Part shown: positions 1 through 49,385 of the stretch, in pieces
Numbering within the stretch: position 1 is the stretch's first letter
How the letters are laid out: every line of letters starts with the position of its first letter
Source: Eubacteriales bacterium
GTDB taxonomy: Bacteria; Bacillota; Clostridia; Oscillospirales; QAKW01
Assembly (NCBI GenBank): GCA_045546895.1
Contig: JAZQDS010000028.1
Coordinates: 1-49,385, forward strand
Direction: 5' to 3'
Length of the DNA: 49,385 nt
Position numbers and translations under genes: made by a program
The notes under the pieces: model-generated
Seen by the model: the letters and a program-made list of their open reading frames with translations, nothing else
The model's database searches: none
Told to the model about the DNA's origin: nothing

Positions 1-887
1 CCTTCTTTTAAACGTGAAGCGTTTCTCATAATTCTTGCAGCCGCCGCAGGGCTGATACCGCAAACAGAGGCCAATTCTGCAGAAGAGCAGCCCTCTCGCA
101 AGGCAATTTCTCCGCGCCAAAGATCCGAATAGGCGCGATAAAACATCCCTGCGATCACATGGCTATCCACATTCTGCCGATATAACGCTTGCAGCACCTG
201 CATCAACTGATCAAAATCCTGATCACTTACCGCATTGGAAATTCCAAACCATGAAGATTCCGCTTCAGGCGAAACCATCTTATCAATCAGCTCACGCGTT
301 ATTTCGCCCCCCTGAACATAAGAAGTAAGCTTATGAACTTCTTGCTTTAAACGAAGCATTGAACCGCCGGTTACATCAACAAGATAAGAGCATTCGGGCG
401 TTGAAATGGCTGCCCCTTCGGCCGTTGCCAAGCCATGCACCCATCGAACCAAGGCATCATTGCGGGGACGCATCAATTTAACGCTCTCGCCGCCAAGTTT
501 CTTGATATTGGAATCCAGACTATTGGTTTTTCCGCCCTCCTTGGCATGATCGATAAATAATACCGTTACTCCGGGCGCTATGTCCGATAATGCAGCCTGC
601 AGCTTTTTTTCGTTATTCCCCCTCAGGGTGGAGGTTTCAAGGTCTGTAATCAGAACAAGCTTTCGTTCTGCCATTGCGGGATAAGCTCCTGCGGCATCGG
701 CCAAAAGATCATATTCTAATTTACGCCCGTCCAATTCAATCAAATTGAATTCGGGTAAAACAGGTGCACAAATCTTGCGAAATTGATCTAAGTAATAATC
801 AAGAAGATATTGTTCATCTCCCGCAAGATAATATAGAGAACCCATCTCCCCCGCTTTTATTTGGTTTTTAAGCGCTTCAACGGTCAT
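1..887 (-). CDS. holA: DNA polymerase III subunit delta (runs off the left edge; absent from ORF track)
   Basis: Manual translation from ATG at 887 (RBS GAAAGGAAG): MTVEALKNQIKAGEMGSLYYLAGDEQYLLDYY...FNLIELDG...AYPAMAERKLVLITD. Overlaps the comEC stop by 11 bp; comEC-holA is the conserved Firmicute order. Confidence 0.9.
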   Translation of the reverse strand, partial: MTVEALKNQIKAGEMGSLYYLAGDEQYLLDYYLDQFRKICAPVLPEFNLIELDGRKLEYDLLADAAGAYPAMAERKLVLITDLETSTLRGNNEKKLQAALSDIAPGVTVLFIDHAKEGGKTNSLDSNIKKLGGESVKLMRPRNDALVRWVHGLATAEGAAISTPECSYLVDVTGGSMLRLKQEVHKLTSYVQGGEITRELIDKMVSPEAESSWFGISNAVSDQDFDQLMQVLQALYRQNVDSHVIAGMFYRAYSDLWRGEIALREGCSSAELASVCGISPAAAARIMRNASRLKE

Positions 888-3174
888 ATTTCTTCCTTTC
901 CAAAATTAATCCGTCTGTAACAAATTCAATCGTGCCATTTTGCTGAGTAATGTATACAGATTCACATATCGTATGGAGGCGGTCAACAACTTCCTGCTTG
1001 GGTAATCCGTAATTATTTTCGCCGACCGAAATCACAGCAATTTCAGGCGCACACTTTTTAATAAACGGATACATTGATGAGCGATCGCTGCCATGATGAG
1101 AAACCGCAAGAATTGTGCAATCCTCGATCTCTGCAAGATTTTTAAGCTCCGCCTCCCCTGTCATATCACCGGTTATCAAAAGAGAAACAGGACCAAGCTC
1201 AATCCGATATGAAACACATCGCTCATTCTGATCAACAAAATCAACACGATCCATTGCAAAGGTTTCTGCCTTGATTTTTACACTGTCCAATACCGAGAAT
1301 TGCTCATCGCTTTTTAGTTTGCGCGCAAAATCATTGTTTAATATCGGCACCAATTCAGGGGCCGCTTCAAAATCAGGATAAACCAATTGATCCACATAGC
1401 AATTCTTCAACAATGTATTAATTCCGTTAGTGTGATCCGAATGAAGATGAGTAAGCGCAACCAACTCTATAGTTTGAATTTCATTATCGGTTAAATAATG
1501 AATTAAATTATATCGTTTATCCGAACTTCCGCCATAATCCAGTATCACAGCGGAGCGACCCTTGCTGATTACCGTGCAAGACCCCTGCCCGACATCGATA
1601 AAAGCAATCTTATAGGACGTATCGCGGTGAAGCGGTGTATAAATCATACTAAAGGATAATGAAAAACAGCAAAATGCTGCTAATAACGGAGCAAAAGATC
1701 TTCGCTTATACCGCAAGAAATGATAGATGGATATACCAATTATAGCAAACAACACTGCTAAAATCAATATTTCAGCCCACCCAAGTTTATGGATTGTTGC
1801 AAATTCCCAGCGCCCCATAAAAACAGCCGTCTTGCTCAGAACATAATACAATCCATTGCAAACCCAGCCGATCGCAGCCCCAACCCCGGGGATCCAGCCG
1901 AGAAGGATCATTGCAAGGCCGAGCATGAAGAATAACTCAAAGGGATAAATCAAAAGAAGATTTGATATTGGCGCTATGGGGCTGAAACTGCCAAAAACCC
2001 AAAGCATAATCGGAAGTGTTGCTATATTTGCCGCAATAGAGCAAGAGAATGCTGCTGTCAGCTTACGATAATATTTGGTCAAATAGGGACGATTTTTAAT
2101 CTTAGGATAAAAGATAAAGCTTTCAATCGGATGGCTCCAAGCTATAACGCCAAAGGTAGCGCAAACACTGAGCATAAAGCCCACATCACGAATAGAAAAC
2201 GGATTCGCCAAAACAATTAGAAAGGCTGCAATCGATAAAGAGGTCAGTCCATCCGAAATTAAATTTGCAGCATATCCAATAGATAAGACAATAACCATAA
2301 TACAAGCGCGAACGCAAGACAGCGGGAAGCCGACAATAGCCGTAAAGAAAACAGCTGCAAAAATTCCAAGCAGATACCGAACGCGATAATTCACGCCGCA
2401 AACCAAAAATATAAAGCCAAAGATCAAAACAGCAAACATTAAATGAAGTCCGCTGACTGCCATAATATGCGATAGTCCGATTCGCCGCATTGAAACATAG
2501 GTCATATCATCCAGCTCACTTTTATCACCAAAGCAAACAGATTTTAAAAGGCCAACGGTTTTGGGTGCAGCATATTTAAAATTTTCCTGCATTCTTTGGC
2601 GATAAAGACAGATGTTTCTACGCAGGTTAAAGCCATCGGGCGTATTGATTTCCGCCCAATTCTCGTCCTGATAACCATTCAATAAAATGCGATTCTCGCG
2701 CCCTGCGCCAAAATTGTTGAGATCAGCGAAAAACTTGACCTTTCCGCTGATTCGATCTCCATCTATATAAGACCGCTCGGTTCTTGAATAAATCCTCGCC
2801 TTATTTCGTTGAAGAAGCGGAACCTTTTTTCCATCGATCTCGCGAATTACTGTTTCATAATAGATCATAGATCCATCCGATGAGCTCTCTATATTGGTAA
2901 CAACACCGGAAACTTTGACTTCCCGATCAAGTAATTGCGAGGTAAATTGACGAGAAAAAAGTGTCTGAAGCCCAAATAATGAAATACCGAAAAGAGAAAA
3001 AATCAGGCAAACTATGATCGTTGCTTTATATTCAAAACGAATAAAGAAAGCTCCGATAAGTAAAAGAAATAAAAGAATCCCCAAAATCAGAAGAACTTTA
3101 AACGGAAGCAGGGTACAACAAAACAGCGTTATTAAAAACGCCAAGATACACCACATTAAAAACCGTTTAACCAT
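877..3174 (-). CDS. comEC: DNA uptake channel ComEC/Rec2 (OB-fold, Competence and MBL domains)
   Basis: Motifs GLSHIMAVSGLH, DVGFMLS, DVGQG, THLHSDH, TGD, SHHGS; many TM segments. Start moved to ATG 3174 (GGAGG RBS). Confidence 0.93.
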   Translation of the reverse strand: MVKRFLMWCILAFLITLFCCTLLPFKVLLILGILLFLLLIGAFFIRFEYKATIIVCLIFSLFGISLFGLQTLFSRQFTSQLLDREVKVSGVVTNIESSSDGSMIYYETVIREIDGKKVPLLQRNKARIYSRTERSYIDGDRISGKVKFFADLNNFGAGRENRILLNGYQDENWAEINTPDGFNLRRNICLYRQRMQENFKYAAPKTVGLLKSVCFGDKSELDDMTYVSMRRIGLSHIMAVSGLHLMFAVLIFGFIFLVCGVNYRVRYLLGIFAAVFFTAIVGFPLSCVRACIMVIVLSIGYAANLISDGLTSLSIAAFLIVLANPFSIRDVGFMLSVCATFGVIAWSHPIESFIFYPKIKNRPYLTKYYRKLTAAFSCSIAANIATLPIMLWVFGSFSPIAPISNLLLIYPFELFFMLGLAMILLGWIPGVGAAIGWVCNGLYYVLSKTAVFMGRWEFATIHKLGWAEILILAVLFAIIGISIYHFLRYKRRSFAPLLAAFCCFSLSFSMIYTPLHRDTSYKIAFIDVGQGSCTVISKGRSAVILDYGGSSDKRYNLIHYLTDNEIQTIELVALTHLHSDHTNGINTLLKNCYVDQLVYPDFEAAPELVPILNNDFARKLKSDEQFSVLDSVKIKAETFAMDRVDFVDQNERCVSYRIELGPVSLLITGDMTGEAELKNLAEIEDCTILAVSHHGSDRSSMYPFIKKCAPEIAVISVGENNYGLPKQEVVDRLHTICESVYITQQNGTIEFVTDGLILERKKYDR

Positions 3175-3194
3175 ATTTTCGTCCTCCATCAAAT

Positions 3195-3223
3195 ATTATA
3201 ATAGATGGGGCGAAAAATGTCAA
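3195..3223 (-). promoter_or_regulatory. Perfect-consensus sigma-A promoter for comEC-holA
   Basis: TTGACA-17 bp-TATAAT on the minus strand, ending 20 bp before the comEC ATG. Confidence 0.85.
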
Positions 3224-3232
3224 AAGCTGTAT

Positions 3233-3266
3233 ATAAAAAGAGCATCCTTAGGGATGCTCTTTTTAT
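3233..3266. terminator. Intrinsic (bidirectional-type) terminator after the small ORF and spoIVA
   Basis: ATAAAAAGAGCATCC-TTAG-GGATGCTCTTTTTAT inverted repeat with A/T tails. Confidence 0.85.
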
Positions 3267-3271
3267 GCGTT

Positions 3272-3424
3272 TCATTTTTCATCAGCAATGTCGGATTGAT
3301 CTGAAAAGCTGCGCACTAATTCTTCCAGCTCATTTTTAGTATGAACAGTTGCTCCCGATTGCAGAATGTTTTCCCGCAACCATTTCGGAAGTGTTTCAAA
3401 ATAAGCCTTCGCTTCGTTATTCAT
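3272..3424 (-). CDS. Small 50-aa hypothetical protein (below ORF-track cutoff)
   Basis: GAGGTG RBS then ATG; MNNEAKAYFETLPKWLRENILQSGATVHTKNELEELVRSFSDQSDIADEK*; stop directly followed by a terminator. Confidence 0.75.
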   Translation of the reverse strand: MNNEAKAYFETLPKWLRENILQSGATVHTKNELEELVRSFSDQSDIADEK

Positions 3425-3440
3425 AATATCACCTCGGCTA

Positions 3441-3469
3441 TGTTATAACCGAAAGTTAAAGAATTATGC
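3441..3469 (-). promoter_or_regulatory. Candidate forespore (sigF/sigG-type) promoter for the small ORF, overlapping the spoIVA 3' end
   Basis: GCATA-14 bp-GGTTATAACA, resembling the GYATA-N15-GGnnAnAHTR consensus with a 1-bp shorter spacer. Confidence 0.4.
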
Positions 3470-4934
3470 AAATTAAGCCCGCGCTTCCTTCATTTATAAT
3501 TCTACTTAAAGTTTCCTGCAATTTAAATCGAGCATCATCCGGCATCTTGGAAATCTTATTATAAAGCCCTTCATTCACGAGATCATGAACAGATTTGCCG
3601 AAAATATTGGATTCCCAAATCTTAGAAGGATCCTCCTCAAAATCTTTCAGCAAATATTCTATCAACTCCTCTGATTGACGCTCGCTGCCAACAATCGGCG
3701 AAACCTCTGTTTGAATATCCGCTTGAATAATATGATACGAAGGCGCTTGCGCCGAAAGCTTTACACCGAAACGCCCGCCCTGCTTAAAGATTTGAGGCTC
3801 GCTCAATGTCATTTCCTGCATTTCGGGAAAAACAATGCCATAGCCTTTATTTTGCGCTTCTTCAAAGGCATCTTTGATTTTATCATATTCACGTTTGGCT
3901 GCGGAGAGCTCTTTGATCATCGAAACCAGCTCACCATCATTTTTAATGGATGTACCGGAAGCCTCGCTTAAAACGGAATAATAGATCTCCGGCTTCAAAT
4001 CCAGCTTTAATCCGGCAGCGCCGCTGCCCAAATCAATTTTATCAATCTCACACCGCGCAAGCTTATCATTTTGAGCCAATCCATCCATCATTTTTTTGAT
4101 GGAGCGAACACGATCCAACCTCTTGGCCTCTTCGGAAACAGAATGATAAAGATCTACCTTTAACCAATGCTCCCGATCAAGCCCATCCACCCATGAAGGT
4201 AGCTCAATCCGAAGTTCCCGCAAAGGAAACTCGAATAGAACGGTTTGAATAATCGAATAAATCTCTTCCGCTTCCAGTTCAAGGCAATTCACAGCCATAA
4301 CAGGAACATCATAGCGCTCCATCAAGCGCTGACGCAATTCTCCCGCGCTTTCGCTATCAGGAAACATGGAATTCACCAAAACAGCAAAGGGCTTATTTAG
4401 CGCCTTTAATTCGTTAATTACCCGCTCTTCCGCTTCAATATAATCATCTCGCGGAATTTCACCGATGCTTCCATCGGTCGTTATTACCAAGCCAATGGTC
4501 GAATGATCACAAATCACCTTATGAGTCCCAAGCTCTGCAGCACGTTGAAATTCCATCTTTTCCGCGCTCCAGGGCGTCTCAACCATCCTTGGTTCCCCAT
4601 TTTCGGTCTGTCCCATCGCAGATTCAACAACATATCCAACGCAATCAATCAGCCTCACCCGAAAGCAAACATTATCGTCCATCTTAATTTCAGCTGCCTC
4701 ATCGGGAATAAACTTCGGTTCTGTTGTCATAATTGTCTTGCCCGGTGCAGATTGAGGAAGCTCATCAATTGCGCGATCCTTGCGATGCTCATTAGAGATA
4801 TTTGGAATTACAAGGTTTTCCATAAATTTTTTAATAAAGGTAGATTTCCCTGTACGAACAGGGCCAACAACCCCTATATAAATATCCCCGCCGGTTCTGG
4901 CGGCAATATCCTGATAAATGCTTGCCTTGGTCAT
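3456..4934 (-). CDS. spoIVA: Stage IV sporulation protein A (coat morphogenetic ATPase)
   Basis: IYQDIAARTGGDIYIGVVGPVRTGKSTFIKKF, MTTEPKF, C-terminal GLICIIL. Start ATG 4934 with GGAGG RBS. Confidence 0.98.
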   Translation of the reverse strand: MTKASIYQDIAARTGGDIYIGVVGPVRTGKSTFIKKFMENLVIPNISNEHRKDRAIDELPQSAPGKTIMTTEPKFIPDEAAEIKMDDNVCFRVRLIDCVGYVVESAMGQTENGEPRMVETPWSAEKMEFQRAAELGTHKVICDHSTIGLVITTDGSIGEIPRDDYIEAEERVINELKALNKPFAVLVNSMFPDSESAGELRQRLMERYDVPVMAVNCLELEAEEIYSIIQTVLFEFPLRELRIELPSWVDGLDREHWLKVDLYHSVSEEAKRLDRVRSIKKMMDGLAQNDKLARCEIDKIDLGSGAAGLKLDLKPEIYYSVLSEASGTSIKNDGELVSMIKELSAAKREYDKIKDAFEEAQNKGYGIVFPEMQEMTLSEPQIFKQGGRFGVKLSAQAPSYHIIQADIQTEVSPIVGSERQSEELIEYLLKDFEEDPSKIWESNIFGKSVHDLVNEGLYNKISKMPDDARFKLQETLSRIINEGSAGLICIIL

Positions 4935-4970
4935 TAATGCGCCCTCCATACATCCGTAATCATTTTGTAT

Positions 4971-5000
4971 ATTAGTATGAAAACAGGCGCTCAGATATTC
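4971..5000 (-). promoter_or_regulatory. Candidate sigE promoter for spoIVA
   Basis: GAATA-16 bp-CATACTAAT; spoIVA is sigE-dependent in Bacillus and Clostridium. Confidence 0.65.
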
Positions 5001-5008
5001 ATCTTTTC

Positions 5009-5473
5009 TTAAAAGAGCGATATCAAAAGAATGATTGCTCCGCCGAAGATCATAAAATCTGCAAGATCAAAAACAAGCCTAGAAAGCCTTTTAATTTCCA
5101 AACGTGGAAAACGAATATAATCCACAACACAGCCGCGAATCCATCGATCCGAAACATTGCTCAAGGCACCCGCCAAAAGAAGTGTTGCGCCTATTTTCGC
5201 GCCAATGTCAGCACTTGCAGAGAGAAAGATCATTCCAAGCGGTATTGCAACAATGCAAAAAACAATGGTTTGAATTATAACTGCGGCATATTTTTTCTTG
5301 CTGAATATCCCAAAAATAATTCCGCGATTGCGGCATGGTCTTATTAAGATACTCCCTTTCATGAAAGTTCGCGAAATCTTAAACCGCTCTATATAATATT
5401 TTAATGCTGATTCAGCCGCAGCAAATGATAGAATAAAAATAATACAGCCAATCATTTTATTCGAAAAGTTCAT
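5009..5473 (-). CDS. lspA: Signal peptidase II (lipoprotein signal peptidase), divergent
   Basis: NRGIIFG, GALSNVSDR, GCVVDYI, VFDLADF (both catalytic Asp present); about four hydrophobic segments. Confidence 0.8.
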   Translation of the reverse strand: MNFSNKMIGCIIFILSFAAAESALKYYIERFKISRTFMKGSILIRPCRNRGIIFGIFSKKKYAAVIIQTIVFCIVAIPLGMIFLSASADIGAKIGATLLLAGALSNVSDRWIRGCVVDYIRFPRLEIKRLSRLVFDLADFMIFGGAIILLISLF

Positions 5474-5672
5474 CCAGCAAAGCGCGTACTTCGCTACGCG
5501 CCGCTTCGGTTGATTTTATATCCAAACTATACTTTTTTCCGTCAAAACAAATAATCTCGCCCTCCTCGCAGCCATCGGGCAGCATCTCGCGCGAAATCTC
5601 TATCGATGCACCTTGCTCATCGATCAAAACAGCAATATCGCCTTCAAAACGGTCAACGCTGAATTTTCTCAT
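5457..5672 (-). CDS. DUF3006-like small protein
   Basis: SVDRFEGDIAVL...LPDGCEEGEII pattern; ATGA overlap with the upstream MBL gene, a commonly seen pairing. Confidence 0.8.
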   Translation of the reverse strand: MRKFSVDRFEGDIAVLIDEQGASIEISREMLPDGCEEGEIICFDGKKYSLDIKSTEAARSEVRALLDELFE

Positions 5673-6559
5673 TGGTTTTCCACCTCAACTTCAATATTCT
5701 TACCATCTGTTTTAAATATAATATCCCCATCCATATCGGTTCGGTAAGTCTTTGTATCCGCCGCTTTTAATCGCTCCAGCAGTTCTTTATGGGGATGGCC
5801 ATACCGATTCCCCTCGCCGCAAGAAATGATGGCATAACGTGGATTTACAGCTTCCAAGAATTCCGCACCGGAAGCGGTTTCACTCCCATGATGGCCGGTT
5901 CTTAATACGGTTGAGCGAAGGTTTCGTCCATAATAATTAACCAAATCCTTCTCGGCGGGAATTTCCTGATCTCCTGTAATCAAAAATGAGGTTTTTTCAT
6001 ATTTTGCACGTAATATAATGGACTGATGATTCAGATCGCTATACGATGCAACCGGCCCCAATATCTCCATCTTGAAATCACCGCATTCAATTTTATCACC
6101 AACAGAAACGGTTGAAATCTTCTTTCCGAGCGATTTGATTTTTTTAAGTAGATTTATATAAACCGATGTTGTAGGCTCCGTCCCTTCGGTAGGGCGCATC
6201 ATATAGATATTCTTAACCTCAAATTTTTCTAAAATATCAATCGCACCGCCAATATGATCCTCATGAGGATGGCTGAGGATAAAATGATCGATTGCCTTAA
6301 TTTTTTTATCAGTCAGATGATCAATGATTTCATCGGCTTCGCTCGCGGTAGAGGCATCCATCAGCGCAACCGCGCCGCTTGAAATAAAAAGCGTACTGTC
6401 ACCCTGCCCGCAATCAATGAAATCAACATAGTTCCATTCTCCCGTCCCTTGAACGTCATTCGGAAAAAGATCATTTCTGAAATATGCTATTGCCGCCGCT
6501 ATAAGCACAGCAACAATACCGACCCATTTAATTATTCTCTTAATTTTACGCTTTGACAT
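5669..6559 (-). CDS. Membrane-anchored ComEC-like metallo-beta-lactamase-fold hydrolase
   Basis: N-terminal basic stretch plus TM anchor; DCGQGD, SHPHEDHIGG, TGD, GHHGS, YGHP all intact. Start ATG 6559 with GGAGG RBS. Confidence 0.88.
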   Translation of the reverse strand: MSKRKIKRIIKWVGIVAVLIAAAIAYFRNDLFPNDVQGTGEWNYVDFIDCGQGDSTLFISSGAVALMDASTASEADEIIDHLTDKKIKAIDHFILSHPHEDHIGGAIDILEKFEVKNIYMMRPTEGTEPTTSVYINLLKKIKSLGKKISTVSVGDKIECGDFKMEILGPVASYSDLNHQSIILRAKYEKTSFLITGDQEIPAEKDLVNYYGRNLRSTVLRTGHHGSETASGAEFLEAVNPRYAIISCGEGNRYGHPHKELLERLKAADTKTYRTDMDGDIIFKTDGKNIEVEVENQ

Positions 6560-6576
6560 AGAATCCTCCAATTGAA

Positions 6577-6604
6577 ATGATCCGCAGCAAAAACTGCGGA
6601 TCAT
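6577..6604. other. Intercistronic hairpin (mRNA stability element or partial terminator)
   Basis: ATGATCCGCAG-6 nt-CTGCGGATCAT between the ClpP-like and MBL genes; weak U tract. Confidence 0.55.
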
Positions 6605-6609
6605 AATTA

Positions 6610-7155
6610 TTATTCAATAACGGTATCAATCAAGCCATATGCCTTTGCATCCTCGGCAAATAACCAATATTTGCGTTCAAGATCGGCGGCCAGTTCCTCT
6701 TTGTTTTTGCCGCAAGCTTCCGCAAGAAGGGCATTTACTCTCTTTTTGCTGGCAAGAAGATGCTCAGTCTCCAATTCGATATCCGATGCCTGACCAAAGG
6801 TGCGATCACGCCCTACCTGCATCAGCATAATTTCCGCATTTGCGTAAGCAGCGCGTTTCCCCTGCGAACCGCCGGCTAAAAGAAGAGCCGATAAGCCATG
6901 GGCTTTGCCGATACAAAGAGTTTCAACCTCGCAGGAAAGATGCCGCATCGCATCATAAACCGCCAGAATTTCTGTTTCAATGCCACCGGAACAATTTATA
7001 ATCAGCTTAATGGGATCCGAGTTCTCCTCTTGCAAAACCAGCATTGCGCCGATAATTTTCTCCGCTTTCTTTTCGGTCAGTTCGCCAAAAAGAAGGATGG
7101 TGCGCTGATCCAAAAGCTTTGCAAACATTTTATTTTTTTCACTATTTTCAAACAT
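6610..7155 (-). CDS. ClpP-family protein lacking the catalytic triad (ClpR-like pseudoprotease)
   Basis: ClpP fold signatures (LLDQRTILLFG, INCSGG, GQASDI, AYGLID) but Ser to Gly (KAHGL), His to Met (IMLMQ), Asp to Lys (ERKYW). Start ATG 7155 with AAGGAG RBS. Confidence 0.85.
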   Translation of the reverse strand: MFENSEKNKMFAKLLDQRTILLFGELTEKKAEKIIGAMLVLQEENSDPIKLIINCSGGIETEILAVYDAMRHLSCEVETLCIGKAHGLSALLLAGGSQGKRAAYANAEIMLMQVGRDRTFGQASDIELETEHLLASKKRVNALLAEACGKNKEELAADLERKYWLFAEDAKAYGLIDTVIE

Positions 7156-7172
7156 ATTGATTCTCCTTAATC

Positions 7173-7769
7173 TCATTTGATATCATCGATACGCATTTTT
7201 CTCGAAAGATAAAAATTGCCCGTAATCAAAGCCTTCAGCTGATCATCGCATTCAATCAATACCGTTCGATTCTCGCGAACAAGAGATAATGTAAATTCTT
7301 GCTCCATCATTGATATATTATCGCCCTTTTCGGCAAATCCAAACATCAATTCTTGGGTAAACACCGCGCCATTCTCTTCGCTCTCCTGAAGCTTCTCAAA
7401 AAGAGTAGAATCGGCAAGGGCGTAGTTCATTGCTGTCGTTGTTGCCAAATTATACAATTCCTGAATGTTCGGCATTTTACATTTTATAACTGCCTCATCG
7501 CCCGATATCTTTTTAATCTCATATTTCAGATCTTTATAAAGCAATTGATAAAGCTGAACATATCGGGAATCATTGAAAATATCATCAACATAAACATATT
7601 CCGAATTATCGGGAAACTCCGTAAGATAAGAACGCATTTCCTGACGGTCATATTTTTGAGTTGCTTTCATAAAAGCATCAATGCAAGCTGTTTCCGCCTC
7701 ATAGGAGGAGCAAGCGCCCATAACCAAAGCCGTTGCCAGCAATAATACGATTGCGATTATTCTTTTCAT
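7173..7769 (-). CDS. Lipoprotein of unknown function
   Basis: MKRIIAIVLLLATALVMGA-C lipobox from ATG 7769. Confidence 0.8.
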   Translation of the reverse strand: MKRIIAIVLLLATALVMGACSSYEAETACIDAFMKATQKYDRQEMRSYLTEFPDNSEYVYVDDIFNDSRYVQLYQLLYKDLKYEIKKISGDEAVIKCKMPNIQELYNLATTTAMNYALADSTLFEKLQESEENGAVFTQELMFGFAEKGDNISMMEQEFTLSLVRENRTVLIECDDQLKALITGNFYLSRKMRIDDIK

Positions 7770-7799
7770 CTGATCCGTCCTTATTTTATTTATGTTGTC

Positions 7800-7828
7800 A
7801 GTATAGCATAGCATAACATTTTTTTCAA
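7800..7828 (-). promoter_or_regulatory. Sigma-A promoter for the lipoprotein-to-lspA operon
   Basis: TTGAAA-17 bp-TATACT with extended TG. Confidence 0.7.
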
Positions 7829-7837
7829 TAAATTTTC

Positions 7838-7864
7838 ACGAAAATAAATTCGAAACATAAAATA
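7838..7864 (+). promoter_or_regulatory. Candidate sigK promoter
   Basis: AC-16 bp-CATAAAATA, matching the AC-N16-CATAnnnTA consensus, upstream of the Cys-rich gene. Confidence 0.6.
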
Positions 7865-7891
7865 TAATAGATTATCTCAAAGGAGGAAACT

Positions 7892-8662
7892 ATGGATACC
7901 AATTGCAACAACTGCGAATTCGAGAATTTCAAAGATGAAATTTGCGTAAATGTTCAAAAAATCTACGATACCTGTAAGGATAAAGATTGCCTGAGCGATA
8001 TGCGCGTTTACTTAAGTCCCGGTGATCAAACACTTATTGATAACGCAATTAATATTCGAGCTCGTCATTCAGAGCTGATTTGGACAACAGTTACTCTCGA
8101 GCCGGTTCCATTCAACAAGGGCTATTATGGAATTGATCTTACCTTCTATTTCCGAACAGGATTTGAGGTTTATACCGGAAACAGCCGCCCTTCGATTGTA
8201 GAAGGCCTATCATTTTATAATAAAAAGGTAATTCTTTACGGCAGCGAGGGCAACACAACCACATTCTCTTCCGCTATCAACGGAGCACCCCAATTGCCCA
8301 ATCGCAATATGCCGATCGCCGAGGTCGAAGTTGTTGATCCGATTGTTTTGAATACACGGATCATCAACCCCTCATGCAATTGCTGCTGCTCTGAAGCAGA
8401 TCATCTGAATCTGCCCTCGCAGGTTTCTTGCTTATTCTGCGATGATCTTACCGAGGTGGCAAACAGGAAACTTGTTGTTTCTCTCGGTTTGTTCAGCATC
8501 GTTCGAATTATTCGGGATGTTCAGGTAAAGATTCCATCTGCTCAATTCTGCTTACCTGAAAAAGAATGTAAAGGCCCGAAGGAAGAAGAACCCTGCAGCT
8601 TTTTCGAAAAGCTTTGCTTCCCTACCAATGAATTTTTTCCTCCCGAAAATAATTGCAACTAA
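7892..8662 (+). CDS. Cysteine-rich hypothetical protein, probable spore coat/exosporium component
   Basis: AAGGAGG RBS; CVNVQKIYDTCKDKDC, CNCCC and CSFFEKLCFPTNEFFP motifs; sigK-type promoter; monocistronic. Confidence 0.65.
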   Translation: MDTNCNNCEFENFKDEICVNVQKIYDTCKDKDCLSDMRVYLSPGDQTLIDNAINIRARHSELIWTTVTLEPVPFNKGYYGIDLTFYFRTGFEVYTGNSRPSIVEGLSFYNKKVILYGSEGNTTTFSSAINGAPQLPNRNMPIAEVEVVDPIVLNTRIINPSCNCCCSEADHLNLPSQVSCLFCDDLTEVANRKLVVSLGLFSIVRIIRDVQVKIPSAQFCLPEKECKGPKEEEPCSFFEKLCFPTNEFFPPENNCN

Positions 8663-8664
8663 AT

Positions 8665-8690
8665 AAAAAAAGCCCGAAAGGGCTTTTTTT
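8665..8690. terminator. Bidirectional intrinsic terminator
   Basis: A7-GCCC-GAAA-GGGC-T7 between convergent genes. Confidence 0.85.
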
Positions 8691-9174
8691 AATATCCTAA
8701 TGTACCTTCGAGGGATTCATCGTCTCGAATCCAATCCTCAACAAGAAAAGAATGAAATTCATCCTTGGTATCGCGAACAATTACCTCTTTAATACCGGCA
8801 TTTATAATCAGCCGCTTACACATAGAGCAGGGCGCAGTATTTTTAACATAATCCCCGCTTTCCGCCTCGTGGCCAACCAGATAAAGAGTCCCATCGATCA
8901 TATCTCTTCGGGCCGCAGAAATGATGCAATTTGCCTCTGCATGAACCGAGCGGCAAAGTTCATATCTCTCTCCGCGCTTTACGCCCATTTTCTCGCGAAT
9001 ACAGGATCCGCAATCATTGCAATTCTGGCGACCGCGCGGCGCACCGTTATAACCGGTTGAAACAATTTCATCGTTCTTAACAATGATTGCGCCAAATTTA
9101 CGGCGCAAGCAGGTGGCTCTTCCGGTGGCGGCATCGGCCATATCCAGATAATAATTGATTTTATCTTTTCTCAT
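8689..9174 (-). CDS. dCMP/cytidine deaminase family protein (ComEB-like)
   Basis: STGYNGAPRG, VHAEAN, PCSMCKR zinc motifs. Start ATG 9174 with GAGGTG RBS. Confidence 0.9.
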   Translation of the reverse strand: MRKDKINYYLDMADAATGRATCLRRKFGAIIVKNDEIVSTGYNGAPRGRQNCNDCGSCIREKMGVKRGERYELCRSVHAEANCIISAARRDMIDGTLYLVGHEAESGDYVKNTAPCSMCKRLIINAGIKEVIVRDTKDEFHSFLVEDWIRDDESLEGTLGY

Positions 9175-9194
9175 GGGTTGCACCTCGTTTCTTT

Positions 9195-9220
9195 AAAAAA
9201 GGGACCTAAAAAGGTCCCTT
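9195..9220 (-). terminator. Terminator downstream of tRNA-Gly
   Basis: AAGGGACC-loop-GGTCCC-TTTTTT on the minus strand. Confidence 0.7.
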
Positions 9221-9223
9221 ATA

Positions 9224-9297
9224 TGGAGCGGGTAATGGGAGTCGAACCCACCTATCAACCTTGGGAAGGTCGCATTCTACCGATGAATTATACCCGC
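9224..9297 (-). tRNA. tRNA-Gly (anticodon CCC)
   Basis: GCGGGTATAATTCATCGGTAGAATGCGACCTTCCCAAGGTTGATAGGTGGGTTCGACTCCCATTACCCGCTCCA: cloverleaf, GTTCGA T-loop, encoded CCA, 74 nt. Confidence 0.97.
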
Positions 9298-9311
9298 AAA
9301 TACTATGGTTT

Positions 9312-9340
9312 AGTATACACTCTTTTTCCCTGCTCGTCAA
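9312..9340 (-). promoter_or_regulatory. Sigma-A promoter for tRNA-Gly
   Basis: TTGACG-17 bp-TATACT. Confidence 0.8.
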
Positions 9341-9350
9341 GTGTTTTTAT

Positions 9351-9384
9351 AAAAAAATCGGTGCCGATTGAAATCGGCACCGAT
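9351..9384 (-). terminator. Terminator of the transketolase operon
   Basis: ATCGGTGCCGATT / AATCGGCACCGAT stem followed by a T run on the minus strand. Confidence 0.88.
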
Positions 9385-9390
9385 ATGTAA

Positions 9391-10329
9391 TTATTTCTTC
9401 AAAGCGATTGCTTCTTTTGCCTTAGCAGCAATACCATCGGCATTCAGCTTGAATACATCCAGCAAGGGAAGCGCGGGGCCGCTCTTACCATAGGTATCTT
9501 CAACGCCATGACGAACAACAGGGCAGCCGCCCTTAGCGGAAACCGCCTCGGTTACAGCACCGCCGAGACCGCCGATAACGGAATGCTCCTCGGTAGTAAC
9601 AATTGCTCCGCATTTTTCAGCATACTTCCAGACAAGCTCTTCATCCAAAGGCTTGATGCAAGCAATATTAATAACAGCTGCATCGATCCCTTCAGCCTTC
9701 AGCTGCTCAGCAGCCTCCAGCGCGCGGGCAACCATCAGGCCGGTAGCAATGATTGCAACATCCTTACCATCCTTCAAAACATTGCCCTTGCCGATCTCAA
9801 CCTTATGATCATCACCAAAAATAGACTCAACTGCCATTCTGCCAAAACGCAGATAAACAGGACCATTATGTTCAATGGCCGCCTTAACGCAAAGGCGCGC
9901 CTCAACGGGATCAGCAGGATTGAGGATAACCATACCGGGGATAGTACGCATCAAAGCAATATCCTCGTTGCACTGATGGGTAGCACCATCTTCACCAACA
10001 GAAATACCGGCGTGGGTAGCGCCGATTTTAACATTGAGATGAGGATAACCGATGGAATTGCGAACCTGCTCAAAAGCACGACCGGCAGCAAACATTGCAA
10101 AAGAGCTTGCAAAAACGGTCTTACCGGTGGTTGCCATACCGGCGGCAACACTCATCATATTGCCTTCAGCAATACCGCAATCGATAAAACGATCGGGAAA
10201 CGCCTTTTTTACATTGGCAGTCTTGGTAGCTGCAGCAAGGTCAGCATCCAAAACATAAAGATCATATTCTTCGGCAAACTCAACAAGAGCCTTGCCGTAG
10301 CTATCTCTGGTTGCTTCTTTTATAGACAT
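9391..10329 (-). CDS. Transketolase, C-terminal subunit
   Basis: DADLAAAT, GIAEGNM, GEDGATHQ, YLRFGR, EEHSVIGGLG. Confidence 0.95.
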   Translation of the reverse strand: MSIKEATRDSYGKALVEFAEEYDLYVLDADLAAATKTANVKKAFPDRFIDCGIAEGNMMSVAAGMATTGKTVFASSFAMFAAGRAFEQVRNSIGYPHLNVKIGATHAGISVGEDGATHQCNEDIALMRTIPGMVILNPADPVEARLCVKAAIEHNGPVYLRFGRMAVESIFGDDHKVEIGKGNVLKDGKDVAIIATGLMVARALEAAEQLKAEGIDAAVINIACIKPLDEELVWKYAEKCGAIVTTEEHSVIGGLGGAVTEAVSAKGGCPVVRHGVEDTYGKSGPALPLLDVFKLNADGIAAKAKEAIALKK

Positions 10330-11156
10330 TTTGCAGCCTCCTTCAATTCATTGATTGCCACCTCGTATTGCTCATCATTAGGAGCAGTACCGTGCCAGCT
10401 AACCTGATTTTCCATAAAGGATACACCCTTGCCCTTAACAGTCTTGGCAACGATCAAGGTGGGCTTTCCTTTGCATTCCTTGGCGGCATTGAATGCCTTT
10501 TCAAGGGAATCAAAATCATGACCATCAGCTTCAACCGCATTCATGCCGAAAGCAAGCGCCTTTTCAAGGATGGGAGCGCTGTTCATAACTTCAGCAACAG
10601 GACCATCAATCTGCAGACCGTTATCATCAACAACGATGCAAAGATTGTCAAGCTTATAATGAGCCGCAAACATCAATGCCTCCCATACCTGACCTTCTTC
10701 AATCTCGCCATCGCCAAGAATGGTATAAACACGATAGGAATCACCGCTCTTCTTCGCAGAAAGAGCCATGCCGCAAGCAGCAGAGATGCCCTGACCCAAA
10801 GAACCGCTGGACATATCGATCCCGGGAATACCCTTCATATCGGGGTGACCCTGCAGGATGCTTCCGATCTGACGGAAGGTAGAAAGAATAGCGGGATCAA
10901 AATAACCTTTTCTTGCAAGCGCAGAATAAACCGCGGGGCAGGTATGACCCTTGGAAAGAACCATACGATCACGATCCGCCCAATCGGGGTTTTTAGGATC
11001 CACATTCATTTCAGCAAAATACAAATATGCAACAATATCAGCAATCGACAAAGATCCACCGGGATGGCCGGATTTGGCGCTATGCACCTGCTCAATAATA
11101 TCCGCCCGAATGGTATTTGCCAGCTTTTTCAGTTGCAGCTTAGCCTCTTCACACAT
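10320..11156 (-). CDS. Transketolase, N-terminal (TPP-binding) subunit
   Basis: SGHPGGSLS, LSKGH, LQGHP, GSLGQG, GDGEIEEG. Start ATG 11156 with AAGGAGG RBS. Confidence 0.95.
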   Translation of the reverse strand: MCEEAKLQLKKLANTIRADIIEQVHSAKSGHPGGSLSIADIVAYLYFAEMNVDPKNPDWADRDRMVLSKGHTCPAVYSALARKGYFDPAILSTFRQIGSILQGHPDMKGIPGIDMSSGSLGQGISAACGMALSAKKSGDSYRVYTILGDGEIEEGQVWEALMFAAHYKLDNLCIVVDDNGLQIDGPVAEVMNSAPILEKALAFGMNAVEADGHDFDSLEKAFNAAKECKGKPTLIVAKTVKGKGVSFMENQVSWHGTAPNDEQYEVAINELKEAAKCL

Positions 11157-11187
11157 TTGGTGAGCCTCCTTATTTTTATTTAGTTCT

Positions 11188-11216
11188 ATTGTATACTTTA
11201 TGAGCCGTAAAGTCAA
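11188..11216 (-). promoter_or_regulatory. Sigma-A promoter for transketolase
   Basis: TTGACT-17 bp-TACAAT. Confidence 0.7.
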
Positions 11217-11236
11217 TAAAAATTTGTCTAAAACGG

Positions 11237-11265
11237 TTGAATCGTCATCGTTGATTTGATATAAT
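11237..11265 (+). promoter_or_regulatory. Sigma-A promoter for rarA-nth
   Basis: TTGAAT-17 bp-TATAAT with extended TG. Confidence 0.75.
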
Positions 11266-11293
11266 AAATTAAAATTGAAAGGAGGAGATTGCA

Positions 11294-12547
11294 TTGCGCC
11301 CGCTCTCTGACGTTTTACGTCCTAATACAATAGAAGATATGGTTGGCCAGCGCCATTTGCTCAGCGAAGGAAAGCTCTTAAGGGCTGTTGCTGATGGCGG
11401 CGAAATTCCAAATATGATCTTTTACGGCCCGAGCGGAGTCGGAAAAACAACCCTCGCCCGCATAATTTCCGAAAAATCCGATCGTAAGCTTTATAAATTA
11501 AATGCGACTACTGCATCCATCAATGATATCAAGGAAATCATTAACGATATCAATCCGTTCAGCGCACCGAACGGAATTCTTTTATATTTAGATGAAATTC
11601 AATATTTTAACAAGAAGCAGCAACAATCCTTGCTTGAATTTATTGAAAACGGCAGCATAACATTAATTGCATCAACCACTGAAAATCCTTATTTTTATGT
11701 ATACAACGCAATTCTCAGCCGCTGCACTGTATTTGAATTCAAGCCCGTTCCGGCCCTTGAAATGATACCGTTTATCAAGCGAGCGATCTCTTTTCTCGAA
11801 GAACAGCGTAATTTCAGCATACAGTATACCGATGAGGGGTTAAAAAAGATTGCTTATGGTTGCGGCGGCGATGTTCGAAAGTGCTGCAATTGCATCGAAA
11901 TCATATCTTTGGCCTTAACAAAAGATAATAATGTGATTACCGAGGAAATGATCGCTGAAGCTTCGCAACGCAGCGGAAATCATTACGATAAAGATGGAGA
12001 TTACCATTACGACATCCTTTCCGCTTTTCAAAAATCCATTCGCGGCTCCGATCCCGATGCGGCGCTTCTCTACCTGGCCCGGCTGCTGGACGCCGGAAAT
12101 TTAATCGCGCCCTGTCGCCGCCTGATGGTCATTGCTGCCGAGGATATCGGGCTCGCCTATCCGCAAGCAATCCAAATTGTTAAATCCTGCGTTGATTGCG
12201 CCCAGGCCCTCGGGCTTCCGGAAGCGCGAATCCCCTTGGCAGAAGCGGTAATTCTTTTGGCGACCGCCCCTAAATCCAATTCGGCCATCAATGCGATCGA
12301 TGCTGCCATTGAGGATGTTCGCAGCGGAAAGGGGCAGGTAATTCCCTCCAACATTCAGGATAGCCATTACAGCGGCGCAGAAAAGCTTGGACACGGAAAA
12401 TCCTACCTATACCCTCACGCCTTCCCCAATCATTATGTTGAGCAAAACTATATGCCCGAGGATCTTAGAGGAAAGCGTTATTATGAATTTGGAGATAACA
12501 AGCTGGAAGTGGCATCTAAAGAATATTGGAAAAAGGTAAAAGGCTAA
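11294..12547 (+). CDS. rarA: Replication-associated recombination protein A (AAA+ ATPase, MgsA)
   Basis: GPSGVGKTT, LYLDEIQYFNKKQQ, TTENP, SAFQKSIRGSDPDAA, AEDIGLA, YLYPH; TTG start with GGAGG RBS. Confidence 0.96.
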   Translation: MRPLSDVLRPNTIEDMVGQRHLLSEGKLLRAVADGGEIPNMIFYGPSGVGKTTLARIISEKSDRKLYKLNATTASINDIKEIINDINPFSAPNGILLYLDEIQYFNKKQQQSLLEFIENGSITLIASTTENPYFYVYNAILSRCTVFEFKPVPALEMIPFIKRAISFLEEQRNFSIQYTDEGLKKIAYGCGGDVRKCCNCIEIISLALTKDNNVITEEMIAEASQRSGNHYDKDGDYHYDILSAFQKSIRGSDPDAALLYLARLLDAGNLIAPCRRLMVIAAEDIGLAYPQAIQIVKSCVDCAQALGLPEARIPLAEAVILLATAPKSNSAINAIDAAIEDVRSGKGQVIPSNIQDSHYSGAEKLGHGKSYLYPHAFPNHYVEQNYMPEDLRGKRYYEFGDNKLEVASKEYWKKVKG

Positions 12548-12549
12548 AA

Positions 12550-13185
12550 ATGAGAAAGAAAGAAAAAATTGCATTTATCATTAATGAATTAAATCACCTC
12601 TATCCCACCGCCGAATGTGCGCTCCATTATTCAAAGCCCTATGAGCTCCTGATTGCCACCCGCCTTTCGGCGCAATGCACCGATGAGCGCGTAAACAAAA
12701 TTACTCCTGCCCTCTTTGCGCGTTACCCAACTCTTGAATCCTTTGCTTCCGCTGATTTTGAGGAGCTTTGCGGCTATGTTCATTCCTGCGGCTTTTTCAG
12801 GGCAAAGGCGAAAAGCATTATTGAAATGAGCCAAGCCCTTTTGGAGCGCTACAACGGCATTGTTCCGGACACCATTGAAGAGCTGACATCCCTTTCGGGC
12901 ATCGGGCGCAAAACAGCAAATTTAATCTGCGGTGATATTTACGGAAAACCGGCCATCATTGCCGATACCCATTGTATCCGCTTATCTAATCGACTTGGGT
13001 TATCGGATAGCAAAAACCCCGAGATTGTTGAGCGCCATCTCAAGGCGGCCATCCCGCCCGAGCATCAAACAAAGTTTTGCCATAATCTTGTCCATCATGG
13101 GCGGGCAGTTTGCAACGCGAGGAGCCCTCAATGCGGAATTTGCCCCCTGAAAGACGCCTGCAATTATTTCAAATGTAAAAAATAA
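12550..13185 (+). CDS. nth: Endonuclease III
   Basis: LSAQCTDERVN, HhH motif LSGIGRKTAN, DTH, 4Fe-4S motif C-x6-C-x2-C-x5-C. Confidence 0.96.
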   Translation: MRKKEKIAFIINELNHLYPTAECALHYSKPYELLIATRLSAQCTDERVNKITPALFARYPTLESFASADFEELCGYVHSCGFFRAKAKSIIEMSQALLERYNGIVPDTIEELTSLSGIGRKTANLICGDIYGKPAIIADTHCIRLSNRLGLSDSKNPEIVERHLKAAIPPEHQTKFCHNLVHHGRAVCNARSPQCGICPLKDACNYFKCKK

Positions 13186-13204
13186 TTGACCATCGCGAAA
13201 ACGA

Positions 13205-13233
13205 TTGACATTTATTTATTATAATTATATAAT
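13205..13233 (+). promoter_or_regulatory. Perfect-consensus sigma-A promoter for secD-secF
   Basis: TTGACA-17 bp-TATAAT. Confidence 0.85.
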
Positions 13234-13289
13234 ACTATTTAGTTTATTTTTAAATTTGGTGGTTATTTTACCATCAAGAGGAGGTTACA

Positions 13290-14627
13290 ATGAGACAGAA
13301 AAAAGCCAGCATCTGGCAAAAAGTATCTTTCTTTATTGTCGCTATCATAATTTTTGCAATCGTAGGCTATACCGCCTATGGGATTGCAACAGAGCGTGAT
13401 GACTATATGCGCTTTGGTATCGACATTAAAGGCGGCGTAAGCGCCACATTCCAATCGGCCGATAGCAAAATCATCCCCACCGATGATCAGCTTGAATCCG
13501 CAAAAGCAATTATCGAAGTTCGTTTAGACGGTAAGAACATTTTAGACCGTACCGTAACCATCGATAAAGAAAACCATAGTATTATTGTTGAATTTCCTTG
13601 GCAGAAGGGCGAAAAGGATTTCGATCCTGTTGCCGCCATTAAGGAACTGGGCGAAACTGCTCAATTAACCTTTGCCATCGTTGAGGAAGCAAAAGAGGGC
13701 GATAAAGACGCTATTGAGCTCAAATATGATGATGAGCTGGCCGGCAGCTTTACCATCGAAGAAAAATTCTTGGACGGCTCGAATGTTTCCAAAGCAGAAG
13801 CAGGATTTTTAGAGGGCGAATATATCGTCAATCTTAAATTCGATAATAAAGGCGCCAAAATCTTTGGCGATACTACCGGCAAGCATGTTGGTGATCTGAT
13901 CGGTATTATGATGGATGATACCCTGATCAGCGTTGCAACTGTTGAAACCGCCATTACCGGCGGCGAAGGCTATATCAGCGGTGCGTTTACCGCCGAGGAA
14001 GCCAAGGATCTTGCGTCTAAGATCAATTCCGGTGCCCTTCCCTTTACTATGGAATCCACAAATTATTCCTCTGTTAGCGCAACCATGGGTACTCACGCTC
14101 TGAATGTTATGATGCTCGCCGGCATGATCGCTTTGCTGATCATCGTAATCTTCATGTGTGCATACTATCGCGTTCCCGGTTTTGTGGCCTCTATTACCCT
14201 GCTGCTTCAAACAGCCGGTCAGCTTTTGATTTTCCATCTGCTCGGCCTCACTCTCACCCTTCCCGGTATTGCCGGTATTATCCTTTCAATCGGTATGGGC
14301 GTTGATTCCAACATCATTATTGCCGAACGTATCAAAGAGGAAATCAATGCGGGCAAGACTTTAAAAGGCGCCATCTCCGCCGGCTATAATCGTGCATTCT
14401 CCGCTGTTTTGGATTGTAACGTTACTACCGCTGCGGTTGCATTGCTGCTGATGTTCTTCGGCACAGGCGCAATGCTTTCCTTCTCCTATACTCTGCTGAT
14501 CGGTATTCTTATGAACTTCGGTCTTTCGATCATTTCCAGCAAGCTGATGGTTGAATCCCTTGCTTGCTATAAGATCTTTTCCAATCCTGCCTATTATGGC
14601 TATAAAAAAGCAAAGGAGGTAAAATAA
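13290..14627 (+). CDS. secD: Protein translocase subunit SecD
   Basis: FGIDIKGG, INSGALP, LTLPGIAGIILSIGMGVDSNIIIAERIKEE. Confidence 0.96.
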   Translation: MRQKKASIWQKVSFFIVAIIIFAIVGYTAYGIATERDDYMRFGIDIKGGVSATFQSADSKIIPTDDQLESAKAIIEVRLDGKNILDRTVTIDKENHSIIVEFPWQKGEKDFDPVAAIKELGETAQLTFAIVEEAKEGDKDAIELKYDDELAGSFTIEEKFLDGSNVSKAEAGFLEGEYIVNLKFDNKGAKIFGDTTGKHVGDLIGIMMDDTLISVATVETAITGGEGYISGAFTAEEAKDLASKINSGALPFTMESTNYSSVSATMGTHALNVMMLAGMIALLIIVIFMCAYYRVPGFVASITLLLQTAGQLLIFHLLGLTLTLPGIAGIILSIGMGVDSNIIIAERIKEEINAGKTLKGAISAGYNRAFSAVLDCNVTTAAVALLLMFFGTGAMLSFSYTLLIGILMNFGLSIISSKLMVESLACYKIFSNPAYYGYKKAKEVK

Positions 14628-14628
14628 G

Positions 14629-15534
14629 ATGATTAATTTTTATGCAAAAAGAAAAATCTACTATATTATCTCCCTCGCTTTAATTGTTGCGGGTATTGTT
14701 GGTTTGTTTGTTCGTGGTGTAAAGCTGGATATCACCTTCAGCGGCGGTGCTAAAATCACTTATAGCTATACCGGTGATACCATTGAGCCCGCAGAGGTTG
14801 AATCTCTGGTTAAGAAAACCTTAAACAGAACCGCTACTGCTCAAAATGCCACAGGCTATCAAACCGATGATCAATCTTTGGTAATCAGCCTCGCCGGCAA
14901 TAAGAGCCTTACTACCGAAGAGCAAGAAAAGCTTTATAACGCTCTTGATAAAGCCTATAAAGAGAATAAGATCGAGCAAGGATCTACTACAAATGTTGAG
15001 CCCTCCATCGGCCGCCGTTTCTTCGTTCGCGGATTGATTGCGATCGGCTTGGCCGCAATCTTTATTATTCTCTACGTTACCCTGCGCTTCTCAGTTGTTT
15101 CCGGCTTTACCGCCGCAATCACAGCGCTGATTGCATTATTCCATGATATTGCAATGGTTTTCTTTGTATTTGTTTTGTTCGGCATCCCCATCAACGATGG
15201 TTTTATCGCTGTTGTTCTGACTATTTTGGGTTATTCCGTAAACGATACGCTGGTAATCTTTGACCGCATCCGCGAGAATAAGCGCTTACATGGTAACAAG
15301 ATCACAACCGTTGATCTTGTTAATATGAGCATCAAGCAGTCTGTAACGCGAACTTTAAATACCACCTTGATGTCGCTGGCTGCCATCCTTTTGGTATTGA
15401 TCTTCGGCGCAGTAAAAGGCCTCTCCTCCATCGTGAATTTTGCGTTACCGATGATGATCGGTATTATCTCCGGCTGCTATTCTTCCACCTTGATTGCCCC
15501 TACCATTTGGTGCGGCTTCAAGAAAGAAAAATAA
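14629..15534 (+). CDS. secF: Protein translocase subunit SecF
   Basis: LDITFSGG, ALFHD, LGYSVNDTLVIFDRIRE, TRTLNTT. Confidence 0.96.
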   Translation: MINFYAKRKIYYIISLALIVAGIVGLFVRGVKLDITFSGGAKITYSYTGDTIEPAEVESLVKKTLNRTATAQNATGYQTDDQSLVISLAGNKSLTTEEQEKLYNALDKAYKENKIEQGSTTNVEPSIGRRFFVRGLIAIGLAAIFIILYVTLRFSVVSGFTAAITALIALFHDIAMVFFVFVLFGIPINDGFIAVVLTILGYSVNDTLVIFDRIRENKRLHGNKITTVDLVNMSIKQSVTRTLNTTLMSLAAILLVLIFGAVKGLSSIVNFALPMMIGIISGCYSSTLIAPTIWCGFKKEK

Positions 15535-15545
15535 GAACAATAAAA

Positions 15546-15902
15546 TTATTTTTCTTCGGTGTTGAGCTGAACATTTACAACATTAACATTAACTGCTTTA
15601 ACATTATAATTGGTCATATCGCGGATCGCGGTAAGGATAGAATCCTGAACCTTTATAGCAATATCCTGAATATTGGTTTTAAACTCAACAATGATATTAG
15701 CGGTAACGGAAAGACCCTGATCAGAAATCTCAACAGAAATCCCTTTGCCGGCATATTTTTTGGTAATCAAATCCTTCAGATTTCCGCCCAAGGTCGCTGC
15801 AAGACCAACAACCCCTTCAACTTCATTAGCAGCAACACTCGCAATAGTACATAATACCTCTTCAGAAATCTCAACAGTACCCATCTCGTTGGAAATATCC
15901 AT
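15546..15902 (-). CDS. Asp23/Gls24 family envelope stress protein
   Basis: GTVEISEEVLCTIASVAANEVEGV...KVQ...VNVNV; AAGGAG RBS; usual position after spoIIIAH. Confidence 0.9.
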   Translation of the reverse strand: MDISNEMGTVEISEEVLCTIASVAANEVEGVVGLAATLGGNLKDLITKKYAGKGISVEISDQGLSVTANIIVEFKTNIQDIAIKVQDSILTAIRDMTNYNVKAVNVNVVNVQLNTEEK

Positions 15903-15935
15903 AGTAAACTCTCCTTTGAAATACTTGTTATTAGT

Positions 15936-15965
15936 ATTATATCATAAAGAAAGTAATAATTGCAA
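15936..15965 (-). promoter_or_regulatory. Sigma-A promoter for the asp23-like gene
   Basis: TTGCAA-18 bp-TATAAT with extended TG. Confidence 0.6.
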
Positions 15966-15972
15966 GTTTTTT

Positions 15973-16530
15973 CTATGCACCTTTAATTTCAACAATTTTA
16001 ATCGCCGAAGCGGCTTTTCCGGATTCAGAGATAACAATCTCATTAATCTGCGCCGCCTGCTCCGCCGAAAGCCCCGAGGTAGCAACAACAACATTAACAC
16101 TTTGATCATTAATATAAACCATACATTCCTCAAACCCCTTGGCCTTGATCAAGCTTTCAATGGTGCTCTCAACATCGGTTACCTTCGCAAGATTAATCAT
16201 ATCCGAATTAGCTTTTTCCTTAATTTCATCTTCGGAATCCTCGCTTTCGGCCACCGTTTTCAATAATTCCAGCGCCTCATCCCTTGTTTTTTGCTTTGAG
16301 GTTCTGCACTCGCTGAAATATGCATCTATATCTTTCGCTTCACCTTGAACCAGCTGCGCTTCACCCAAAACCTTTCCGTCCTCTTTATTTTCCTTTTGAT
16401 TGGTATCCACAGACACGATACCCTTATCCCCTGTATCTACCCGATCTAAAAAGCGCCAGTTTAAATATACTGCTATGCAAACAACAAGCGCCAACGATAA
16501 AAACACAATTTGTCGTTTGTTAATCTTCAT
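15973..16530 (-). CDS. spoIIIAH: Stage III sporulation protein AH
   Basis: N-terminal TM, YFSECR, ESLIKAKGF, VNVVV...QINEIV; last gene of the spoIIIA operon. Confidence 0.92.
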   Translation of the reverse strand: MKINKRQIVFLSLALVVCIAVYLNWRFLDRVDTGDKGIVSVDTNQKENKEDGKVLGEAQLVQGEAKDIDAYFSECRTSKQKTRDEALELLKTVAESEDSEDEIKEKANSDMINLAKVTDVESTIESLIKAKGFEECMVYINDQSVNVVVATSGLSAEQAAQINEIVISESGKAASAIKIVEIKGA

Positions 16531-16535
16531 TATAT

Positions 16536-17006
16536 TCACCCTTTCTTCAATACAACGCAAATCTTATTGCTGCCAATTCCCAACACTGTTGAAACTGCCT
16601 CTGTTATTGCTGATGCAACTATTTTGCTTTCTGCCCCAATGCTTGCAATCGTTACTCCTGCAATCTGCGGCAGTTCTTCCCGCCGCAAAACGGGCACTTC
16701 ATTTCCGTTTTTGTCTTTAATAACTAAGACGGAGCCATTTTCACGAATATATATATTCTCTCCGCTGTTTGCTAATGTTATAGTAACTTCACAGCTTCCC
16801 GCCCCCTCAATTCCGAGCAACATCTCTTCGATTCGTTGTTCAGTAATCTCTGCGTAATCAGAGCTTCCCGAAACTACGGTAGCCACATCATCATCCGTCC
16901 TCTTATTCAGCGGTAAAATCATCAGGACAACGCCGAGAATAATCAAAGCAACAAAATACCAATTACTTCGTAAATAGCTGATAATCTCTTCTGTTTTTTT
17001 ATTCAT
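16536..17006 (-). CDS. spoIIIAG: Stage III sporulation protein AG (short form)
   Basis: TM, then EQRIEEMLLGIEGAGSCEVTITL...PQIAGV...AVSTVLGIGSNKICV ring-building motif. Confidence 0.85.
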   Translation of the reverse strand: MNKKTEEIISYLRSNWYFVALIILGVVLMILPLNKRTDDDVATVVSGSSDYAEITEQRIEEMLLGIEGAGSCEVTITLANSGENIYIRENGSVLVIKDKNGNEVPVLRREELPQIAGVTIASIGAESKIVASAITEAVSTVLGIGSNKICVVLKKG

Positions 17007-17445
17007 TTTTCACCTCAAAATAAGCAATACCGATCTGATACCGTCCGGCAAGCAAATTGCGCGCTCGCTCGGCATCTTTTCCGCTCAAAATCACCTTCTG
17101 AACGGAATACTGATCTTGATCACCCGCGATCATTACAGCAACCACCTCCGCATCCGCTTCTGTTTCATCGAGAAACCGCTGAAATTCTTTTTTGAGCCCC
17201 TTTTCCATCAGCTCTATGCTTTCATTCCATATCGCTTCATCTCGACTGATTTCGGCATTAAATAGTGCAGAGATTGAGCTGAAATCAAAATGAAGGATTC
17301 CGTTAAGAATAGAGAATAATATAAAAGCTGAAATAATAGTTTTCATCAAAAACATCATTTTGCTTTTGGGGATTACTTGCTTTAAATATGCTGCCAACAC
17401 CATTAAAATGCTTATGTATAATCCTATACTTTTAATACCGCTCAT
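16999..17445 (-). CDS. spoIIIAF: Stage III sporulation protein AF (divergent)
   Basis: Position between AE and AG, two N-terminal TMs plus a soluble domain, ATGA coupling to AE. Confidence 0.7.
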   Translation of the reverse strand: MSGIKSIGLYISILMVLAAYLKQVIPKSKMMFLMKTIISAFILFSILNGILHFDFSSISALFNAEISRDEAIWNESIELMEKGLKKEFQRFLDETEADAEVVAVMIAGDQDQYSVQKVILSGKDAERARNLLAGRYQIGIAYFEVKNE

Positions 17446-18536
17446 AACCCTACCTGAATCATTAATCCGAAAAATGAAAAAAGCCCCATTAATACAACGC
17501 TTCCGCCCAAAGCAAGCATCAAATAGAAGCAATTGGCTAATACATCGGCAATTGGGCGTACACCTGAATCATTCATAAAATCCGCAACCCATTTGCAAAA
17601 ACTCCAGATTAACCCGCAAACGCCGATGCGAATCAGCGAGGGGAGCATAACTGAAAGCAAGATTAACACCCCGCCGATGGCAAATGAGGTCTTGACCCCT
17701 GCAGCAACTGCGAATAAACCATCAACCCCTTGAGATAAGGTGTTACCAACCATCGGGATCAGGCTCCCCACCGCAGAACGAATATATTTTTTAGTCAGTT
17801 GATCTCCCGCGGAGGCGGCACCGCTCTGCATACGCAAGACCACGCGGAAAAGCGAAATTCCGATTCCGATCACCCAAATAATAAACCTTCTGATATTTTT
17901 ACCGATGGATGCGAAATTATATTCATCGCTAACAGCAGAACAAAGGCCGATTGCAAGGTAAACATCAGTAAGCGGTAGCAAAATATATTCTCCCAACAAC
18001 GAAGAAATCTCTCCAAGCAAAACCATCGCACCCGAAAAGACTGCCGCGCCGCCTCCCTCGCCTGCCGCAACCATAACAACCCCAAAGGCAGGAATGCACG
18101 CGGATGTAAATACATGAATACTTTGAATCGCCTCTCGGAGCTGTCCTGCGCAATCCCTCAGTTCGTGTTCACACATCAACATCAGCGACACAGAAAGAAT
18201 GAATGAAAACAATAATTGCAGATTTTGATTTTGGACATTTCCTGCGCATCGATTTAAAATAACAGATAGCAAAATCAAGGCAATTCCCTTAATCAGCAAT
18301 TGTAAACCACTTTTAACGCCAATTGAAAGCTGCCTTTTCAAATATCCGAATATGTTTTTATAGCTGATATCTTCTTGAACATCCTGCGGATTATTCAAAT
18401 CTGTTTCATCGGATAAGAGAGAATCTTCTGTGGATACAGAATTTCGAAATCCATCGTCATACTGCGCCTCCTCTGCGAAGGCAGAAAATGAAAATATAGC
18501 AACAAAGATTAAAAAAAGAATTAAAAATCGTTTCAT
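17442..18536 (-). CDS. spoIIIAE: Stage III sporulation protein AE
   Basis: Signal peptide, polytopic membrane protein, GSLIPMVGNTLS motif, operon position. Confidence 0.88.
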   Translation of the reverse strand: MKRFLILFLIFVAIFSFSAFAEEAQYDDGFRNSVSTEDSLLSDETDLNNPQDVQEDISYKNIFGYLKRQLSIGVKSGLQLLIKGIALILLSVILNRCAGNVQNQNLQLLFSFILSVSLMLMCEHELRDCAGQLREAIQSIHVFTSACIPAFGVVMVAAGEGGGAAVFSGAMVLLGEISSLLGEYILLPLTDVYLAIGLCSAVSDEYNFASIGKNIRRFIIWVIGIGISLFRVVLRMQSGAASAGDQLTKKYIRSAVGSLIPMVGNTLSQGVDGLFAVAAGVKTSFAIGGVLILLSVMLPSLIRIGVCGLIWSFCKWVADFMNDSGVRPIADVLANCFYLMLALGGSVVLMGLFSFFGLMIQVGL

Positions 18537-18919
18537 TCCAACATCCGAACAATAATATCCAAAAAATCCTCAAAGAGCGGAATGGCCAAAACAAGCAATG
18601 TGCATCTGCAAGCAAGCTCCACCTTATCTCCCCATCCGCCTTGCCCGCAATCCTTGCAGGTGCTTACAGTAAATTCACCCAAATAACATATTGCCAATCC
18701 CTTTAAAATTACACCAAAATATTCATTTGATATAGAAATGCTTTCTGCCAGATGGCGAACAAAAGAAAAAACAGCTGAGAGCTTCATGCAAATATAAAGC
18801 ATTAATACAACTGCGCCCGCCAAAGAAACATATACAGCAAACCGCTCATTGAAACTTTTCAAAATAAGATAAATTGCTAAAATTGCGCCAACCGCTGCAA
18901 ATAATTGATAAATACTCAT
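18533..18919 (-). CDS. spoIIIAD: Stage III sporulation protein AD
   Basis: ILKGLAICYLGEF...CKDCGQ...KVELA...LAIP. Confidence 0.92.
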   Translation of the reverse strand: MSIYQLFAAVGAILAIYLILKSFNERFAVYVSLAGAVVLMLYICMKLSAVFSFVRHLAESISISNEYFGVILKGLAICYLGEFTVSTCKDCGQGGWGDKVELACRCTLLVLAIPLFEDFLDIIVRMLE

Positions 18920-19113
18920 TGTAAATCAAAAACCGTATGAATCGTTGTAAAAAGATCCCCGATCTTTCCCAGAAGCACCAGCAAAACAACAATGATGCCT
19001 GCAAGCGTTGTAAGAGTAATATATTCATCTCGGCCCAATCGGCTTAATATCATATTGACAACCGCAACCATAATCCCAACGGCAGCAATTTTAAATATCA
19101 GATCAATTTCCAT
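18916..19113 (-). CDS. spoIIIAC: Stage III sporulation protein AC
   Basis: MEIDLIFKIAAVGIMVAVVNMILSRLGRDEY...TLAG; ATG 19113 one base after the AB stop. Confidence 0.95.
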   Translation of the reverse strand: MEIDLIFKIAAVGIMVAVVNMILSRLGRDEYITLTTLAGIIVVLLVLLGKIGDLFTTIHTVFDLQ

Positions 19114-19114
19114 A

Positions 19115-19552
19115 TTAAAAGAGCAAAATCGCCAAAAGCACGCCCAATGACGCAGAAACCATCGGAATTGCTTTGCCGGATGTTGCCAGCTCCTTTTCAA
19201 GCTTTAAAGCCAATTGGCTGAATTGATTTTTTAATGTATCGGTAAATTTTAATGCGTCCTCAAAGGAGGCGCTTTTAATTTTAGCTATGTTTGAAAATAA
19301 AATTTCATTTTCTTCCGAAGTCAACGCATCTGATTTTTGATCGGAAATCAAGGCATTGCCAAAACTTCCGCTTTCTTCAAAAAATTCATTGATTGGCTTT
19401 CTGTAATCACGAAGTTGAGAATAGTATTCCTCAAGCAAAGCAGCAAGCTTGGCAGCACATTCTTGCCTTGTTTTCCATTTCAACACATATTTATGCGCAC
19501 CAAAATAACTTCCGCTAACAATCATCGCTGCTCCAATAATCTTCATCATCAT
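19115..19552 (-). CDS. spoIIIAB: Stage III sporulation protein AB (divergent, short)
   Basis: MMKIIGAAMIV N-terminus, C-terminal LGVLLAILLF, operon position. Confidence 0.8.
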   Translation of the reverse strand: MMMKIIGAAMIVSGSYFGAHKYVLKWKTRQECAAKLAALLEEYYSQLRDYRKPINEFFEESGSFGNALISDQKSDALTSEENEILFSNIAKIKSASFEDALKFTDTLKNQFSQLALKLEKELATSGKAIPMVSASLGVLLAILLF

Positions 19553-20456
19553 AATGATTCACCGTCATCACCTTTCGAATTCTTCCGGGCTCTGCAGCTC
19601 CCTTTAAGATCACAATCTTCGATAAAACACCCGCTCGTAGCAGCCGGTCGATCTGCGGTCGATTGAATAATTCCTCTTCATCGCGCGCATGAGCGGATGC
19701 CAAAATCGGAACACCCGCATTCATTGCTTCGATCATACGATCGGTTTCCGCCGCTGATCCGATTTCATCGCAAATGATCACCTGCGGAGATAATGTTCTT
19801 AAGGCAATCATCATTCCGTAAGGCTTTGGATAACCATCCAAAACATCTGCAAGCTCTCCAACATCCTTTTGAGAAATCCCTTGATACATTGATGCAATTT
19901 CGCTGCGCTCATCAATAATCGCACACCGATATCCTTCATTTGATAGTTTCTTGGCAAGTTCGGTTAATAAGGTCGTCTTTCCGCCGCAGGGTTCTGATAC
20001 GATTAAGGTTGAGCAAAATCTTCCATCGCATAAAAGCTTAGGATAAAGCCGCTCTGCAACACCGCTTTTTTCGCGGCAGATTCTAAAATTCAATGATGAT
20101 ATGTCGTGGACCCGAATCTTTCCTTTTTCATCCGTAACAAAGCTTCCGCAAAGCCCAACCCGATGCCCGCCCGGCAACGAGATATACCCGTTTTCAATCT
20201 GATGTTCAAAACGATATGCTGCACCTTGAAATAGTTTTTCCATAATGAATTCCAGTTCGCCTTTTGTAACATTAACAGAGGGAACCATATAATTTTTCTC
20301 GCCGCAGCTCAACGAGCAGCCGCGCTCCAGCCGGAATCGCAGTTCTGTTGCTTTTTGCAGCAAGGCCTGATCTTGTTTTTTTATTGAATTGCTCCATTCG
20401 GTCGGCAGATATTCGAGCAATCCTATCAGTTCGTTTTGTTTTCCTTTTTTTTCCAT
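19515..20456 (-). CDS. spoIIIAA: Stage III sporulation protein AA (ATPase)
   Basis: GYISLPGGHRVG, SLNFRICRE, SEPCGGKTT, IDERSEIA, RTLSPQVIICDEIG. Confidence 0.95.
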   Translation of the reverse strand: MEKKGKQNELIGLLEYLPTEWSNSIKKQDQALLQKATELRFRLERGCSLSCGEKNYMVPSVNVTKGELEFIMEKLFQGAAYRFEHQIENGYISLPGGHRVGLCGSFVTDEKGKIRVHDISSLNFRICREKSGVAERLYPKLLCDGRFCSTLIVSEPCGGKTTLLTELAKKLSNEGYRCAIIDERSEIASMYQGISQKDVGELADVLDGYPKPYGMMIALRTLSPQVIICDEIGSAAETDRMIEAMNAGVPILASAHARDEEELFNRPQIDRLLRAGVLSKIVILKGAAEPGRIRKVMTVNHYDDEDYWSSDDC

Positions 20457-20484
20457 TTGATAGTTGTCCCCCTTCCTTTGTTTC

Positions 20485-20514
20485 ATTTTATGGACATACT
20501 TTTAAAAATAGAAC
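20485..20514 (-). promoter_or_regulatory. Candidate sigE promoter for the spoIIIA operon
   Basis: GTTCTA-16 bp-CATAAAAT; spoIIIA is an established sigE target. Confidence 0.65.
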
Positions 20515-20528
20515 ATCTTAAGCAATTT

Positions 20529-20558
20529 GAATATATTTCACGCCTTCAGGAAAAACTT
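20529..20558 (+). promoter_or_regulatory. Candidate sigF/sigG promoter for enolase
   Basis: GAATA-15 bp-GGAAAAACTT, close to the GYATA-N15-GGnnAnAHTR consensus. Confidence 0.55.
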
Positions 20559-20591
20559 AAAATACGTTATGAAATAAACCATGGAGGAATT

Positions 20592-21863
20592 ATGAACGCA
20601 ACACGTATTAAAGAAATTATCGGCCGCCAAATTTTGGATTCTCGCGGCAATCCTACCGTTGAAGCGCAAATTTTACTTGAAAGCGGCGTGACTGCCTCGG
20701 CAGCAGTTCCCAGCGGTGCCTCAACAGGGCAATATGAAGCCATAGAATTGCGCGATGAGGGAAATATTTATGGCGGGAAAAGCGTATTTAAAGCTGTATC
20801 AAACATCAATACTGTCTTGAATCAGGCCCTTTGCGGAATGGATATTTTTGATCAAACAGCAATTGACCGAAAAATGCTTGAAGCAGATGGAACAGAAAAT
20901 AAAAGTGAGCTTGGTGCCAATGCAATCCTTGCAGTTTCTCTTGCCGCTGCACGAACTGCTTCATTTGCTTGCAAAATGCCGCTATTTCGTTATCTCGGCG
21001 GCGCCGCCGCCATGACAATGCCTGTACCGATGCTCAACATCTTAAATGGCGGCGCACACGCTAATAATAACGTTGAAATTCAGGAATTCATGATTATCCC
21101 GATCGGCGCGCCGACCTTTACAAAAGGCTTAGAAATGAGTCTTGCCGTATATCATAGCCTGGGGCATATATTAAAAGAATCGAATCTTGCAACAACGGTT
21201 GGAGACGAGGGTGGATTTGCCCCTAATCTCGAAAATGATGAGCAAGCATTGAAGCTGTTAATCCGAGCCATTGAGCGCGCAGGACTTGAGCCCGAGCGAG
21301 ATATTGCGATTGCTTTGGATGCGGCTGCTTCCGAATGGAAAACGCCGGATGGCTACCGTCAACCAAAATCCGGAAAAACATTCAAAACCATTGAATTAAT
21401 CGATTATTTCAAAGAATTAATTATGAAATATCCCATTATCTCGCTGGAAGATCCCCTCGGCGATGATGATTTCGATGGCTTTTCAGAAATCCGAAAGCAA
21501 ACAGGAATTCAAATTGTAGGGGATGATTTATTTGTTACTAATCCTGACCGACTGAAAAAGGGAATATCAAAGAATAGCGGAAATGCAATTTTAATCAAGC
21601 TTAATCAGATCGGTACTCTCAGCGAAACGCTTGAAACCATCCGCATCGCGCGGGAAAACGGATATAAAACAATTATTTCTCATCGAAGCGGCGAGACAGC
21701 CGATCCCTTTATTGCAGATCTTGCTGTTGCGGTAAATGCGGGGCAAATAAAAACAGGCGCACCCGCAAGAAGCGAGCGCGTCTGCAAATATAACAGATTG
21801 CTGGGGATCGAAAGCCTGATCGGAATTCATAGCCATTATCCCGGCTATTCAGCATTTTTATAA
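20592..21863 (+). CDS. eno: Enolase (phosphopyruvate hydratase)
   Basis: DSRGNPTVE, PSGASTG, GGAH, QEF, GDEGG, GDDL, IKLNQIG, SHRSGET, QIKTG all intact. Start ATG 20592 with GGAGG RBS. Confidence 0.97.
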   Translation: MNATRIKEIIGRQILDSRGNPTVEAQILLESGVTASAAVPSGASTGQYEAIELRDEGNIYGGKSVFKAVSNINTVLNQALCGMDIFDQTAIDRKMLEADGTENKSELGANAILAVSLAAARTASFACKMPLFRYLGGAAAMTMPVPMLNILNGGAHANNNVEIQEFMIIPIGAPTFTKGLEMSLAVYHSLGHILKESNLATTVGDEGGFAPNLENDEQALKLLIRAIERAGLEPERDIAIALDAAASEWKTPDGYRQPKSGKTFKTIELIDYFKELIMKYPIISLEDPLGDDDFDGFSEIRKQTGIQIVGDDLFVTNPDRLKKGISKNSGNAILIKLNQIGTLSETLETIRIARENGYKTIISHRSGETADPFIADLAVAVNAGQIKTGAPARSERVCKYNRLLGIESLIGIHSHYPGYSAFL

Positions 21864-21898
21864 AATTAAAAGCTTGGAGAATCTCCAAGCTTTTAATT
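21864..21898. terminator. Bidirectional terminator between eno and ctpA
   Basis: AATTAAAAGCTTGGAG-AAT-CTCCAAGCTTTTAATT. Confidence 0.85.
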
Positions 21899-21900
21899 AT

Positions 21901-23070
21901 TTATTGAAGAGCTTCCATCGCCGCCTGAAGCTGAACGTCTTCATCGAAGGTCAATTCATAAAAACGTGCTTCCAATTCGTCCGAAAGAGCAACATCAAGA
22001 TGAGGCGCAACCCCCTCACCATCAAAATTTCTGCCGCTGGGCGGATAATAAAGATGGGTTGAAAGGTATACCGCCGTATCATCGCCAAGAGGAATGATTT
22101 CCTGCGCCATTCCCTTTCCATAAGTTTTAACGCCAATCAGCTGACCGTATTTAAAATCGCGAATAGCCGCAGCAAAAAGCTCGCCGCCACTATATGTGCT
22201 GCCATTGATCAGAACAACAACTTCGCCCTCTAAAGAATCAGCATCCGATTTATAGGTTTCCTCTTCTCCGTTCTTATCACGAACAGAGCAAAGCAAACCC
22301 TCCGGCAAAATATAGTCCAATATTTCGGTAACAGCGGTAAGCGAACCGCCGGTATTATTACGAACATCAAAGATATATTTCTTAACGCCTTGCTTTTTAT
22401 AATCTTCAACAATTTCGATAAAATCTTCCGCGGTATTTACATCAAAGCTGCTGATTGCAATATACGCAATATCATCAACCATTCTGCGCGTTGTTACCGT
22501 TGCTTCGGTATATTCTTGAACTTCAACATCAAGAGCGAGACTTTCATCACCGCGTTGAATTGTCAATTTCAAGCTGGAGCCAACTTCCGCTTTCAAAAGA
22601 TCAGTCGCATCTGTATAGCTCATGGCTGCAATATCATTATCATTAATCTTGATGATAATATCACCGGGTAATACGCCCGCATCCTCGCCGGGCGAGCCGG
22701 AGCGTACTCTCGTTACCTTCAAATAGCCGGTAGCAGCAATATACTGCACATTCATTCCAATACCGGATGCCTTACCCTCTAAGCCCTTTTTGAATTCCAA
22801 ATAGCTTGTTTTATTCAAATAAACGCCGTATTCATCAACACCGCCGATATAACCCTTTAAGAGCGCATCCATGGTTTCATTCTCATCAAATTCGCCAACA
22901 TAGCGGTTATTTACAACTTGATAAACCTGCGCAAGCTTTTCAAACATATCGCTCTTGCCGGTAGTGCGCTCCACCATGTGGGCCATATACATATATGTTG
23001 CAATACAAGAAGCTAATATTGCTGCAAAAATAAAAAATAATACAGTACCAAGCTCAATTTTTCTTTTCAT
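21901..23070 (-). CDS. ctpA: S41 family C-terminal processing protease (PDZ domain)
   Basis: N-terminal TM, GIG PDZ loop, DVRNNTGG, TYSGGE (catalytic Ser), TYGKG (catalytic Lys). Confidence 0.9.
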   Translation of the reverse strand: MKRKIELGTVLFFIFAAILASCIATYMYMAHMVERTTGKSDMFEKLAQVYQVVNNRYVGEFDENETMDALLKGYIGGVDEYGVYLNKTSYLEFKKGLEGKASGIGMNVQYIAATGYLKVTRVRSGSPGEDAGVLPGDIIIKINDNDIAAMSYTDATDLLKAEVGSSLKLTIQRGDESLALDVEVQEYTEATVTTRRMVDDIAYIAISSFDVNTAEDFIEIVEDYKKQGVKKYIFDVRNNTGGSLTAVTEILDYILPEGLLCSVRDKNGEEETYKSDADSLEGEVVVLINGSTYSGGELFAAAIRDFKYGQLIGVKTYGKGMAQEIIPLGDDTAVYLSTHLYYPPSGRNFDGEGVAPHLDVALSDELEARFYELTFDEDVQLQAAMEALQ

Positions 23071-23084
23071 ATTTCACCTGCCGA

Positions 23085-24269
23085 TTAAGCAAAATTAAAA
23101 CTAATTCCGTAATGAGAAAGCGGATTGGTATATTCCCCGTTTTGCATAATTTCAAAATGGAGATGATTTCCGGTTGAATAGCCGGTTGAGCCAACAAAAC
23201 CAAGGGTATCGCCGCGAGAAACTTTTTGACCCGCGGATACATTCAAGCGGCTTGCATGCCCATAAAGGGTGCTATAACCGCCGCCATGATCTATAACAAC
23301 ATAGTTGCCATAGCCGCGATTATATCCCGCTTTAATAACTGTTCCGCCGTTTGCGGCAAGAATAGGCTTTCCGCCGATTCCCGCACCGGCGATATCAACG
23401 CCGGTATGAAGCTTATAGATCCCTGTTATTGGATGTGTACGATATCCGAAACGGCTTGTTATCGTATAATATCCCGAAACGGGCCATAAAAACTTGCCGC
23501 CAACAAAAGTTTCGTTTTTGCTGTTATTTAAAGCCTTACGAATCTCAGCCTGAAGTTCTTCCTCTGCCCGCTCGGCCGCCTTGATCGCTGCAATATTTTC
23601 CTCGCTTTGCTCATTGAATTTCTCAATTAAGGCATCGCTGCGATCCTGCTTATCCTCCAAGGACGAAACATTGCTTTCAAGAGCATCCAATGCATCTTGC
23701 TGCTTCTTTTGCTTTTCTTCAATTGCTTTTGTTTCCGTTTCAATGGTATCCTTTGTTTTTTTCAGTTCATTGATAACGCTCTGATCATAAGCAGTCATTT
23801 GCTTTACCATTTCAACGCGAGCAATAAAATCATGTAAGCTGGAGGAGCCGAGAATAATATTTAGATAAGAAGTATTCCCCAATTCATACATCGCACGAAT
23901 GCGCTCCTTGGCATGCTCCTTATTCTCATCCAAAATTTCTTCCGCTTCTTCAAGATTTTTCTTGCTTTTTTCAAGATCGTTGTTTAAGCCGTCAACGACC
24001 TCACCCAGCAAAGAGGCCTCTTTATTTAATTCATGGATCTGGCTATCGATGATCTCTTTTTCTTGAAGAGCGGCATCCTTTTTACCTTTAATCGACTCTA
24101 ATTCCTTTTCCAGCTTTTCCTTCTTTGCGATGATATCATCAAGCTCATTTTGCATATCCGATACATCCTCAGCGCCGTAAGACTTAATGCTGAAAACAAC
24201 GGTTGTAAACATCCCGAGCAACAGCAATATTATTATTGCCATTGCTATGATAGAACGCCATTTTTTCAT
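23085..24269 (-). CDS. Coiled-coil plus M23 peptidase (EnvC-like FtsEX partner)
   Basis: Signal peptide, long coiled coil, HTGVD and HLH zinc motifs intact; downstream of ftsEX. Confidence 0.92.
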   Translation of the reverse strand: MKKWRSIIAMAIIILLLLGMFTTVVFSIKSYGAEDVSDMQNELDDIIAKKEKLEKELESIKGKKDAALQEKEIIDSQIHELNKEASLLGEVVDGLNNDLEKSKKNLEEAEEILDENKEHAKERIRAMYELGNTSYLNIILGSSSLHDFIARVEMVKQMTAYDQSVINELKKTKDTIETETKAIEEKQKKQQDALDALESNVSSLEDKQDRSDALIEKFNEQSEENIAAIKAAERAEEELQAEIRKALNNSKNETFVGGKFLWPVSGYYTITSRFGYRTHPITGIYKLHTGVDIAGAGIGGKPILAANGGTVIKAGYNRGYGNYVVIDHGGGYSTLYGHASRLNVSAGQKVSRGDTLGFVGSTGYSTGNHLHFEIMQNGEYTNPLSHYGISFNFA

Positions 24270-24278
24270 TGAATCACC

Positions 24279-25166
24279 TTAAACCTTTAAATACTTATTG
24301 ATAGAAAACGCGCTGCCGAATAAACCAACAAACAGGCCGATTCCGCCAAAATAAAGCGCAACAACCGGCGCAAGCTTTGCAAAAGATACGGTTGAGATAA
24401 ACTGAATATCCGCAACCAAGGGCTGTAATAAATACACATAGATCACCCATTGAACCGCAAAGGAAATAATCGCTGCGCAGATCCCGATAATAATACCCTC
24501 TAAAATAAAGGGCGTACGGATAAAGGCATTGGTCGCCCCAACATACTTCATAATGTTGATTTCATGGCGTCTGTTATGCATTGCCAGCTTAATGGTATTG
24601 GAAACAATAAACCAAGATACCAGCGCGAGAATAATCATAATCCAAAAGCCGAGAATATCCATTACCTTCTTTAAAGAAAGCAGCATATTTACAACATCCT
24701 GAGAATCGGAAATATTGGCAATTTCTTCCATTGAGGAAATCTTCTTTGCGATAATTTCAAATTGATCAAGGTGCTTATTCTTAACCTGAATACGAAATTC
24801 GTCTCTCAGAGGATTTTCATCACCGCTAAACCAGGAAAGATAGTTCCCCTCTTCCCCTTCAAATTGCTTTTGATATTCCTCCAGCGCCTCATCCTTAGTA
24901 ACAAAATCAACTGATTGAATATATTCTTCACCTGTTGCCCAAATTTGATCCTCAAGATTATTGAGCTTGCTTTCCTCAACATTTTCATCAACATAGGCAA
25001 CGATTTCATTTTTATCACCCAGCGATTCCATAAACGCAGAAATATTCGCCGAGCATAGAAAAGCTGAGCCAATGATCAGCATGCAGGCAATTAATACGCA
25101 AACTGAAGCGAAGGTCATCAAATAATTTTTACGAATACTATTTAAAGCAGATTTCAAAAAATACAC
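24279..25166 (-). CDS. ftsX: Cell division permease-like protein FtsX
   Basis: NTIKL...RRHEINIMKYVGAT...PFILEG; GTG start with AAGGAGG RBS. Confidence 0.95.
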   Translation of the reverse strand: MYFLKSALNSIRKNYLMTFASVCVLIACMLIIGSAFLCSANISAFMESLGDKNEIVAYVDENVEESKLNNLEDQIWATGEEYIQSVDFVTKDEALEEYQKQFEGEEGNYLSWFSGDENPLRDEFRIQVKNKHLDQFEIIAKKISSMEEIANISDSQDVVNMLLSLKKVMDILGFWIMIILALVSWFIVSNTIKLAMHNRRHEINIMKYVGATNAFIRTPFILEGIIIGICAAIISFAVQWVIYVYLLQPLVADIQFISTVSFAKLAPVVALYFGGIGLFVGLFGSAFSINKYLKV

Positions 25167-25178
25167 TATTTGACCTCC

Positions 25179-25865
25179 TTATTCCTTCTCATTATAATAG
25201 CCGCCCACCTGATCGCTGGTGACGCGCCCTTTTTCAATATGAATAACGCGCTTATTAAATTCATTCACAAGCGTATTATCATGGGTAACAACAATAACGG
25301 TAGTTCCGTTTTGATTGATTTGGTGCAAAAGCTCCATGATTTCGCGCGCCATCTCAGGATCAACATTACCGGTAGGCTCATCCGCGATAATCAAATGAGG
25401 ATTATTCACCAGGGCACGCGCCAAAGCCACGCGCTGCTGCTCGCCGCCTGAAAGCTGCGGCGGATAATTTTTCGCCTTATGACCAAGACCTACAACGCCC
25501 AAAACATACGGAACTCTGCGGCGAATGGTACGCTTAGAACATCCAACCGCCTGCATCGCAAAGGCAACATTTTCATAAACGGTAAGATTATCAATTAAGC
25601 GAAAATCCTGAAATACAACGCCCATGCTGCGGCGAAGCATCGGAACTTTCGCTGCGCGCATTTTCTTAATATCAAAATCGCCTACACGAACTGTCCCTCC
25701 GGTGGGGATAACTTCATGCATCAAAAGCTTAATGACTGTACTTTTTCCGGCACCGCTCGGGCCAATAATGAAAACAAATTCACCATCTTCAATCTTGAAA
25801 GAAACTCCGTTCAGAGCATTTGTGCCGTTGGGATAGCTTTTATAAACATCATCAAATAAGATCAT
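25179..25865 (-). CDS. ftsE: Cell division ATP-binding protein FtsE
   Basis: GPSGAGKST, VVFQDFRLI, LSGGEQQRV, ADEPTGNVD. Confidence 0.96.
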   Translation of the reverse strand: MILFDDVYKSYPNGTNALNGVSFKIEDGEFVFIIGPSGAGKSTVIKLLMHEVIPTGGTVRVGDFDIKKMRAAKVPMLRRSMGVVFQDFRLIDNLTVYENVAFAMQAVGCSKRTIRRRVPYVLGVVGLGHKAKNYPPQLSGGEQQRVALARALVNNPHLIIADEPTGNVDPEMAREIMELLHQINQNGTTVIVVTHDNTLVNEFNKRVIHIEKGRVTSDQVGGYYNEKE

Positions 25866-25877
25866 GGCAACTCCTAA

Positions 25878-26963
25878 TTAAAACTTAGTGGGGTTCGCAG
25901 TCAAATACTTTTTAACCATCAAAGCAACCTTAAATACAATCGCGTGATCAAAGCGACGCAGGTCAAGGCCGGTCAGCTTACGAATCTTTTCAAGGCGATA
26001 TACTAATGTATTACGATGAACAAATAGTTTTCTCGAGGTTTCGGAAACATTCAGATTGTTTTCAAAGAACTTTTGGATAGTAAACAAGGTTTCATAATCC
26101 AAAGATTCAATCGATCCCTTTTTAAATACCTCGGAAAGGAACATTTCGCAAAGGGTGGTCGGCAGCTGATAAATCAAGCGTCCAATACCGAGATTATCAT
26201 AAGTCATAATGAATTTCTCGGTATCAAACACCTTTCCTACCTCCAAAGCGATTTGCGCTTCATTGAAGGAACGCGGAAGATCGCGGATATTATCAACAAT
26301 TGTTCCGATACCGATATAAGATTTAATATAAAGCTCACTGCTTACAATATCAATAATGCTCTTGGCCAACTTTTCAAGATCTTTATTATCATTGAAATTC
26401 TTAACTTCCTTAACAAGCACAAGATCGGTTTCATTAATATTAATAATGAAATCCTTTTGGCGATCAGGGAACAATCCCTGCAAAATATCATAAGCAGAAA
26501 CATCGCTCTTATCCGATAGACGAATCAAAATTGCAACGCGGTATGCTTCAACCTCAAAACGAAGCTCCTTTGCTTTAATAAAAATATCGCCAGGCAGGAT
26601 ATTATCAAGAATAACATTTTTAACAAAATTATTCTTATCAAATTTTTCATCATAATATTGCTTAATATTAGTAAGGGTAATTGCAATGAGATTAATGTAT
26701 TTGGATGCAAGCTCATCTGTCCCCTCAACAAAGGCAACGTATTCAAGACCGGAGCGGGAATTTAAGGGTTTATAAGTATAGCCCCCCTCCGAAATACTCT
26801 CCATCGTTGCCGAAATCGAAGAAATTACATTTTCATGCACCTCCCCGATCTTAATTAGATCACTGCAGGAAATAACCGTTCCGTTTTCATCGATAACGCC
26901 AACGGTACGATCAATACTATCCTTCAGCTGATATACAACACTTTGAAAAAAACGATTAGACAT
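25878..26963 (-). CDS. CdaR/PucR family transcriptional regulator (sugar-sensing N-terminal domain, GGDEF-like domain, HTH)
   Basis: VGVIDENGTVISCS N-terminus; C-terminal NLNVSETSRKLFVHRNTLVYRLEKIRKLTGLDL HTH. Confidence 0.92.
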   Translation of the reverse strand: MSNRFFQSVVYQLKDSIDRTVGVIDENGTVISCSDLIKIGEVHENVISSISATMESISEGGYTYKPLNSRSGLEYVAFVEGTDELASKYINLIAITLTNIKQYYDEKFDKNNFVKNVILDNILPGDIFIKAKELRFEVEAYRVAILIRLSDKSDVSAYDILQGLFPDRQKDFIININETDLVLVKEVKNFNDNKDLEKLAKSIIDIVSSELYIKSYIGIGTIVDNIRDLPRSFNEAQIALEVGKVFDTEKFIMTYDNLGIGRLIYQLPTTLCEMFLSEVFKKGSIESLDYETLFTIQKFFENNLNVSETSRKLFVHRNTLVYRLEKIRKLTGLDLRRFDHAIVFKVALMVKKYLTANPTKF

Positions 26964-27007
26964 GCGATTTTTTCCTCCTATACATAATGACTACAGAACT
27001 ATTTAAT

Positions 27008-27036
27008 ATTTTACACCATTTCTTTATCTTTTTCAA
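27008..27036 (-). promoter_or_regulatory. Sigma-A promoter for the cdaR-ftsEX-envC-ctpA operon
   Basis: TTGAAA-17 bp-TAAAAT. Confidence 0.65.
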
Positions 27037-27055
27037 CAGTTTTTTAGAATTTAAT

Positions 27056-27072
27056 TTGTTAATTTTGCACAA
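27056..27072. promoter_or_regulatory. Putative operator, copy 1 (TTGT-N9-ACAA)
   Basis: TTGTTAATTTTGCACAA, about 20 bp upstream of the -35 box; recurs at 28420, 49183 and 49334. Confidence 0.6.
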
Positions 27073-27168
27073 CGCATCAAAAAAATACGCATACTTTATG
27101 ATTTTTATTGTGAAATGGAACCGTTTTTTTCAAAAAATTACCAATTTAACATTCGTCAAAATCTCCAT

Positions 27169-27198
27169 AAAAAAACCGCCCGAAAATCGGGCGGTTTT
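27169..27198 (-). terminator. Terminator of msmX
   Basis: AAAACCGCCCGA-AAA-TCGGGCGGTTTT with a T run on the minus strand. Confidence 0.88.
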
Positions 27199-27208
27199 AA
27201 TCATATAA

Positions 27209-28318
27209 TTAGTTAACCAAGGTTTGCTCGGTCTCGGCATCAAAGAGATGGCAATGATCAAGGTTCAATGCAGCCTTAATAACATCGTCAGCAACAGCGG
27301 TGGAGGTAGGAGCAACGCGGGCAGTAAACTTGTTCTCTTCTGCATCCAGATAGAGGTAAGTCTCGGAACCCATCATTTCAGCAACCTCAACTCTGCAAGT
27401 AATTACATAGCCGGGCATCTTAGCAAGGTTCTCTTCTTCATCATGAACATGCTCAGGGCGAATACCAAGAACAACCTTCTGACCAACCTTTTCCTTAACT
27501 GCATCGTTGATCTTGCTCTCGGGCAGCTTCAGGCTATTACCGGCAAATTCAACATAATAACCATCAGCCTTCTCAACCAGATCAACCTTAACAAAGTTCA
27601 TTTGAGGAGAACCGATAAAGCCGGCAACGAACATATTGCAGGGATAGAGATACAGATTCTGAGGAGTATCAACCTGCTGAATCAGACCATCCTTCATAAC
27701 AACGATACGAGTCGCCATGGTCATCGCTTCTGTCTGGTCATGGGTAACATAGATGAAGGTAGTCTTCAAATTATGATGGATCTTGGAAAGCTCGGTTCTC
27801 ATCTGAGCACGCAGCTTAGCATCCAAGTTGGAAAGAGGCTCATCAAGCAAGAATACCTTAGGCTCACGAACGATAGCACGACCCAAAGCAACACGCTGAC
27901 GCTGACCACCGGAAAGAGCCTTCGGCTTTCTATCGAGCAAATGGCTGATATCCAAAATCTTGGCAGCTTCTTCAACTCTTCTCTTAATTTCATCCTTCGG
28001 GGTCTTTCTCAGCTTCAGGCCAAAAGCCATGTTATCGAAGCAGGTCATATGAGGATACAGCGCATAGTTCTGGAAAACCATCGCGATATCTCTATCCTTA
28101 GGAGCAACATCGTTAACCAGCTTATCGCCGATGAACAGCTCACCTTCGGTAATCTCTTCCAGACCGGCAATCATTCTGAGGGTGGTGGACTTACCGCAAC
28201 CGGAAGGACCTACCAGAACCAAGAATTCCTTATCTTCAATTTCCAGATTGAAATCGGAAACCGCGATAACGCCGCCGGGATATCTCTTATAAATACCTTT
28301 TAAAGACAAACTTGCCAT
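27209..28318 (-). CDS. msmX: Multiple-sugar ABC transporter ATP-binding protein (MsmX/MalK type, orphan)
   Basis: GPSGCGKST, FQNYALYPHM, LSGGQRQRVALGRA, DEPLSNLDAKLR, C-terminal TOBE region; no adjacent permease or SBP. Confidence 0.93.
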   Translation of the reverse strand: MASLSLKGIYKRYPGGVIAVSDFNLEIEDKEFLVLVGPSGCGKSTTLRMIAGLEEITEGELFIGDKLVNDVAPKDRDIAMVFQNYALYPHMTCFDNMAFGLKLRKTPKDEIKRRVEEAAKILDISHLLDRKPKALSGGQRQRVALGRAIVREPKVFLLDEPLSNLDAKLRAQMRTELSKIHHNLKTTFIYVTHDQTEAMTMATRIVVMKDGLIQQVDTPQNLYLYPCNMFVAGFIGSPQMNFVKVDLVEKADGYYVEFAGNSLKLPESKINDAVKEKVGQKVVLGIRPEHVHDEEENLAKMPGYVITCRVEVAEMMGSETYLYLDAEENKFTARVAPTSTAVADDVIKAALNLDHCHLFDAETEQTLVN

Positions 28319-28358
28319 CTTTATTGAACCTCCTGATGAAGCATATTATTATATGATA

Positions 28359-28387
28359 ACTATACCACAAGTGGTGTAAAATTGAAA
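28359..28387 (-). promoter_or_regulatory. Candidate msmX promoter (extended -10, poor -35)
   Basis: TTTCAA-17 bp-TATAGT with TG at the extended position. Confidence 0.45.
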
Positions 28388-28419
28388 TACTTTTTTTAAA
28401 CAAATTTATAGTTTACATT

Positions 28420-28436
28420 TTGTATATTCTGCACAA
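28420..28436. promoter_or_regulatory. Putative operator, copy 2
   Basis: TTGTATATTCTGCACAA within TTTTGT...ACAAAA, upstream of msmX. Confidence 0.65.
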
Positions 28437-28444
28437 AATGAACT

Positions 28445-28472
28445 CCCCTTCATCTAAATCAAGGGGTTTTTT
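28445..28472. terminator. Hairpin downstream of rsuA (U tract on the plus strand)
   Basis: CCCCTT-10 nt-AAGGGG-TTTTTT. Confidence 0.4.
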
Positions 28473-28491
28473 AGTTGATATTACCACTATA

Positions 28492-29190
28492 TTATTCCAC
28501 AGATTCCAGCGATTTAATCTCATGATCCGTTAAATATCTGCATTGCCCTTCTTTCAGCTGCTTGTCCAGCGTAAGACCGTGGATCGAATTTCGGTGCAGG
28601 GCAACAACTTCGTTTCCAAGCGCCGCGAACATCCTTTTTACCTGATGGAATTTTCCTTCACTTATTCTTAATATGCCTTCCTTCTCTCCTATTGAAAGAT
28701 AATACGCAGGCTTACAATGCGTGCCATCTTTAAAAACAATACCTTGCAACAGTTTTCTCTCATCCCCCGCCTTCAGCGGATCACGCAGCGTAACAGTATA
28801 CTCCTTAAAAATATCGCTTTTAGGAGCGAGAAGCCGATGGGCAAGCGGACCATTATTGGTGAGCAAAACAAGCCCTGTAGTATCCTTATCCAGCCGCCCG
28901 CAAACAAATAGATTACGACGCTGAAAATCCGGCGGAAGTAAATCAAAAACTGTTTTGCTCTTACTATCCCGATTGGCGCAAACATAACCGGCAGGTTTAT
29001 GAACCATGATATAAAAAAATTCTTGATAGGAAAGCTCATTTCCATCAAACAGCACTGCTTCATCTTTTATATGAACGCTTCCACTTTTGACAATGTTTCC
29101 ATCAACCGAAACTCTGCCGGCCGCTAATAACTTTTTAGCTTCTGTCCGAGTAATATTTAAGATATCACATAAAAACTTATCTATTCGCAT
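28492..29190 (-). CDS. rsuA: RsuA family rRNA pseudouridine synthase
   Basis: S4 domain MRIDKFL, HKPAGYV, GRLDKDTTGL, EGKFHQVKRMF. Confidence 0.92.
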   Translation of the reverse strand: MRIDKFLCDILNITRTEAKKLLAAGRVSVDGNIVKSGSVHIKDEAVLFDGNELSYQEFFYIMVHKPAGYVCANRDSKSKTVFDLLPPDFQRRNLFVCGRLDKDTTGLVLLTNNGPLAHRLLAPKSDIFKEYTVTLRDPLKAGDERKLLQGIVFKDGTHCKPAYYLSIGEKEGILRISEGKFHQVKRMFAALGNEVVALHRNSIHGLTLDKQLKEGQCRYLTDHEIKSLESVE

Positions 29191-29199
29191 TCTTTTTTA

Positions 29200-29223
29200 G
29201 GCTGCGCCATATATGGCGCAGCC
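29200..29223. repeat. Perfect 24-bp palindrome between the DUF4830-like gene and rsuA
   Basis: GGCTGCGCCATATATGGCGCAGCC. Confidence 0.8.
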
Positions 29224-29225
29224 CT

Positions 29226-29690
29226 TTACTCCTTTACAAAACCATGAACAAACCCATTTAAAACCGATGAAGATATATCTCCGCCTATAACACGACCGTT
29301 ATATATCAATACATTAGCAACAACATTTTCGTTTTGATCCGGATAATTTGTAACCTTATAAGTATACTTTTTAGCGCGATGTCCTTTATGTTTCTCAAGA
29401 TTAAATCCACTCATCTTCTGATATGCATTATATTCTTCATATACCGCATCAAACTCCGATGGAATAATAATCTCTTCAATCAGTTGGGGCTGCGGTTCTA
29501 CTTCGTAACCAAATGATTTCAAAAATGCCACCTGCTGCTCAATGGTTTTCGCAGTCGTATCAACTGAATTTTTCAAAACATCAGTTGTTGCCTTGGGGGA
29601 AAACACCGCAATTCCGCCAATTGTAAGGCATAGGGCGGCGCAAACGGCCCAGATTAAATTGCGATTCAATTTTACAGACCATATAAACAT
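29226..29690 (-). CDS. DUF4830-like membrane-anchored protein
   Basis: MFIWSVK N-terminus, TM, FLKSFGYEV, IPSEFD...YNAYQK.GFNL, RVIGGDIS. Confidence 0.75.
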   Translation of the reverse strand: MFIWSVKLNRNLIWAVCAALCLTIGGIAVFSPKATTDVLKNSVDTTAKTIEQQVAFLKSFGYEVEPQPQLIEEIIIPSEFDAVYEEYNAYQKMSGFNLEKHKGHRAKKYTYKVTNYPDQNENVVANVLIYNGRVIGGDISSSVLNGFVHGFVKE

Positions 29691-29721
29691 AGATCATCCT
29701 TCTTCCGAATAGATTTCTCTA

Positions 29722-29751
29722 ATTTATATGGTCTGTAATTAAAAATTATTC
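29722..29751 (-). promoter_or_regulatory. Candidate sigE promoter for the DUF4830-like gene
   Basis: GAATA-16 bp-CATATAAAT, same architecture as the spoIVA candidate. Confidence 0.55.
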
Positions 29752-31797
29752 AGCTTTTTCAGCAATTACTTTTTGAGTAATATTAGCGGGCGCCTCGCGA
29801 TACTCCAAAAATTCAAAATTAAAGGTAGAGCGTGCATGGGTCATGCTGCGCAGATCCATAGCATAAGAATTCATCTCGCTCAAAGGAACAATCGCGCTTA
29901 CAAGCTTATACCCTCTGGTCTCGGAAGCATCCATCGAAAGGATCTGACCACGGCGTTTATTGATATCTCCGATAATGTCGCCCATCAAAGCATCGGAAAC
30001 ATGAACGGTAAGTGTGCCGACCGGCTCGAGCAAAACAGGGCTTGCAGCCTTCATACCCTCTTTGAATGCGATCGATGCTGCAGTCTTAAAGGCCATTTCA
30101 GAGGAGTCAACGGGATGATAAGAACCATCCAGAAGTGTTGCCTTCAGGCCGGTAACGGGATAGCCTGCCAAAACGCCCTTATTGATGGATTCGCGCAATC
30201 CCTTTTCAACAGCGGGGAAATAGTTCTTAGGAACAGCGCCGCCGAAAACAGTTTCTGCAAATTCAAATTCACCTTCATAAAGGGGCTCAAACTCAATCCA
30301 AACATGGCCATACTGACCATGGCCGCCGGATTGCTTCTTGTGCTTTCCTTCAACCTTTACCTTCTTGCGAATGGCCTCGCGATAGGGTACCTTAACCTCC
30401 CCGAGTTCAACTTTTACGCCGAATTTAGAGGCCAGCTTGGATACAACAACATCCAGCTGCAGATCGCCAAAGCCGGAGAGAACAAGCTGCTTGGTTTCGG
30501 GATTGTTTTTCAATTCAAGCGTAGGATCCTCTTCAATCATACGATTGATACCCTGAGCAATCTTCTCTTCATCGCCCTTGGCCTGGGAAATAACAGCCTT
30601 ACTGTAATTTGCCTTGGGAAAATCAATTGCAGGGAAAACAACCTGATAATCCTTATCGCAAAGAGCATCAGAGGTTCCTGTAACAGCCAGCTTGGTGAAA
30701 ACGCCGATATCACCGGCTTCCAGCTCGGAAACCTCAATTTGCTTTTTACCAAACGGAATATAGATATGAGCGATCTTTTCGCCCTCATCATCAGTAGTAT
30801 TAATATAAGTAGTATCCTTCTTAACCTTGCCGGAATAAACCTTAAAGAAAGACATTTTACCAACAAACGGATCCGCAACCGTTTTGAATACGCGCATAAC
30901 GGTGGGGCCATCAGCCTTGCATTCCAGCTCAACCTCTTCCCCGCTCTTTTCAACTGAAACACTGCCTTTACAAAGAGGATTGGGGAAATAATGAACAATC
31001 GCATCCAACAGCTGATAAATACCGCGAACCTCGGTAGGAACGCCGCAGAATACAGGGTAAATCAATCGCAGCGCAACCGCATTCTTCATACCTTCTTCCA
31101 GCTCGGCCGCGGTAAATTCCTCTCCTGCAAAGAATTTATCCATCAAAGCATCATCCGTCTCGGCGATTGCTTCAAGCGCCTCGTTATAATAAGTGTTAAC
31201 CTTATCCTGCATATTGCCGGGAACAGGAACAACGCCCTGACCAAAACGATAGCCTTCGTTGGTAATAACATTAACGGTACCTACCAGCTTATTCTCTTCA
31301 ATAATCGGCAGAGTAATAGGCAGAATTTGAGTGCCGCCGAATTTAGCGTGAAGTTGCTCAACAATACTGTAGAAATCTGCATTTTCATCATCAAGACCGG
31401 TAATAAAGAAGGCGCGAGGCATCATACGGTCAGATGTTTTCTGCCATGCTTTTTCCGTACCAACAGAAACCGTATTCTTTGCAGTAAGAACAATCAACGC
31501 AAGATCAGCAACTTCCAAGCCTGAAATCTGATCACCTTCGTAATCATAGTTACCGGGAACATCGATCAAATTTACCTTAGTATTCTTATATTCAAAGGAA
31601 GCCATGGAAAGAGAAATCGAAATTTTACGCTTAATCTCCTCGGCGTCAAAATCAAGAACGGTATTTCCTTGCTCGATCTTTCCCATGCGTTCAGTCTGCT
31701 TTGTAAAATACAAAAGAGCCTCTGCGAGGGTGGTTTTACCATTCCCTTTGTGACCAATCAAACAGATGTTACGAATGTCTTTTGCGGGTGTGCTCAT
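29746..31797 (-). CDS. Elongation factor G-like paralogue (EF-G2) with divergent GTPase motifs
   Basis: EF-G domains present (FKTVADPFVGK, EEDPT, KQSGGHGQYGHV, DGSYHPVDSSEMAF, LLEP), but G1 GHKGNGKT, G2 RKISI, G3 DVPGN, G4 TGLD; not in an rpsL-rpsG-fusA-tuf context. Confidence 0.92.
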   Translation of the reverse strand: MSTPAKDIRNICLIGHKGNGKTTLAEALLYFTKQTERMGKIEQGNTVLDFDAEEIKRKISISLSMASFEYKNTKVNLIDVPGNYDYEGDQISGLEVADLALIVLTAKNTVSVGTEKAWQKTSDRMMPRAFFITGLDDENADFYSIVEQLHAKFGGTQILPITLPIIEENKLVGTVNVITNEGYRFGQGVVPVPGNMQDKVNTYYNEALEAIAETDDALMDKFFAGEEFTAAELEEGMKNAVALRLIYPVFCGVPTEVRGIYQLLDAIVHYFPNPLCKGSVSVEKSGEEVELECKADGPTVMRVFKTVADPFVGKMSFFKVYSGKVKKDTTYINTTDDEGEKIAHIYIPFGKKQIEVSELEAGDIGVFTKLAVTGTSDALCDKDYQVVFPAIDFPKANYSKAVISQAKGDEEKIAQGINRMIEEDPTLELKNNPETKQLVLSGFGDLQLDVVVSKLASKFGVKVELGEVKVPYREAIRKKVKVEGKHKKQSGGHGQYGHVWIEFEPLYEGEFEFAETVFGGAVPKNYFPAVEKGLRESINKGVLAGYPVTGLKATLLDGSYHPVDSSEMAFKTAASIAFKEGMKAASPVLLEPVGTLTVHVSDALMGDIIGDINKRRGQILSMDASETRGYKLVSAIVPLSEMNSYAMDLRSMTHARSTFNFEFLEYREAPANITQKVIAEKAE

Positions 31798-31855
31798 AAT
31801 AGTAATTTCTCCTTTCACAGCCTTTAATGACCGTTTATAAATGATTCATAGAAAT

Positions 31856-31884
31856 ATTATACAATATGAACAAACAAATTTCAA
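31856..31884 (-). promoter_or_regulatory. Sigma-A promoter for the EF-G paralogue
   Basis: TTGAAA-17 bp-TATAAT. Confidence 0.75.
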
Positions 31885-31896
31885 GTGTTTGATGAA

Positions 31897-33909
31897 TTAT
31901 TTGCAAATTATACAAATTGCACAAACCGGAAGGAACCAAATCGTTTGAAATGCCAAAATTTGAAGGGCTGTATTATCGCTATATCCCGCCAAAGCAATAA
32001 AAAACATCAGTACAATCGATAAAATGGCATAAATAATGCGGATAATCCCATTAATTTTCAACGCTGTAAGCAGCTTGCTGGCGCCATAAAGCGATGCCAA
32101 TAATCCCCGCGCGCGCGAAGTGGATGCAATCAAATCAGAGGATTTCGATTTTCGCTTCAAATACTCTTTGCAGCCAAATGCCGTTTCGGGGGTTACAAAA
32201 TGAAAGAGTTCCATATTTATTTGAGGATAAAGCTTTTTCAAAAGCGCTTCATTAAATAAAAAGTCGTTTGAAATCAGCCCTACGCTTACTTGCTCCTCAT
32301 CAGCCAATCGAATTGCCGCTTCTGTATTGGGATCACGCTCGAAGCTAACAAGGAAGATCCCCACAGCACTCTTATGATAAGCAACATAAACAGGATAATA
32401 GCATTCCTTAAGCTCCATCTTTTTGAATTGTTCCGGAATCTCAATATTAAAATGATTCATCAACAATTCATTACCGATCAAAAACATCTTACTATGAATA
32501 AGCGCGGAATATCCCATTCCCTCATGACAGTAAATATCATCAACCCGCGGAAGTTCAATTGATTTTTGATCAATCATCTTCATAAAGAGAGATTGGATCG
32601 GTGTGCCGACCTCTTTAAAAAGCGCGGCAATATTGGTAATCAGCGTATCAATCTCCATATCACCGATCGCTTTGATTCCCTGAAGAAGAACAGCTTCATC
32701 ACCCAGAAAGTCCTCTTCAGAAATGATCATAAGATCGGAATCTTCAAGATCCTTTGCCGCCTGCGCAGAAATCAATACACCGCCGTTTTTGCGCACCTTC
32801 TTCCCTACTTTTAAAACGGAAGTTGCATAATAATGCCTTGAGAAAAACGGAACAGAAATGGAAAAAGCAGCCGCAGGGAATAAAAGACCCGCCTGCCAAC
32901 CTGCAAGCTGAAAGACAGCAACAGTTCCCGCTATTATCAAAAAAATTGTCAAGAATAAAAATCGATACAGCTTGTGATCACATTCATAATCGCTGAAACA
33001 ACGCTCAATGCAACCGGAAACAAGCCCTGTGCGATGGGCATACATTACTTCCCCGCCCTCACCTGTTTCCAAGATCAAGCGATTATTAGTCTCAACTGCC
33101 GGCGGTACACTGACTGTAAGCTTATCAGAGCTGACAGAAAGCTTCTTGAAATTATTCTTAATATTAGAAGCTATTCTCTTTTTTGCAACAACATTGAAAT
33201 AAAGACCCAAAGACAAAATCAACTCCAGATTCAATGTTGATGGTAAAACATCCGGCCTGATGATTGCCGCAATTCTTACGCCCAAAACCGATATTGCAAG
33301 CAAGGCAAGCAAGGTATCGGTATTGGCCTTTGCGCGAAGCAATGCCCCGAGTCCCTCGATAAAAATACCAAAGGAAAAAATAATACATGCAATATCAACC
33401 GCCAAAAATGAGGCATCAAACCAAGCAGATTCCGTACCGTAGGCAAAAAGCGAAGGTACAAAACCGGAAATGAATAAATAGGTTGTTATAATTGAAATAA
33501 TTAAGAAGACAACGGATTTAACCGCCATTTTTCCAACCGTATTCTTCAAATCACGGTAAATCTCATCGCGGTCCTCTTGATCCTCGTAATCCTCGATATC
33601 CTCTGCTTCAGTATCATCAAAAACAGGTCGATTAGGGATTTCATCCTCATCATTATCATCCTCAACGCCATGAATCATGCGTTTCAACGGAGATTTTTCG
33701 CCGGAGAAATCTCGCTGTTTGCGAATCTCATCAAATAAATCCTCATCAACAACGCCGCAGGAGGGCTCTTCCGACTCCTCCATCTTTTTTTCATGCGCGC
33801 GAATCAAATCCTGCGTTTTTTCAACAAGCTCAACATCCTCCTGAAGCGCATTGATCTTGGCCATGATTTCGTCAAAAGCAGATTGCTGATCTTTGGGCTC
33901 AAAATTCAT
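31897..33909 (-). CDS. Membrane protein, degenerate P1B (heavy-metal) P-type ATPase homologue with acidic N-terminus
   Basis: GLGALLRAKANTDTLLAL, KNGGVLISAQA, HEGMGYSALIHSKMFLIGN, VYVAYHKSAVGIF resemble CopA/ZntA segments; DKTGT, CPC, TGD and GDGxND are absent. Confidence 0.7.
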   Translation of the reverse strand: MNFEPKDQQSAFDEIMAKINALQEDVELVEKTQDLIRAHEKKMEESEEPSCGVVDEDLFDEIRKQRDFSGEKSPLKRMIHGVEDDNDEDEIPNRPVFDDTEAEDIEDYEDQEDRDEIYRDLKNTVGKMAVKSVVFLIISIITTYLFISGFVPSLFAYGTESAWFDASFLAVDIACIIFSFGIFIEGLGALLRAKANTDTLLALLAISVLGVRIAAIIRPDVLPSTLNLELILSLGLYFNVVAKKRIASNIKNNFKKLSVSSDKLTVSVPPAVETNNRLILETGEGGEVMYAHRTGLVSGCIERCFSDYECDHKLYRFLFLTIFLIIAGTVAVFQLAGWQAGLLFPAAAFSISVPFFSRHYYATSVLKVGKKVRKNGGVLISAQAAKDLEDSDLMIISEEDFLGDEAVLLQGIKAIGDMEIDTLITNIAALFKEVGTPIQSLFMKMIDQKSIELPRVDDIYCHEGMGYSALIHSKMFLIGNELLMNHFNIEIPEQFKKMELKECYYPVYVAYHKSAVGIFLVSFERDPNTEAAIRLADEEQVSVGLISNDFLFNEALLKKLYPQINMELFHFVTPETAFGCKEYLKRKSKSSDLIASTSRARGLLASLYGASKLLTALKINGIIRIIYAILSIVLMFFIALAGYSDNTALQILAFQTIWFLPVCAICIICK

Positions 33910-33933
33910 AATTACCACCTTAATTCTATCGTC

Positions 33934-34686
33934 TTATCGCTGCTTTGCAATTTCCTGCATAATTACAGAAGCCGCTACCGATGCATTCAAACATGAAATA
34001 CGTCCCTTCATGGGAATACGAACGAAAAAATCACATTTTTCGCGCAACAGCCGCGAAATACCGCTTTCCTCGCTGCCTACAATTAATGCAACACCGCCGG
34101 AATAATCTTGCTCATAATAAACGTTCTCACCCGCCATATCACAGCCGTATACCCAAATATTCTTCTGGCGCAGCTCCTCCACCGCTTGCGCAAGATTTGC
34201 AACTCTCGCAACAGGAATATGATGGATTGCACCGCCGCTCGCTTTTGCGACCGATGGTGTAAGGCCTACCGCGCGCCGTTTGGAGATAATAACGCCATGC
34301 GCTCCAAAAGCATCTGCTGAACGTAAAATCGCGCCAAGATTATGGGGATCCACAATTTCATCTGCAATGATAATAAACGGCGGCTCACCGCGTTCATCGG
34401 CGACCTTAAGAATATCCTCTACAGACGAATAACTTTTTTGAGCACAATATGCAATAACACCTTGGTGATTCCCTTTAGGTACCTTCTTATTGATCATTGC
34501 CATATCTGTATGAACAATCGGAACCCCTGCAGATTTGCAGAGCGCAACAATCTTCTTATAATTGGGATTCTTAGTATCCCCCGCAAGCAGTACTCTTTCA
34601 ACAGGACTATCGGATTGCAATAATTCAGTTACATTATTTTTACCAAAAACAATTTCCGAAAAATTTTGTTCTTCAAGAGCCATCAT
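33934..34686 (-). CDS. rlmB: 23S rRNA (Gm2251) 2'-O-methyltransferase
   Basis: NHQGVIA, DPHNLGAILRSA, VGSEESG, IPMKGRISCLNASVA. Confidence 0.95.
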   Translation of the reverse strand: MMALEEQNFSEIVFGKNNVTELLQSDSPVERVLLAGDTKNPNYKKIVALCKSAGVPIVHTDMAMINKKVPKGNHQGVIAYCAQKSYSSVEDILKVADERGEPPFIIIADEIVDPHNLGAILRSADAFGAHGVIISKRRAVGLTPSVAKASGGAIHHIPVARVANLAQAVEELRQKNIWVYGCDMAGENVYYEQDYSGGVALIVGSEESGISRLLREKCDFFVRIPMKGRISCLNASVAASVIMQEIAKQR

Positions 34687-34734
34687 TATCTCTCCTAATT
34701 CAATTAATAACTTTATTATATAACATATTAAGAA

Positions 34735-34772
34735 AAAATGCTATCAAAAATAACAATTTTCGATAGCATTTT
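34735..34772 (-). terminator. Hairpin/terminator after the pseudo-P2 ATPase gene; overlaps a possible rlmB promoter (TAGCAT-17-TATAAT, 34715-34743)
   Basis: AAAATGCTATC...GATAGCATTTT inverted repeat with a T run. Confidence 0.55.
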
Positions 34773-34776
34773 CTAA

Positions 34777-36990
34777 TTAATAAAAGAAATCCAATATAAA
34801 CGCTGCCAACGGAGCGAAGAGCGCAATCAAAATCGCAGCCAACCATTCAGCACCCATAAAAAACCAAGGAATTAAAACAATCAAAATTGAAACGGCAAAA
34901 AGAATCCAATGACGCTGCGCAACAATCCCCAGCCGAACAGAGCGAAGCAACATATATAATCCCAGCAATAATACAGAAATGGATGCAGAAAGAAGAGATG
35001 ATTGAACTCCGAAGATTGATGCAGCCAAGAAAACAAGTCCGCAAAACGCACCTTGCAAAAGACTGCGCCGATATTTTGTGCAATTATTTACGCTTTCAAT
35101 AAAGAAATAGCATGGAAATAATAGAATCGGCTTCATCAACAGCAGAGGAAAAACAATCTTTTGAATTTCAAATCCGCGAATCAAGCAAATAGGAAGAGAC
35201 GCCAATAGAATTAAGAAAAAAACAGAAAGGAAATTCATGCAACGGCGGATTCCGCAAAACATACATTTGCTCCAATAAACAACATCCTGCGGCGAGATCC
35301 TATCGGAATATACCAATCTTGCCTGTTCCTTTTCAATGGTGGAATGATGCTCAGATACCGCGAGCCGCTGCTCTTTATGATGGGGCAATGTGTAACATTG
35401 CTTTTGCGGCAATTCCTTTAAAAGTTCCAAATCATATTGCTCAGCAAGTTTCTCGCCAAGTTCCTTAGAATAGGAGTTAATCATCGCAACCTTGACCGAA
35501 GAATGTTTCAATTGGCCTATCATGTCATGCGTTTTAAAGGAAAGGGGTAAATCAAAAACCAAGAGCGAAATCGCCCTCATTTTATGATCTAAAAAACCAT
35601 CATTTAATTGATTAGGGATGTAATCAAAATTGCATATTGATAATATGACAACAAAGCGGTTTTTCTTTTCTTCTTCACGAATTCGCGCTAATAATTCATC
35701 ATCAACGCTTTTTAAAAGCGGCAGCATTTTTTGCCAATACGCAGCAGTTACAACAACCGAGCGTCCATCAGCAACAAAAAGCGAAGAGATATACGAATCA
35801 AAGCTCCCTTCGCGGCGAAATACCGGAAAATCTCTTGTGAGCTGATCAATATCGATCCCTTCTCTCTTCAAAGCAGGACCAATTTTATCGGTAATCATAT
35901 GATTGCCAAGGCATAATGTAAAATAACTTAAATTTCGCTTTGTTTCGCCCCAAAAATTAATGCAGTCAGAAAATTCCAAGGTTTCATGCACAATGCGACC
36001 GGCATCAAAATAGACCTCATTTTCGCGGTTCATATCATCAAACGCCTTAATGTTGCGGATAAGGGCACCTTTTTGATAGAAGCTTTCAACATTACGATAA
36101 AGCGTCCATTCTGTAAGCGAATCAATCGGATTTAGAGCAATCAAAGAAGAAACCACAGCAAAAAAGAGAAGCGTTTCAACATAAGCAGATGTAAAAATTA
36201 AAGAAAGCAGAGTTCCGATCGAAAGCAAAACAACAATAAAAAAGATTGCAATTTGCCCCAAATTCTTTTGCTTATTCACAAAGATCGACTGCTGCTTATT
36301 CTTTTTCTTCTTTCCAACCTTTGCAATATAACAATCTTCTGCAAGCGCAGTTACTATGCATTTTCCGCTTCCGCTTGTTAAATAACTGCCTTTGAACAGC
36401 ATATTGGATTGCTCCTCCGCAGGGACATTGGAGGAATCAAGCGGGCGATCATGCTTCTCGGCCGGAATGGTTCGATCGAAAACAAATGATTCATCGGCAA
36501 AAATATGACTTCCTTGCAAAATTCTCATATCTGCCGTCAAAACAGAGCCGGTCTCTACCATAACAATATCGCCGATCATCAACTCATCGGGCGATAAATA
36601 AAGCGTTTTTCCCCCGCGTAAAACCAAACTTTTGGATTGATTATCATCAATAATTTTTTTATATTTTCTCTGATAAATCAAAACGCCCAGCGCTTCGCCC
36701 CAATATAACAGAGTCGAGATAATAAACGCCGAAATGATAATCCAAAAAAGAGACCAATTTTGATTCAGCAGCGAAAAAACAATCACAAGAAAATATGCTG
36801 CGATGCTGATGATATTTACATAATAGAACTTGGAACGAAGCATGGCAAAAAGATCCTTTATGAGAGCCAGCAAACGATTAAAGCGAGATTGATTTGTAAT
36901 CACTTTATTTTCCGAAAGCCCGATCTCCAAATCGCTTCCGTATTCCTGCATCAAAGCATCTGTATCCATATAATATGGTTTCATCATCAT
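34777..36990 (-). CDS. Degenerate P2-type (Ca2+-ATPase-like) P-type ATPase homologue
   Basis: N-terminal GLS segment, A domain VLRGG...ELMIGDIV...ADMRI...DES, NMLFKGS...GSGKCIVTA; TGES replaced by FDRT, DKTGT by DAGRI, TGD by NSY, no PEGL. Confidence 0.75.
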   Translation of the reverse strand: MMMKPYYMDTDALMQEYGSDLEIGLSENKVITNQSRFNRLLALIKDLFAMLRSKFYYVNIISIAAYFLVIVFSLLNQNWSLFWIIISAFIISTLLYWGEALGVLIYQRKYKKIIDDNQSKSLVLRGGKTLYLSPDELMIGDIVMVETGSVLTADMRILQGSHIFADESFVFDRTIPAEKHDRPLDSSNVPAEEQSNMLFKGSYLTSGSGKCIVTALAEDCYIAKVGKKKKNKQQSIFVNKQKNLGQIAIFFIVVLLSIGTLLSLIFTSAYVETLLFFAVVSSLIALNPIDSLTEWTLYRNVESFYQKGALIRNIKAFDDMNRENEVYFDAGRIVHETLEFSDCINFWGETKRNLSYFTLCLGNHMITDKIGPALKREGIDIDQLTRDFPVFRREGSFDSYISSLFVADGRSVVVTAAYWQKMLPLLKSVDDELLARIREEEKKNRFVVILSICNFDYIPNQLNDGFLDHKMRAISLLVFDLPLSFKTHDMIGQLKHSSVKVAMINSYSKELGEKLAEQYDLELLKELPQKQCYTLPHHKEQRLAVSEHHSTIEKEQARLVYSDRISPQDVVYWSKCMFCGIRRCMNFLSVFFLILLASLPICLIRGFEIQKIVFPLLLMKPILLFPCYFFIESVNNCTKYRRSLLQGAFCGLVFLAASIFGVQSSLLSASISVLLLGLYMLLRSVRLGIVAQRHWILFAVSILIVLIPWFFMGAEWLAAILIALFAPLAAFILDFFY

Positions 36991-37015
36991 TCTCCCAAAA
37001 ATAAATTATAAAATT

Positions 37016-37044
37016 ATTATATACGAAAATGTCGAAAAAGTAAA
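37016..37044 (-). promoter_or_regulatory. Sigma-A promoter for the pseudo-P2 ATPase gene
   Basis: TTTACT-17 bp-TATAAT. Confidence 0.6.
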
Positions 37045-37070
37045 TAAAAATAAATTACACGGGCATAATA
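37042..37070 (+). promoter_or_regulatory. Candidate sigG/sigF promoter for the small ORF
   Basis: AAATA-17 bp-CATAATA, with -10 region GGGCATAATA. Confidence 0.55.
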
Positions 37071-37100
37071 AACATTGAAAAAAGAAAGGGTGATAAAAAG

Positions 37101-37265
37101 ATGAAGCAATCCAAAAATTTGATCATTTCAATGATGGCCGGTGCAGCTTTGGGCGCAACCGCCGGTGTTTTGATGTCAAAAAGTAAGCCTAAAAAAACCA
37201 TGACTAAAACAGCAGGAAGCGCAATTAAAGCGGTCGGAAATTTTGTGGAACACATGAATTTCTAA
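37101..37265 (+). CDS. Small 54-aa YtxH-like membrane protein (absent from ORF track)
   Basis: GAAAGGGTG RBS; MKQSKNLIISMMAGAALGATAGVLMSKSKPKKTMTKTAGSAIKAVGNFVEHMNF*; GxxxGxxxG helix plus basic tail; terminator follows. Confidence 0.78.
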   Translation: MKQSKNLIISMMAGAALGATAGVLMSKSKPKKTMTKTAGSAIKAVGNFVEHMNF

Positions 37266-37301
37266 AAAAAAACAACGCCAAAGGCAAAGCCTTTGGCGTT
37301 G
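37264..37301. terminator. Terminator of the sugar-uptake operon (probably bidirectional)
   Basis: A-run, then CAACGCCAAAGGC-AAA-GCCTTTGGCGTTG. Confidence 0.88.
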
Positions 37302-37317
37302 AATCTTTTTGAAAAAA

Positions 37318-38322
37318 TCAGCCAACGATACCGCTTCGGGTGATCGATTCGGTAAACTTTTTCTGAAGGATAATAAATGTAATCAACAAGGGCAGGATAT
37401 AAAGGATAATACCTGCGCGCAGAATCGGATAAAGAGTAATCTTATCTGCGCCGTAATATGCACCGCTATAGCCCGTCATATTAGAATACATTGAGCTCAA
37501 AACATTCGGCAAGGTATTAATGTTTGGCAGGAACATCGGAACAGTATAATAATCGTTCCAATACCAAACGATACAGAATAAGAATACCGTTGTAAATGCA
37601 GGGCCTGCATTGGGCACCAAAATGCGAAGGAAGGTCTTCATAGCGCCGCATCCATCGATATACGCAGCTTCTTCAAGTTCCTTCGGGAAGCCGCTGAAGA
37701 ACTGGCGATATACGAATACAAACAAGCCACTCTTCAAGCCTGCAGCAAAGAGTGCAGGAAGAATAAAAGCCCAAAGGGAGTCGGTCAGCTCAAAATAGGG
37801 CTGATCGATCCAACCAAGAGAATTGATCGCAGTTGCAAGATAGAGGGGATCAAACATTCTGAAGCTGGTATACAAGGGAACCATGATTGTTGACGGAGGA
37901 ACAATGATGGTCAGCAACACCAAGAAAAACAAAATATTCTTACCGCGGAATTTAAACCGCGCAAATCCATAACCGGCCAGCGCGCAGGAGCATACCTGCA
38001 AGATGGTAGGCCAGAAAGAAATATTAAAAGTGTTTTTCAAGCTGACTGCAAAATCCAGTTCCTCCCAAGCGTTCAAAAAGTTCTCCAAGGTGAAATGCTT
38101 CGGAACATAGATGATCGTTGTATCATACATATCCTGCGGAGTGCGAATTGCCTGCGAAAGGCTAAAGAGCAGAGGATATAAAATAATGTAAGAAAGACCG
38201 ATAAGAATCAGCGCAACAGCAAGATTCGCAATGAATTTAGAAACAACATAAATCCACATCCGCTTATCAGCTTTTTTACCTTCTTTTCCAAACTGATGTT
38301 TAAAAGCTTTAAAAAGTTTCAT
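37318..38322 (-). CDS. Carbohydrate ABC permease (MalG type), second pair
   Basis: LAGYGFARFKFRGK, EAA loop PKELEEAAYIDG, WYWNDY. Confidence 0.93.
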   Translation of the reverse strand: MKLFKAFKHQFGKEGKKADKRMWIYVVSKFIANLAVALILIGLSYIILYPLLFSLSQAIRTPQDMYDTTIIYVPKHFTLENFLNAWEELDFAVSLKNTFNISFWPTILQVCSCALAGYGFARFKFRGKNILFFLVLLTIIVPPSTIMVPLYTSFRMFDPLYLATAINSLGWIDQPYFELTDSLWAFILPALFAAGLKSGLFVFVYRQFFSGFPKELEEAAYIDGCGAMKTFLRILVPNAGPAFTTVFLFCIVWYWNDYYTVPMFLPNINTLPNVLSSMYSNMTGYSGAYYGADKITLYPILRAGIILYILPLLITFIILQKKFTESITRSGIVG

Positions 38323-38338
38323 TTTTTATCCTCCTTTC

Positions 38339-39718
38339 TTAATCACTACTCTTGGTGATAATTTTAAAGAGCGCAAAAACAACGCCAATTATCACTAATA
38401 TGAGCCCAAAGAATACCCAAGACGCCGCCGCTGCACCGCCGAAGTTAAAGGTAACATTGATCATCGAATCGATCTGCTTCAAAACAGCATTATCCGTATC
38501 GCTGAAAGTATCAACAATGGTATAAACAACGTTTACCAAAATAATCGGGGCTACATTCGGGAATGTAATCAGCCAGAAGGTTTCCCATGCAGTTGCGCCT
38601 TCAACATCACTCGCCTCATAAAGAGAGGGAGAAATGCTCTGCAAAGCTGCCAGGAAGAGCAGGATCTGAATACCGGAATCCCAAACAACATCGAAAATAC
38701 GGTCAGCAACTAACGTCATATATTCTGTTAGTTTCTCATTCAATCCTAACCCGACCAAGAAGTCGGTAGCATTTGCAGCCTCAAATAAAACGCCGTTACT
38801 AACATTACCTTCCATAATCGCAGCAGCATCGCTGGAGCTATTAAAGGTAGTCATAACAACACCGGTAGTAACAATAACGGGCAGGAAGAAAATTCCACGC
38901 ACCAGACCACGACCGGCAAACTTACGATTCAGCAAAACAGCAACAAACAAGCTGAAAATCAAAACAACCGGAACATTAACCAAAAGGTCTGTTAGAGTTG
39001 CGCTCAAAGCTTGAACGTATGCTGCACCACTGGTCAGCAAGCTCTTATAGTTATCAAAGTTGTTCCAAGTGCAGGCATATCCGTCAAACACAGATACGCT
39101 GGAGAAGGAAAACTGCAAGGACTGGAAGCAGGGATAAAGGAAGAACAAAAGGAAGCCGATAAACCAAGGCAAAACAAACATAAAGCCAACGAATGCCTGG
39201 CGAGATTCATAAGAAATCTTCTTACGATTCTTTTTCGCTTTCTTTTCAGAAGGAATCTTCTTCCCCGCTTTCTTTGCTTCTTCAATTTCAGCAAGGCGGC
39301 GCTCGCGCTCCTGCTTTGCTGCGCGGTTCTGGCGAACCGCCTCAAGCTGCTCAGGAGTTAACTGGGAAAGCTGCTCAACAATGCGCGCTTTTTGCTCATC
39401 GGAAAGCTGCTTTTTAGCAATTTCTTCCTGCATGCGACGCTCTTCCTCTTCCAACTCCGCGCGGCGTGCTGCCAATTCGGCAGCAGCCTTAGCAGCTTTC
39501 GCTTCGCGGATGGCAGCAATCTGCTCGGGAGTCATCTTAGCAAGGCGTTCTCTTGCGATTTCCTGCGCACGCTTGGGATTTTGCTTTGCAAGGGTTTTGG
39601 CGATATTTTTGTTAAATTCAGGATCGCGCTCGATAACCTCTTCCTTTGCAGCTTCAGCGGGCTCTTCAATCGGAGCATTCAACGTTTCATTATTCAATTC
39701 TTCGTTTAAATTACTCAT
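38339..39718 (-). CDS. Carbohydrate ABC permease (MalF type) with an N-terminal charged helical extension of about 170 aa
   Basis: FVLPWFIGF, FFLPVI, LQSISPSLYEASDVEGA; E/A/K/R-rich N-terminus. Confidence 0.92.
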   Translation of the reverse strand: MSNLNEELNNETLNAPIEEPAEAAKEEVIERDPEFNKNIAKTLAKQNPKRAQEIARERLAKMTPEQIAAIREAKAAKAAAELAARRAELEEEERRMQEEIAKKQLSDEQKARIVEQLSQLTPEQLEAVRQNRAAKQERERRLAEIEEAKKAGKKIPSEKKAKKNRKKISYESRQAFVGFMFVLPWFIGFLLFFLYPCFQSLQFSFSSVSVFDGYACTWNNFDNYKSLLTSGAAYVQALSATLTDLLVNVPVVLIFSLFVAVLLNRKFAGRGLVRGIFFLPVIVTTGVVMTTFNSSSDAAAIMEGNVSNGVLFEAANATDFLVGLGLNEKLTEYMTLVADRIFDVVWDSGIQILLFLAALQSISPSLYEASDVEGATAWETFWLITFPNVAPIILVNVVYTIVDTFSDTDNAVLKQIDSMINVTFNFGGAAAASWVFFGLILVIIGVVFALFKIITKSSD

Positions 39719-41946
39719 GAATTAGCACCTCCTACAACTACAAAGTCATTGGCGGGAACACTTACTCCGCCGATCATTGCATCGTCATCGCCATAGTTCA
39801 CATAGACCTTTGCGCCATTTTCAAAAATGGTAATTCTGGCAGTATCGTTAACGATTTTATGATCTTCGATTGTGCTGTCTTCAATTGCGTCGTAGACAAC
39901 CTTCAATCTCTTATAATTTTTGATCATGCTATCATAATGATCATCCAATTCACAAGCATAAGAAGCGGTGAAGTTGGTTTCCTGGAACGAGGTGGAATCA
40001 GCATCCATCAAGAGATAATAGAGGCTGGTGCCGGTTTCGGCAAGCTTCAGCAGAAGCGCATTCTCCTCGGAATCCAGATTAATTGCAGGGCCTGCCAAAT
40101 TGGTAAAGCCGCGGAATACCAGCTGATAGAACGGAACATCCTGCAGAGCCAGGTTATTATGGCTTGCATAAACCGGAGAATCAACCACATTATCAACATA
40201 AGGAACTGCATAACCATTACCGCCCTTTGTGCTGATAATGCCGTTCTCACCAACAAATTCATTCGCATTCTTATAAATCTCGCTCATAATCTTAGCAGAG
40301 TCATCGCGAGTAACAATATTGCTGAAATTATATGCACAATAAAGAGTTTCACCAATGGTATTAAAAGAATAGCTGGTTACGCCATATTTAGATGCATCAT
40401 CCATGAAGCTCTTGGAATAACCGGGCATAAACGCGGGATGAATCAGCTGATTGGAAATAGAATTTTTATCCAAGGCACCTGCAGCGGAAATTCTGGCTTT
40501 AAATACAGTTACAGGAGCAGCATCAAGACCATAGGCGGTGCTTCTGAACTTTTTAATCTTACCATTATTACCAAAGAAGGATTGCAGATCCAGATCAAAG
40601 CTCAAGAAATAATTATCGTTTTCATTTACTTTATCGATCAGCTTCTTCGCTGCCTTCTTTCCTCCGAGCTTAGAATTAAGATCAAAGGAATCGCTCATAG
40701 TTGTTTCAAGGCCGCCGGATGCCCAGCCGGTATAGTTAATATAAGCCTTATCAATACCATCGGCAACAAGCCGATCAACAAGTTCTTCCGCTTCGCTATA
40801 AGTAGTCAGAGGCTTAACTCCGGTATAAGGAATACCGAGGAAATGGGTCTGATACTTAACAGCACCATAAAGCGCAACACAAAGCGAATTGGAAATATTG
40901 CTGTCCACCTTATCCATTCCGAGTTCGTTGATCAAATATTCGCGGTATTGTTTAGCCATACCAACATAATTCGATTCATCTTTATCAAGGAAATAGATGC
41001 GGGAAACATAGTTTTCAGGAATTTCCTCACTATAATAGTTGCCGGTACCGGAGGAGCCGGTAACAGTGCGCCGAGTCTGGGTATCACGAACACTAACAAC
41101 GGAATATACCGCATTGTAACCATTCTTATACTTGCTTACATAGGCATGAACATTGCTGATTGCAGCACCGCTTTCAATAATGTTCAAGAAGGCTTCGCCA
41201 TTGCGAACCATGCCATAAACAGGCAAACGAAGAGGCTCGTTCAAATTGGTGAAATAACTCTGAGAAGCAACCTCGGTGGGGTTATTATCGTAGAAAGCAC
41301 CTTCGCCGCTCACACCAAATTCATAGGGAATCAAAACCTGTTCATTGAGTTCCATCAAGGAACCGCTGCCATCGGGAAGCAAACAATAGCCCTTATCCTT
41401 GGTATTGGCGGCACCAAAAAATTCAAACAGCTCAACAGTAAGAACACGGCTGTCGCCCATCTCAACAATTTTATCAATCAAAACTTCAACATGCAGATAA
41501 TCTTCCTTCAAGGAAAGCATAACAGGAATGGAGAAGTTTGTGAAATATTCGTTGAAATAGAAGGTCATGATCCAATCGTTATCGCGATGCTCAAAAACAA
41601 TGGAAGAATCCAAGGAGCTTACACCCTGAACGCTATAGCTTGAGTTCAGATATGTAACAGAAATTTGACTATTCAGTTCTTCGGCGGTATCGCCTTCTGC
41701 ATACTTATCTTCCGCTCTATCGATCGGATTGGAATACCAGATTGTACCGGTTTTCAAATTCATAAGAGCAAATTCGCCGCTGATATAATTCAGATACAAT
41801 GCAATATTCTTATTGGAATCTGCAAGCTGAAAATCAGGTGTTTCTGCAAGAGTCTTGGGCGCAGCCGCTGCTGCGGTAAGAGTAACCATCGAAACACAGG
41901 AAAGGATCATTACGATAGTAACGATAATAGAAATGATTTTTTTCAT
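39715..41946 (-). CDS. Secreted DUF5696-like protein
   Basis: Signal peptide; WYSNP, LPDGSGSL, LRLPVYG, YVGMAKQYREYL, PLTTY, GWASGG, VPFYQLVFRG, FENGAKVYVNY. Start ATG 41946. Confidence 0.8.
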   Translation of the reverse strand: MKKIISIIVTIVMILSCVSMVTLTAAAAAPKTLAETPDFQLADSNKNIALYLNYISGEFALMNLKTGTIWYSNPIDRAEDKYAEGDTAEELNSQISVTYLNSSYSVQGVSSLDSSIVFEHRDNDWIMTFYFNEYFTNFSIPVMLSLKEDYLHVEVLIDKIVEMGDSRVLTVELFEFFGAANTKDKGYCLLPDGSGSLMELNEQVLIPYEFGVSGEGAFYDNNPTEVASQSYFTNLNEPLRLPVYGMVRNGEAFLNIIESGAAISNVHAYVSKYKNGYNAVYSVVSVRDTQTRRTVTGSSGTGNYYSEEIPENYVSRIYFLDKDESNYVGMAKQYREYLINELGMDKVDSNISNSLCVALYGAVKYQTHFLGIPYTGVKPLTTYSEAEELVDRLVADGIDKAYINYTGWASGGLETTMSDSFDLNSKLGGKKAAKKLIDKVNENDNYFLSFDLDLQSFFGNNGKIKKFRSTAYGLDAAPVTVFKARISAAGALDKNSISNQLIHPAFMPGYSKSFMDDASKYGVTSYSFNTIGETLYCAYNFSNIVTRDDSAKIMSEIYKNANEFVGENGIISTKGGNGYAVPYVDNVVDSPVYASHNNLALQDVPFYQLVFRGFTNLAGPAINLDSEENALLLKLAETGTSLYYLLMDADSTSFQETNFTASYACELDDHYDSMIKNYKRLKVVYDAIEDSTIEDHKIVNDTARITIFENGAKVYVNYGDDDAMIGGVSVPANDFVVVGGANS

Positions 41947-41963
41947 ACGATTTACCCCCTTCC

Positions 41964-42647
41964 TCACGAGAACAATCGCATACGACATTCTGTAATGATT
42001 GTAAGAATGAACGTATACAACTGCTGCATCAAAACAACAAACAAAAAGATCAGGAAGAAGATGACAATCATCGCAACAATCGACATAATCAAATTGAACA
42101 AGGTCGAGGTAAAGGAATAATTATGAATAACCATTATTCCATAAAAAAGCAGACCAACAAACCACATATCAGCGCAAACTGCGAGGATTGAAACGAAAAC
42201 AAACTCATTTTCAATCAAAACGCGCGAGAATACTGCAGAGATAATGTTTGCAAGAATCAACGGAGTCAGGCTGTAGCAGGCAACAACATAAATATCTACT
42301 AAGCGACCTTCGCCGTTCAGCAAGGTGCAGAGCGCCCAGTTTGCAACAACAAAAAGCAAAACAAGAACGCCGGAAGTGCACAATACAACCAAAACATTGA
42401 AGTCTTTTAAACGCAATGTGGAATAAATGAAGCCGGTAGCGACTTCTTTAATGATTGCGGAAACAGAAAAAGCAATCAAAAGCAAAGTTGCGTAAACGGT
42501 GGAGCCGTTTTTCTTAATCTTCAAATCTTCCATGGTCTCAACCGGATGGGTCAGCAGCAAAAACGGATTCTTTTTGCCAACCAGCAGCTGCCGAAACAGC
42601 GCCTTCAGCATAACATAAATGTTACTCAGCCATTTCTGAATTGTCAT
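41964..42647 (-). CDS. Yip1-like membrane protein
   Basis: HP motif, ANWALCTLLNGEG, YSLTP, GIMVIHNYS; about five TMs; start ATG 42647 with GGAGGTGG RBS. Confidence 0.78.
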   Translation of the reverse strand: MTIQKWLSNIYVMLKALFRQLLVGKKNPFLLLTHPVETMEDLKIKKNGSTVYATLLLIAFSVSAIIKEVATGFIYSTLRLKDFNVLVVLCTSGVLVLLFVVANWALCTLLNGEGRLVDIYVVACYSLTPLILANIISAVFSRVLIENEFVFVSILAVCADMWFVGLLFYGIMVIHNYSFTSTLFNLIMSIVAMIVIFFLIFLFVVLMQQLYTFILTIITECRMRLFS

Positions 42648-44181
42648 CGTCTCCACCTCCTTTTACCTTATTCTTAATAGCGGCAATGATTTTTTTGCCC
42701 CAAATATGCCATACAAAGAAGATCACAACCAATACAACAAGGCCGGTCATCAGCAATCCGAAGTTATCTGCAAGCAGGTTTTCTCTATAAAGAGCGAAGG
42801 AATCCTGATAATTCATTCTGTCGTTTGCGATCTTGAAATGATGAAGAGCCTCTTCATAGCGACCGTTCTGATAATAAACCTTACCAAGACCGATATGAGC
42901 CAACTCACAGTTGGCATTGCTCTTTAAAACTTCAACCCAATAGCCTTCGGCCTGATCATAGAGGCCGCGGTCATAATACTCAATACCCTGATGCAGCAGC
43001 TTACCATAGTCGGTAAGATCATATACGGTCAAAGAACCGTAAACCGCATCAAGAATTAAGGTCTTCTTCCCCAGCTTTGCAATTCCAACAGGAGATTGGA
43101 AAAGACCTTGCTGAGAACCCTTTGCACCATATACAAAGGTCAGGTTACCTTCACTATCATACTCAAACACCTTGCAAAGGTTAGAATCGAGCAAAGTAAA
43201 GAAACCATCATCATCTACCGCAACATCGGTAAATACATTACCTTGACCGGCGGTAGCGCGGCGAACCAAATCGCCATAGGTTCTGGAAAGCGTTGTGTTA
43301 ATCTTTTGAGTACTCTTTGCCGTAGGATCAAGAATACTGTTGCCCATAAAGTTCATTTTCGTAAGCTGATCGGTATTGGTGCCTTCAGCGGCGGAAACAA
43401 CAGTATAAACAAAACCGTATTCATCAACGATCAAATTAGCAAATTCAGTCGGAACAAAGGTAATAAAGGTATTGTCTGCATTTTTGCCCATCAATGAGCG
43501 GAAAACACGACGCCAAGCCAATGTTACCATATCAACAACCGACATCTTAACGGCAGGAGCACCAAAATAACGAAGGAACACGCCCTGAGGATTAAATTCC
43601 ATTACACCATCGAGGGTACCTGTGGAAATTACATAAATAGACATATTCTTCGCAATACCAACCTTAGAAGGCTTGAAATCGCCTGTAAACATATCCGTCT
43701 TCGGCGCGCCAATGGTCTGAACAATCTTACCGCTCTTGGATTTATCCAGCTTCAATACCTGCTTATTACCGGTATCGCATACATAGATATAACCGAATTT
43801 ATCAACGGTAAGACTTTCCGGCGCCTTCATCTTATAAGGATTGCCGTTTGCTTCCAAGGTAGAAAGCGTTTTGATATGATTGAATTTGCTATCCAGAATG
43901 TGGATCAATGCTGCGCCCTTGGAATCATAGCAGAGAATGTAGATCTCATTCTGCGGACTTACATAAAGATCAATCGCCTTTTCGATAACGCCGATTCCAA
44001 GATCGTCCCCGTAATATACCTTTTCGGGGGCATAGCCGGAGGGAGTAATAATTGCTTCGCCATAATAATTATAATTGTAGGAATTAAAAGCGATATAGGC
44101 CGAAGAAGACATTGCAAGCATCGATACCAAAATCATCATCGCCATTGCAAATGCAATGATTTTTGTTAATTTACGTTTCAT
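42622..44181 (-). CDS. Extracellular NHL beta-propeller plus TPR protein with C-terminal TM anchor
   Basis: Signal peptide; NHL-like blades (PESLTVDKFGYIYVCDTGN, FQSPVGIA); TPRs (LAHIGLGKVYYQNGRYEEALHHF); C-terminal TM. Start ATG 44181 with AAGGAGG RBS. Confidence 0.82.
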   Translation of the reverse strand: MKRKLTKIIAFAMAMMILVSMLAMSSSAYIAFNSYNYNYYGEAIITPSGYAPEKVYYGDDLGIGVIEKAIDLYVSPQNEIYILCYDSKGAALIHILDSKFNHIKTLSTLEANGNPYKMKAPESLTVDKFGYIYVCDTGNKQVLKLDKSKSGKIVQTIGAPKTDMFTGDFKPSKVGIAKNMSIYVISTGTLDGVMEFNPQGVFLRYFGAPAVKMSVVDMVTLAWRRVFRSLMGKNADNTFITFVPTEFANLIVDEYGFVYTVVSAAEGTNTDQLTKMNFMGNSILDPTAKSTQKINTTLSRTYGDLVRRATAGQGNVFTDVAVDDDGFFTLLDSNLCKVFEYDSEGNLTFVYGAKGSQQGLFQSPVGIAKLGKKTLILDAVYGSLTVYDLTDYGKLLHQGIEYYDRGLYDQAEGYWVEVLKSNANCELAHIGLGKVYYQNGRYEEALHHFKIANDRMNYQDSFALYRENLLADNFGLLMTGLVVLVVIFFVWHIWGKKIIAAIKNKVKGGGDDDNSEMAE

Positions 44182-44194
44182 TACTTGCACCTCC

Positions 44195-45052
44195 TTAACC
44201 CTTAATACCGGCATGCGCCATTGTCTTAACCGTGCTGCTCTGCGCAAAGATAAAGAAGATAATCGGCGGGATCATCATCAAAACAGATGCCGCAGCGGCT
44301 TCGCCGGCTCTCGCAACGCTTCCCGCTGCAGTAATCTGGCTCAGAGCAGTCGGCAAGGTTTTAAGTGTTTCAGTATAAATATAGGAAGCAGCAGTTGCAT
44401 TCCAGTTTCTTTGGAACGAGAAGATTGCCAGCGTCAGCCACGCAGGCTTAACGGAGGGCATAACAACCGACCAAAGAATTTTCCAATCTCCTGCGCCGTC
44501 AATTCGGGCAGCTTCGATCATTGCATCAGGAATCTCAGCAATATTTTGCTTCAGCAAGAATACACCCATAGTCGCTGCAATTTCGGGCAGCCAGAATGCA
44601 AAATAAGTATCAACAATACCAAACTTCGCCATTACCAAGTAAACAGGAATTTCAGTAACACCACCGGTAAAGAGCAGCGACCACACAACAAGATTGAAGA
44701 TCAGCTTCTTGCCGGGGAACTTATTCTTTGCAAGCGGATATGCACACATTGCAGCAGAAATAATATGAATAACAGTACCGATAATTGTATTCATCAAAGT
44801 ATTGAATACATAACGGGAAAAAGGAACCCACGAAGTAGATGTAAGGTCAAACAATCTACGGAAGTTCATCATTGTGGGGTTGCGGGTAAAGAATCTGGGC
44901 GGGAAAATAAACAACTCATTATAAGGCTTTACAGACTGAACAATCGCGTAAACCAAAGGCAACGCCATGAAAGCAGCATAGAGAGCAAGTAAAAGATAAG
45001 TTGTAATATCGCCGACAACAGAAGCTTTTGTTCTTCTAAGTTTTGTAGACAT
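44195..45052 (-). CDS. Carbohydrate ABC permease (MalG type), first pair
   Basis: CAYPLAKNKFPGK, IPDAMIEAARIDGA. Confidence 0.93.
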   Translation of the reverse strand: MSTKLRRTKASVVGDITTYLLLALYAAFMALPLVYAIVQSVKPYNELFIFPPRFFTRNPTMMNFRRLFDLTSTSWVPFSRYVFNTLMNTIIGTVIHIISAAMCAYPLAKNKFPGKKLIFNLVVWSLLFTGGVTEIPVYLVMAKFGIVDTYFAFWLPEIAATMGVFLLKQNIAEIPDAMIEAARIDGAGDWKILWSVVMPSVKPAWLTLAIFSFQRNWNATAASYIYTETLKTLPTALSQITAAGSVARAGEAAAASVLMMIPPIIFFIFAQSSTVKTMAHAGIKG

Positions 45053-45072
45053 TCTTTATTACTCTCCTTTCC

Positions 45073-46035
45073 TTAATCATGAGAAAAACGTGCAAGTACT
45101 TTATTAATAACAGCTTTAGTAACAACCATCATAATAAAGAGGAAAACAGCAATCGCCGAAGCGTAGCCCAATTCAAAGCGGGTATGACCAAAGTCCGAAA
45201 TGTGCAATGTCAGGGTATGGCCGGCATAGTCAACCGAGGGGTTACCCAGCAAAGCGGAAGAAATACCACCTACTGCGAAGGAGGATGCAATCTGCATAAC
45301 CGCACCAAACATCAACATACCGCTCATCTGAGGAAGAGTGATATAGTAAAGTTCCTGGAAACGATTGCGAACACCATCAATCGCGCCGGCTTCAGCAAGG
45401 GATTCATCCAGATTCTGCAAGCCTGCAACGAACGAAAGGAAGCTGGTTCCCAGCGAACACCAAATCTGAACGATAATAACAATGGTCAACATATAATCCG
45501 TATTGGTAAGCCAAGCGATCGGATCATCGATAATGCCAAGGTTCATCAATACCGAGTTGATCAAACCATACATATCCGAGCTAAACATATATTGGAAAAT
45601 GAAATATACGTTTGCGAGAGTCGGAGCATAGAATACAACGGTAAAGAACGCGCGCGCAATCGGCGGCAGATCATTAATAAACCATGCAAAAACAAAGCAA
45701 AGTAAGTAGCTTACCGGACCGGTAATGATCGCAAATTGGAGAGTATTCTTCAAAGCGATCATAAATACATCGTCTTCAAGGAACATCCGCAGATAATTGT
45801 CCCATCCGACAAATACCGGAGTATTCAAAATATCATAGCGGGTAAACGAAAGGAAGACCGAAGCGCCAATGGGGATAATTGTAAATAATGTAAAGAATGC
45901 CATGAAGGGCAAAATTAAAACATAGTTGATTTTATTATCGCAGATCTGGCGCCAAGTAAGAGCAAGCTTTTCGGAAAAGGTAAGCTTTTTCTTTTTCAAG
46001 AGCTCCAGCTCTTTTGCTTTTCTATTATCAGCCAT
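45073..46035 (-). CDS. Carbohydrate ABC permease (MalF type), first pair
   Basis: FVGWDNY, FYAP, GLQNLDESLAEAGAIDG, GYASAIA. Confidence 0.93.
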   Translation of the reverse strand: MADNRKAKELELLKKKKLTFSEKLALTWRQICDNKINYVLILPFMAFFTLFTIIPIGASVFLSFTRYDILNTPVFVGWDNYLRMFLEDDVFMIALKNTLQFAIITGPVSYLLCFVFAWFINDLPPIARAFFTVVFYAPTLANVYFIFQYMFSSDMYGLINSVLMNLGIIDDPIAWLTNTDYMLTIVIIVQIWCSLGTSFLSFVAGLQNLDESLAEAGAIDGVRNRFQELYYITLPQMSGMLMFGAVMQIASSFAVGGISSALLGNPSVDYAGHTLTLHISDFGHTRFELGYASAIAVFLFIMMVVTKAVINKVLARFSHD

Positions 46036-49000
46036 TATTTCTTCGCCTCCTCCGGAACAGAAAGATGATACTCGGAACGCTTACGCCAAATTTCATCATT
46101 AATCTGTTCATTATAATAGAACAATTTTTCGCGCGGGTTAGAATGATTATTAGTAACATTACGGAACGCATTGGTGATATTACGCTGAACATAATAACCA
46201 CCTACCAGCTCAGGAGTCTCGCGGATCCACTGCCGCTGCTCTTTGATTGCAGCCGCCTCCGCTGCAGACCACTTAATCTTTTCAAAAGCCTCGTAGTTTG
46301 CGGTGGTATATCTTGCAACGGAACCGATCGCCATTTCAACACGGTTACCGTAATCTGCCATGATTTCGGCAGAAGTCCACCACTTCATAAAGGTCCACGC
46401 ATCCTCCAGCTGCTGCTCGGGATTCTTCGCCTGCTCGATGGTGCTGGAAACGATCATACAAGCAGTAAGACCAACAGACTCTTCGGTTCTGTTTACAATA
46501 CCGGTTTCTTCATCTAGAGTGCCGGGAACGGGGGAAACATTCCAAAGTCCGTTCAATTCAGGAGCAGATTCCTGCAGATAAGTAATATTAGAATAGGTAG
46601 TAAGTACGAGCGGCATCTCACCATTTCTGAAACGTGTATACCAGCTATAATCTACCGGCAAATCATATTGCAGATAGTAGCGGGTCCATTTTTCAAAGGC
46701 ATCAACTGCAAACTGCTTTGTGAAGTTTGTAATGGTGCCGTCTGCAGCATAGGGAGTATTTCCGCTTTGGAGAATGAAAGTATAGAACAAGCTGGAATCA
46801 ATACCAACCGTCATATTGTTTGCCTGAATAAAGGGCAAGATATTATCAAAATCATCCCAAGTATTCGGAGCAGAAATGCCCAATTCGGCAAAAATATCGG
46901 TTCTATAGAACATCATATTGAAGTTTTGGGTTTCAGGCAGAGCATAAACCTCTTGAATATCGTTGCCTTCATCATCCTTTGTGCTCAAGGTATAAGGAAC
47001 CATCGCATATTCAGTAAACCGCTTAACAACCTCATCGTAATCTTCAAACTGGCTGATGTCATATACCGCATCACGAACGCCAAGGTTCATCGGCTCGGAA
47101 CGGGATACATGCAAAGCAATATCGGGGCCACGGCCTGCAACAATCGCTTTGGAAAGAATTGCCAGAGGAACCAACGAAACGTTTACGGAAATATCAGTTT
47201 GCGGAGTGAAATAGTTATCGCAAAGGGTTTTCAAAACCATCGCCTGGTCACGGCCGGTACCAACCCAAACAACGAGATTACGTCCGCTCTCGCTGGTAGC
47301 ACCAACAGAGGTATAGTCATCAACAAAGGAGGACCAAAATGCGCGAACCTCATGGGCGATGGATTCGCCAAAGTTCGCAGTCTGGCGGGTAGCCTTCATA
47401 CCTTCGCCTGTAAAGATGATCTTATCAATCTGAAGGGGCTGCTTTCTTAAATCCAGCATCCAAGAGCTGAGGGTACTAATATTATCTTTAAAGGTAGAAA
47501 GACGATCGGGAATAGAATAAGGTGCATCAATGAAGTCCTGCAATTGCTTTTTCAAGGTTGTAATGCAGCTGGCAGAACCAAGAGTCCCATTCAGCTCAAG
47601 GATCTGATTTTCGATAGAAACAAGGTCCTCCAGAACGGAACCAAACATCTCTTCAAGACCTTCAACACGTCTATCCAGCTCGTAGTCGCGATATGTATCG
47701 GGCTGGGTACCGGTAACGATGATGATCTTACGATAGATATAGTTCAGCTGATAAACAATATCTTCCGCCTCACGGCTTACACCGGCCATCGGGCCGATGA
47801 TAGCTTCAAGCGAAAATTCATGCTTACCCTTGGTAAGATAAAATTTATAATCATAAGACTTGCCTTCAGCATCAACGCCGCCAAGCTTCTTATATCTATA
47901 GCCAACCTCAAAGGGGAAACCAACAGTAGCAGCCTCGGCAAAAGGAACCTTTCCATCGATCAGAATTTTTCTGAACGACGTAGAATCCGCAACATAAGAC
48001 TGACGATATCGAACGCCAACGGTATAATAACCATCAGCAGGAACATCGATCGTCCAGTTTACGGTCTGGCCGTTTTTATTCCAGTTTTCACCGCCCAGAA
48101 CGTTCATTCTGGTCTTGCTGATGCTATAGGGCGAAACCTTCGGATCGCTTCTGTCGTAAGCAGGTTGAATCAATGAATCACTCTTATCGACATAATTCTC
48201 TGTTTCGAGAGTAAACTCCTGCTCAACATTTTGCGCACCGTTTGCATCATTAAGGGCAATGTAATCGGCATAAGACATCGCTGCTCCGCTATTATGGAGG
48301 CGGATGTGGTCCAGAGCCATAATACCGGTAGTAAAGCCGATTTCAAGCTCATGGGTTCCCTTGGTCAGATAAAACTTCACAGGATCATCAAATACACCGT
48401 CAGGATCACGCAAGCTCTTGCTCAACCATTTTGAAACCTCAACCTGCTTAGCGAAAAGCTCATTGCCGACTTCATCAAACACGCGCTTACCACCCTCATC
48501 ACCCCAGTTTCTCTTCAAAATGAAACGAAGTGCATCATCGTGGGGAAGCTTGCCGTCAACTTTAACAGAGATTTCATAGTCCTTGCCGTTGCCATCGCCA
48601 AGCAGCGGAAAATATTCCAGCTCCAAAGCATAAAGGCCGGTCTGAGGAACCTCAACCTTGTAGATAAGGCTGCCGGTATCGGTCATAACAAGCACCTGAT
48701 CGCGCCGCTCATAAGAATCAACGCTCTTATAAGGAGCAGTACCGCCGGCCACTGCGTTGCCTTCAACGATAATCTCGGGAAGAACAACATCGTGCTCTTG
48801 ATACTTCGAATAATAATCGACATAGCGACCATCGCGATAGAAACCGATCAGCGAAATCTCGCTTTGGGCATCAGAGCCTTCAACAGCAACACTTTCAGCA
48901 GGAGCATCATTCGATTCTGCCTCTTCCTCTTCAGCGCCCGCAGCATCATCGGTTGCTTCAACAGTGCTGTCTACAGCAACATCGCCATCCTCAACCATCA

Positions 49001-49109
49001 TATCTGCTTCATCCGCAAAAGCGAAAACAGACATAGAGAGCGACATTACGAGCACCAGCAAAGCAGCTGTGAACGAACGCAGAAAAGCATACATTCTCGT
49101 GTCTTTCAT
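46035..49109 (-). CDS. Giant (1024 aa) extracellular solute-binding protein with two CBM-like N-terminal modules
   Basis: Sec signal ending AFA, acidic linker, two related beta-rich modules, helical segment, C-terminal family-1 SBP domain (GRGPDIA, YALPETQNFNMMFYRTDIF, PNTWDD, AWTFMKWW). Confidence 0.88.
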   Translation of the reverse strand: MKDTRMYAFLRSFTAALLVLVMSLSMSVFAFADEADMMVEDGDVAVDSTVEATDDAAGAEEEEAESNDAPAESVAVEGSDAQSEISLIGFYRDGRYVDYYSKYQEHDVVLPEIIVEGNAVAGGTAPYKSVDSYERRDQVLVMTDTGSLIYKVEVPQTGLYALELEYFPLLGDGNGKDYEISVKVDGKLPHDDALRFILKRNWGDEGGKRVFDEVGNELFAKQVEVSKWLSKSLRDPDGVFDDPVKFYLTKGTHELEIGFTTGIMALDHIRLHNSGAAMSYADYIALNDANGAQNVEQEFTLETENYVDKSDSLIQPAYDRSDPKVSPYSISKTRMNVLGGENWNKNGQTVNWTIDVPADGYYTVGVRYRQSYVADSTSFRKILIDGKVPFAEAATVGFPFEVGYRYKKLGGVDAEGKSYDYKFYLTKGKHEFSLEAIIGPMAGVSREAEDIVYQLNYIYRKIIIVTGTQPDTYRDYELDRRVEGLEEMFGSVLEDLVSIENQILELNGTLGSASCITTLKKQLQDFIDAPYSIPDRLSTFKDNISTLSSWMLDLRKQPLQIDKIIFTGEGMKATRQTANFGESIAHEVRAFWSSFVDDYTSVGATSESGRNLVVWVGTGRDQAMVLKTLCDNYFTPQTDISVNVSLVPLAILSKAIVAGRGPDIALHVSRSEPMNLGVRDAVYDISQFEDYDEVVKRFTEYAMVPYTLSTKDDEGNDIQEVYALPETQNFNMMFYRTDIFAELGISAPNTWDDFDNILPFIQANNMTVGIDSSLFYTFILQSGNTPYAADGTITNFTKQFAVDAFEKWTRYYLQYDLPVDYSWYTRFRNGEMPLVLTTYSNITYLQESAPELNGLWNVSPVPGTLDEETGIVNRTEESVGLTACMIVSSTIEQAKNPEQQLEDAWTFMKWWTSAEIMADYGNRVEMAIGSVARYTTANYEAFEKIKWSAAEAAAIKEQRQWIRETPELVGGYYVQRNITNAFRNVTNNHSNPREKLFYYNEQINDEIWRKRSEYHLSVPEEAKK

Positions 49110-49182
49110 AAACTACCTCCAAGTAAGTTTGATCAGCATTTCAAGGAACTCGCATTCCTTTTGCAAATCTGCCAAAAGGCTT

Positions 49183-49199
49183 TTGAACAAATTACACAA
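49183..49199. promoter_or_regulatory. Putative operator, copy 3 (in the leader of the sugar operon)
   Basis: TTGAACAAATTACACAA within TTTTG...CAAAA. Confidence 0.45.
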
Positions 49200-49236
49200 A
49201 AGAAATTTACGCGTTTTTATCCATACTATCGCTGAA

Positions 49237-49265
49237 ATTATAGCATATTATATATAAAATTTCAA
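49237..49265 (-). promoter_or_regulatory. Sigma-A promoter of the eight-gene sugar-uptake operon
   Basis: TTGAAA-17 bp-TATAAT with extended TG. Confidence 0.75.
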
Positions 49266-49333
49266 TAATAAATTAAAAAATTTTGAATTTTGTTTTGAAA
49301 TTTAGCTTATTTCAGTTTTGTTTACATAATTAT

Positions 49334-49350
49334 TTGTGCATAATAACCAA
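49334..49350. promoter_or_regulatory. Putative operator, copy 4 (upstream of the sugar operon, inverted)
   Basis: TTGTGCATAATAACCAA; reverse complement TTGGTTATTATGCACAA. Confidence 0.55.
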
Positions 49351-49385
49351 AAATGCCGCTTCTAAAAATTTAGGTGCGGCATTTT
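49349..49385 (-). terminator. Terminator of an upstream gene outside the window
   Basis: AAAATGCCGC...GCGGCATTTT inverted repeat. Confidence 0.7.

Follow-up and report, generated by a model that had tools for sequence, protein, structure and literature searches.

What is the role of a ClpP homolog that carries none of the residues with which ClpP cleaves peptides? The question is raised by a gene in a 49,385-nt stretch of DNA from an Eubacteriales bacterium (contig JAZQDS010000028.1; the whole stretch is hereafter called the window). An earlier note on this DNA, made from the letters alone, described the gene product as a ClpR-like pseudoprotease in a Firmicute. In source annotations the gene carries the name "ATP-dependent Clp protease proteolytic subunit", and annotation pipelines in this way label as an active Clp protease subunit a paralog that cannot be one. 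The features that bear on its possible role are collected in Table 1.

Table 1. Coordinates of the features discussed, numbered along the window
Feature	Position	Strand	Basis or remark
CDS of the triad-less ClpP paralog	6610..7155	-	181 aa plus stop; ORF translation
Ends of the paralog	stop codon 6610-6612; ATG start 7155	-	sequence read
Ribosome-binding site AAGGAGA	7162..7168	-	6 nt 5' of ATG 7155
Gly87 codon (catalytic Ser98 position)	6895..6897	-	alignments; Gly in 72/72 ortholog clusters
Met112 codon (catalytic His123 position)	6820..6822	-	alignments; position unconstrained in ortholog clusters
Lys162 codon (catalytic Asp172 position)	6670..6672	-	alignments; Lys 67/72, Asn 5/72
Short, unconserved N-terminal region replacing the ClpP axial loop	7113..7155	-	ortholog alignment
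Handle segment, residues 116-134, RDRTFGQASDIELETEHLL	6754..6810	-	most conserved stretch of the family; remodeled relative to ClpP
Upstream lipoprotein-like gene, 213-aa ORF	7173..7814	-	co-directional; no terminator before the paralog
Membrane-anchored metallo-beta-lactamase-fold protein (ComEC C-terminal type)	5669..6604	-	downstream; Pfam, NCBIfam
DUF3006	5457..5672	-	follows the metallo-beta-lactamase-fold gene; Pfam, NCBIfam
LspA	5009..5473	-	follows DUF3006; Pfam, NCBIfam
11-bp palindromic stem-loop	6577..6604		in the 50-nt gap between the paralog and the likely start of the metallo-beta-lactamase-fold gene

A ClpP-fold protein without a Ser-His-Asp triad

The catalytic positions were read from alignments of the paralog to Staphylococcus aureus ClpP and to the genome's own ClpP, with which it shares 39% identity. 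Where ClpP has GMAASMG the paralog has GKAHGLS (Ser98 to Gly87), MIHQP has become MLMQV (His123 to Met112), and DRDNF has become ERKYW (Asp172 to Lys162). A catalytic ClpP has a Ser-His-Asp triad, and here all three members are replaced, just as the earlier note had claimed. Both alignments also bear out the change of INSPGG to INCSGG and the retention of the GQASDI and YGLID motifs that it had picked out. Likewise, the N-terminal region is short, with 13 residues ahead of a conserved LL pair versus 23 in the genome's ClpP.

The reading frame is intact and well supplied with a strong ribosome-binding site, which also agrees with the original description. Another possible start, an in-frame ATG at 7176, shares bases with the stop codon of the upstream gene. 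The start at 7155 is preferred because an AGGAG-then-ATG arrangement is common to 20/20 orthologous loci at the equivalent position, and the strong site is kept in all 21 copies in which it was compared.

Similarity to ClpP extends over the full length of the protein. The Pfam family PF00574 (CLP_protease) matches residues 6-181 with 168.6 bits (cut-off 20.2), spanning profile positions 5-180 of 182. The paralog falls under the cut-offs of all eight NCBIfam ClpP models, the best being NF001368 (168.5 versus 249), and it scores 149.8 against 308.6 for TIGR00493. An AF2 model made from the ortholog alignment has a pLDDT of 90.5, includes the long handle helix, and matches S. aureus ClpP with a TM score of 0.91 and an rmsd of 1.1 Å (Foldseek). 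When a profile of the family was compared with solved structures, the best 60 of 110 matches were all ClpP, with Firmicute ClpPs first. This full-length homology, together with a predicted ClpP fold comprising head domain and handle, places the paralog in the ClpP family.

Two other identities were considered and rejected. Kinship with TepA, which had been put forward for phylogenetic comparison, does not hold, as the paralog has no significant similarity (BLASTP E 0.099) to the product of a separate TepA-like gene in the same genome. That 239-aa protein is read as TepA-like from its sequence and from weak ClpP/SppA matches, with no curated assignment. A phage ClpP-like prohead protease was rejected because the score for NF045542 is 42.6 bits versus a cut-off of 120 and the neighbors are chromosomal housekeeping and sporulation genes.

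A sequence search with the paralog among 5.8 billion clustered proteins returned 1230 matches. The first 72 are ortholog clusters (152-383 bits, 54-100% identity), and after a clear step in score they give way to ordinary ClpPs (at most 148 bits, 39-48% identity). The position of the nucleophile, Gly in all 72 ortholog clusters, is Ser in 48/48 of the next-best ClpP matches. At the His123 position the clusters carry Thr (27), Met (13), Asn (11), Ser (9), Ala (6), and others (6), where the same 48 ClpPs have only His; such drift is expected once catalysis has been lost. At the Asp172 position, Lys in 67 clusters and Asn in 5 compare with Asp in 46 of the ClpPs and Asn in 2.

An alternative nucleophile might have restored activity, and the Ser two residues downstream of the former one had been named as the candidate by which the pseudoprotease reading could fail. 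This residue (Ser89) is Ser in 40 clusters, Ala in 29, and Thr in 3, and therefore is not a conserved nucleophile. The ortholog alignment contains no invariant Ser, Thr, or Cys that is absent from canonical ClpP: the invariant Thr79, Cys81, and Ser124 of the paralog are present there too.

The gene nevertheless shows clear signs of being maintained. Internal stops or frameshifts occur in 0/27 genomic copies in the genus, so the disruption that would have counted against the earlier interpretation is not seen. Among 69 aligned sequences, 34 columns are invariant and mean column identity is 63%. The median pairwise dN/dS for 21 orthologous loci is 0.17, a rough figure given that dS is below 2 in only 41/210 pairs; values for neighboring genes are 0.18 for the metallo-beta-lactamase-fold gene, 0.24 for the lipoprotein gene, and 0.03 for spoIVA. 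Although dS is near saturation, the ratio lies far below 1 and supports purifying selection, as the check suggested in the note was meant to reveal. It is nearly certain that the paralog has the ClpP fold, cannot work as a Ser-His-Asp peptidase, and is preserved by selection.

This constraint is accompanied by rapid change. Terminal branches in the tree are 0.2-0.5 long for the paralog versus 0.002-0.04 for the genus's ClpP, and the copy in the window has diverged further than any other in its subclade (0.43). Such fast evolution would be unexpected for a stoichiometric core subunit, although plastid Clp subunits are also reported to evolve quickly (10.1101/405126).

Distribution and origin

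Orthologs are present in 27 of the 30 genomes of the window's own genus (including the genome at hand) and in none of 19 genomes from two sister genera of the same taxonomic family. The three genomes of the genus that have no match are 62, 64, and 89% complete and are missing the flanking Cys-rich gene as well; these cases therefore reflect an unassembled locus rather than real absence. In an even sample of the order, the ortholog is found in 18/401 genomes and 1/177 genera. When 1.84 billion representatives at 50% identity were searched exhaustively with HMMER, the family was recovered as just two clusters, one of them a fragment. The paralog occurs in a single GTDB genus, made up of uncultured, spore-forming gut Clostridia, and its earlier presentation as something general to Firmicutes or gut Clostridia was too broad. 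The related loci are in metagenome-assembled genomes designated "Eubacteriales" or "Clostridia", two of which come from goat rectum and roe-deer colon.

The genome also encodes a canonical ClpP system. A clpP gene with an intact triad lies between tig and clpX, and three class-I Hsp100 ATPases are encoded in addition to ClpX. A ClpP-type match (98-127 bits) is present in every one of the 27 genomes that carry the paralog.

To place the family, a tree of 120 rows was built. It comprised the query with every fourth ortholog cluster (together 19 of the 72 members), alternate sequences from the near ClpPs (24 of 48), 14 ClpP-type sequences of the taxonomic family, and those 63 of 148 ClpP cluster representatives with a length of 185-225 aa. 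The paralogs group as a single clade in this tree (SH-aLRT 95), which sits on a long stem and takes no well-supported position among the long branches. When the family and the genus's own ClpP were constrained to group together in a 52-row tree, the p-AU was 0.685 and the log-likelihood was 13.3 above that of a free short search. Because this sisterhood is not rejected, duplication inside the genus is compatible with the data. Long-branch attraction between two long stems could possibly produce the same grouping.

The label "ClpR-like" thus needs to be divided. Its first part stands, in that the protein is a ClpP homolog without a triad. The resemblance is by analogy only, however, and nothing places the paralog in the ClpR clade. 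With a tree that included no labeled ClpR, the evidence leans against descent from the cyanobacterial and plastid ClpR clade, because the family occurs in 1/177 genera, its nearest solved structures are Firmicute ClpPs, and sisterhood to its own ClpP is allowed. The Ser nucleophile is missing from 14 of the 148 ClpP cluster representatives that lie near the query, and loss of the triad therefore recurs in the superfamily. None of 12 triad-deficient representatives scored above the cut-off of NF009204 or of any equivalog model.

Remodeled surfaces in the paralog and in the genus's ClpP

A catalytic ClpP docks an unfoldase by means of its axial loop and the aromatic residues of its apical pockets. 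Parts of two reports describe roles in docking for the axial loop and C-terminal tail (PMC9823225) and name the positions of the surface-pocket aromatics that dock the ATPase (PMC13689560). Much of this is lost or relaxed in the paralog. Seven N-terminal residues that are at least 92% conserved in ClpPs (Pro5, Thr11, Arg13, Gly14, Glu15, Arg16, and Asp19) are not conserved in its family. Compared with ClpP, the N-terminal region is shorter by about 5 residues in the family and by about 10 in the window's copy, which is about 6 residues shorter than its orthologs. Pro67 is lost or relaxed, position 83 no longer carries an aromatic residue (the window's copy has His there), and the C-terminal tail is missing. 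Tyr63 is kept in 53/72 clusters and lost in 19/72, including the window's copy (Ile52). The ATPase-docking parts of the paralog are degraded. In the relevant part of PMC9823225, the lack of axial loops in Chlamydia ClpP1 (ctClpP1) and Pseudomonas aeruginosa ClpP2 (paClpP2) is linked to their not binding ClpX.

The handle presents the opposite picture, being remodeled relative to ClpP and yet the best-conserved part of the family. In the numbering of the genome's own ClpP, 14 of the 17 positions from 128 to 144 are identical in at least 71/72 clusters, and an Asp-Arg pair replaces Gly127-Gly128 of ClpP. The Glu170-Arg171 pair is kept in 72/72 clusters. As set out in part of PMC9823225, the handle is the major ring-ring interface of ClpP and Glu170-Arg171 forms an inter-ring salt bridge. 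The former active-site cleft is lined by new, family-specific charged residues: Lys84 (conserved in 72 of 72 clusters), Glu60 (70), Arg118 (71), Lys162 (67), and Arg116. Nearby, 61/72 clusters have His86, and the remaining 11 have Asn, Thr, Arg, or Tyr at this position.

The canonical ClpP of the genus has changed as well. Comparison of ClpP from 5 genomes of the genus with 7 sister-genus ClpPs identified 18 lineage-fixed substitutions in the genus, where the corresponding counts for the sister genera are 2 and 3. Nine of the 18 fall in the handle (residues 125-158, 34 of 193), giving a hypergeometric P of 0.0009 with uniform site weights and, when weighted by site variability, 0.003 (148 representatives) or 0.03 (close set), all for a single evolutionary event and for a handle region defined after the data had been seen. 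Five of the 18 affect positions with at least 90% conservation elsewhere (Arg13, Ala114, Ile120, Gln132, and Ile136), and the handle changes include Gln132 to Ser and Ile136 to Val. The genus's ClpP has Arg139 and Arg141, where the paralog carries Glu at 139 in 72/72 clusters and at 141 in 51/72; basic residues at both positions are found in just 5/148 ClpP representatives.

Judged by SpoIVA, the genus is closest to one sister genus (69% identity) and much more distant from the other (49%). In ClpP, however, the genus shares 73% identity with each sister, the sisters share 82% with one another, and identity within the genus is 93.5%. The ratio of between-genus to within-genus divergence is 4.1 for ClpP versus 1.5-2.0 for four genes at the paralog locus, with samples that differ (5 ClpP genomes versus 8 loci for the other genes). 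There appears to have been an episodic burst of ClpP change on the stem of the paralog-bearing genus, apparently concentrated at the ring-ring interface and followed by renewed constraint.

Possible roles and known relatives

The explanation that we favor, at about even confidence, is that the paralog is a non-catalytic, non-docking ring that would pair through its handle with the genus's ClpP. It would form a ClpP-type heptameric ring and stack on a canonical ClpP ring by means of its remodeled, invariant handle and the Glu170-Arg171 bridge. In the resulting asymmetric core, the live ring would dock ClpX or ClpC and the dead ring would not, leaving half the active sites and a single entry face. 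Such a core should alter how fast or how processively Clp proteolysis runs, or how its products are released. Selection has preserved the paralog from the time the genus arose. That the paralog forms rings, that it pairs with ClpP (as stacked rings or within mixed ones), and that this has a physiological effect are inferences; co-assembly is proposed because ring-ring features are retained and the handle of the would-be partner underwent a burst of change. Predictions of a complex between the genus's ClpP and the paralog, with alignments as input and without controls, scored 0.04 and 0.23 (mark 0.32) and count neither for nor against binding.

A bolder version of this idea is tentative, and we hold it with considerable reserve. 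A recent clpP duplication in the genus may have given rise to an obligate live-ring/dead-ring Clp core, in which one of the two genes gave up catalysis and unfoldase docking and acquired a remodeled handle. Its counterpart would have answered with the handle burst, including the exchange of charge between Arg139/Arg141 and Glu139/Glu141, which would disfavor a homomeric ClpP14 and favor the hetero-pair. If this were true, the birth of a ClpR-type architecture could be observed at shallow evolutionary depth, with both partners and the unduplicated sister-genus state available for reconstruction.

It is rather unlikely, although it deserves serious attention, that the paralog instead works as a stand-alone, non-proteolytic homo-oligomer. 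As a heptamer or tetradecamer that ClpP does not join, it might retain peptides or unfolded polypeptides inside a closed chamber or serve as an inert plug. The invariant handle suits homotypic stacking equally well, as does Glu170-Arg171, and both the new conserved charges in the former cleft (Lys84, Glu60, Arg116, Arg118, and Lys162) and an evolutionary rate far from that of ClpP fit such independence. What this arrangement leaves unexplained is why the burst of handle changes struck canonical ClpP in precisely this genus. We know of no triad-less ClpP paralog that works alone. In the parts of the literature that bear on the point, ClpR subunits are described in mixed cores only (PMC7966870, PMC13689560).

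The same cleft residues could be taken to mark a new site. We consider it improbable that the paralog is an enzyme or ligand-binding protein with a repurposed ClpP/crotonase-fold pocket built from Lys84, His86, Glu60, and Lys162, even though these residues are family-specific, surround the former nucleophile, and are invariant (Lys84) or largely kept (His86 61/72, Glu60 70/72, Lys162 67/72). No new invariant nucleophile accompanies them, given the variation at Ser89 and the occurrence of Thr79, Cys81, and Ser124 in canonical ClpP, and His86 itself is replaced in 11/72 clusters. The charges could be mere salt bridges that keep the handle extended without the triad.

Genetic context offers another route to a function. 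The gene order is fixed in the genus: tkt, dCMP deaminase, a divergent Cys-rich gene, the lipoprotein gene, the paralog, usually the metallo-beta-lactamase-fold gene with DUF3006, then spoIVA and comEC. The lipoprotein gene, whose product has no Pfam or NCBIfam match, is directly 5' of the paralog in 20/20 loci, separated by 6-63 nt or overlapping it. On the 3' side, the metallo-beta-lactamase-fold gene follows in 17/20 loci and spoIVA follows directly in 2, and one locus ends too early to tell. In the window, the likely start of the metallo-beta-lactamase-fold gene is an ATG at 6559 with a GGAGGA ribosome-binding site. The stem-loop ahead of it has no strong U-tract on the minus strand and may be a weak terminator or a stabilizer. 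A scan for sigma-70 promoters found 17 sites versus 15.2 expected, too small an excess to be informative.

It is very doubtful, however, that the paralog works with these neighbors (the lipoprotein, the membrane-anchored metallo-beta-lactamase-fold protein, DUF3006, and LspA) rather than with the Clp system. The constant upstream gene and the frequent downstream one speak for such a partnership, but shared gene order is expected from descent because all loci come from one genus. The lipoprotein gene is also present in 17/19 sister-genus genomes, all of which lack the paralog, and the metallo-beta-lactamase/DUF3006 pair is absent from the two loci in which spoIVA is next. From sequence, the lipoprotein is predicted to be exported and the paralog to have no signal peptide. 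Neither the paralog nor the metallo-beta-lactamase-fold gene follows the lipoprotein gene in 5/5 sister-genus loci that were fetched; in two whose downstream ORFs were scanned (L043 and L047), genes for a penicillin-binding protein and AlaRS do. Because the lipoprotein gene has other followers there, the paralog sits at a synteny breakpoint and its neighbors are not old partners. No old functional partners emerged when they were sought through sister-genus gene order.

Short contigs matching the locus occur in three metatranscriptome runs from one study; a single contig of 231 nt falls inside the paralog (6632-6862, with 6 differences), and others lie on the lipoprotein, metallo-beta-lactamase-fold, DUF3006, and Cys-rich genes. 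With a depth of about 3 and libraries that can contain DNA, these contigs give a weak hint that the paralog is expressed, and gaps in their cover carry no meaning.

That the gene is a functionless duplicate on its way to becoming a pseudogene is scarcely credible: the lost triad, the fast evolution relative to ClpP, and the long terminal branch of the window's copy (0.43) would fit decay, but not 0/27 copies with a stop or frameshift, a dN/dS of about 0.17, 34 invariant columns, a nearly invariant 17-residue handle, and a ribosome-binding site kept in 21/21 copies.

Inactive ClpP paralogs are textbook knowledge for cyanobacteria and plastids, and the origin and contribution of their dead subunits are still debated. 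The paralog belongs to a known kind, and the feature worth following is the apparent co-change in the handle of its catalytic partner. The event is young and has not spread beyond one genus, sister genera still preserve the unduplicated state, and the partner has changed at the ring-ring interface. Because of this youth, the surviving sister state, and the matching burst, the origin of a pseudo-subunit could be tested with two small recombinant proteins. With uncultured hosts and a kind already known, the wider impact is moderate. In the full-text literature, a scope outside of which subscription journals fall, we found no description of a triad-less ClpP paralog in Firmicutes.

The replacement of Ser by Gly is also usual in plant ClpRs. 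Part of one report establishes ClpR subunits in cyanobacteria, plastids, and apicoplasts, where, like the paralog, they are ClpP homologs without a catalytic triad that coexist with catalytic ClpP (PMC7966870), and two describe them as always residing in mixed cores (PMC7966870, PMC13689560). Unlike these subunits, the paralog is limited to one genus of Clostridia, and its nearest solved structures (the best 60 of 110 matches) are Firmicute ClpPs. A closer likeness is offered by ClpP3 of Actinoplanes missouriensis, which, according to parts of a 2026 report, is a paralog found in only part of one genus that its authors read as ClpR-type (PMC13689560). Like the clostridial protein, it is triad-less, belongs to one spore-forming genus, and has lost the surface aromatics that dock the ATPase. 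It differs in belonging to another phylum, where it clearly arose independently, and in being 22-26% identical to its own paralogs versus 39% for the clostridial one. Its knock-out has a conditional phenotype in sporangium dehiscence (PMC13689560).

A second group of relatives comprises bacteria with two ClpPs. Listeria ClpP1 and M. tuberculosis ClpP1 are non-docking partner rings, with no functional axial loops or pockets and no binding of the unfoldase. The same holds for Chlamydia ClpP1 and P. aeruginosa ClpP2, which part of PMC9823225 describes as second rings stacked by the handle on a docking-competent ring. These partner rings keep a Ser-His-Asp/Asn triad and contribute catalysis, whereas the clostridial paralog has none of the three residues. 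Pairing of the paralog with the genus's ClpP would thus combine the idea of ClpR, a dead subunit, with that of ClpP1/ClpP2, a docking ring joined to a non-docking one.

The gene downstream of the paralogue

The membrane metallo-beta-lactamase-fold gene that follows the ClpP paralogue was listed as an ORF of 311 aa, but its sequence suggests that translation probably begins at ATG 6559, rather than at 6604. A ribosome-binding site (GGAGGA) precedes this ATG, and a transmembrane helix is encoded directly after it. The 15 codons by which the longer ORF exceeds the shorter one overlie a palindromic stem-loop of 11 bp (window 6560..6609).

The lipoprotein-like gene, its spacer, and neighboring features

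Homologs of the lipoprotein-like ORF, which has no family assignment, occur in 43 of the 49 genomes of the taxonomic family. In most of the orthologous loci L004-L023, a short conserved spacer motif (GAYGATRATA-like, followed by AAAGGAGA) sits after the lipoprotein gene and before the paralogue. The spacer separates the two genes in loci other than the window, whereas in the window copy the lipoprotein-like frame reads through it. The motif may represent the -10 element of a promoter, or may simply reflect shared descent.

Transcribed divergently from the lipoprotein gene is a gene for a Cys-rich protein that has no family match in Pfam or NCBIfam. Identity of the protein is 72-82% within the genus, falling to 52-59% in sister genera, and throughout both groups its gene adjoins the dCMP deaminase and lipoprotein genes. 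The product may be a spore-associated protein. Elsewhere in the window, a 673-aa ORF matches no Pfam family at E 1e-5, and a 70-aa ORF (9178..9390, + strand) was rejected as spurious; it overlaps a tRNA-Gly gene on the opposite strand.

Features of the window, the genome, and the compared genomes (aa, amino acids; G020-G022, other genomes of the genus; P-numbers, ClpP cluster representatives)
Feature	Position	Strand	Remarks
Third ClpP-superfamily gene of the genome, 239 aa	L003 1399..2118 = G000:C1	-	Weak ClpP, SppA, and head-protease matches
Spacer motif	Window ~7170-7195; loci L004-L023, ~20-40 nt upstream of paralogue start		
Lipoprotein-like ORF, 213 aa	7173..7814	-	Signal peptide; Cys lipobox after internal Met
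Cys-rich protein, 256 aa	7892..8662	+	CxxC-type clusters at both ends
tRNA-Gly (CCC)	9224..9297	-	
673-aa ORF	31897..33918	-	Between EF-G and SpoU methylase
Divergent ClpP-like genes, ~201 aa	G020:C137:13195-13716; G021:C188:6254-6739; G022:C114:82-552		In some genomes of the genus
Ser-less representatives (13 listed of the 14)			P0122, P0136, P0146, P0168, P0171, P0181, P0189, P0190, P0198, P0203, P0223, P0265, P0266

Other members of the ClpP superfamily

Of the 148 representatives of ClpP clusters that lie closest to the query, 14 lack the Ser nucleophile, mostly through replacement by Gly. Basic residues are present at both positions 139 and 141 of the handle, the ring-ring interface segment, in five representatives, three of which are triad-deficient.

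The divergent ClpP-like genes carried by some genomes of the genus fall among unrelated representatives and may reside in prophages. A simple pattern check of the G021 copy found neither the Ser nor the His motif. The genome that contains the window also encodes a third ClpP-superfamily protein, which scores 78.6 bits against PF00574 and which, by our own reading rather than a curated call, we take to resemble TepA of Bacillus.

Follow-up and report, generated by a model that had tools for sequence, protein, structure and literature searches.

The uptake of large glycans by Gram-positive bacteria is less understood than the Sus systems of Bacteroidota. A 49,385-nucleotide contig from an Eubacteriales bacterium, the whole of which is here called the window, raises the question of what is imported, and how, by an operon that combines one giant solute-binding protein (SBP), two permease pairs and three accessory proteins. 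The original prediction saw in it a large cell-surface complex that captures and imports oligo- or polysaccharides.

Operon layout and genomic setting

Eight ORFs lie on the minus strand between 37318 and 49109, with domains (Pfam/NCBIfam) as named in the original prediction. The operon, its signals and an ATPase gene of the same window are listed below.

49237..49265, minus strand: promoter-like site, TTGAAA, 17-nt spacer and TATAAT with an upstream TG, an 11/12 consensus match only
46035..49109, minus strand: giant SBP, 1024 aa; SBP_bac_8 at E 1e-15 over residues 652-922 only (Pfam)
45073..46035, minus strand: permease F1, MalF/UgpA-like, 320 aa; BPD_transp_1 and UgpA/MalF models (NCBIfam)
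44195..45052, minus strand: permease G1, MalG/UgpE-like, 285 aa; BPD_transp_1 and UgpE/MalG models (NCBIfam)
42622..44181, minus strand: NHL six-bladed propeller and TPR protein; Pfam NHL and TPR, ORF open to 44247
41964..42656, minus strand: Yip1-family polytopic membrane protein, about 227-230 aa; Pfam Yip1, E 1.1e-13
39715..41946, minus strand: DUF5696 protein, 743 aa; PF18952, E 9.5e-146, ORF open to 41988
38339..39718, minus strand: MalF-like permease F2, 459 aa; BPD_transp_1, UgpA model over residues 173-411
37318..38322, minus strand: MalG-like permease G2, 334 aa; BPD_transp_1 at E 6.8e-15, UgpE/MalG models
37273..37301, minus strand: intrinsic-terminator-like hairpin, 13-bp stem with 8 GC pairs, then a T-run
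27209..28318, minus strand: stand-alone MalK/MsmK-type ABC ATPase, 369 aa; ABC_tran, OB_MalK and TOBE_2

In operon order, the SBP and F1 genes overlap by 1 nt, the next two junctions leave 20 and 13 nt, NHL/TPR and Yip1 overlap by about 26 nt, 17 nt separate Yip1 from DUF5696, DUF5696 and F2 share an ATGA, and F2 and G2 are 16 nt apart. GGAGG-like Shine-Dalgarno sequences stand ahead of six operon starts (at the junctions checked, which exclude the NHL/Yip1 overlap), and their positions favour starts at 44181 for the NHL/TPR protein and 41946 for the DUF5696 protein. The promoter-like site, the best match in the region, is 128 nt upstream of the SBP start, and the terminator-like hairpin begins 17 nt past the G2 stop. 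Coordinates, short junctions and both signals bear out the prediction of a tightly coupled eight-gene operon with one putative promoter and one putative terminator. As the window is a whole contig that ends at 49385, the sequence ahead of the SBP gene extends for just 276 nt. The operon is set among housekeeping and sporulation genes; a domain scan of the neighbours found no CAZyme, regulator or ordinary SBP beside it in the window or in close relatives, and no regulator was found in 33934-49385 or upstream in relatives L002-L005.

A conserved core in other Bacillota

DUF5696 was present in 32 of 401 sampled Bacillota genomes, and synteny was surveyed at 48 DUF5696 places in 31 other Bacillota genomes. 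The core order is almost invariant, running from NHL-propeller/TPR/Yip1 through DUF5696 to a MalF-like and a MalG-like permease. NHL/TPR lies directly upstream in 46 of the 48 places, Yip1 is present at 47, F2 comes after DUF5696 in 47 and G2 directly after F2 in 46; places that miss a core gene are all at contig ends, with the exception of L086. Reciprocally, near-full-length NHL/TPR matches occurred in 31 genomes, every one of them among the 32 with DUF5696. The survey and this reciprocal test agree that the accessory genes, expected to be conserved together with the permeases, are strictly co-conserved with the second permease pair. The conserved core thus comprises an extracellular NHL propeller/TPR protein joined to Yip1, an extracytoplasmic GH129-like DUF5696 protein and a dedicated F2/G2 pair.

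Upstream of the core, the window has a second module that consists of the giant SBP and a permease pair of its own, F1/G1. The module occurs at 31/48 places, is missing from 17 and lies downstream in 6, so that of the predicted single unit of eight genes a core of four or five is conserved and the giant SBP with the first permease pair is optional. The upstream arrangement of the window is repeated in 25/48 places under many family labels, as the original prediction had stated for other Firmicutes. A full-text literature search aimed at the DUF5696 family and at the cassette found no description of either, which upholds the view that the cassette is without a mechanistic description.

The surroundings of the core are far more variable. 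CAZymes flank it in 41/48 places (very diverse, under at least 24 family labels), ordinary SBPs in 38 and LacI/AraC regulators in 20, and MsmK adjoins the cassette at one place (L079); the five genomes checked hold 11, 21, 11, 11 and 4 DUF5696 matches. The expected proximity to CAZymes was therefore found across the survey, the window locus itself having none beside it. These neighbourhoods bear on the proposal that DUF5696 and the propeller bind or remodel a widely shared glycan of the wall or capsule, whose fragments F2/G2 would recycle. Such a role would suit the housekeeping and sporulation setting of the window locus, with no adjoining CAZyme or regulator, and a near-invariant DUF5696 catalytic face beside unrelated CAZymes would fit one common ligand. 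However, the CAZymes at the 41 places are of plant- or host-glycan type and are accompanied by sugar SBPs and regulators at the frequencies given above, 11-21 matches in one genome would be hard to explain by one envelope ligand, and wall-synthesis genes are not recurrent beside the surveyed cassettes, all of which renders an envelope role very improbable.

The related cassettes resemble Gram-positive polysaccharide utilisation loci (gpPULs), whose definition calls for an enzyme, a transporter and a regulator, in lying alongside CAZymes, sugar transporters and LacI/AraC regulators (PMC5320581). Many of the related places fall under this definition. The window locus does not, since it has a transporter but no regulator and no named CAZyme, and its enzyme is doubtful. 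Unlike the cassette, the definition as worded in the portion of that source used here names no conserved accessory core of this kind (PMC5320581).

Giant SBP, permease pairs and ATPase

The giant SBP begins with a signal or anchor helix and a disordered linker. Its AF2 model (pLDDT 84.4) consists of two beta-sandwiches at 110-273 and 299-437, followed by a four-helix bundle (439-555) and, at 559-1024, an SBP domain of the CUT1 oligosaccharide type; the C-terminal part is matched by oligosaccharide SBPs at E 1e-16 to 1e-14 (Foldseek on the model). Residues 335-388 give a weak Pfam match to CBM_35; among 31 homologues, weak Golvesin_C matches are found in 10, CBM_35 in 7 and CBM_6 in 1, and all 31 match SBP_bac_8. 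The protein is an extracytoplasmic SBP of the SBP_bac_1/8 fold, as in CUT1 importers.

F1 has six hydropathy peaks and is 84% identical to its close relatives; G1 is 91% identical to its relatives and about 24% to G2. F2, 24% identical to F1, carries a cytoplasmic N-terminal extension of ~160 aa that is confined to the window's clade, relatives outside it being 287-331 aa long. EAA-type motifs are present in the consensus sequences of the F2 and G2 families (...YEAS..EGA in the window's F2), which identifies both, on sequence, as MalF-like and MalG-like BPD_transp_1 permeases with the predicted coupling loop of the CUT1 type. In the window, F2/G2 have no SBP of their own.

The operon thus shares with CUT1 importers of the MalEFGK2 type the cluster-B oligosaccharide SBP fold and MalF/MalG-like pairs with EAA-type loops. 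It departs from them in having two permease pairs but only one SBP, in the size of that SBP (1024 aa, with ~550 extra N-terminal residues) and in the strict linkage of NHL/TPR, Yip1 and DUF5696 to the second permease pair.

The reported lack of an ATPase holds inside the operon, but not for its surroundings: the MalK/MsmK-type gene at 27209-28318 is found 9 kb beyond the operon's downstream end, still within the window, and is the sole OB_MalK match of the genome. Its product probably energises the operon permeases in trans. Multitask ATPases that serve several importers are already known, and the separation of ATPase gene and permease genes is shared with CUT1 importers that use a common MsmK/MsmX, as far as that source describes them (PMC7658222). 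A second ATPase, on C100, is 44% identical to MsmK and carries TOBE_2, and could energise the permeases instead.

NHL propeller and Yip1 protein

The NHL/TPR protein starts with a signal or anchor and ends in a transmembrane helix (ORF hydropathy peaks at 30 and 497). Pizza propellers match its family profile at E 3e-48 over six or seven stretches, and the TPR falls at profile positions 381-433; the predicted fold is identified as a six-bladed propeller of NHL repeats. The downstream product belongs to the Yip1 family, scoring 51.8 bits for PF04893 against a gathering cut-off of 28.6 and displaying several hydropathy peaks. The two proteins are encoded in one open frame at 36/48 surveyed places and by two genes at 10, and are split in the window. 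In fused relatives, Yip1 is joined to the C-terminus of NHL/TPR, and only membrane segments follow the TPR (hydropathy).

A Yip1-family membrane protein encoded with an ABC transporter has a precedent in YknWXYZ of Bacillus, where YknW is reported to influence how the YknXYZ complex assembles (PMC4887032). In contrast to the cassette's type I importer, YknWXYZ is, as outlined in that source, a MacB-type exporter with a membrane-fusion protein, and YknW is without propeller or TPR. This precedent, together with the sensor domain of the kinase PknD, which is extracellular, is matched by the family profile at E 1e-30 and is, by sequence, the nearest natural relative of the propeller with a solved structure, would be expected if NHL/TPR-Yip1 gated or regulated the transporter in response to extracellular glycan instead of forming a capture scaffold. 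Yet in the NHL/TPR-Yip1 protein and its fused forms Pfam revealed no kinase, HTH or GGDEF domain through which a signal could be passed on, and the regulators at the surveyed loci are of ordinary LacI/AraC types, so that a sensory function appears very improbable.

DUF5696 as a remote GH129 relative

DUF5696 is a family of 7103 representatives at 50% identity. The AF2 model of the window's member (pLDDT 88.4, pTM 0.90) is composed of a beta-sandwich (40-320), a barrel (327-690) and a second beta-sandwich (693-738). The family profile matches 5opq and 8rzg in the PDB at E 7e-11, and Foldseek with the model gives a match at E 1.5e-33. Alignments to GH129 structures by VIA extend over all three domains at Z 29-30 with 571-585 residues aligned, among them Z 30.1 (571 aligned, rmsd 4.0) and Z 29.6 (583 aligned, rmsd 3.9). 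The modelled protein can be aligned end to end with the three-domain architecture of GH129, and profile and model together identify DUF5696 as a remote homologue of GH129-type glycosidases with the GH129/GH101-type fold. Its likeness is to NagBb (5wzn) and DagB/ZgGH129 (5opq, 8rzk), GH101, GH31 and GH36 being more distant. The predicted absence of a recognisable glycosidase is accordingly correct for Pfam-named families within the operon and fails at the level of fold.

Unlike in GH129 enzymes, to which it is 13-17% identical with a catalytic half unalignable by sequence, DUF5696 always occurs within a transporter cassette. The GH129 catalytic residues (D435/E478 in NagBb, D486/E517 in DagB) were not placed on DUF5696, as sequence alignments stop before the catalytic half. 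DagB needs an Asp from its N-terminal domain (PMC5698469), and DUF5696 has an invariant PDGSG Asp, D192. Most family members probably cut glycan. At two sites Asp is found in 134 and 137 of 151 family representatives, whereas the window's protein reads A538 and L601, respectively, and 24 out of 24 clade sequences lack Asp at both. The loss of these two family-conserved residues, a further difference from GH129, makes the hydrolytic step doubtful in this clade, whose members may bind glycan in place of cleaving it.

On the catalytic face, D192, W408, R547, N577 and N623 are nearly invariant. Such constancy beside very different neighbouring CAZymes is odd for a substrate-specific enzyme.

Nearly all members have one N-terminal hydrophobic segment, from which the protein is predicted to be extracytoplasmic and N-terminally anchored. 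Long secreted forms (1337-2159 aa) are without fused NHL, Yip1, permease or giant-SBP sequence.

Proposed working of the cassette

On balance, we favour the view that the operon is a member of a widespread and so far undescribed Bacillota glycan-uptake cassette based on CUT1-type ABC import, with the following mechanism. The beta-sandwich modules and the propeller would retain a large oligo- or polysaccharide on the cell surface, where DUF5696 would trim or present it, perhaps by binding only in the window's clade. The SBP domain would hand oligosaccharides to F1/G1, and perhaps to F2/G2 too, and the Yip1 domain would dock the propeller unit onto F2/G2, with both permease pairs driven by the stand-alone MsmK-type ATPase (27209-28318). 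The other CAZymes of the genome suggest fucosylated or galactosylated host or plant glycans as substrates.

Docking was addressed by complex prediction. Three runs of Yip1 against F2 (residues 160-459) and G2 scored 0.44, 0.44 and 0.42, with at least 85% contact agreement and partner pLDDT of at least 69, compared with 0.00 for the best of 3 controls. In calibration, the mark was reached by 116/157 solved complexes and 2/215 mismatches, and passes at or below 0.60 comprised only 18 of the 157 solved complexes and both passing mismatches, so that a pass like 0.44 is likelier to be false than true if the contact was not already probable on other grounds. The prediction therefore lends weak support to docking of Yip1 on F2/G2, the only interface for which it was run; the originally proposed single complex with two TMD heterodimers would extend well beyond this interface.

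The weakness of this interface is also what would be seen if there were no machine at all, and two independent CUT1 importers, a GH129-like enzyme or lectin and an anchored propeller were simply co-expressed and acted serially on one glycan without contact. Both permease pairs look like standard MalF/MalG, the modules are separable (the giant SBP and F1/G1 are lacking at 17/48 places and lie downstream of the core at 6), and the long secreted DUF5696 forms resemble free multi-modular enzymes. Against this, NHL/TPR-Yip1, DUF5696, F2 and G2 keep a fixed order and occur together almost 1:1, under many family labels and in genomes with as many as 21 matches. The linkage of the core is tighter than usual for merely co-regulated enzymes, whereas the flanking CAZymes vary freely. 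A set of unconnected parts is, on this evidence, unlikely, and a cassette that works as a unit is preferred.

The analogy to SusCD drawn in the original prediction is sustained by genomic logic and not by homology. Like SusC/SusD utilisome cassettes, a repeated transport core (up to 11-21 matches per genome) stands beside varying CAZymes and surface glycan-binding modules. Unlike SusC/SusD of Bacteroidota, however, the cassette has no homology to these proteins and no outer membrane to cross, and import would be ATP-driven by an ABC system instead of TonB-dependent; Pfam detected no TonB-dependent transporter or SusD-like lipoprotein among the ten proteins scanned from 33934 to 49109. A bolder and rather doubtful extension would make the core the Gram-positive counterpart of the Bacteroidota utilisome, a modular surface complex physically docked on an ABC permease and present in up to ~10-20 copies per genome for different glycans, with a GH129-derived feeding element that would be catalytic in most lineages but would hold glycan without catalysis in the window's clade.

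Implications

The survey reveals an accessory core that is conserved in Bacillota together with an ABC permease pair, and DUF5696, as a large uncharacterised GH129-like family, is worth enzymatic attention. If the parts do form a complex, it would constitute a new architecture for ABC import, and the cassette would mark glycan-utilisation loci of Bacillota as SusC/D pairs do in Bacteroidota.

Organization of the operon

The best-supported reading of the eight-gene operon is a CUT1-type glycan importer that is energized in trans and carries a conserved extracellular and membrane accessory module. The window is an entire 49,385-bp contig of a 1.9-Mb genome that is 96% complete. Eight ORFs lie head to tail on its minus strand from 49109 to 37318, either overlapping or no more than 20 nt apart.

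Genes of the operon from first to last, all minus strand (domains from Pfam)
Giant SBP, minus strand: 1024 aa, SBP_bac_8 restricted to residues 652-922
F1 and G1, minus strand: first MalF-like/MalG-like permease pair, BPD_transp_1 in both
NHL/TPR protein, minus strand: NHL and TPR domains
Yip1 protein, minus strand: Yip1 domain, E 1e-13
DUF5696 protein, minus strand: PF18952, E 9.5e-146
F2 and G2, minus strand: second MalF-like/MalG-like permease pair, BPD_transp_1 in both

The four permeases are of the UgpA/MalF-like and UgpE/MalG-like types (NCBIfam). Six starts were covered, the NHL/Yip1 overlap junction having given no output, and all six have a GGAGG-type ribosome site in front; these sites favor 44181 as the start of NHL/TPR and 41946 as that of DUF5696. 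Directly upstream of the giant SBP gene is the region's best promoter-like site, and a strong hairpin followed by a T-run lies 3' of G2. Together, the ORFs, Pfam and NCBIfam domains, tight spacing, promoter-like site and terminator-like hairpin bear out the eight-gene operon of the original prediction. Identity is 24% between F1 and F2 and about 24% between G1 and G2, indicating that the two pairs are old and distinct.

The F2 gene (38339-39718) begins with about 160 codons for a charged, presumably cytoplasmic N-terminal extension that is covered by no Pfam match. F2 measures 417-474 aa within the branch of the DUF5696 family that holds the window protein (the window clade) as opposed to 287-331 aa outside it. 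Opposite DUF5696 runs a long antisense open frame (39859-41643, plus strand; 594-aa ORF, 640 stop-free codons). Four relatives keep the same frame open over 499, 215, 345 and 480 codons; codon usage is its most likely cause.

An ATPase outside the operon

The operon had been described as lacking an ATPase. This holds for its eight genes, none of which encodes an ATPase domain, but not for the window, where an ABC ATPase of 369 aa with OB_MalK and TOBE_2 domains is encoded at 27209-28318 on the same strand. This MsmK-type gene accounts for the only OB_MalK match in the genome, which also encodes a second ATPase on contig C100 (44% identical to the first) and, by tblastn, just one further sugar-type permease pair, on contig C96. 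At least one surveyed place in another genome (L079) has an MsmK-type ATPase immediately upstream of the cassette. Bacillota are known to have stand-alone ‘multitask’ ATPases, each shared by several importers (PMC7658222). The window ATPase gene is followed closely downstream by the gene of a PucR-type regulator (25878-26963).

A conserved cassette in other genomes

In a sample of the whole phylum, 32 of 401 genomes and 19 of 278 genera contain PF18952. Synteny was surveyed in 20-kb neighborhoods of all 48 listed places in 31 other genomes, using HMMs on six-frame open frames. The NHL/TPR gene is immediately upstream of DUF5696 in 46 of the 48, the misses being one contig start and one divergent locus (L086). 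A Yip1 domain follows NHL/TPR in 47 places: in the same open frame in 36, as its own gene in 10 (the window arrangement) and weakly in L086. Downstream of DUF5696, F2 is present in 47 places and G2 in 46, all three misses falling at contig ends. The second module of giant SBP, F1 and G1 accompanies this cassette in 31 of the 48 places; 25 have it upstream, the position it takes in the window, and six have it downstream. Two loci from a single-protein locus search that returned six (L006 and L007; 21-22% identity, other cassette genes absent) were rejected as cassette loci and excluded from all counts.

In a reciprocal search, near-full-length NHL/TPR matches were found in 31 genomes, all 31 within the 32 that carry DUF5696; the 17 other genomes with matches to the profile have partial NHL-repeat matches only. 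The fusion of NHL/TPR to Yip1 implies that the propeller/TPR and Yip1 parts work as one unit. Hydropathy suggests that a signal or anchor precedes an extracellular propeller and TPR, after which a single transmembrane helix leads into the Yip1 membrane domain. A sensing role for the propeller is a minor alternative to its part in an importer.

The DUF5696 family numbers 7103 representatives at 50% identity (E up to 1e-3), or 4059 at E up to 1e-30, and five fully searched genomes gave 11, 21, 11, 11 and 4 matches, some of them fragments. In a tree of 52 proteins, built by a quick method and with long branches flagged, a long branch leads to the window clade, and the long-form DUF5696 proteins of multi-copy genomes form a derived clade, mostly without the giant SBP. 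DUF5696 is also N-terminal in secreted proteins of 1337-2159 aa (P0173-P0186). In ten of these, a Pfam scan matched nothing in the C-terminal parts of 400-1200 aa, and the NHL, Yip1, permease and giant-SBP profiles find no match in any of the 14.

Two cassettes have distinctive neighbors. The divergent L086 (G350:C60, about 8100-17300) has HlyD-type and MacB-type genes between DUF5696 and F2/G2, with a Yip1-containing protein adjoining, an arrangement that recalls YknWXYZ. The complete cassette of L077 (G341:C3) adjoins Omp85 and LpxD genes; the module thus also occurs in a Bacillota lineage that apparently has an outer membrane.

The DUF5696 protein

At the level of fold, structure prediction runs against the view that the operon lacks a recognizable glycosidase. 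In the DUF5696 AlphaFold model (pLDDT 88.4, pTM 0.90) a barrel is flanked by two beta-sandwiches, one N-terminal and one C-terminal, and the GH129 enzyme DagB is built of the same three parts (PMC5698469). Foldseek places the model nearest DagB (E 1.5e-33) and a second GH129 enzyme, NagBb (1e-29), followed by GH101 (about 1e-19 to 1e-21) and GH31/GH36 (1e-13 to 1e-16). With VIA-align, GH129 structures score Z 30.1 (rmsd 4.0 over 571 aligned residues) and Z 29.6 (rmsd 3.9 over 583), and the group that follows scores Z 18-20. DUF5696 is thus GH129-like in its predicted fold. Six DUF5696 clusters carry only ‘hypothetical protein’ or ‘DUF5696 domain-containing protein’ as public names. Nearly all members have a single N-terminal hydrophobic segment, which places the protein outside the cytoplasm; in the window clade this segment bears an L-S-C motif that we take to be lipobox-like.

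Conserved polar residues of the family include D192 (in a PDGSG motif), W408, R547, N577, N623 and E637. In a set of 151 representatives at 50% identity, made up of the window protein and the 150 best matches, Asp is present at position 538 in 134, at 601 in 137 and at both in 126. The window protein has Ala at 538 and Leu at 601, and none of 24 window-clade sequences in the family alignment has Asp at either position; an F-D-x-D/E motif at 451-453 is retained in this clade. In the model, both positions appear to sit in strand-to-helix barrel loops, the usual catalytic face. PDB searches with a barrel-half profile and with a full-length profile of the main branch (the remaining family) did not align the GH129 catalytic half to DUF5696: HMMER alignments stop near residue 456 for 5opq and 8rzk (DagB/ZgGH129) and shortly beyond for 5wzn (NagBb). 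The barrel-half profile matched only kinesin, which was dismissed as chance (E about 0.06). When the eight proteins are compared with those of close relatives, DUF5696 shows the lowest conservation, at 59% identity versus 83-91% for three permeases.

The giant solute-binding protein

The model of the giant SBP (pLDDT 84.4) opens with a helix that is a signal or anchor, and residues 31-90 form a disordered linker. Two beta-sandwich modules follow, at 110-273 and at 299-437, then a bundle of four helices (439-555) and finally the SBP domain (559-1024). Foldseek likens the SBP part to proteins that bind sophoro-, malto-, manno- and cello-oligosaccharides; a search with the whole protein returned SBPs only, with no match for the two beta-sandwich modules or the helical bundle, and residues 40-620 found nothing beyond ‘hypothetical protein’ clusters in the ESM Atlas. 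Weak Golvesin_C, CBM_35 and CBM_6 matches in 10, 7 and 1 of 31 homologues are compatible with carbohydrate-binding modules but fall short of proof.

Contacts between the parts and expression

The accessory parts would form a physical complex with the importer, and glycan would be handed over along a route between the parts in which DUF5696 would have a role. The main rival explanation has the same genes acting one after another without forming a complex. Complex prediction bears on this choice. Yip1 was modeled with F2 (residues 160-459) and G2, with a family alignment supplied for each, and three runs scored 0.44, 0.44 and 0.42 against 0.00 for the best of three controls, with at least 85% of contacts in agreement and partner pLDDT of at least 69. 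In calibration, 116 of 157 solved complexes and 2 of 215 mismatches passed the mark; at scores of 0.60 or under, just 18 of the 157 passed, along with both of those mismatches. The result raises the odds of contact slightly and lends weak support to a predicted docking of Yip1 on F2/G2. The Yip1 profile matched nothing in the PDB. As a precedent, the Yip1-family protein YknW is said to modulate how the ABC transporter YknXYZ is assembled (PMC4887032), in agreement with the predicted contact.

Contigs of 180-677 nt from three metatranscriptome libraries of one animal-gut study, mostly at least 95% alike to the operon, cover pieces of the SBP, F1, G1, Yip1, DUF5696, F2 and G2 genes, and two bridge the G1/F1 and G2/F2 junctions. 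As such contigs show neither strand nor level and libraries can contain DNA, they hint at expression at most; the near-lack of RNA cover for the NHL/TPR gene proves nothing.

Genomic surroundings and substrate

Unassigned neighboring ORFs were clustered, and 150 of 214 clusters (all multi-member clusters and the longest singletons) were scanned against Pfam; the following counts are therefore lower bounds. Ordinary SBPs of 430-600 aa occur in at least 38 of the 48 places, LacI or AraC regulators in at least 20 and CAZymes in at least 41. The CAZymes bear at least 24 family labels, including GH43, GH3, GH26, GH5, GH31, GH10, PL1, GH42, GH29, GH140, GH130, GH27, GH2, GH38, GH106, GH67, GH28, GH51, GH113 and GH16. 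The same eight genes are flanked by nicotinate phosphoribosyltransferase and P-type ATPase genes in four close relatives, where, as at the window locus, CAZyme, regulator and ordinary SBP are all absent beside the operon. The gpPUL definition (PMC5320581) calls for an enzyme, a transporter and a regulator; it takes in many of the related loci, whereas the window locus falls outside it.

Elsewhere, the window genome encodes relatives of GH2, GH29, GH35, GH95-like, GH106, GH28 and GHL6 proteins, a hint, and nothing more, that the substrate may be host or plant glycans with fucosyl or galactosyl groups. Homology and context make glycan import the likely function, a role on envelope glycan being a minor rival.

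Other genes of the window were also noted. Downstream of the terminator, a P-type ATPase-like gene (34777-36990) has E1-E2_ATPase as its sole Pfam domain; it shares 41% identity with the syntenic gene of close relatives, its neighbors 77-91%, and is either fast-evolving or degenerating. A 673-aa ORF (31897-33918) without a Pfam match at E 1e-5 keeps its position between SpoU and EF-G genes in two relatives (L002 and L003). SpoIVA and a SpoIIIA-type gene row (3456-4949 and 16999-20486) indicate that the organism is probably a spore former.

Searches of openly available articles by family name, accession and domain-name combinations found no description of the family or cassette. Overall, the evidence best supports an apparently undescribed accessory module on an importer of the known CUT1 type.
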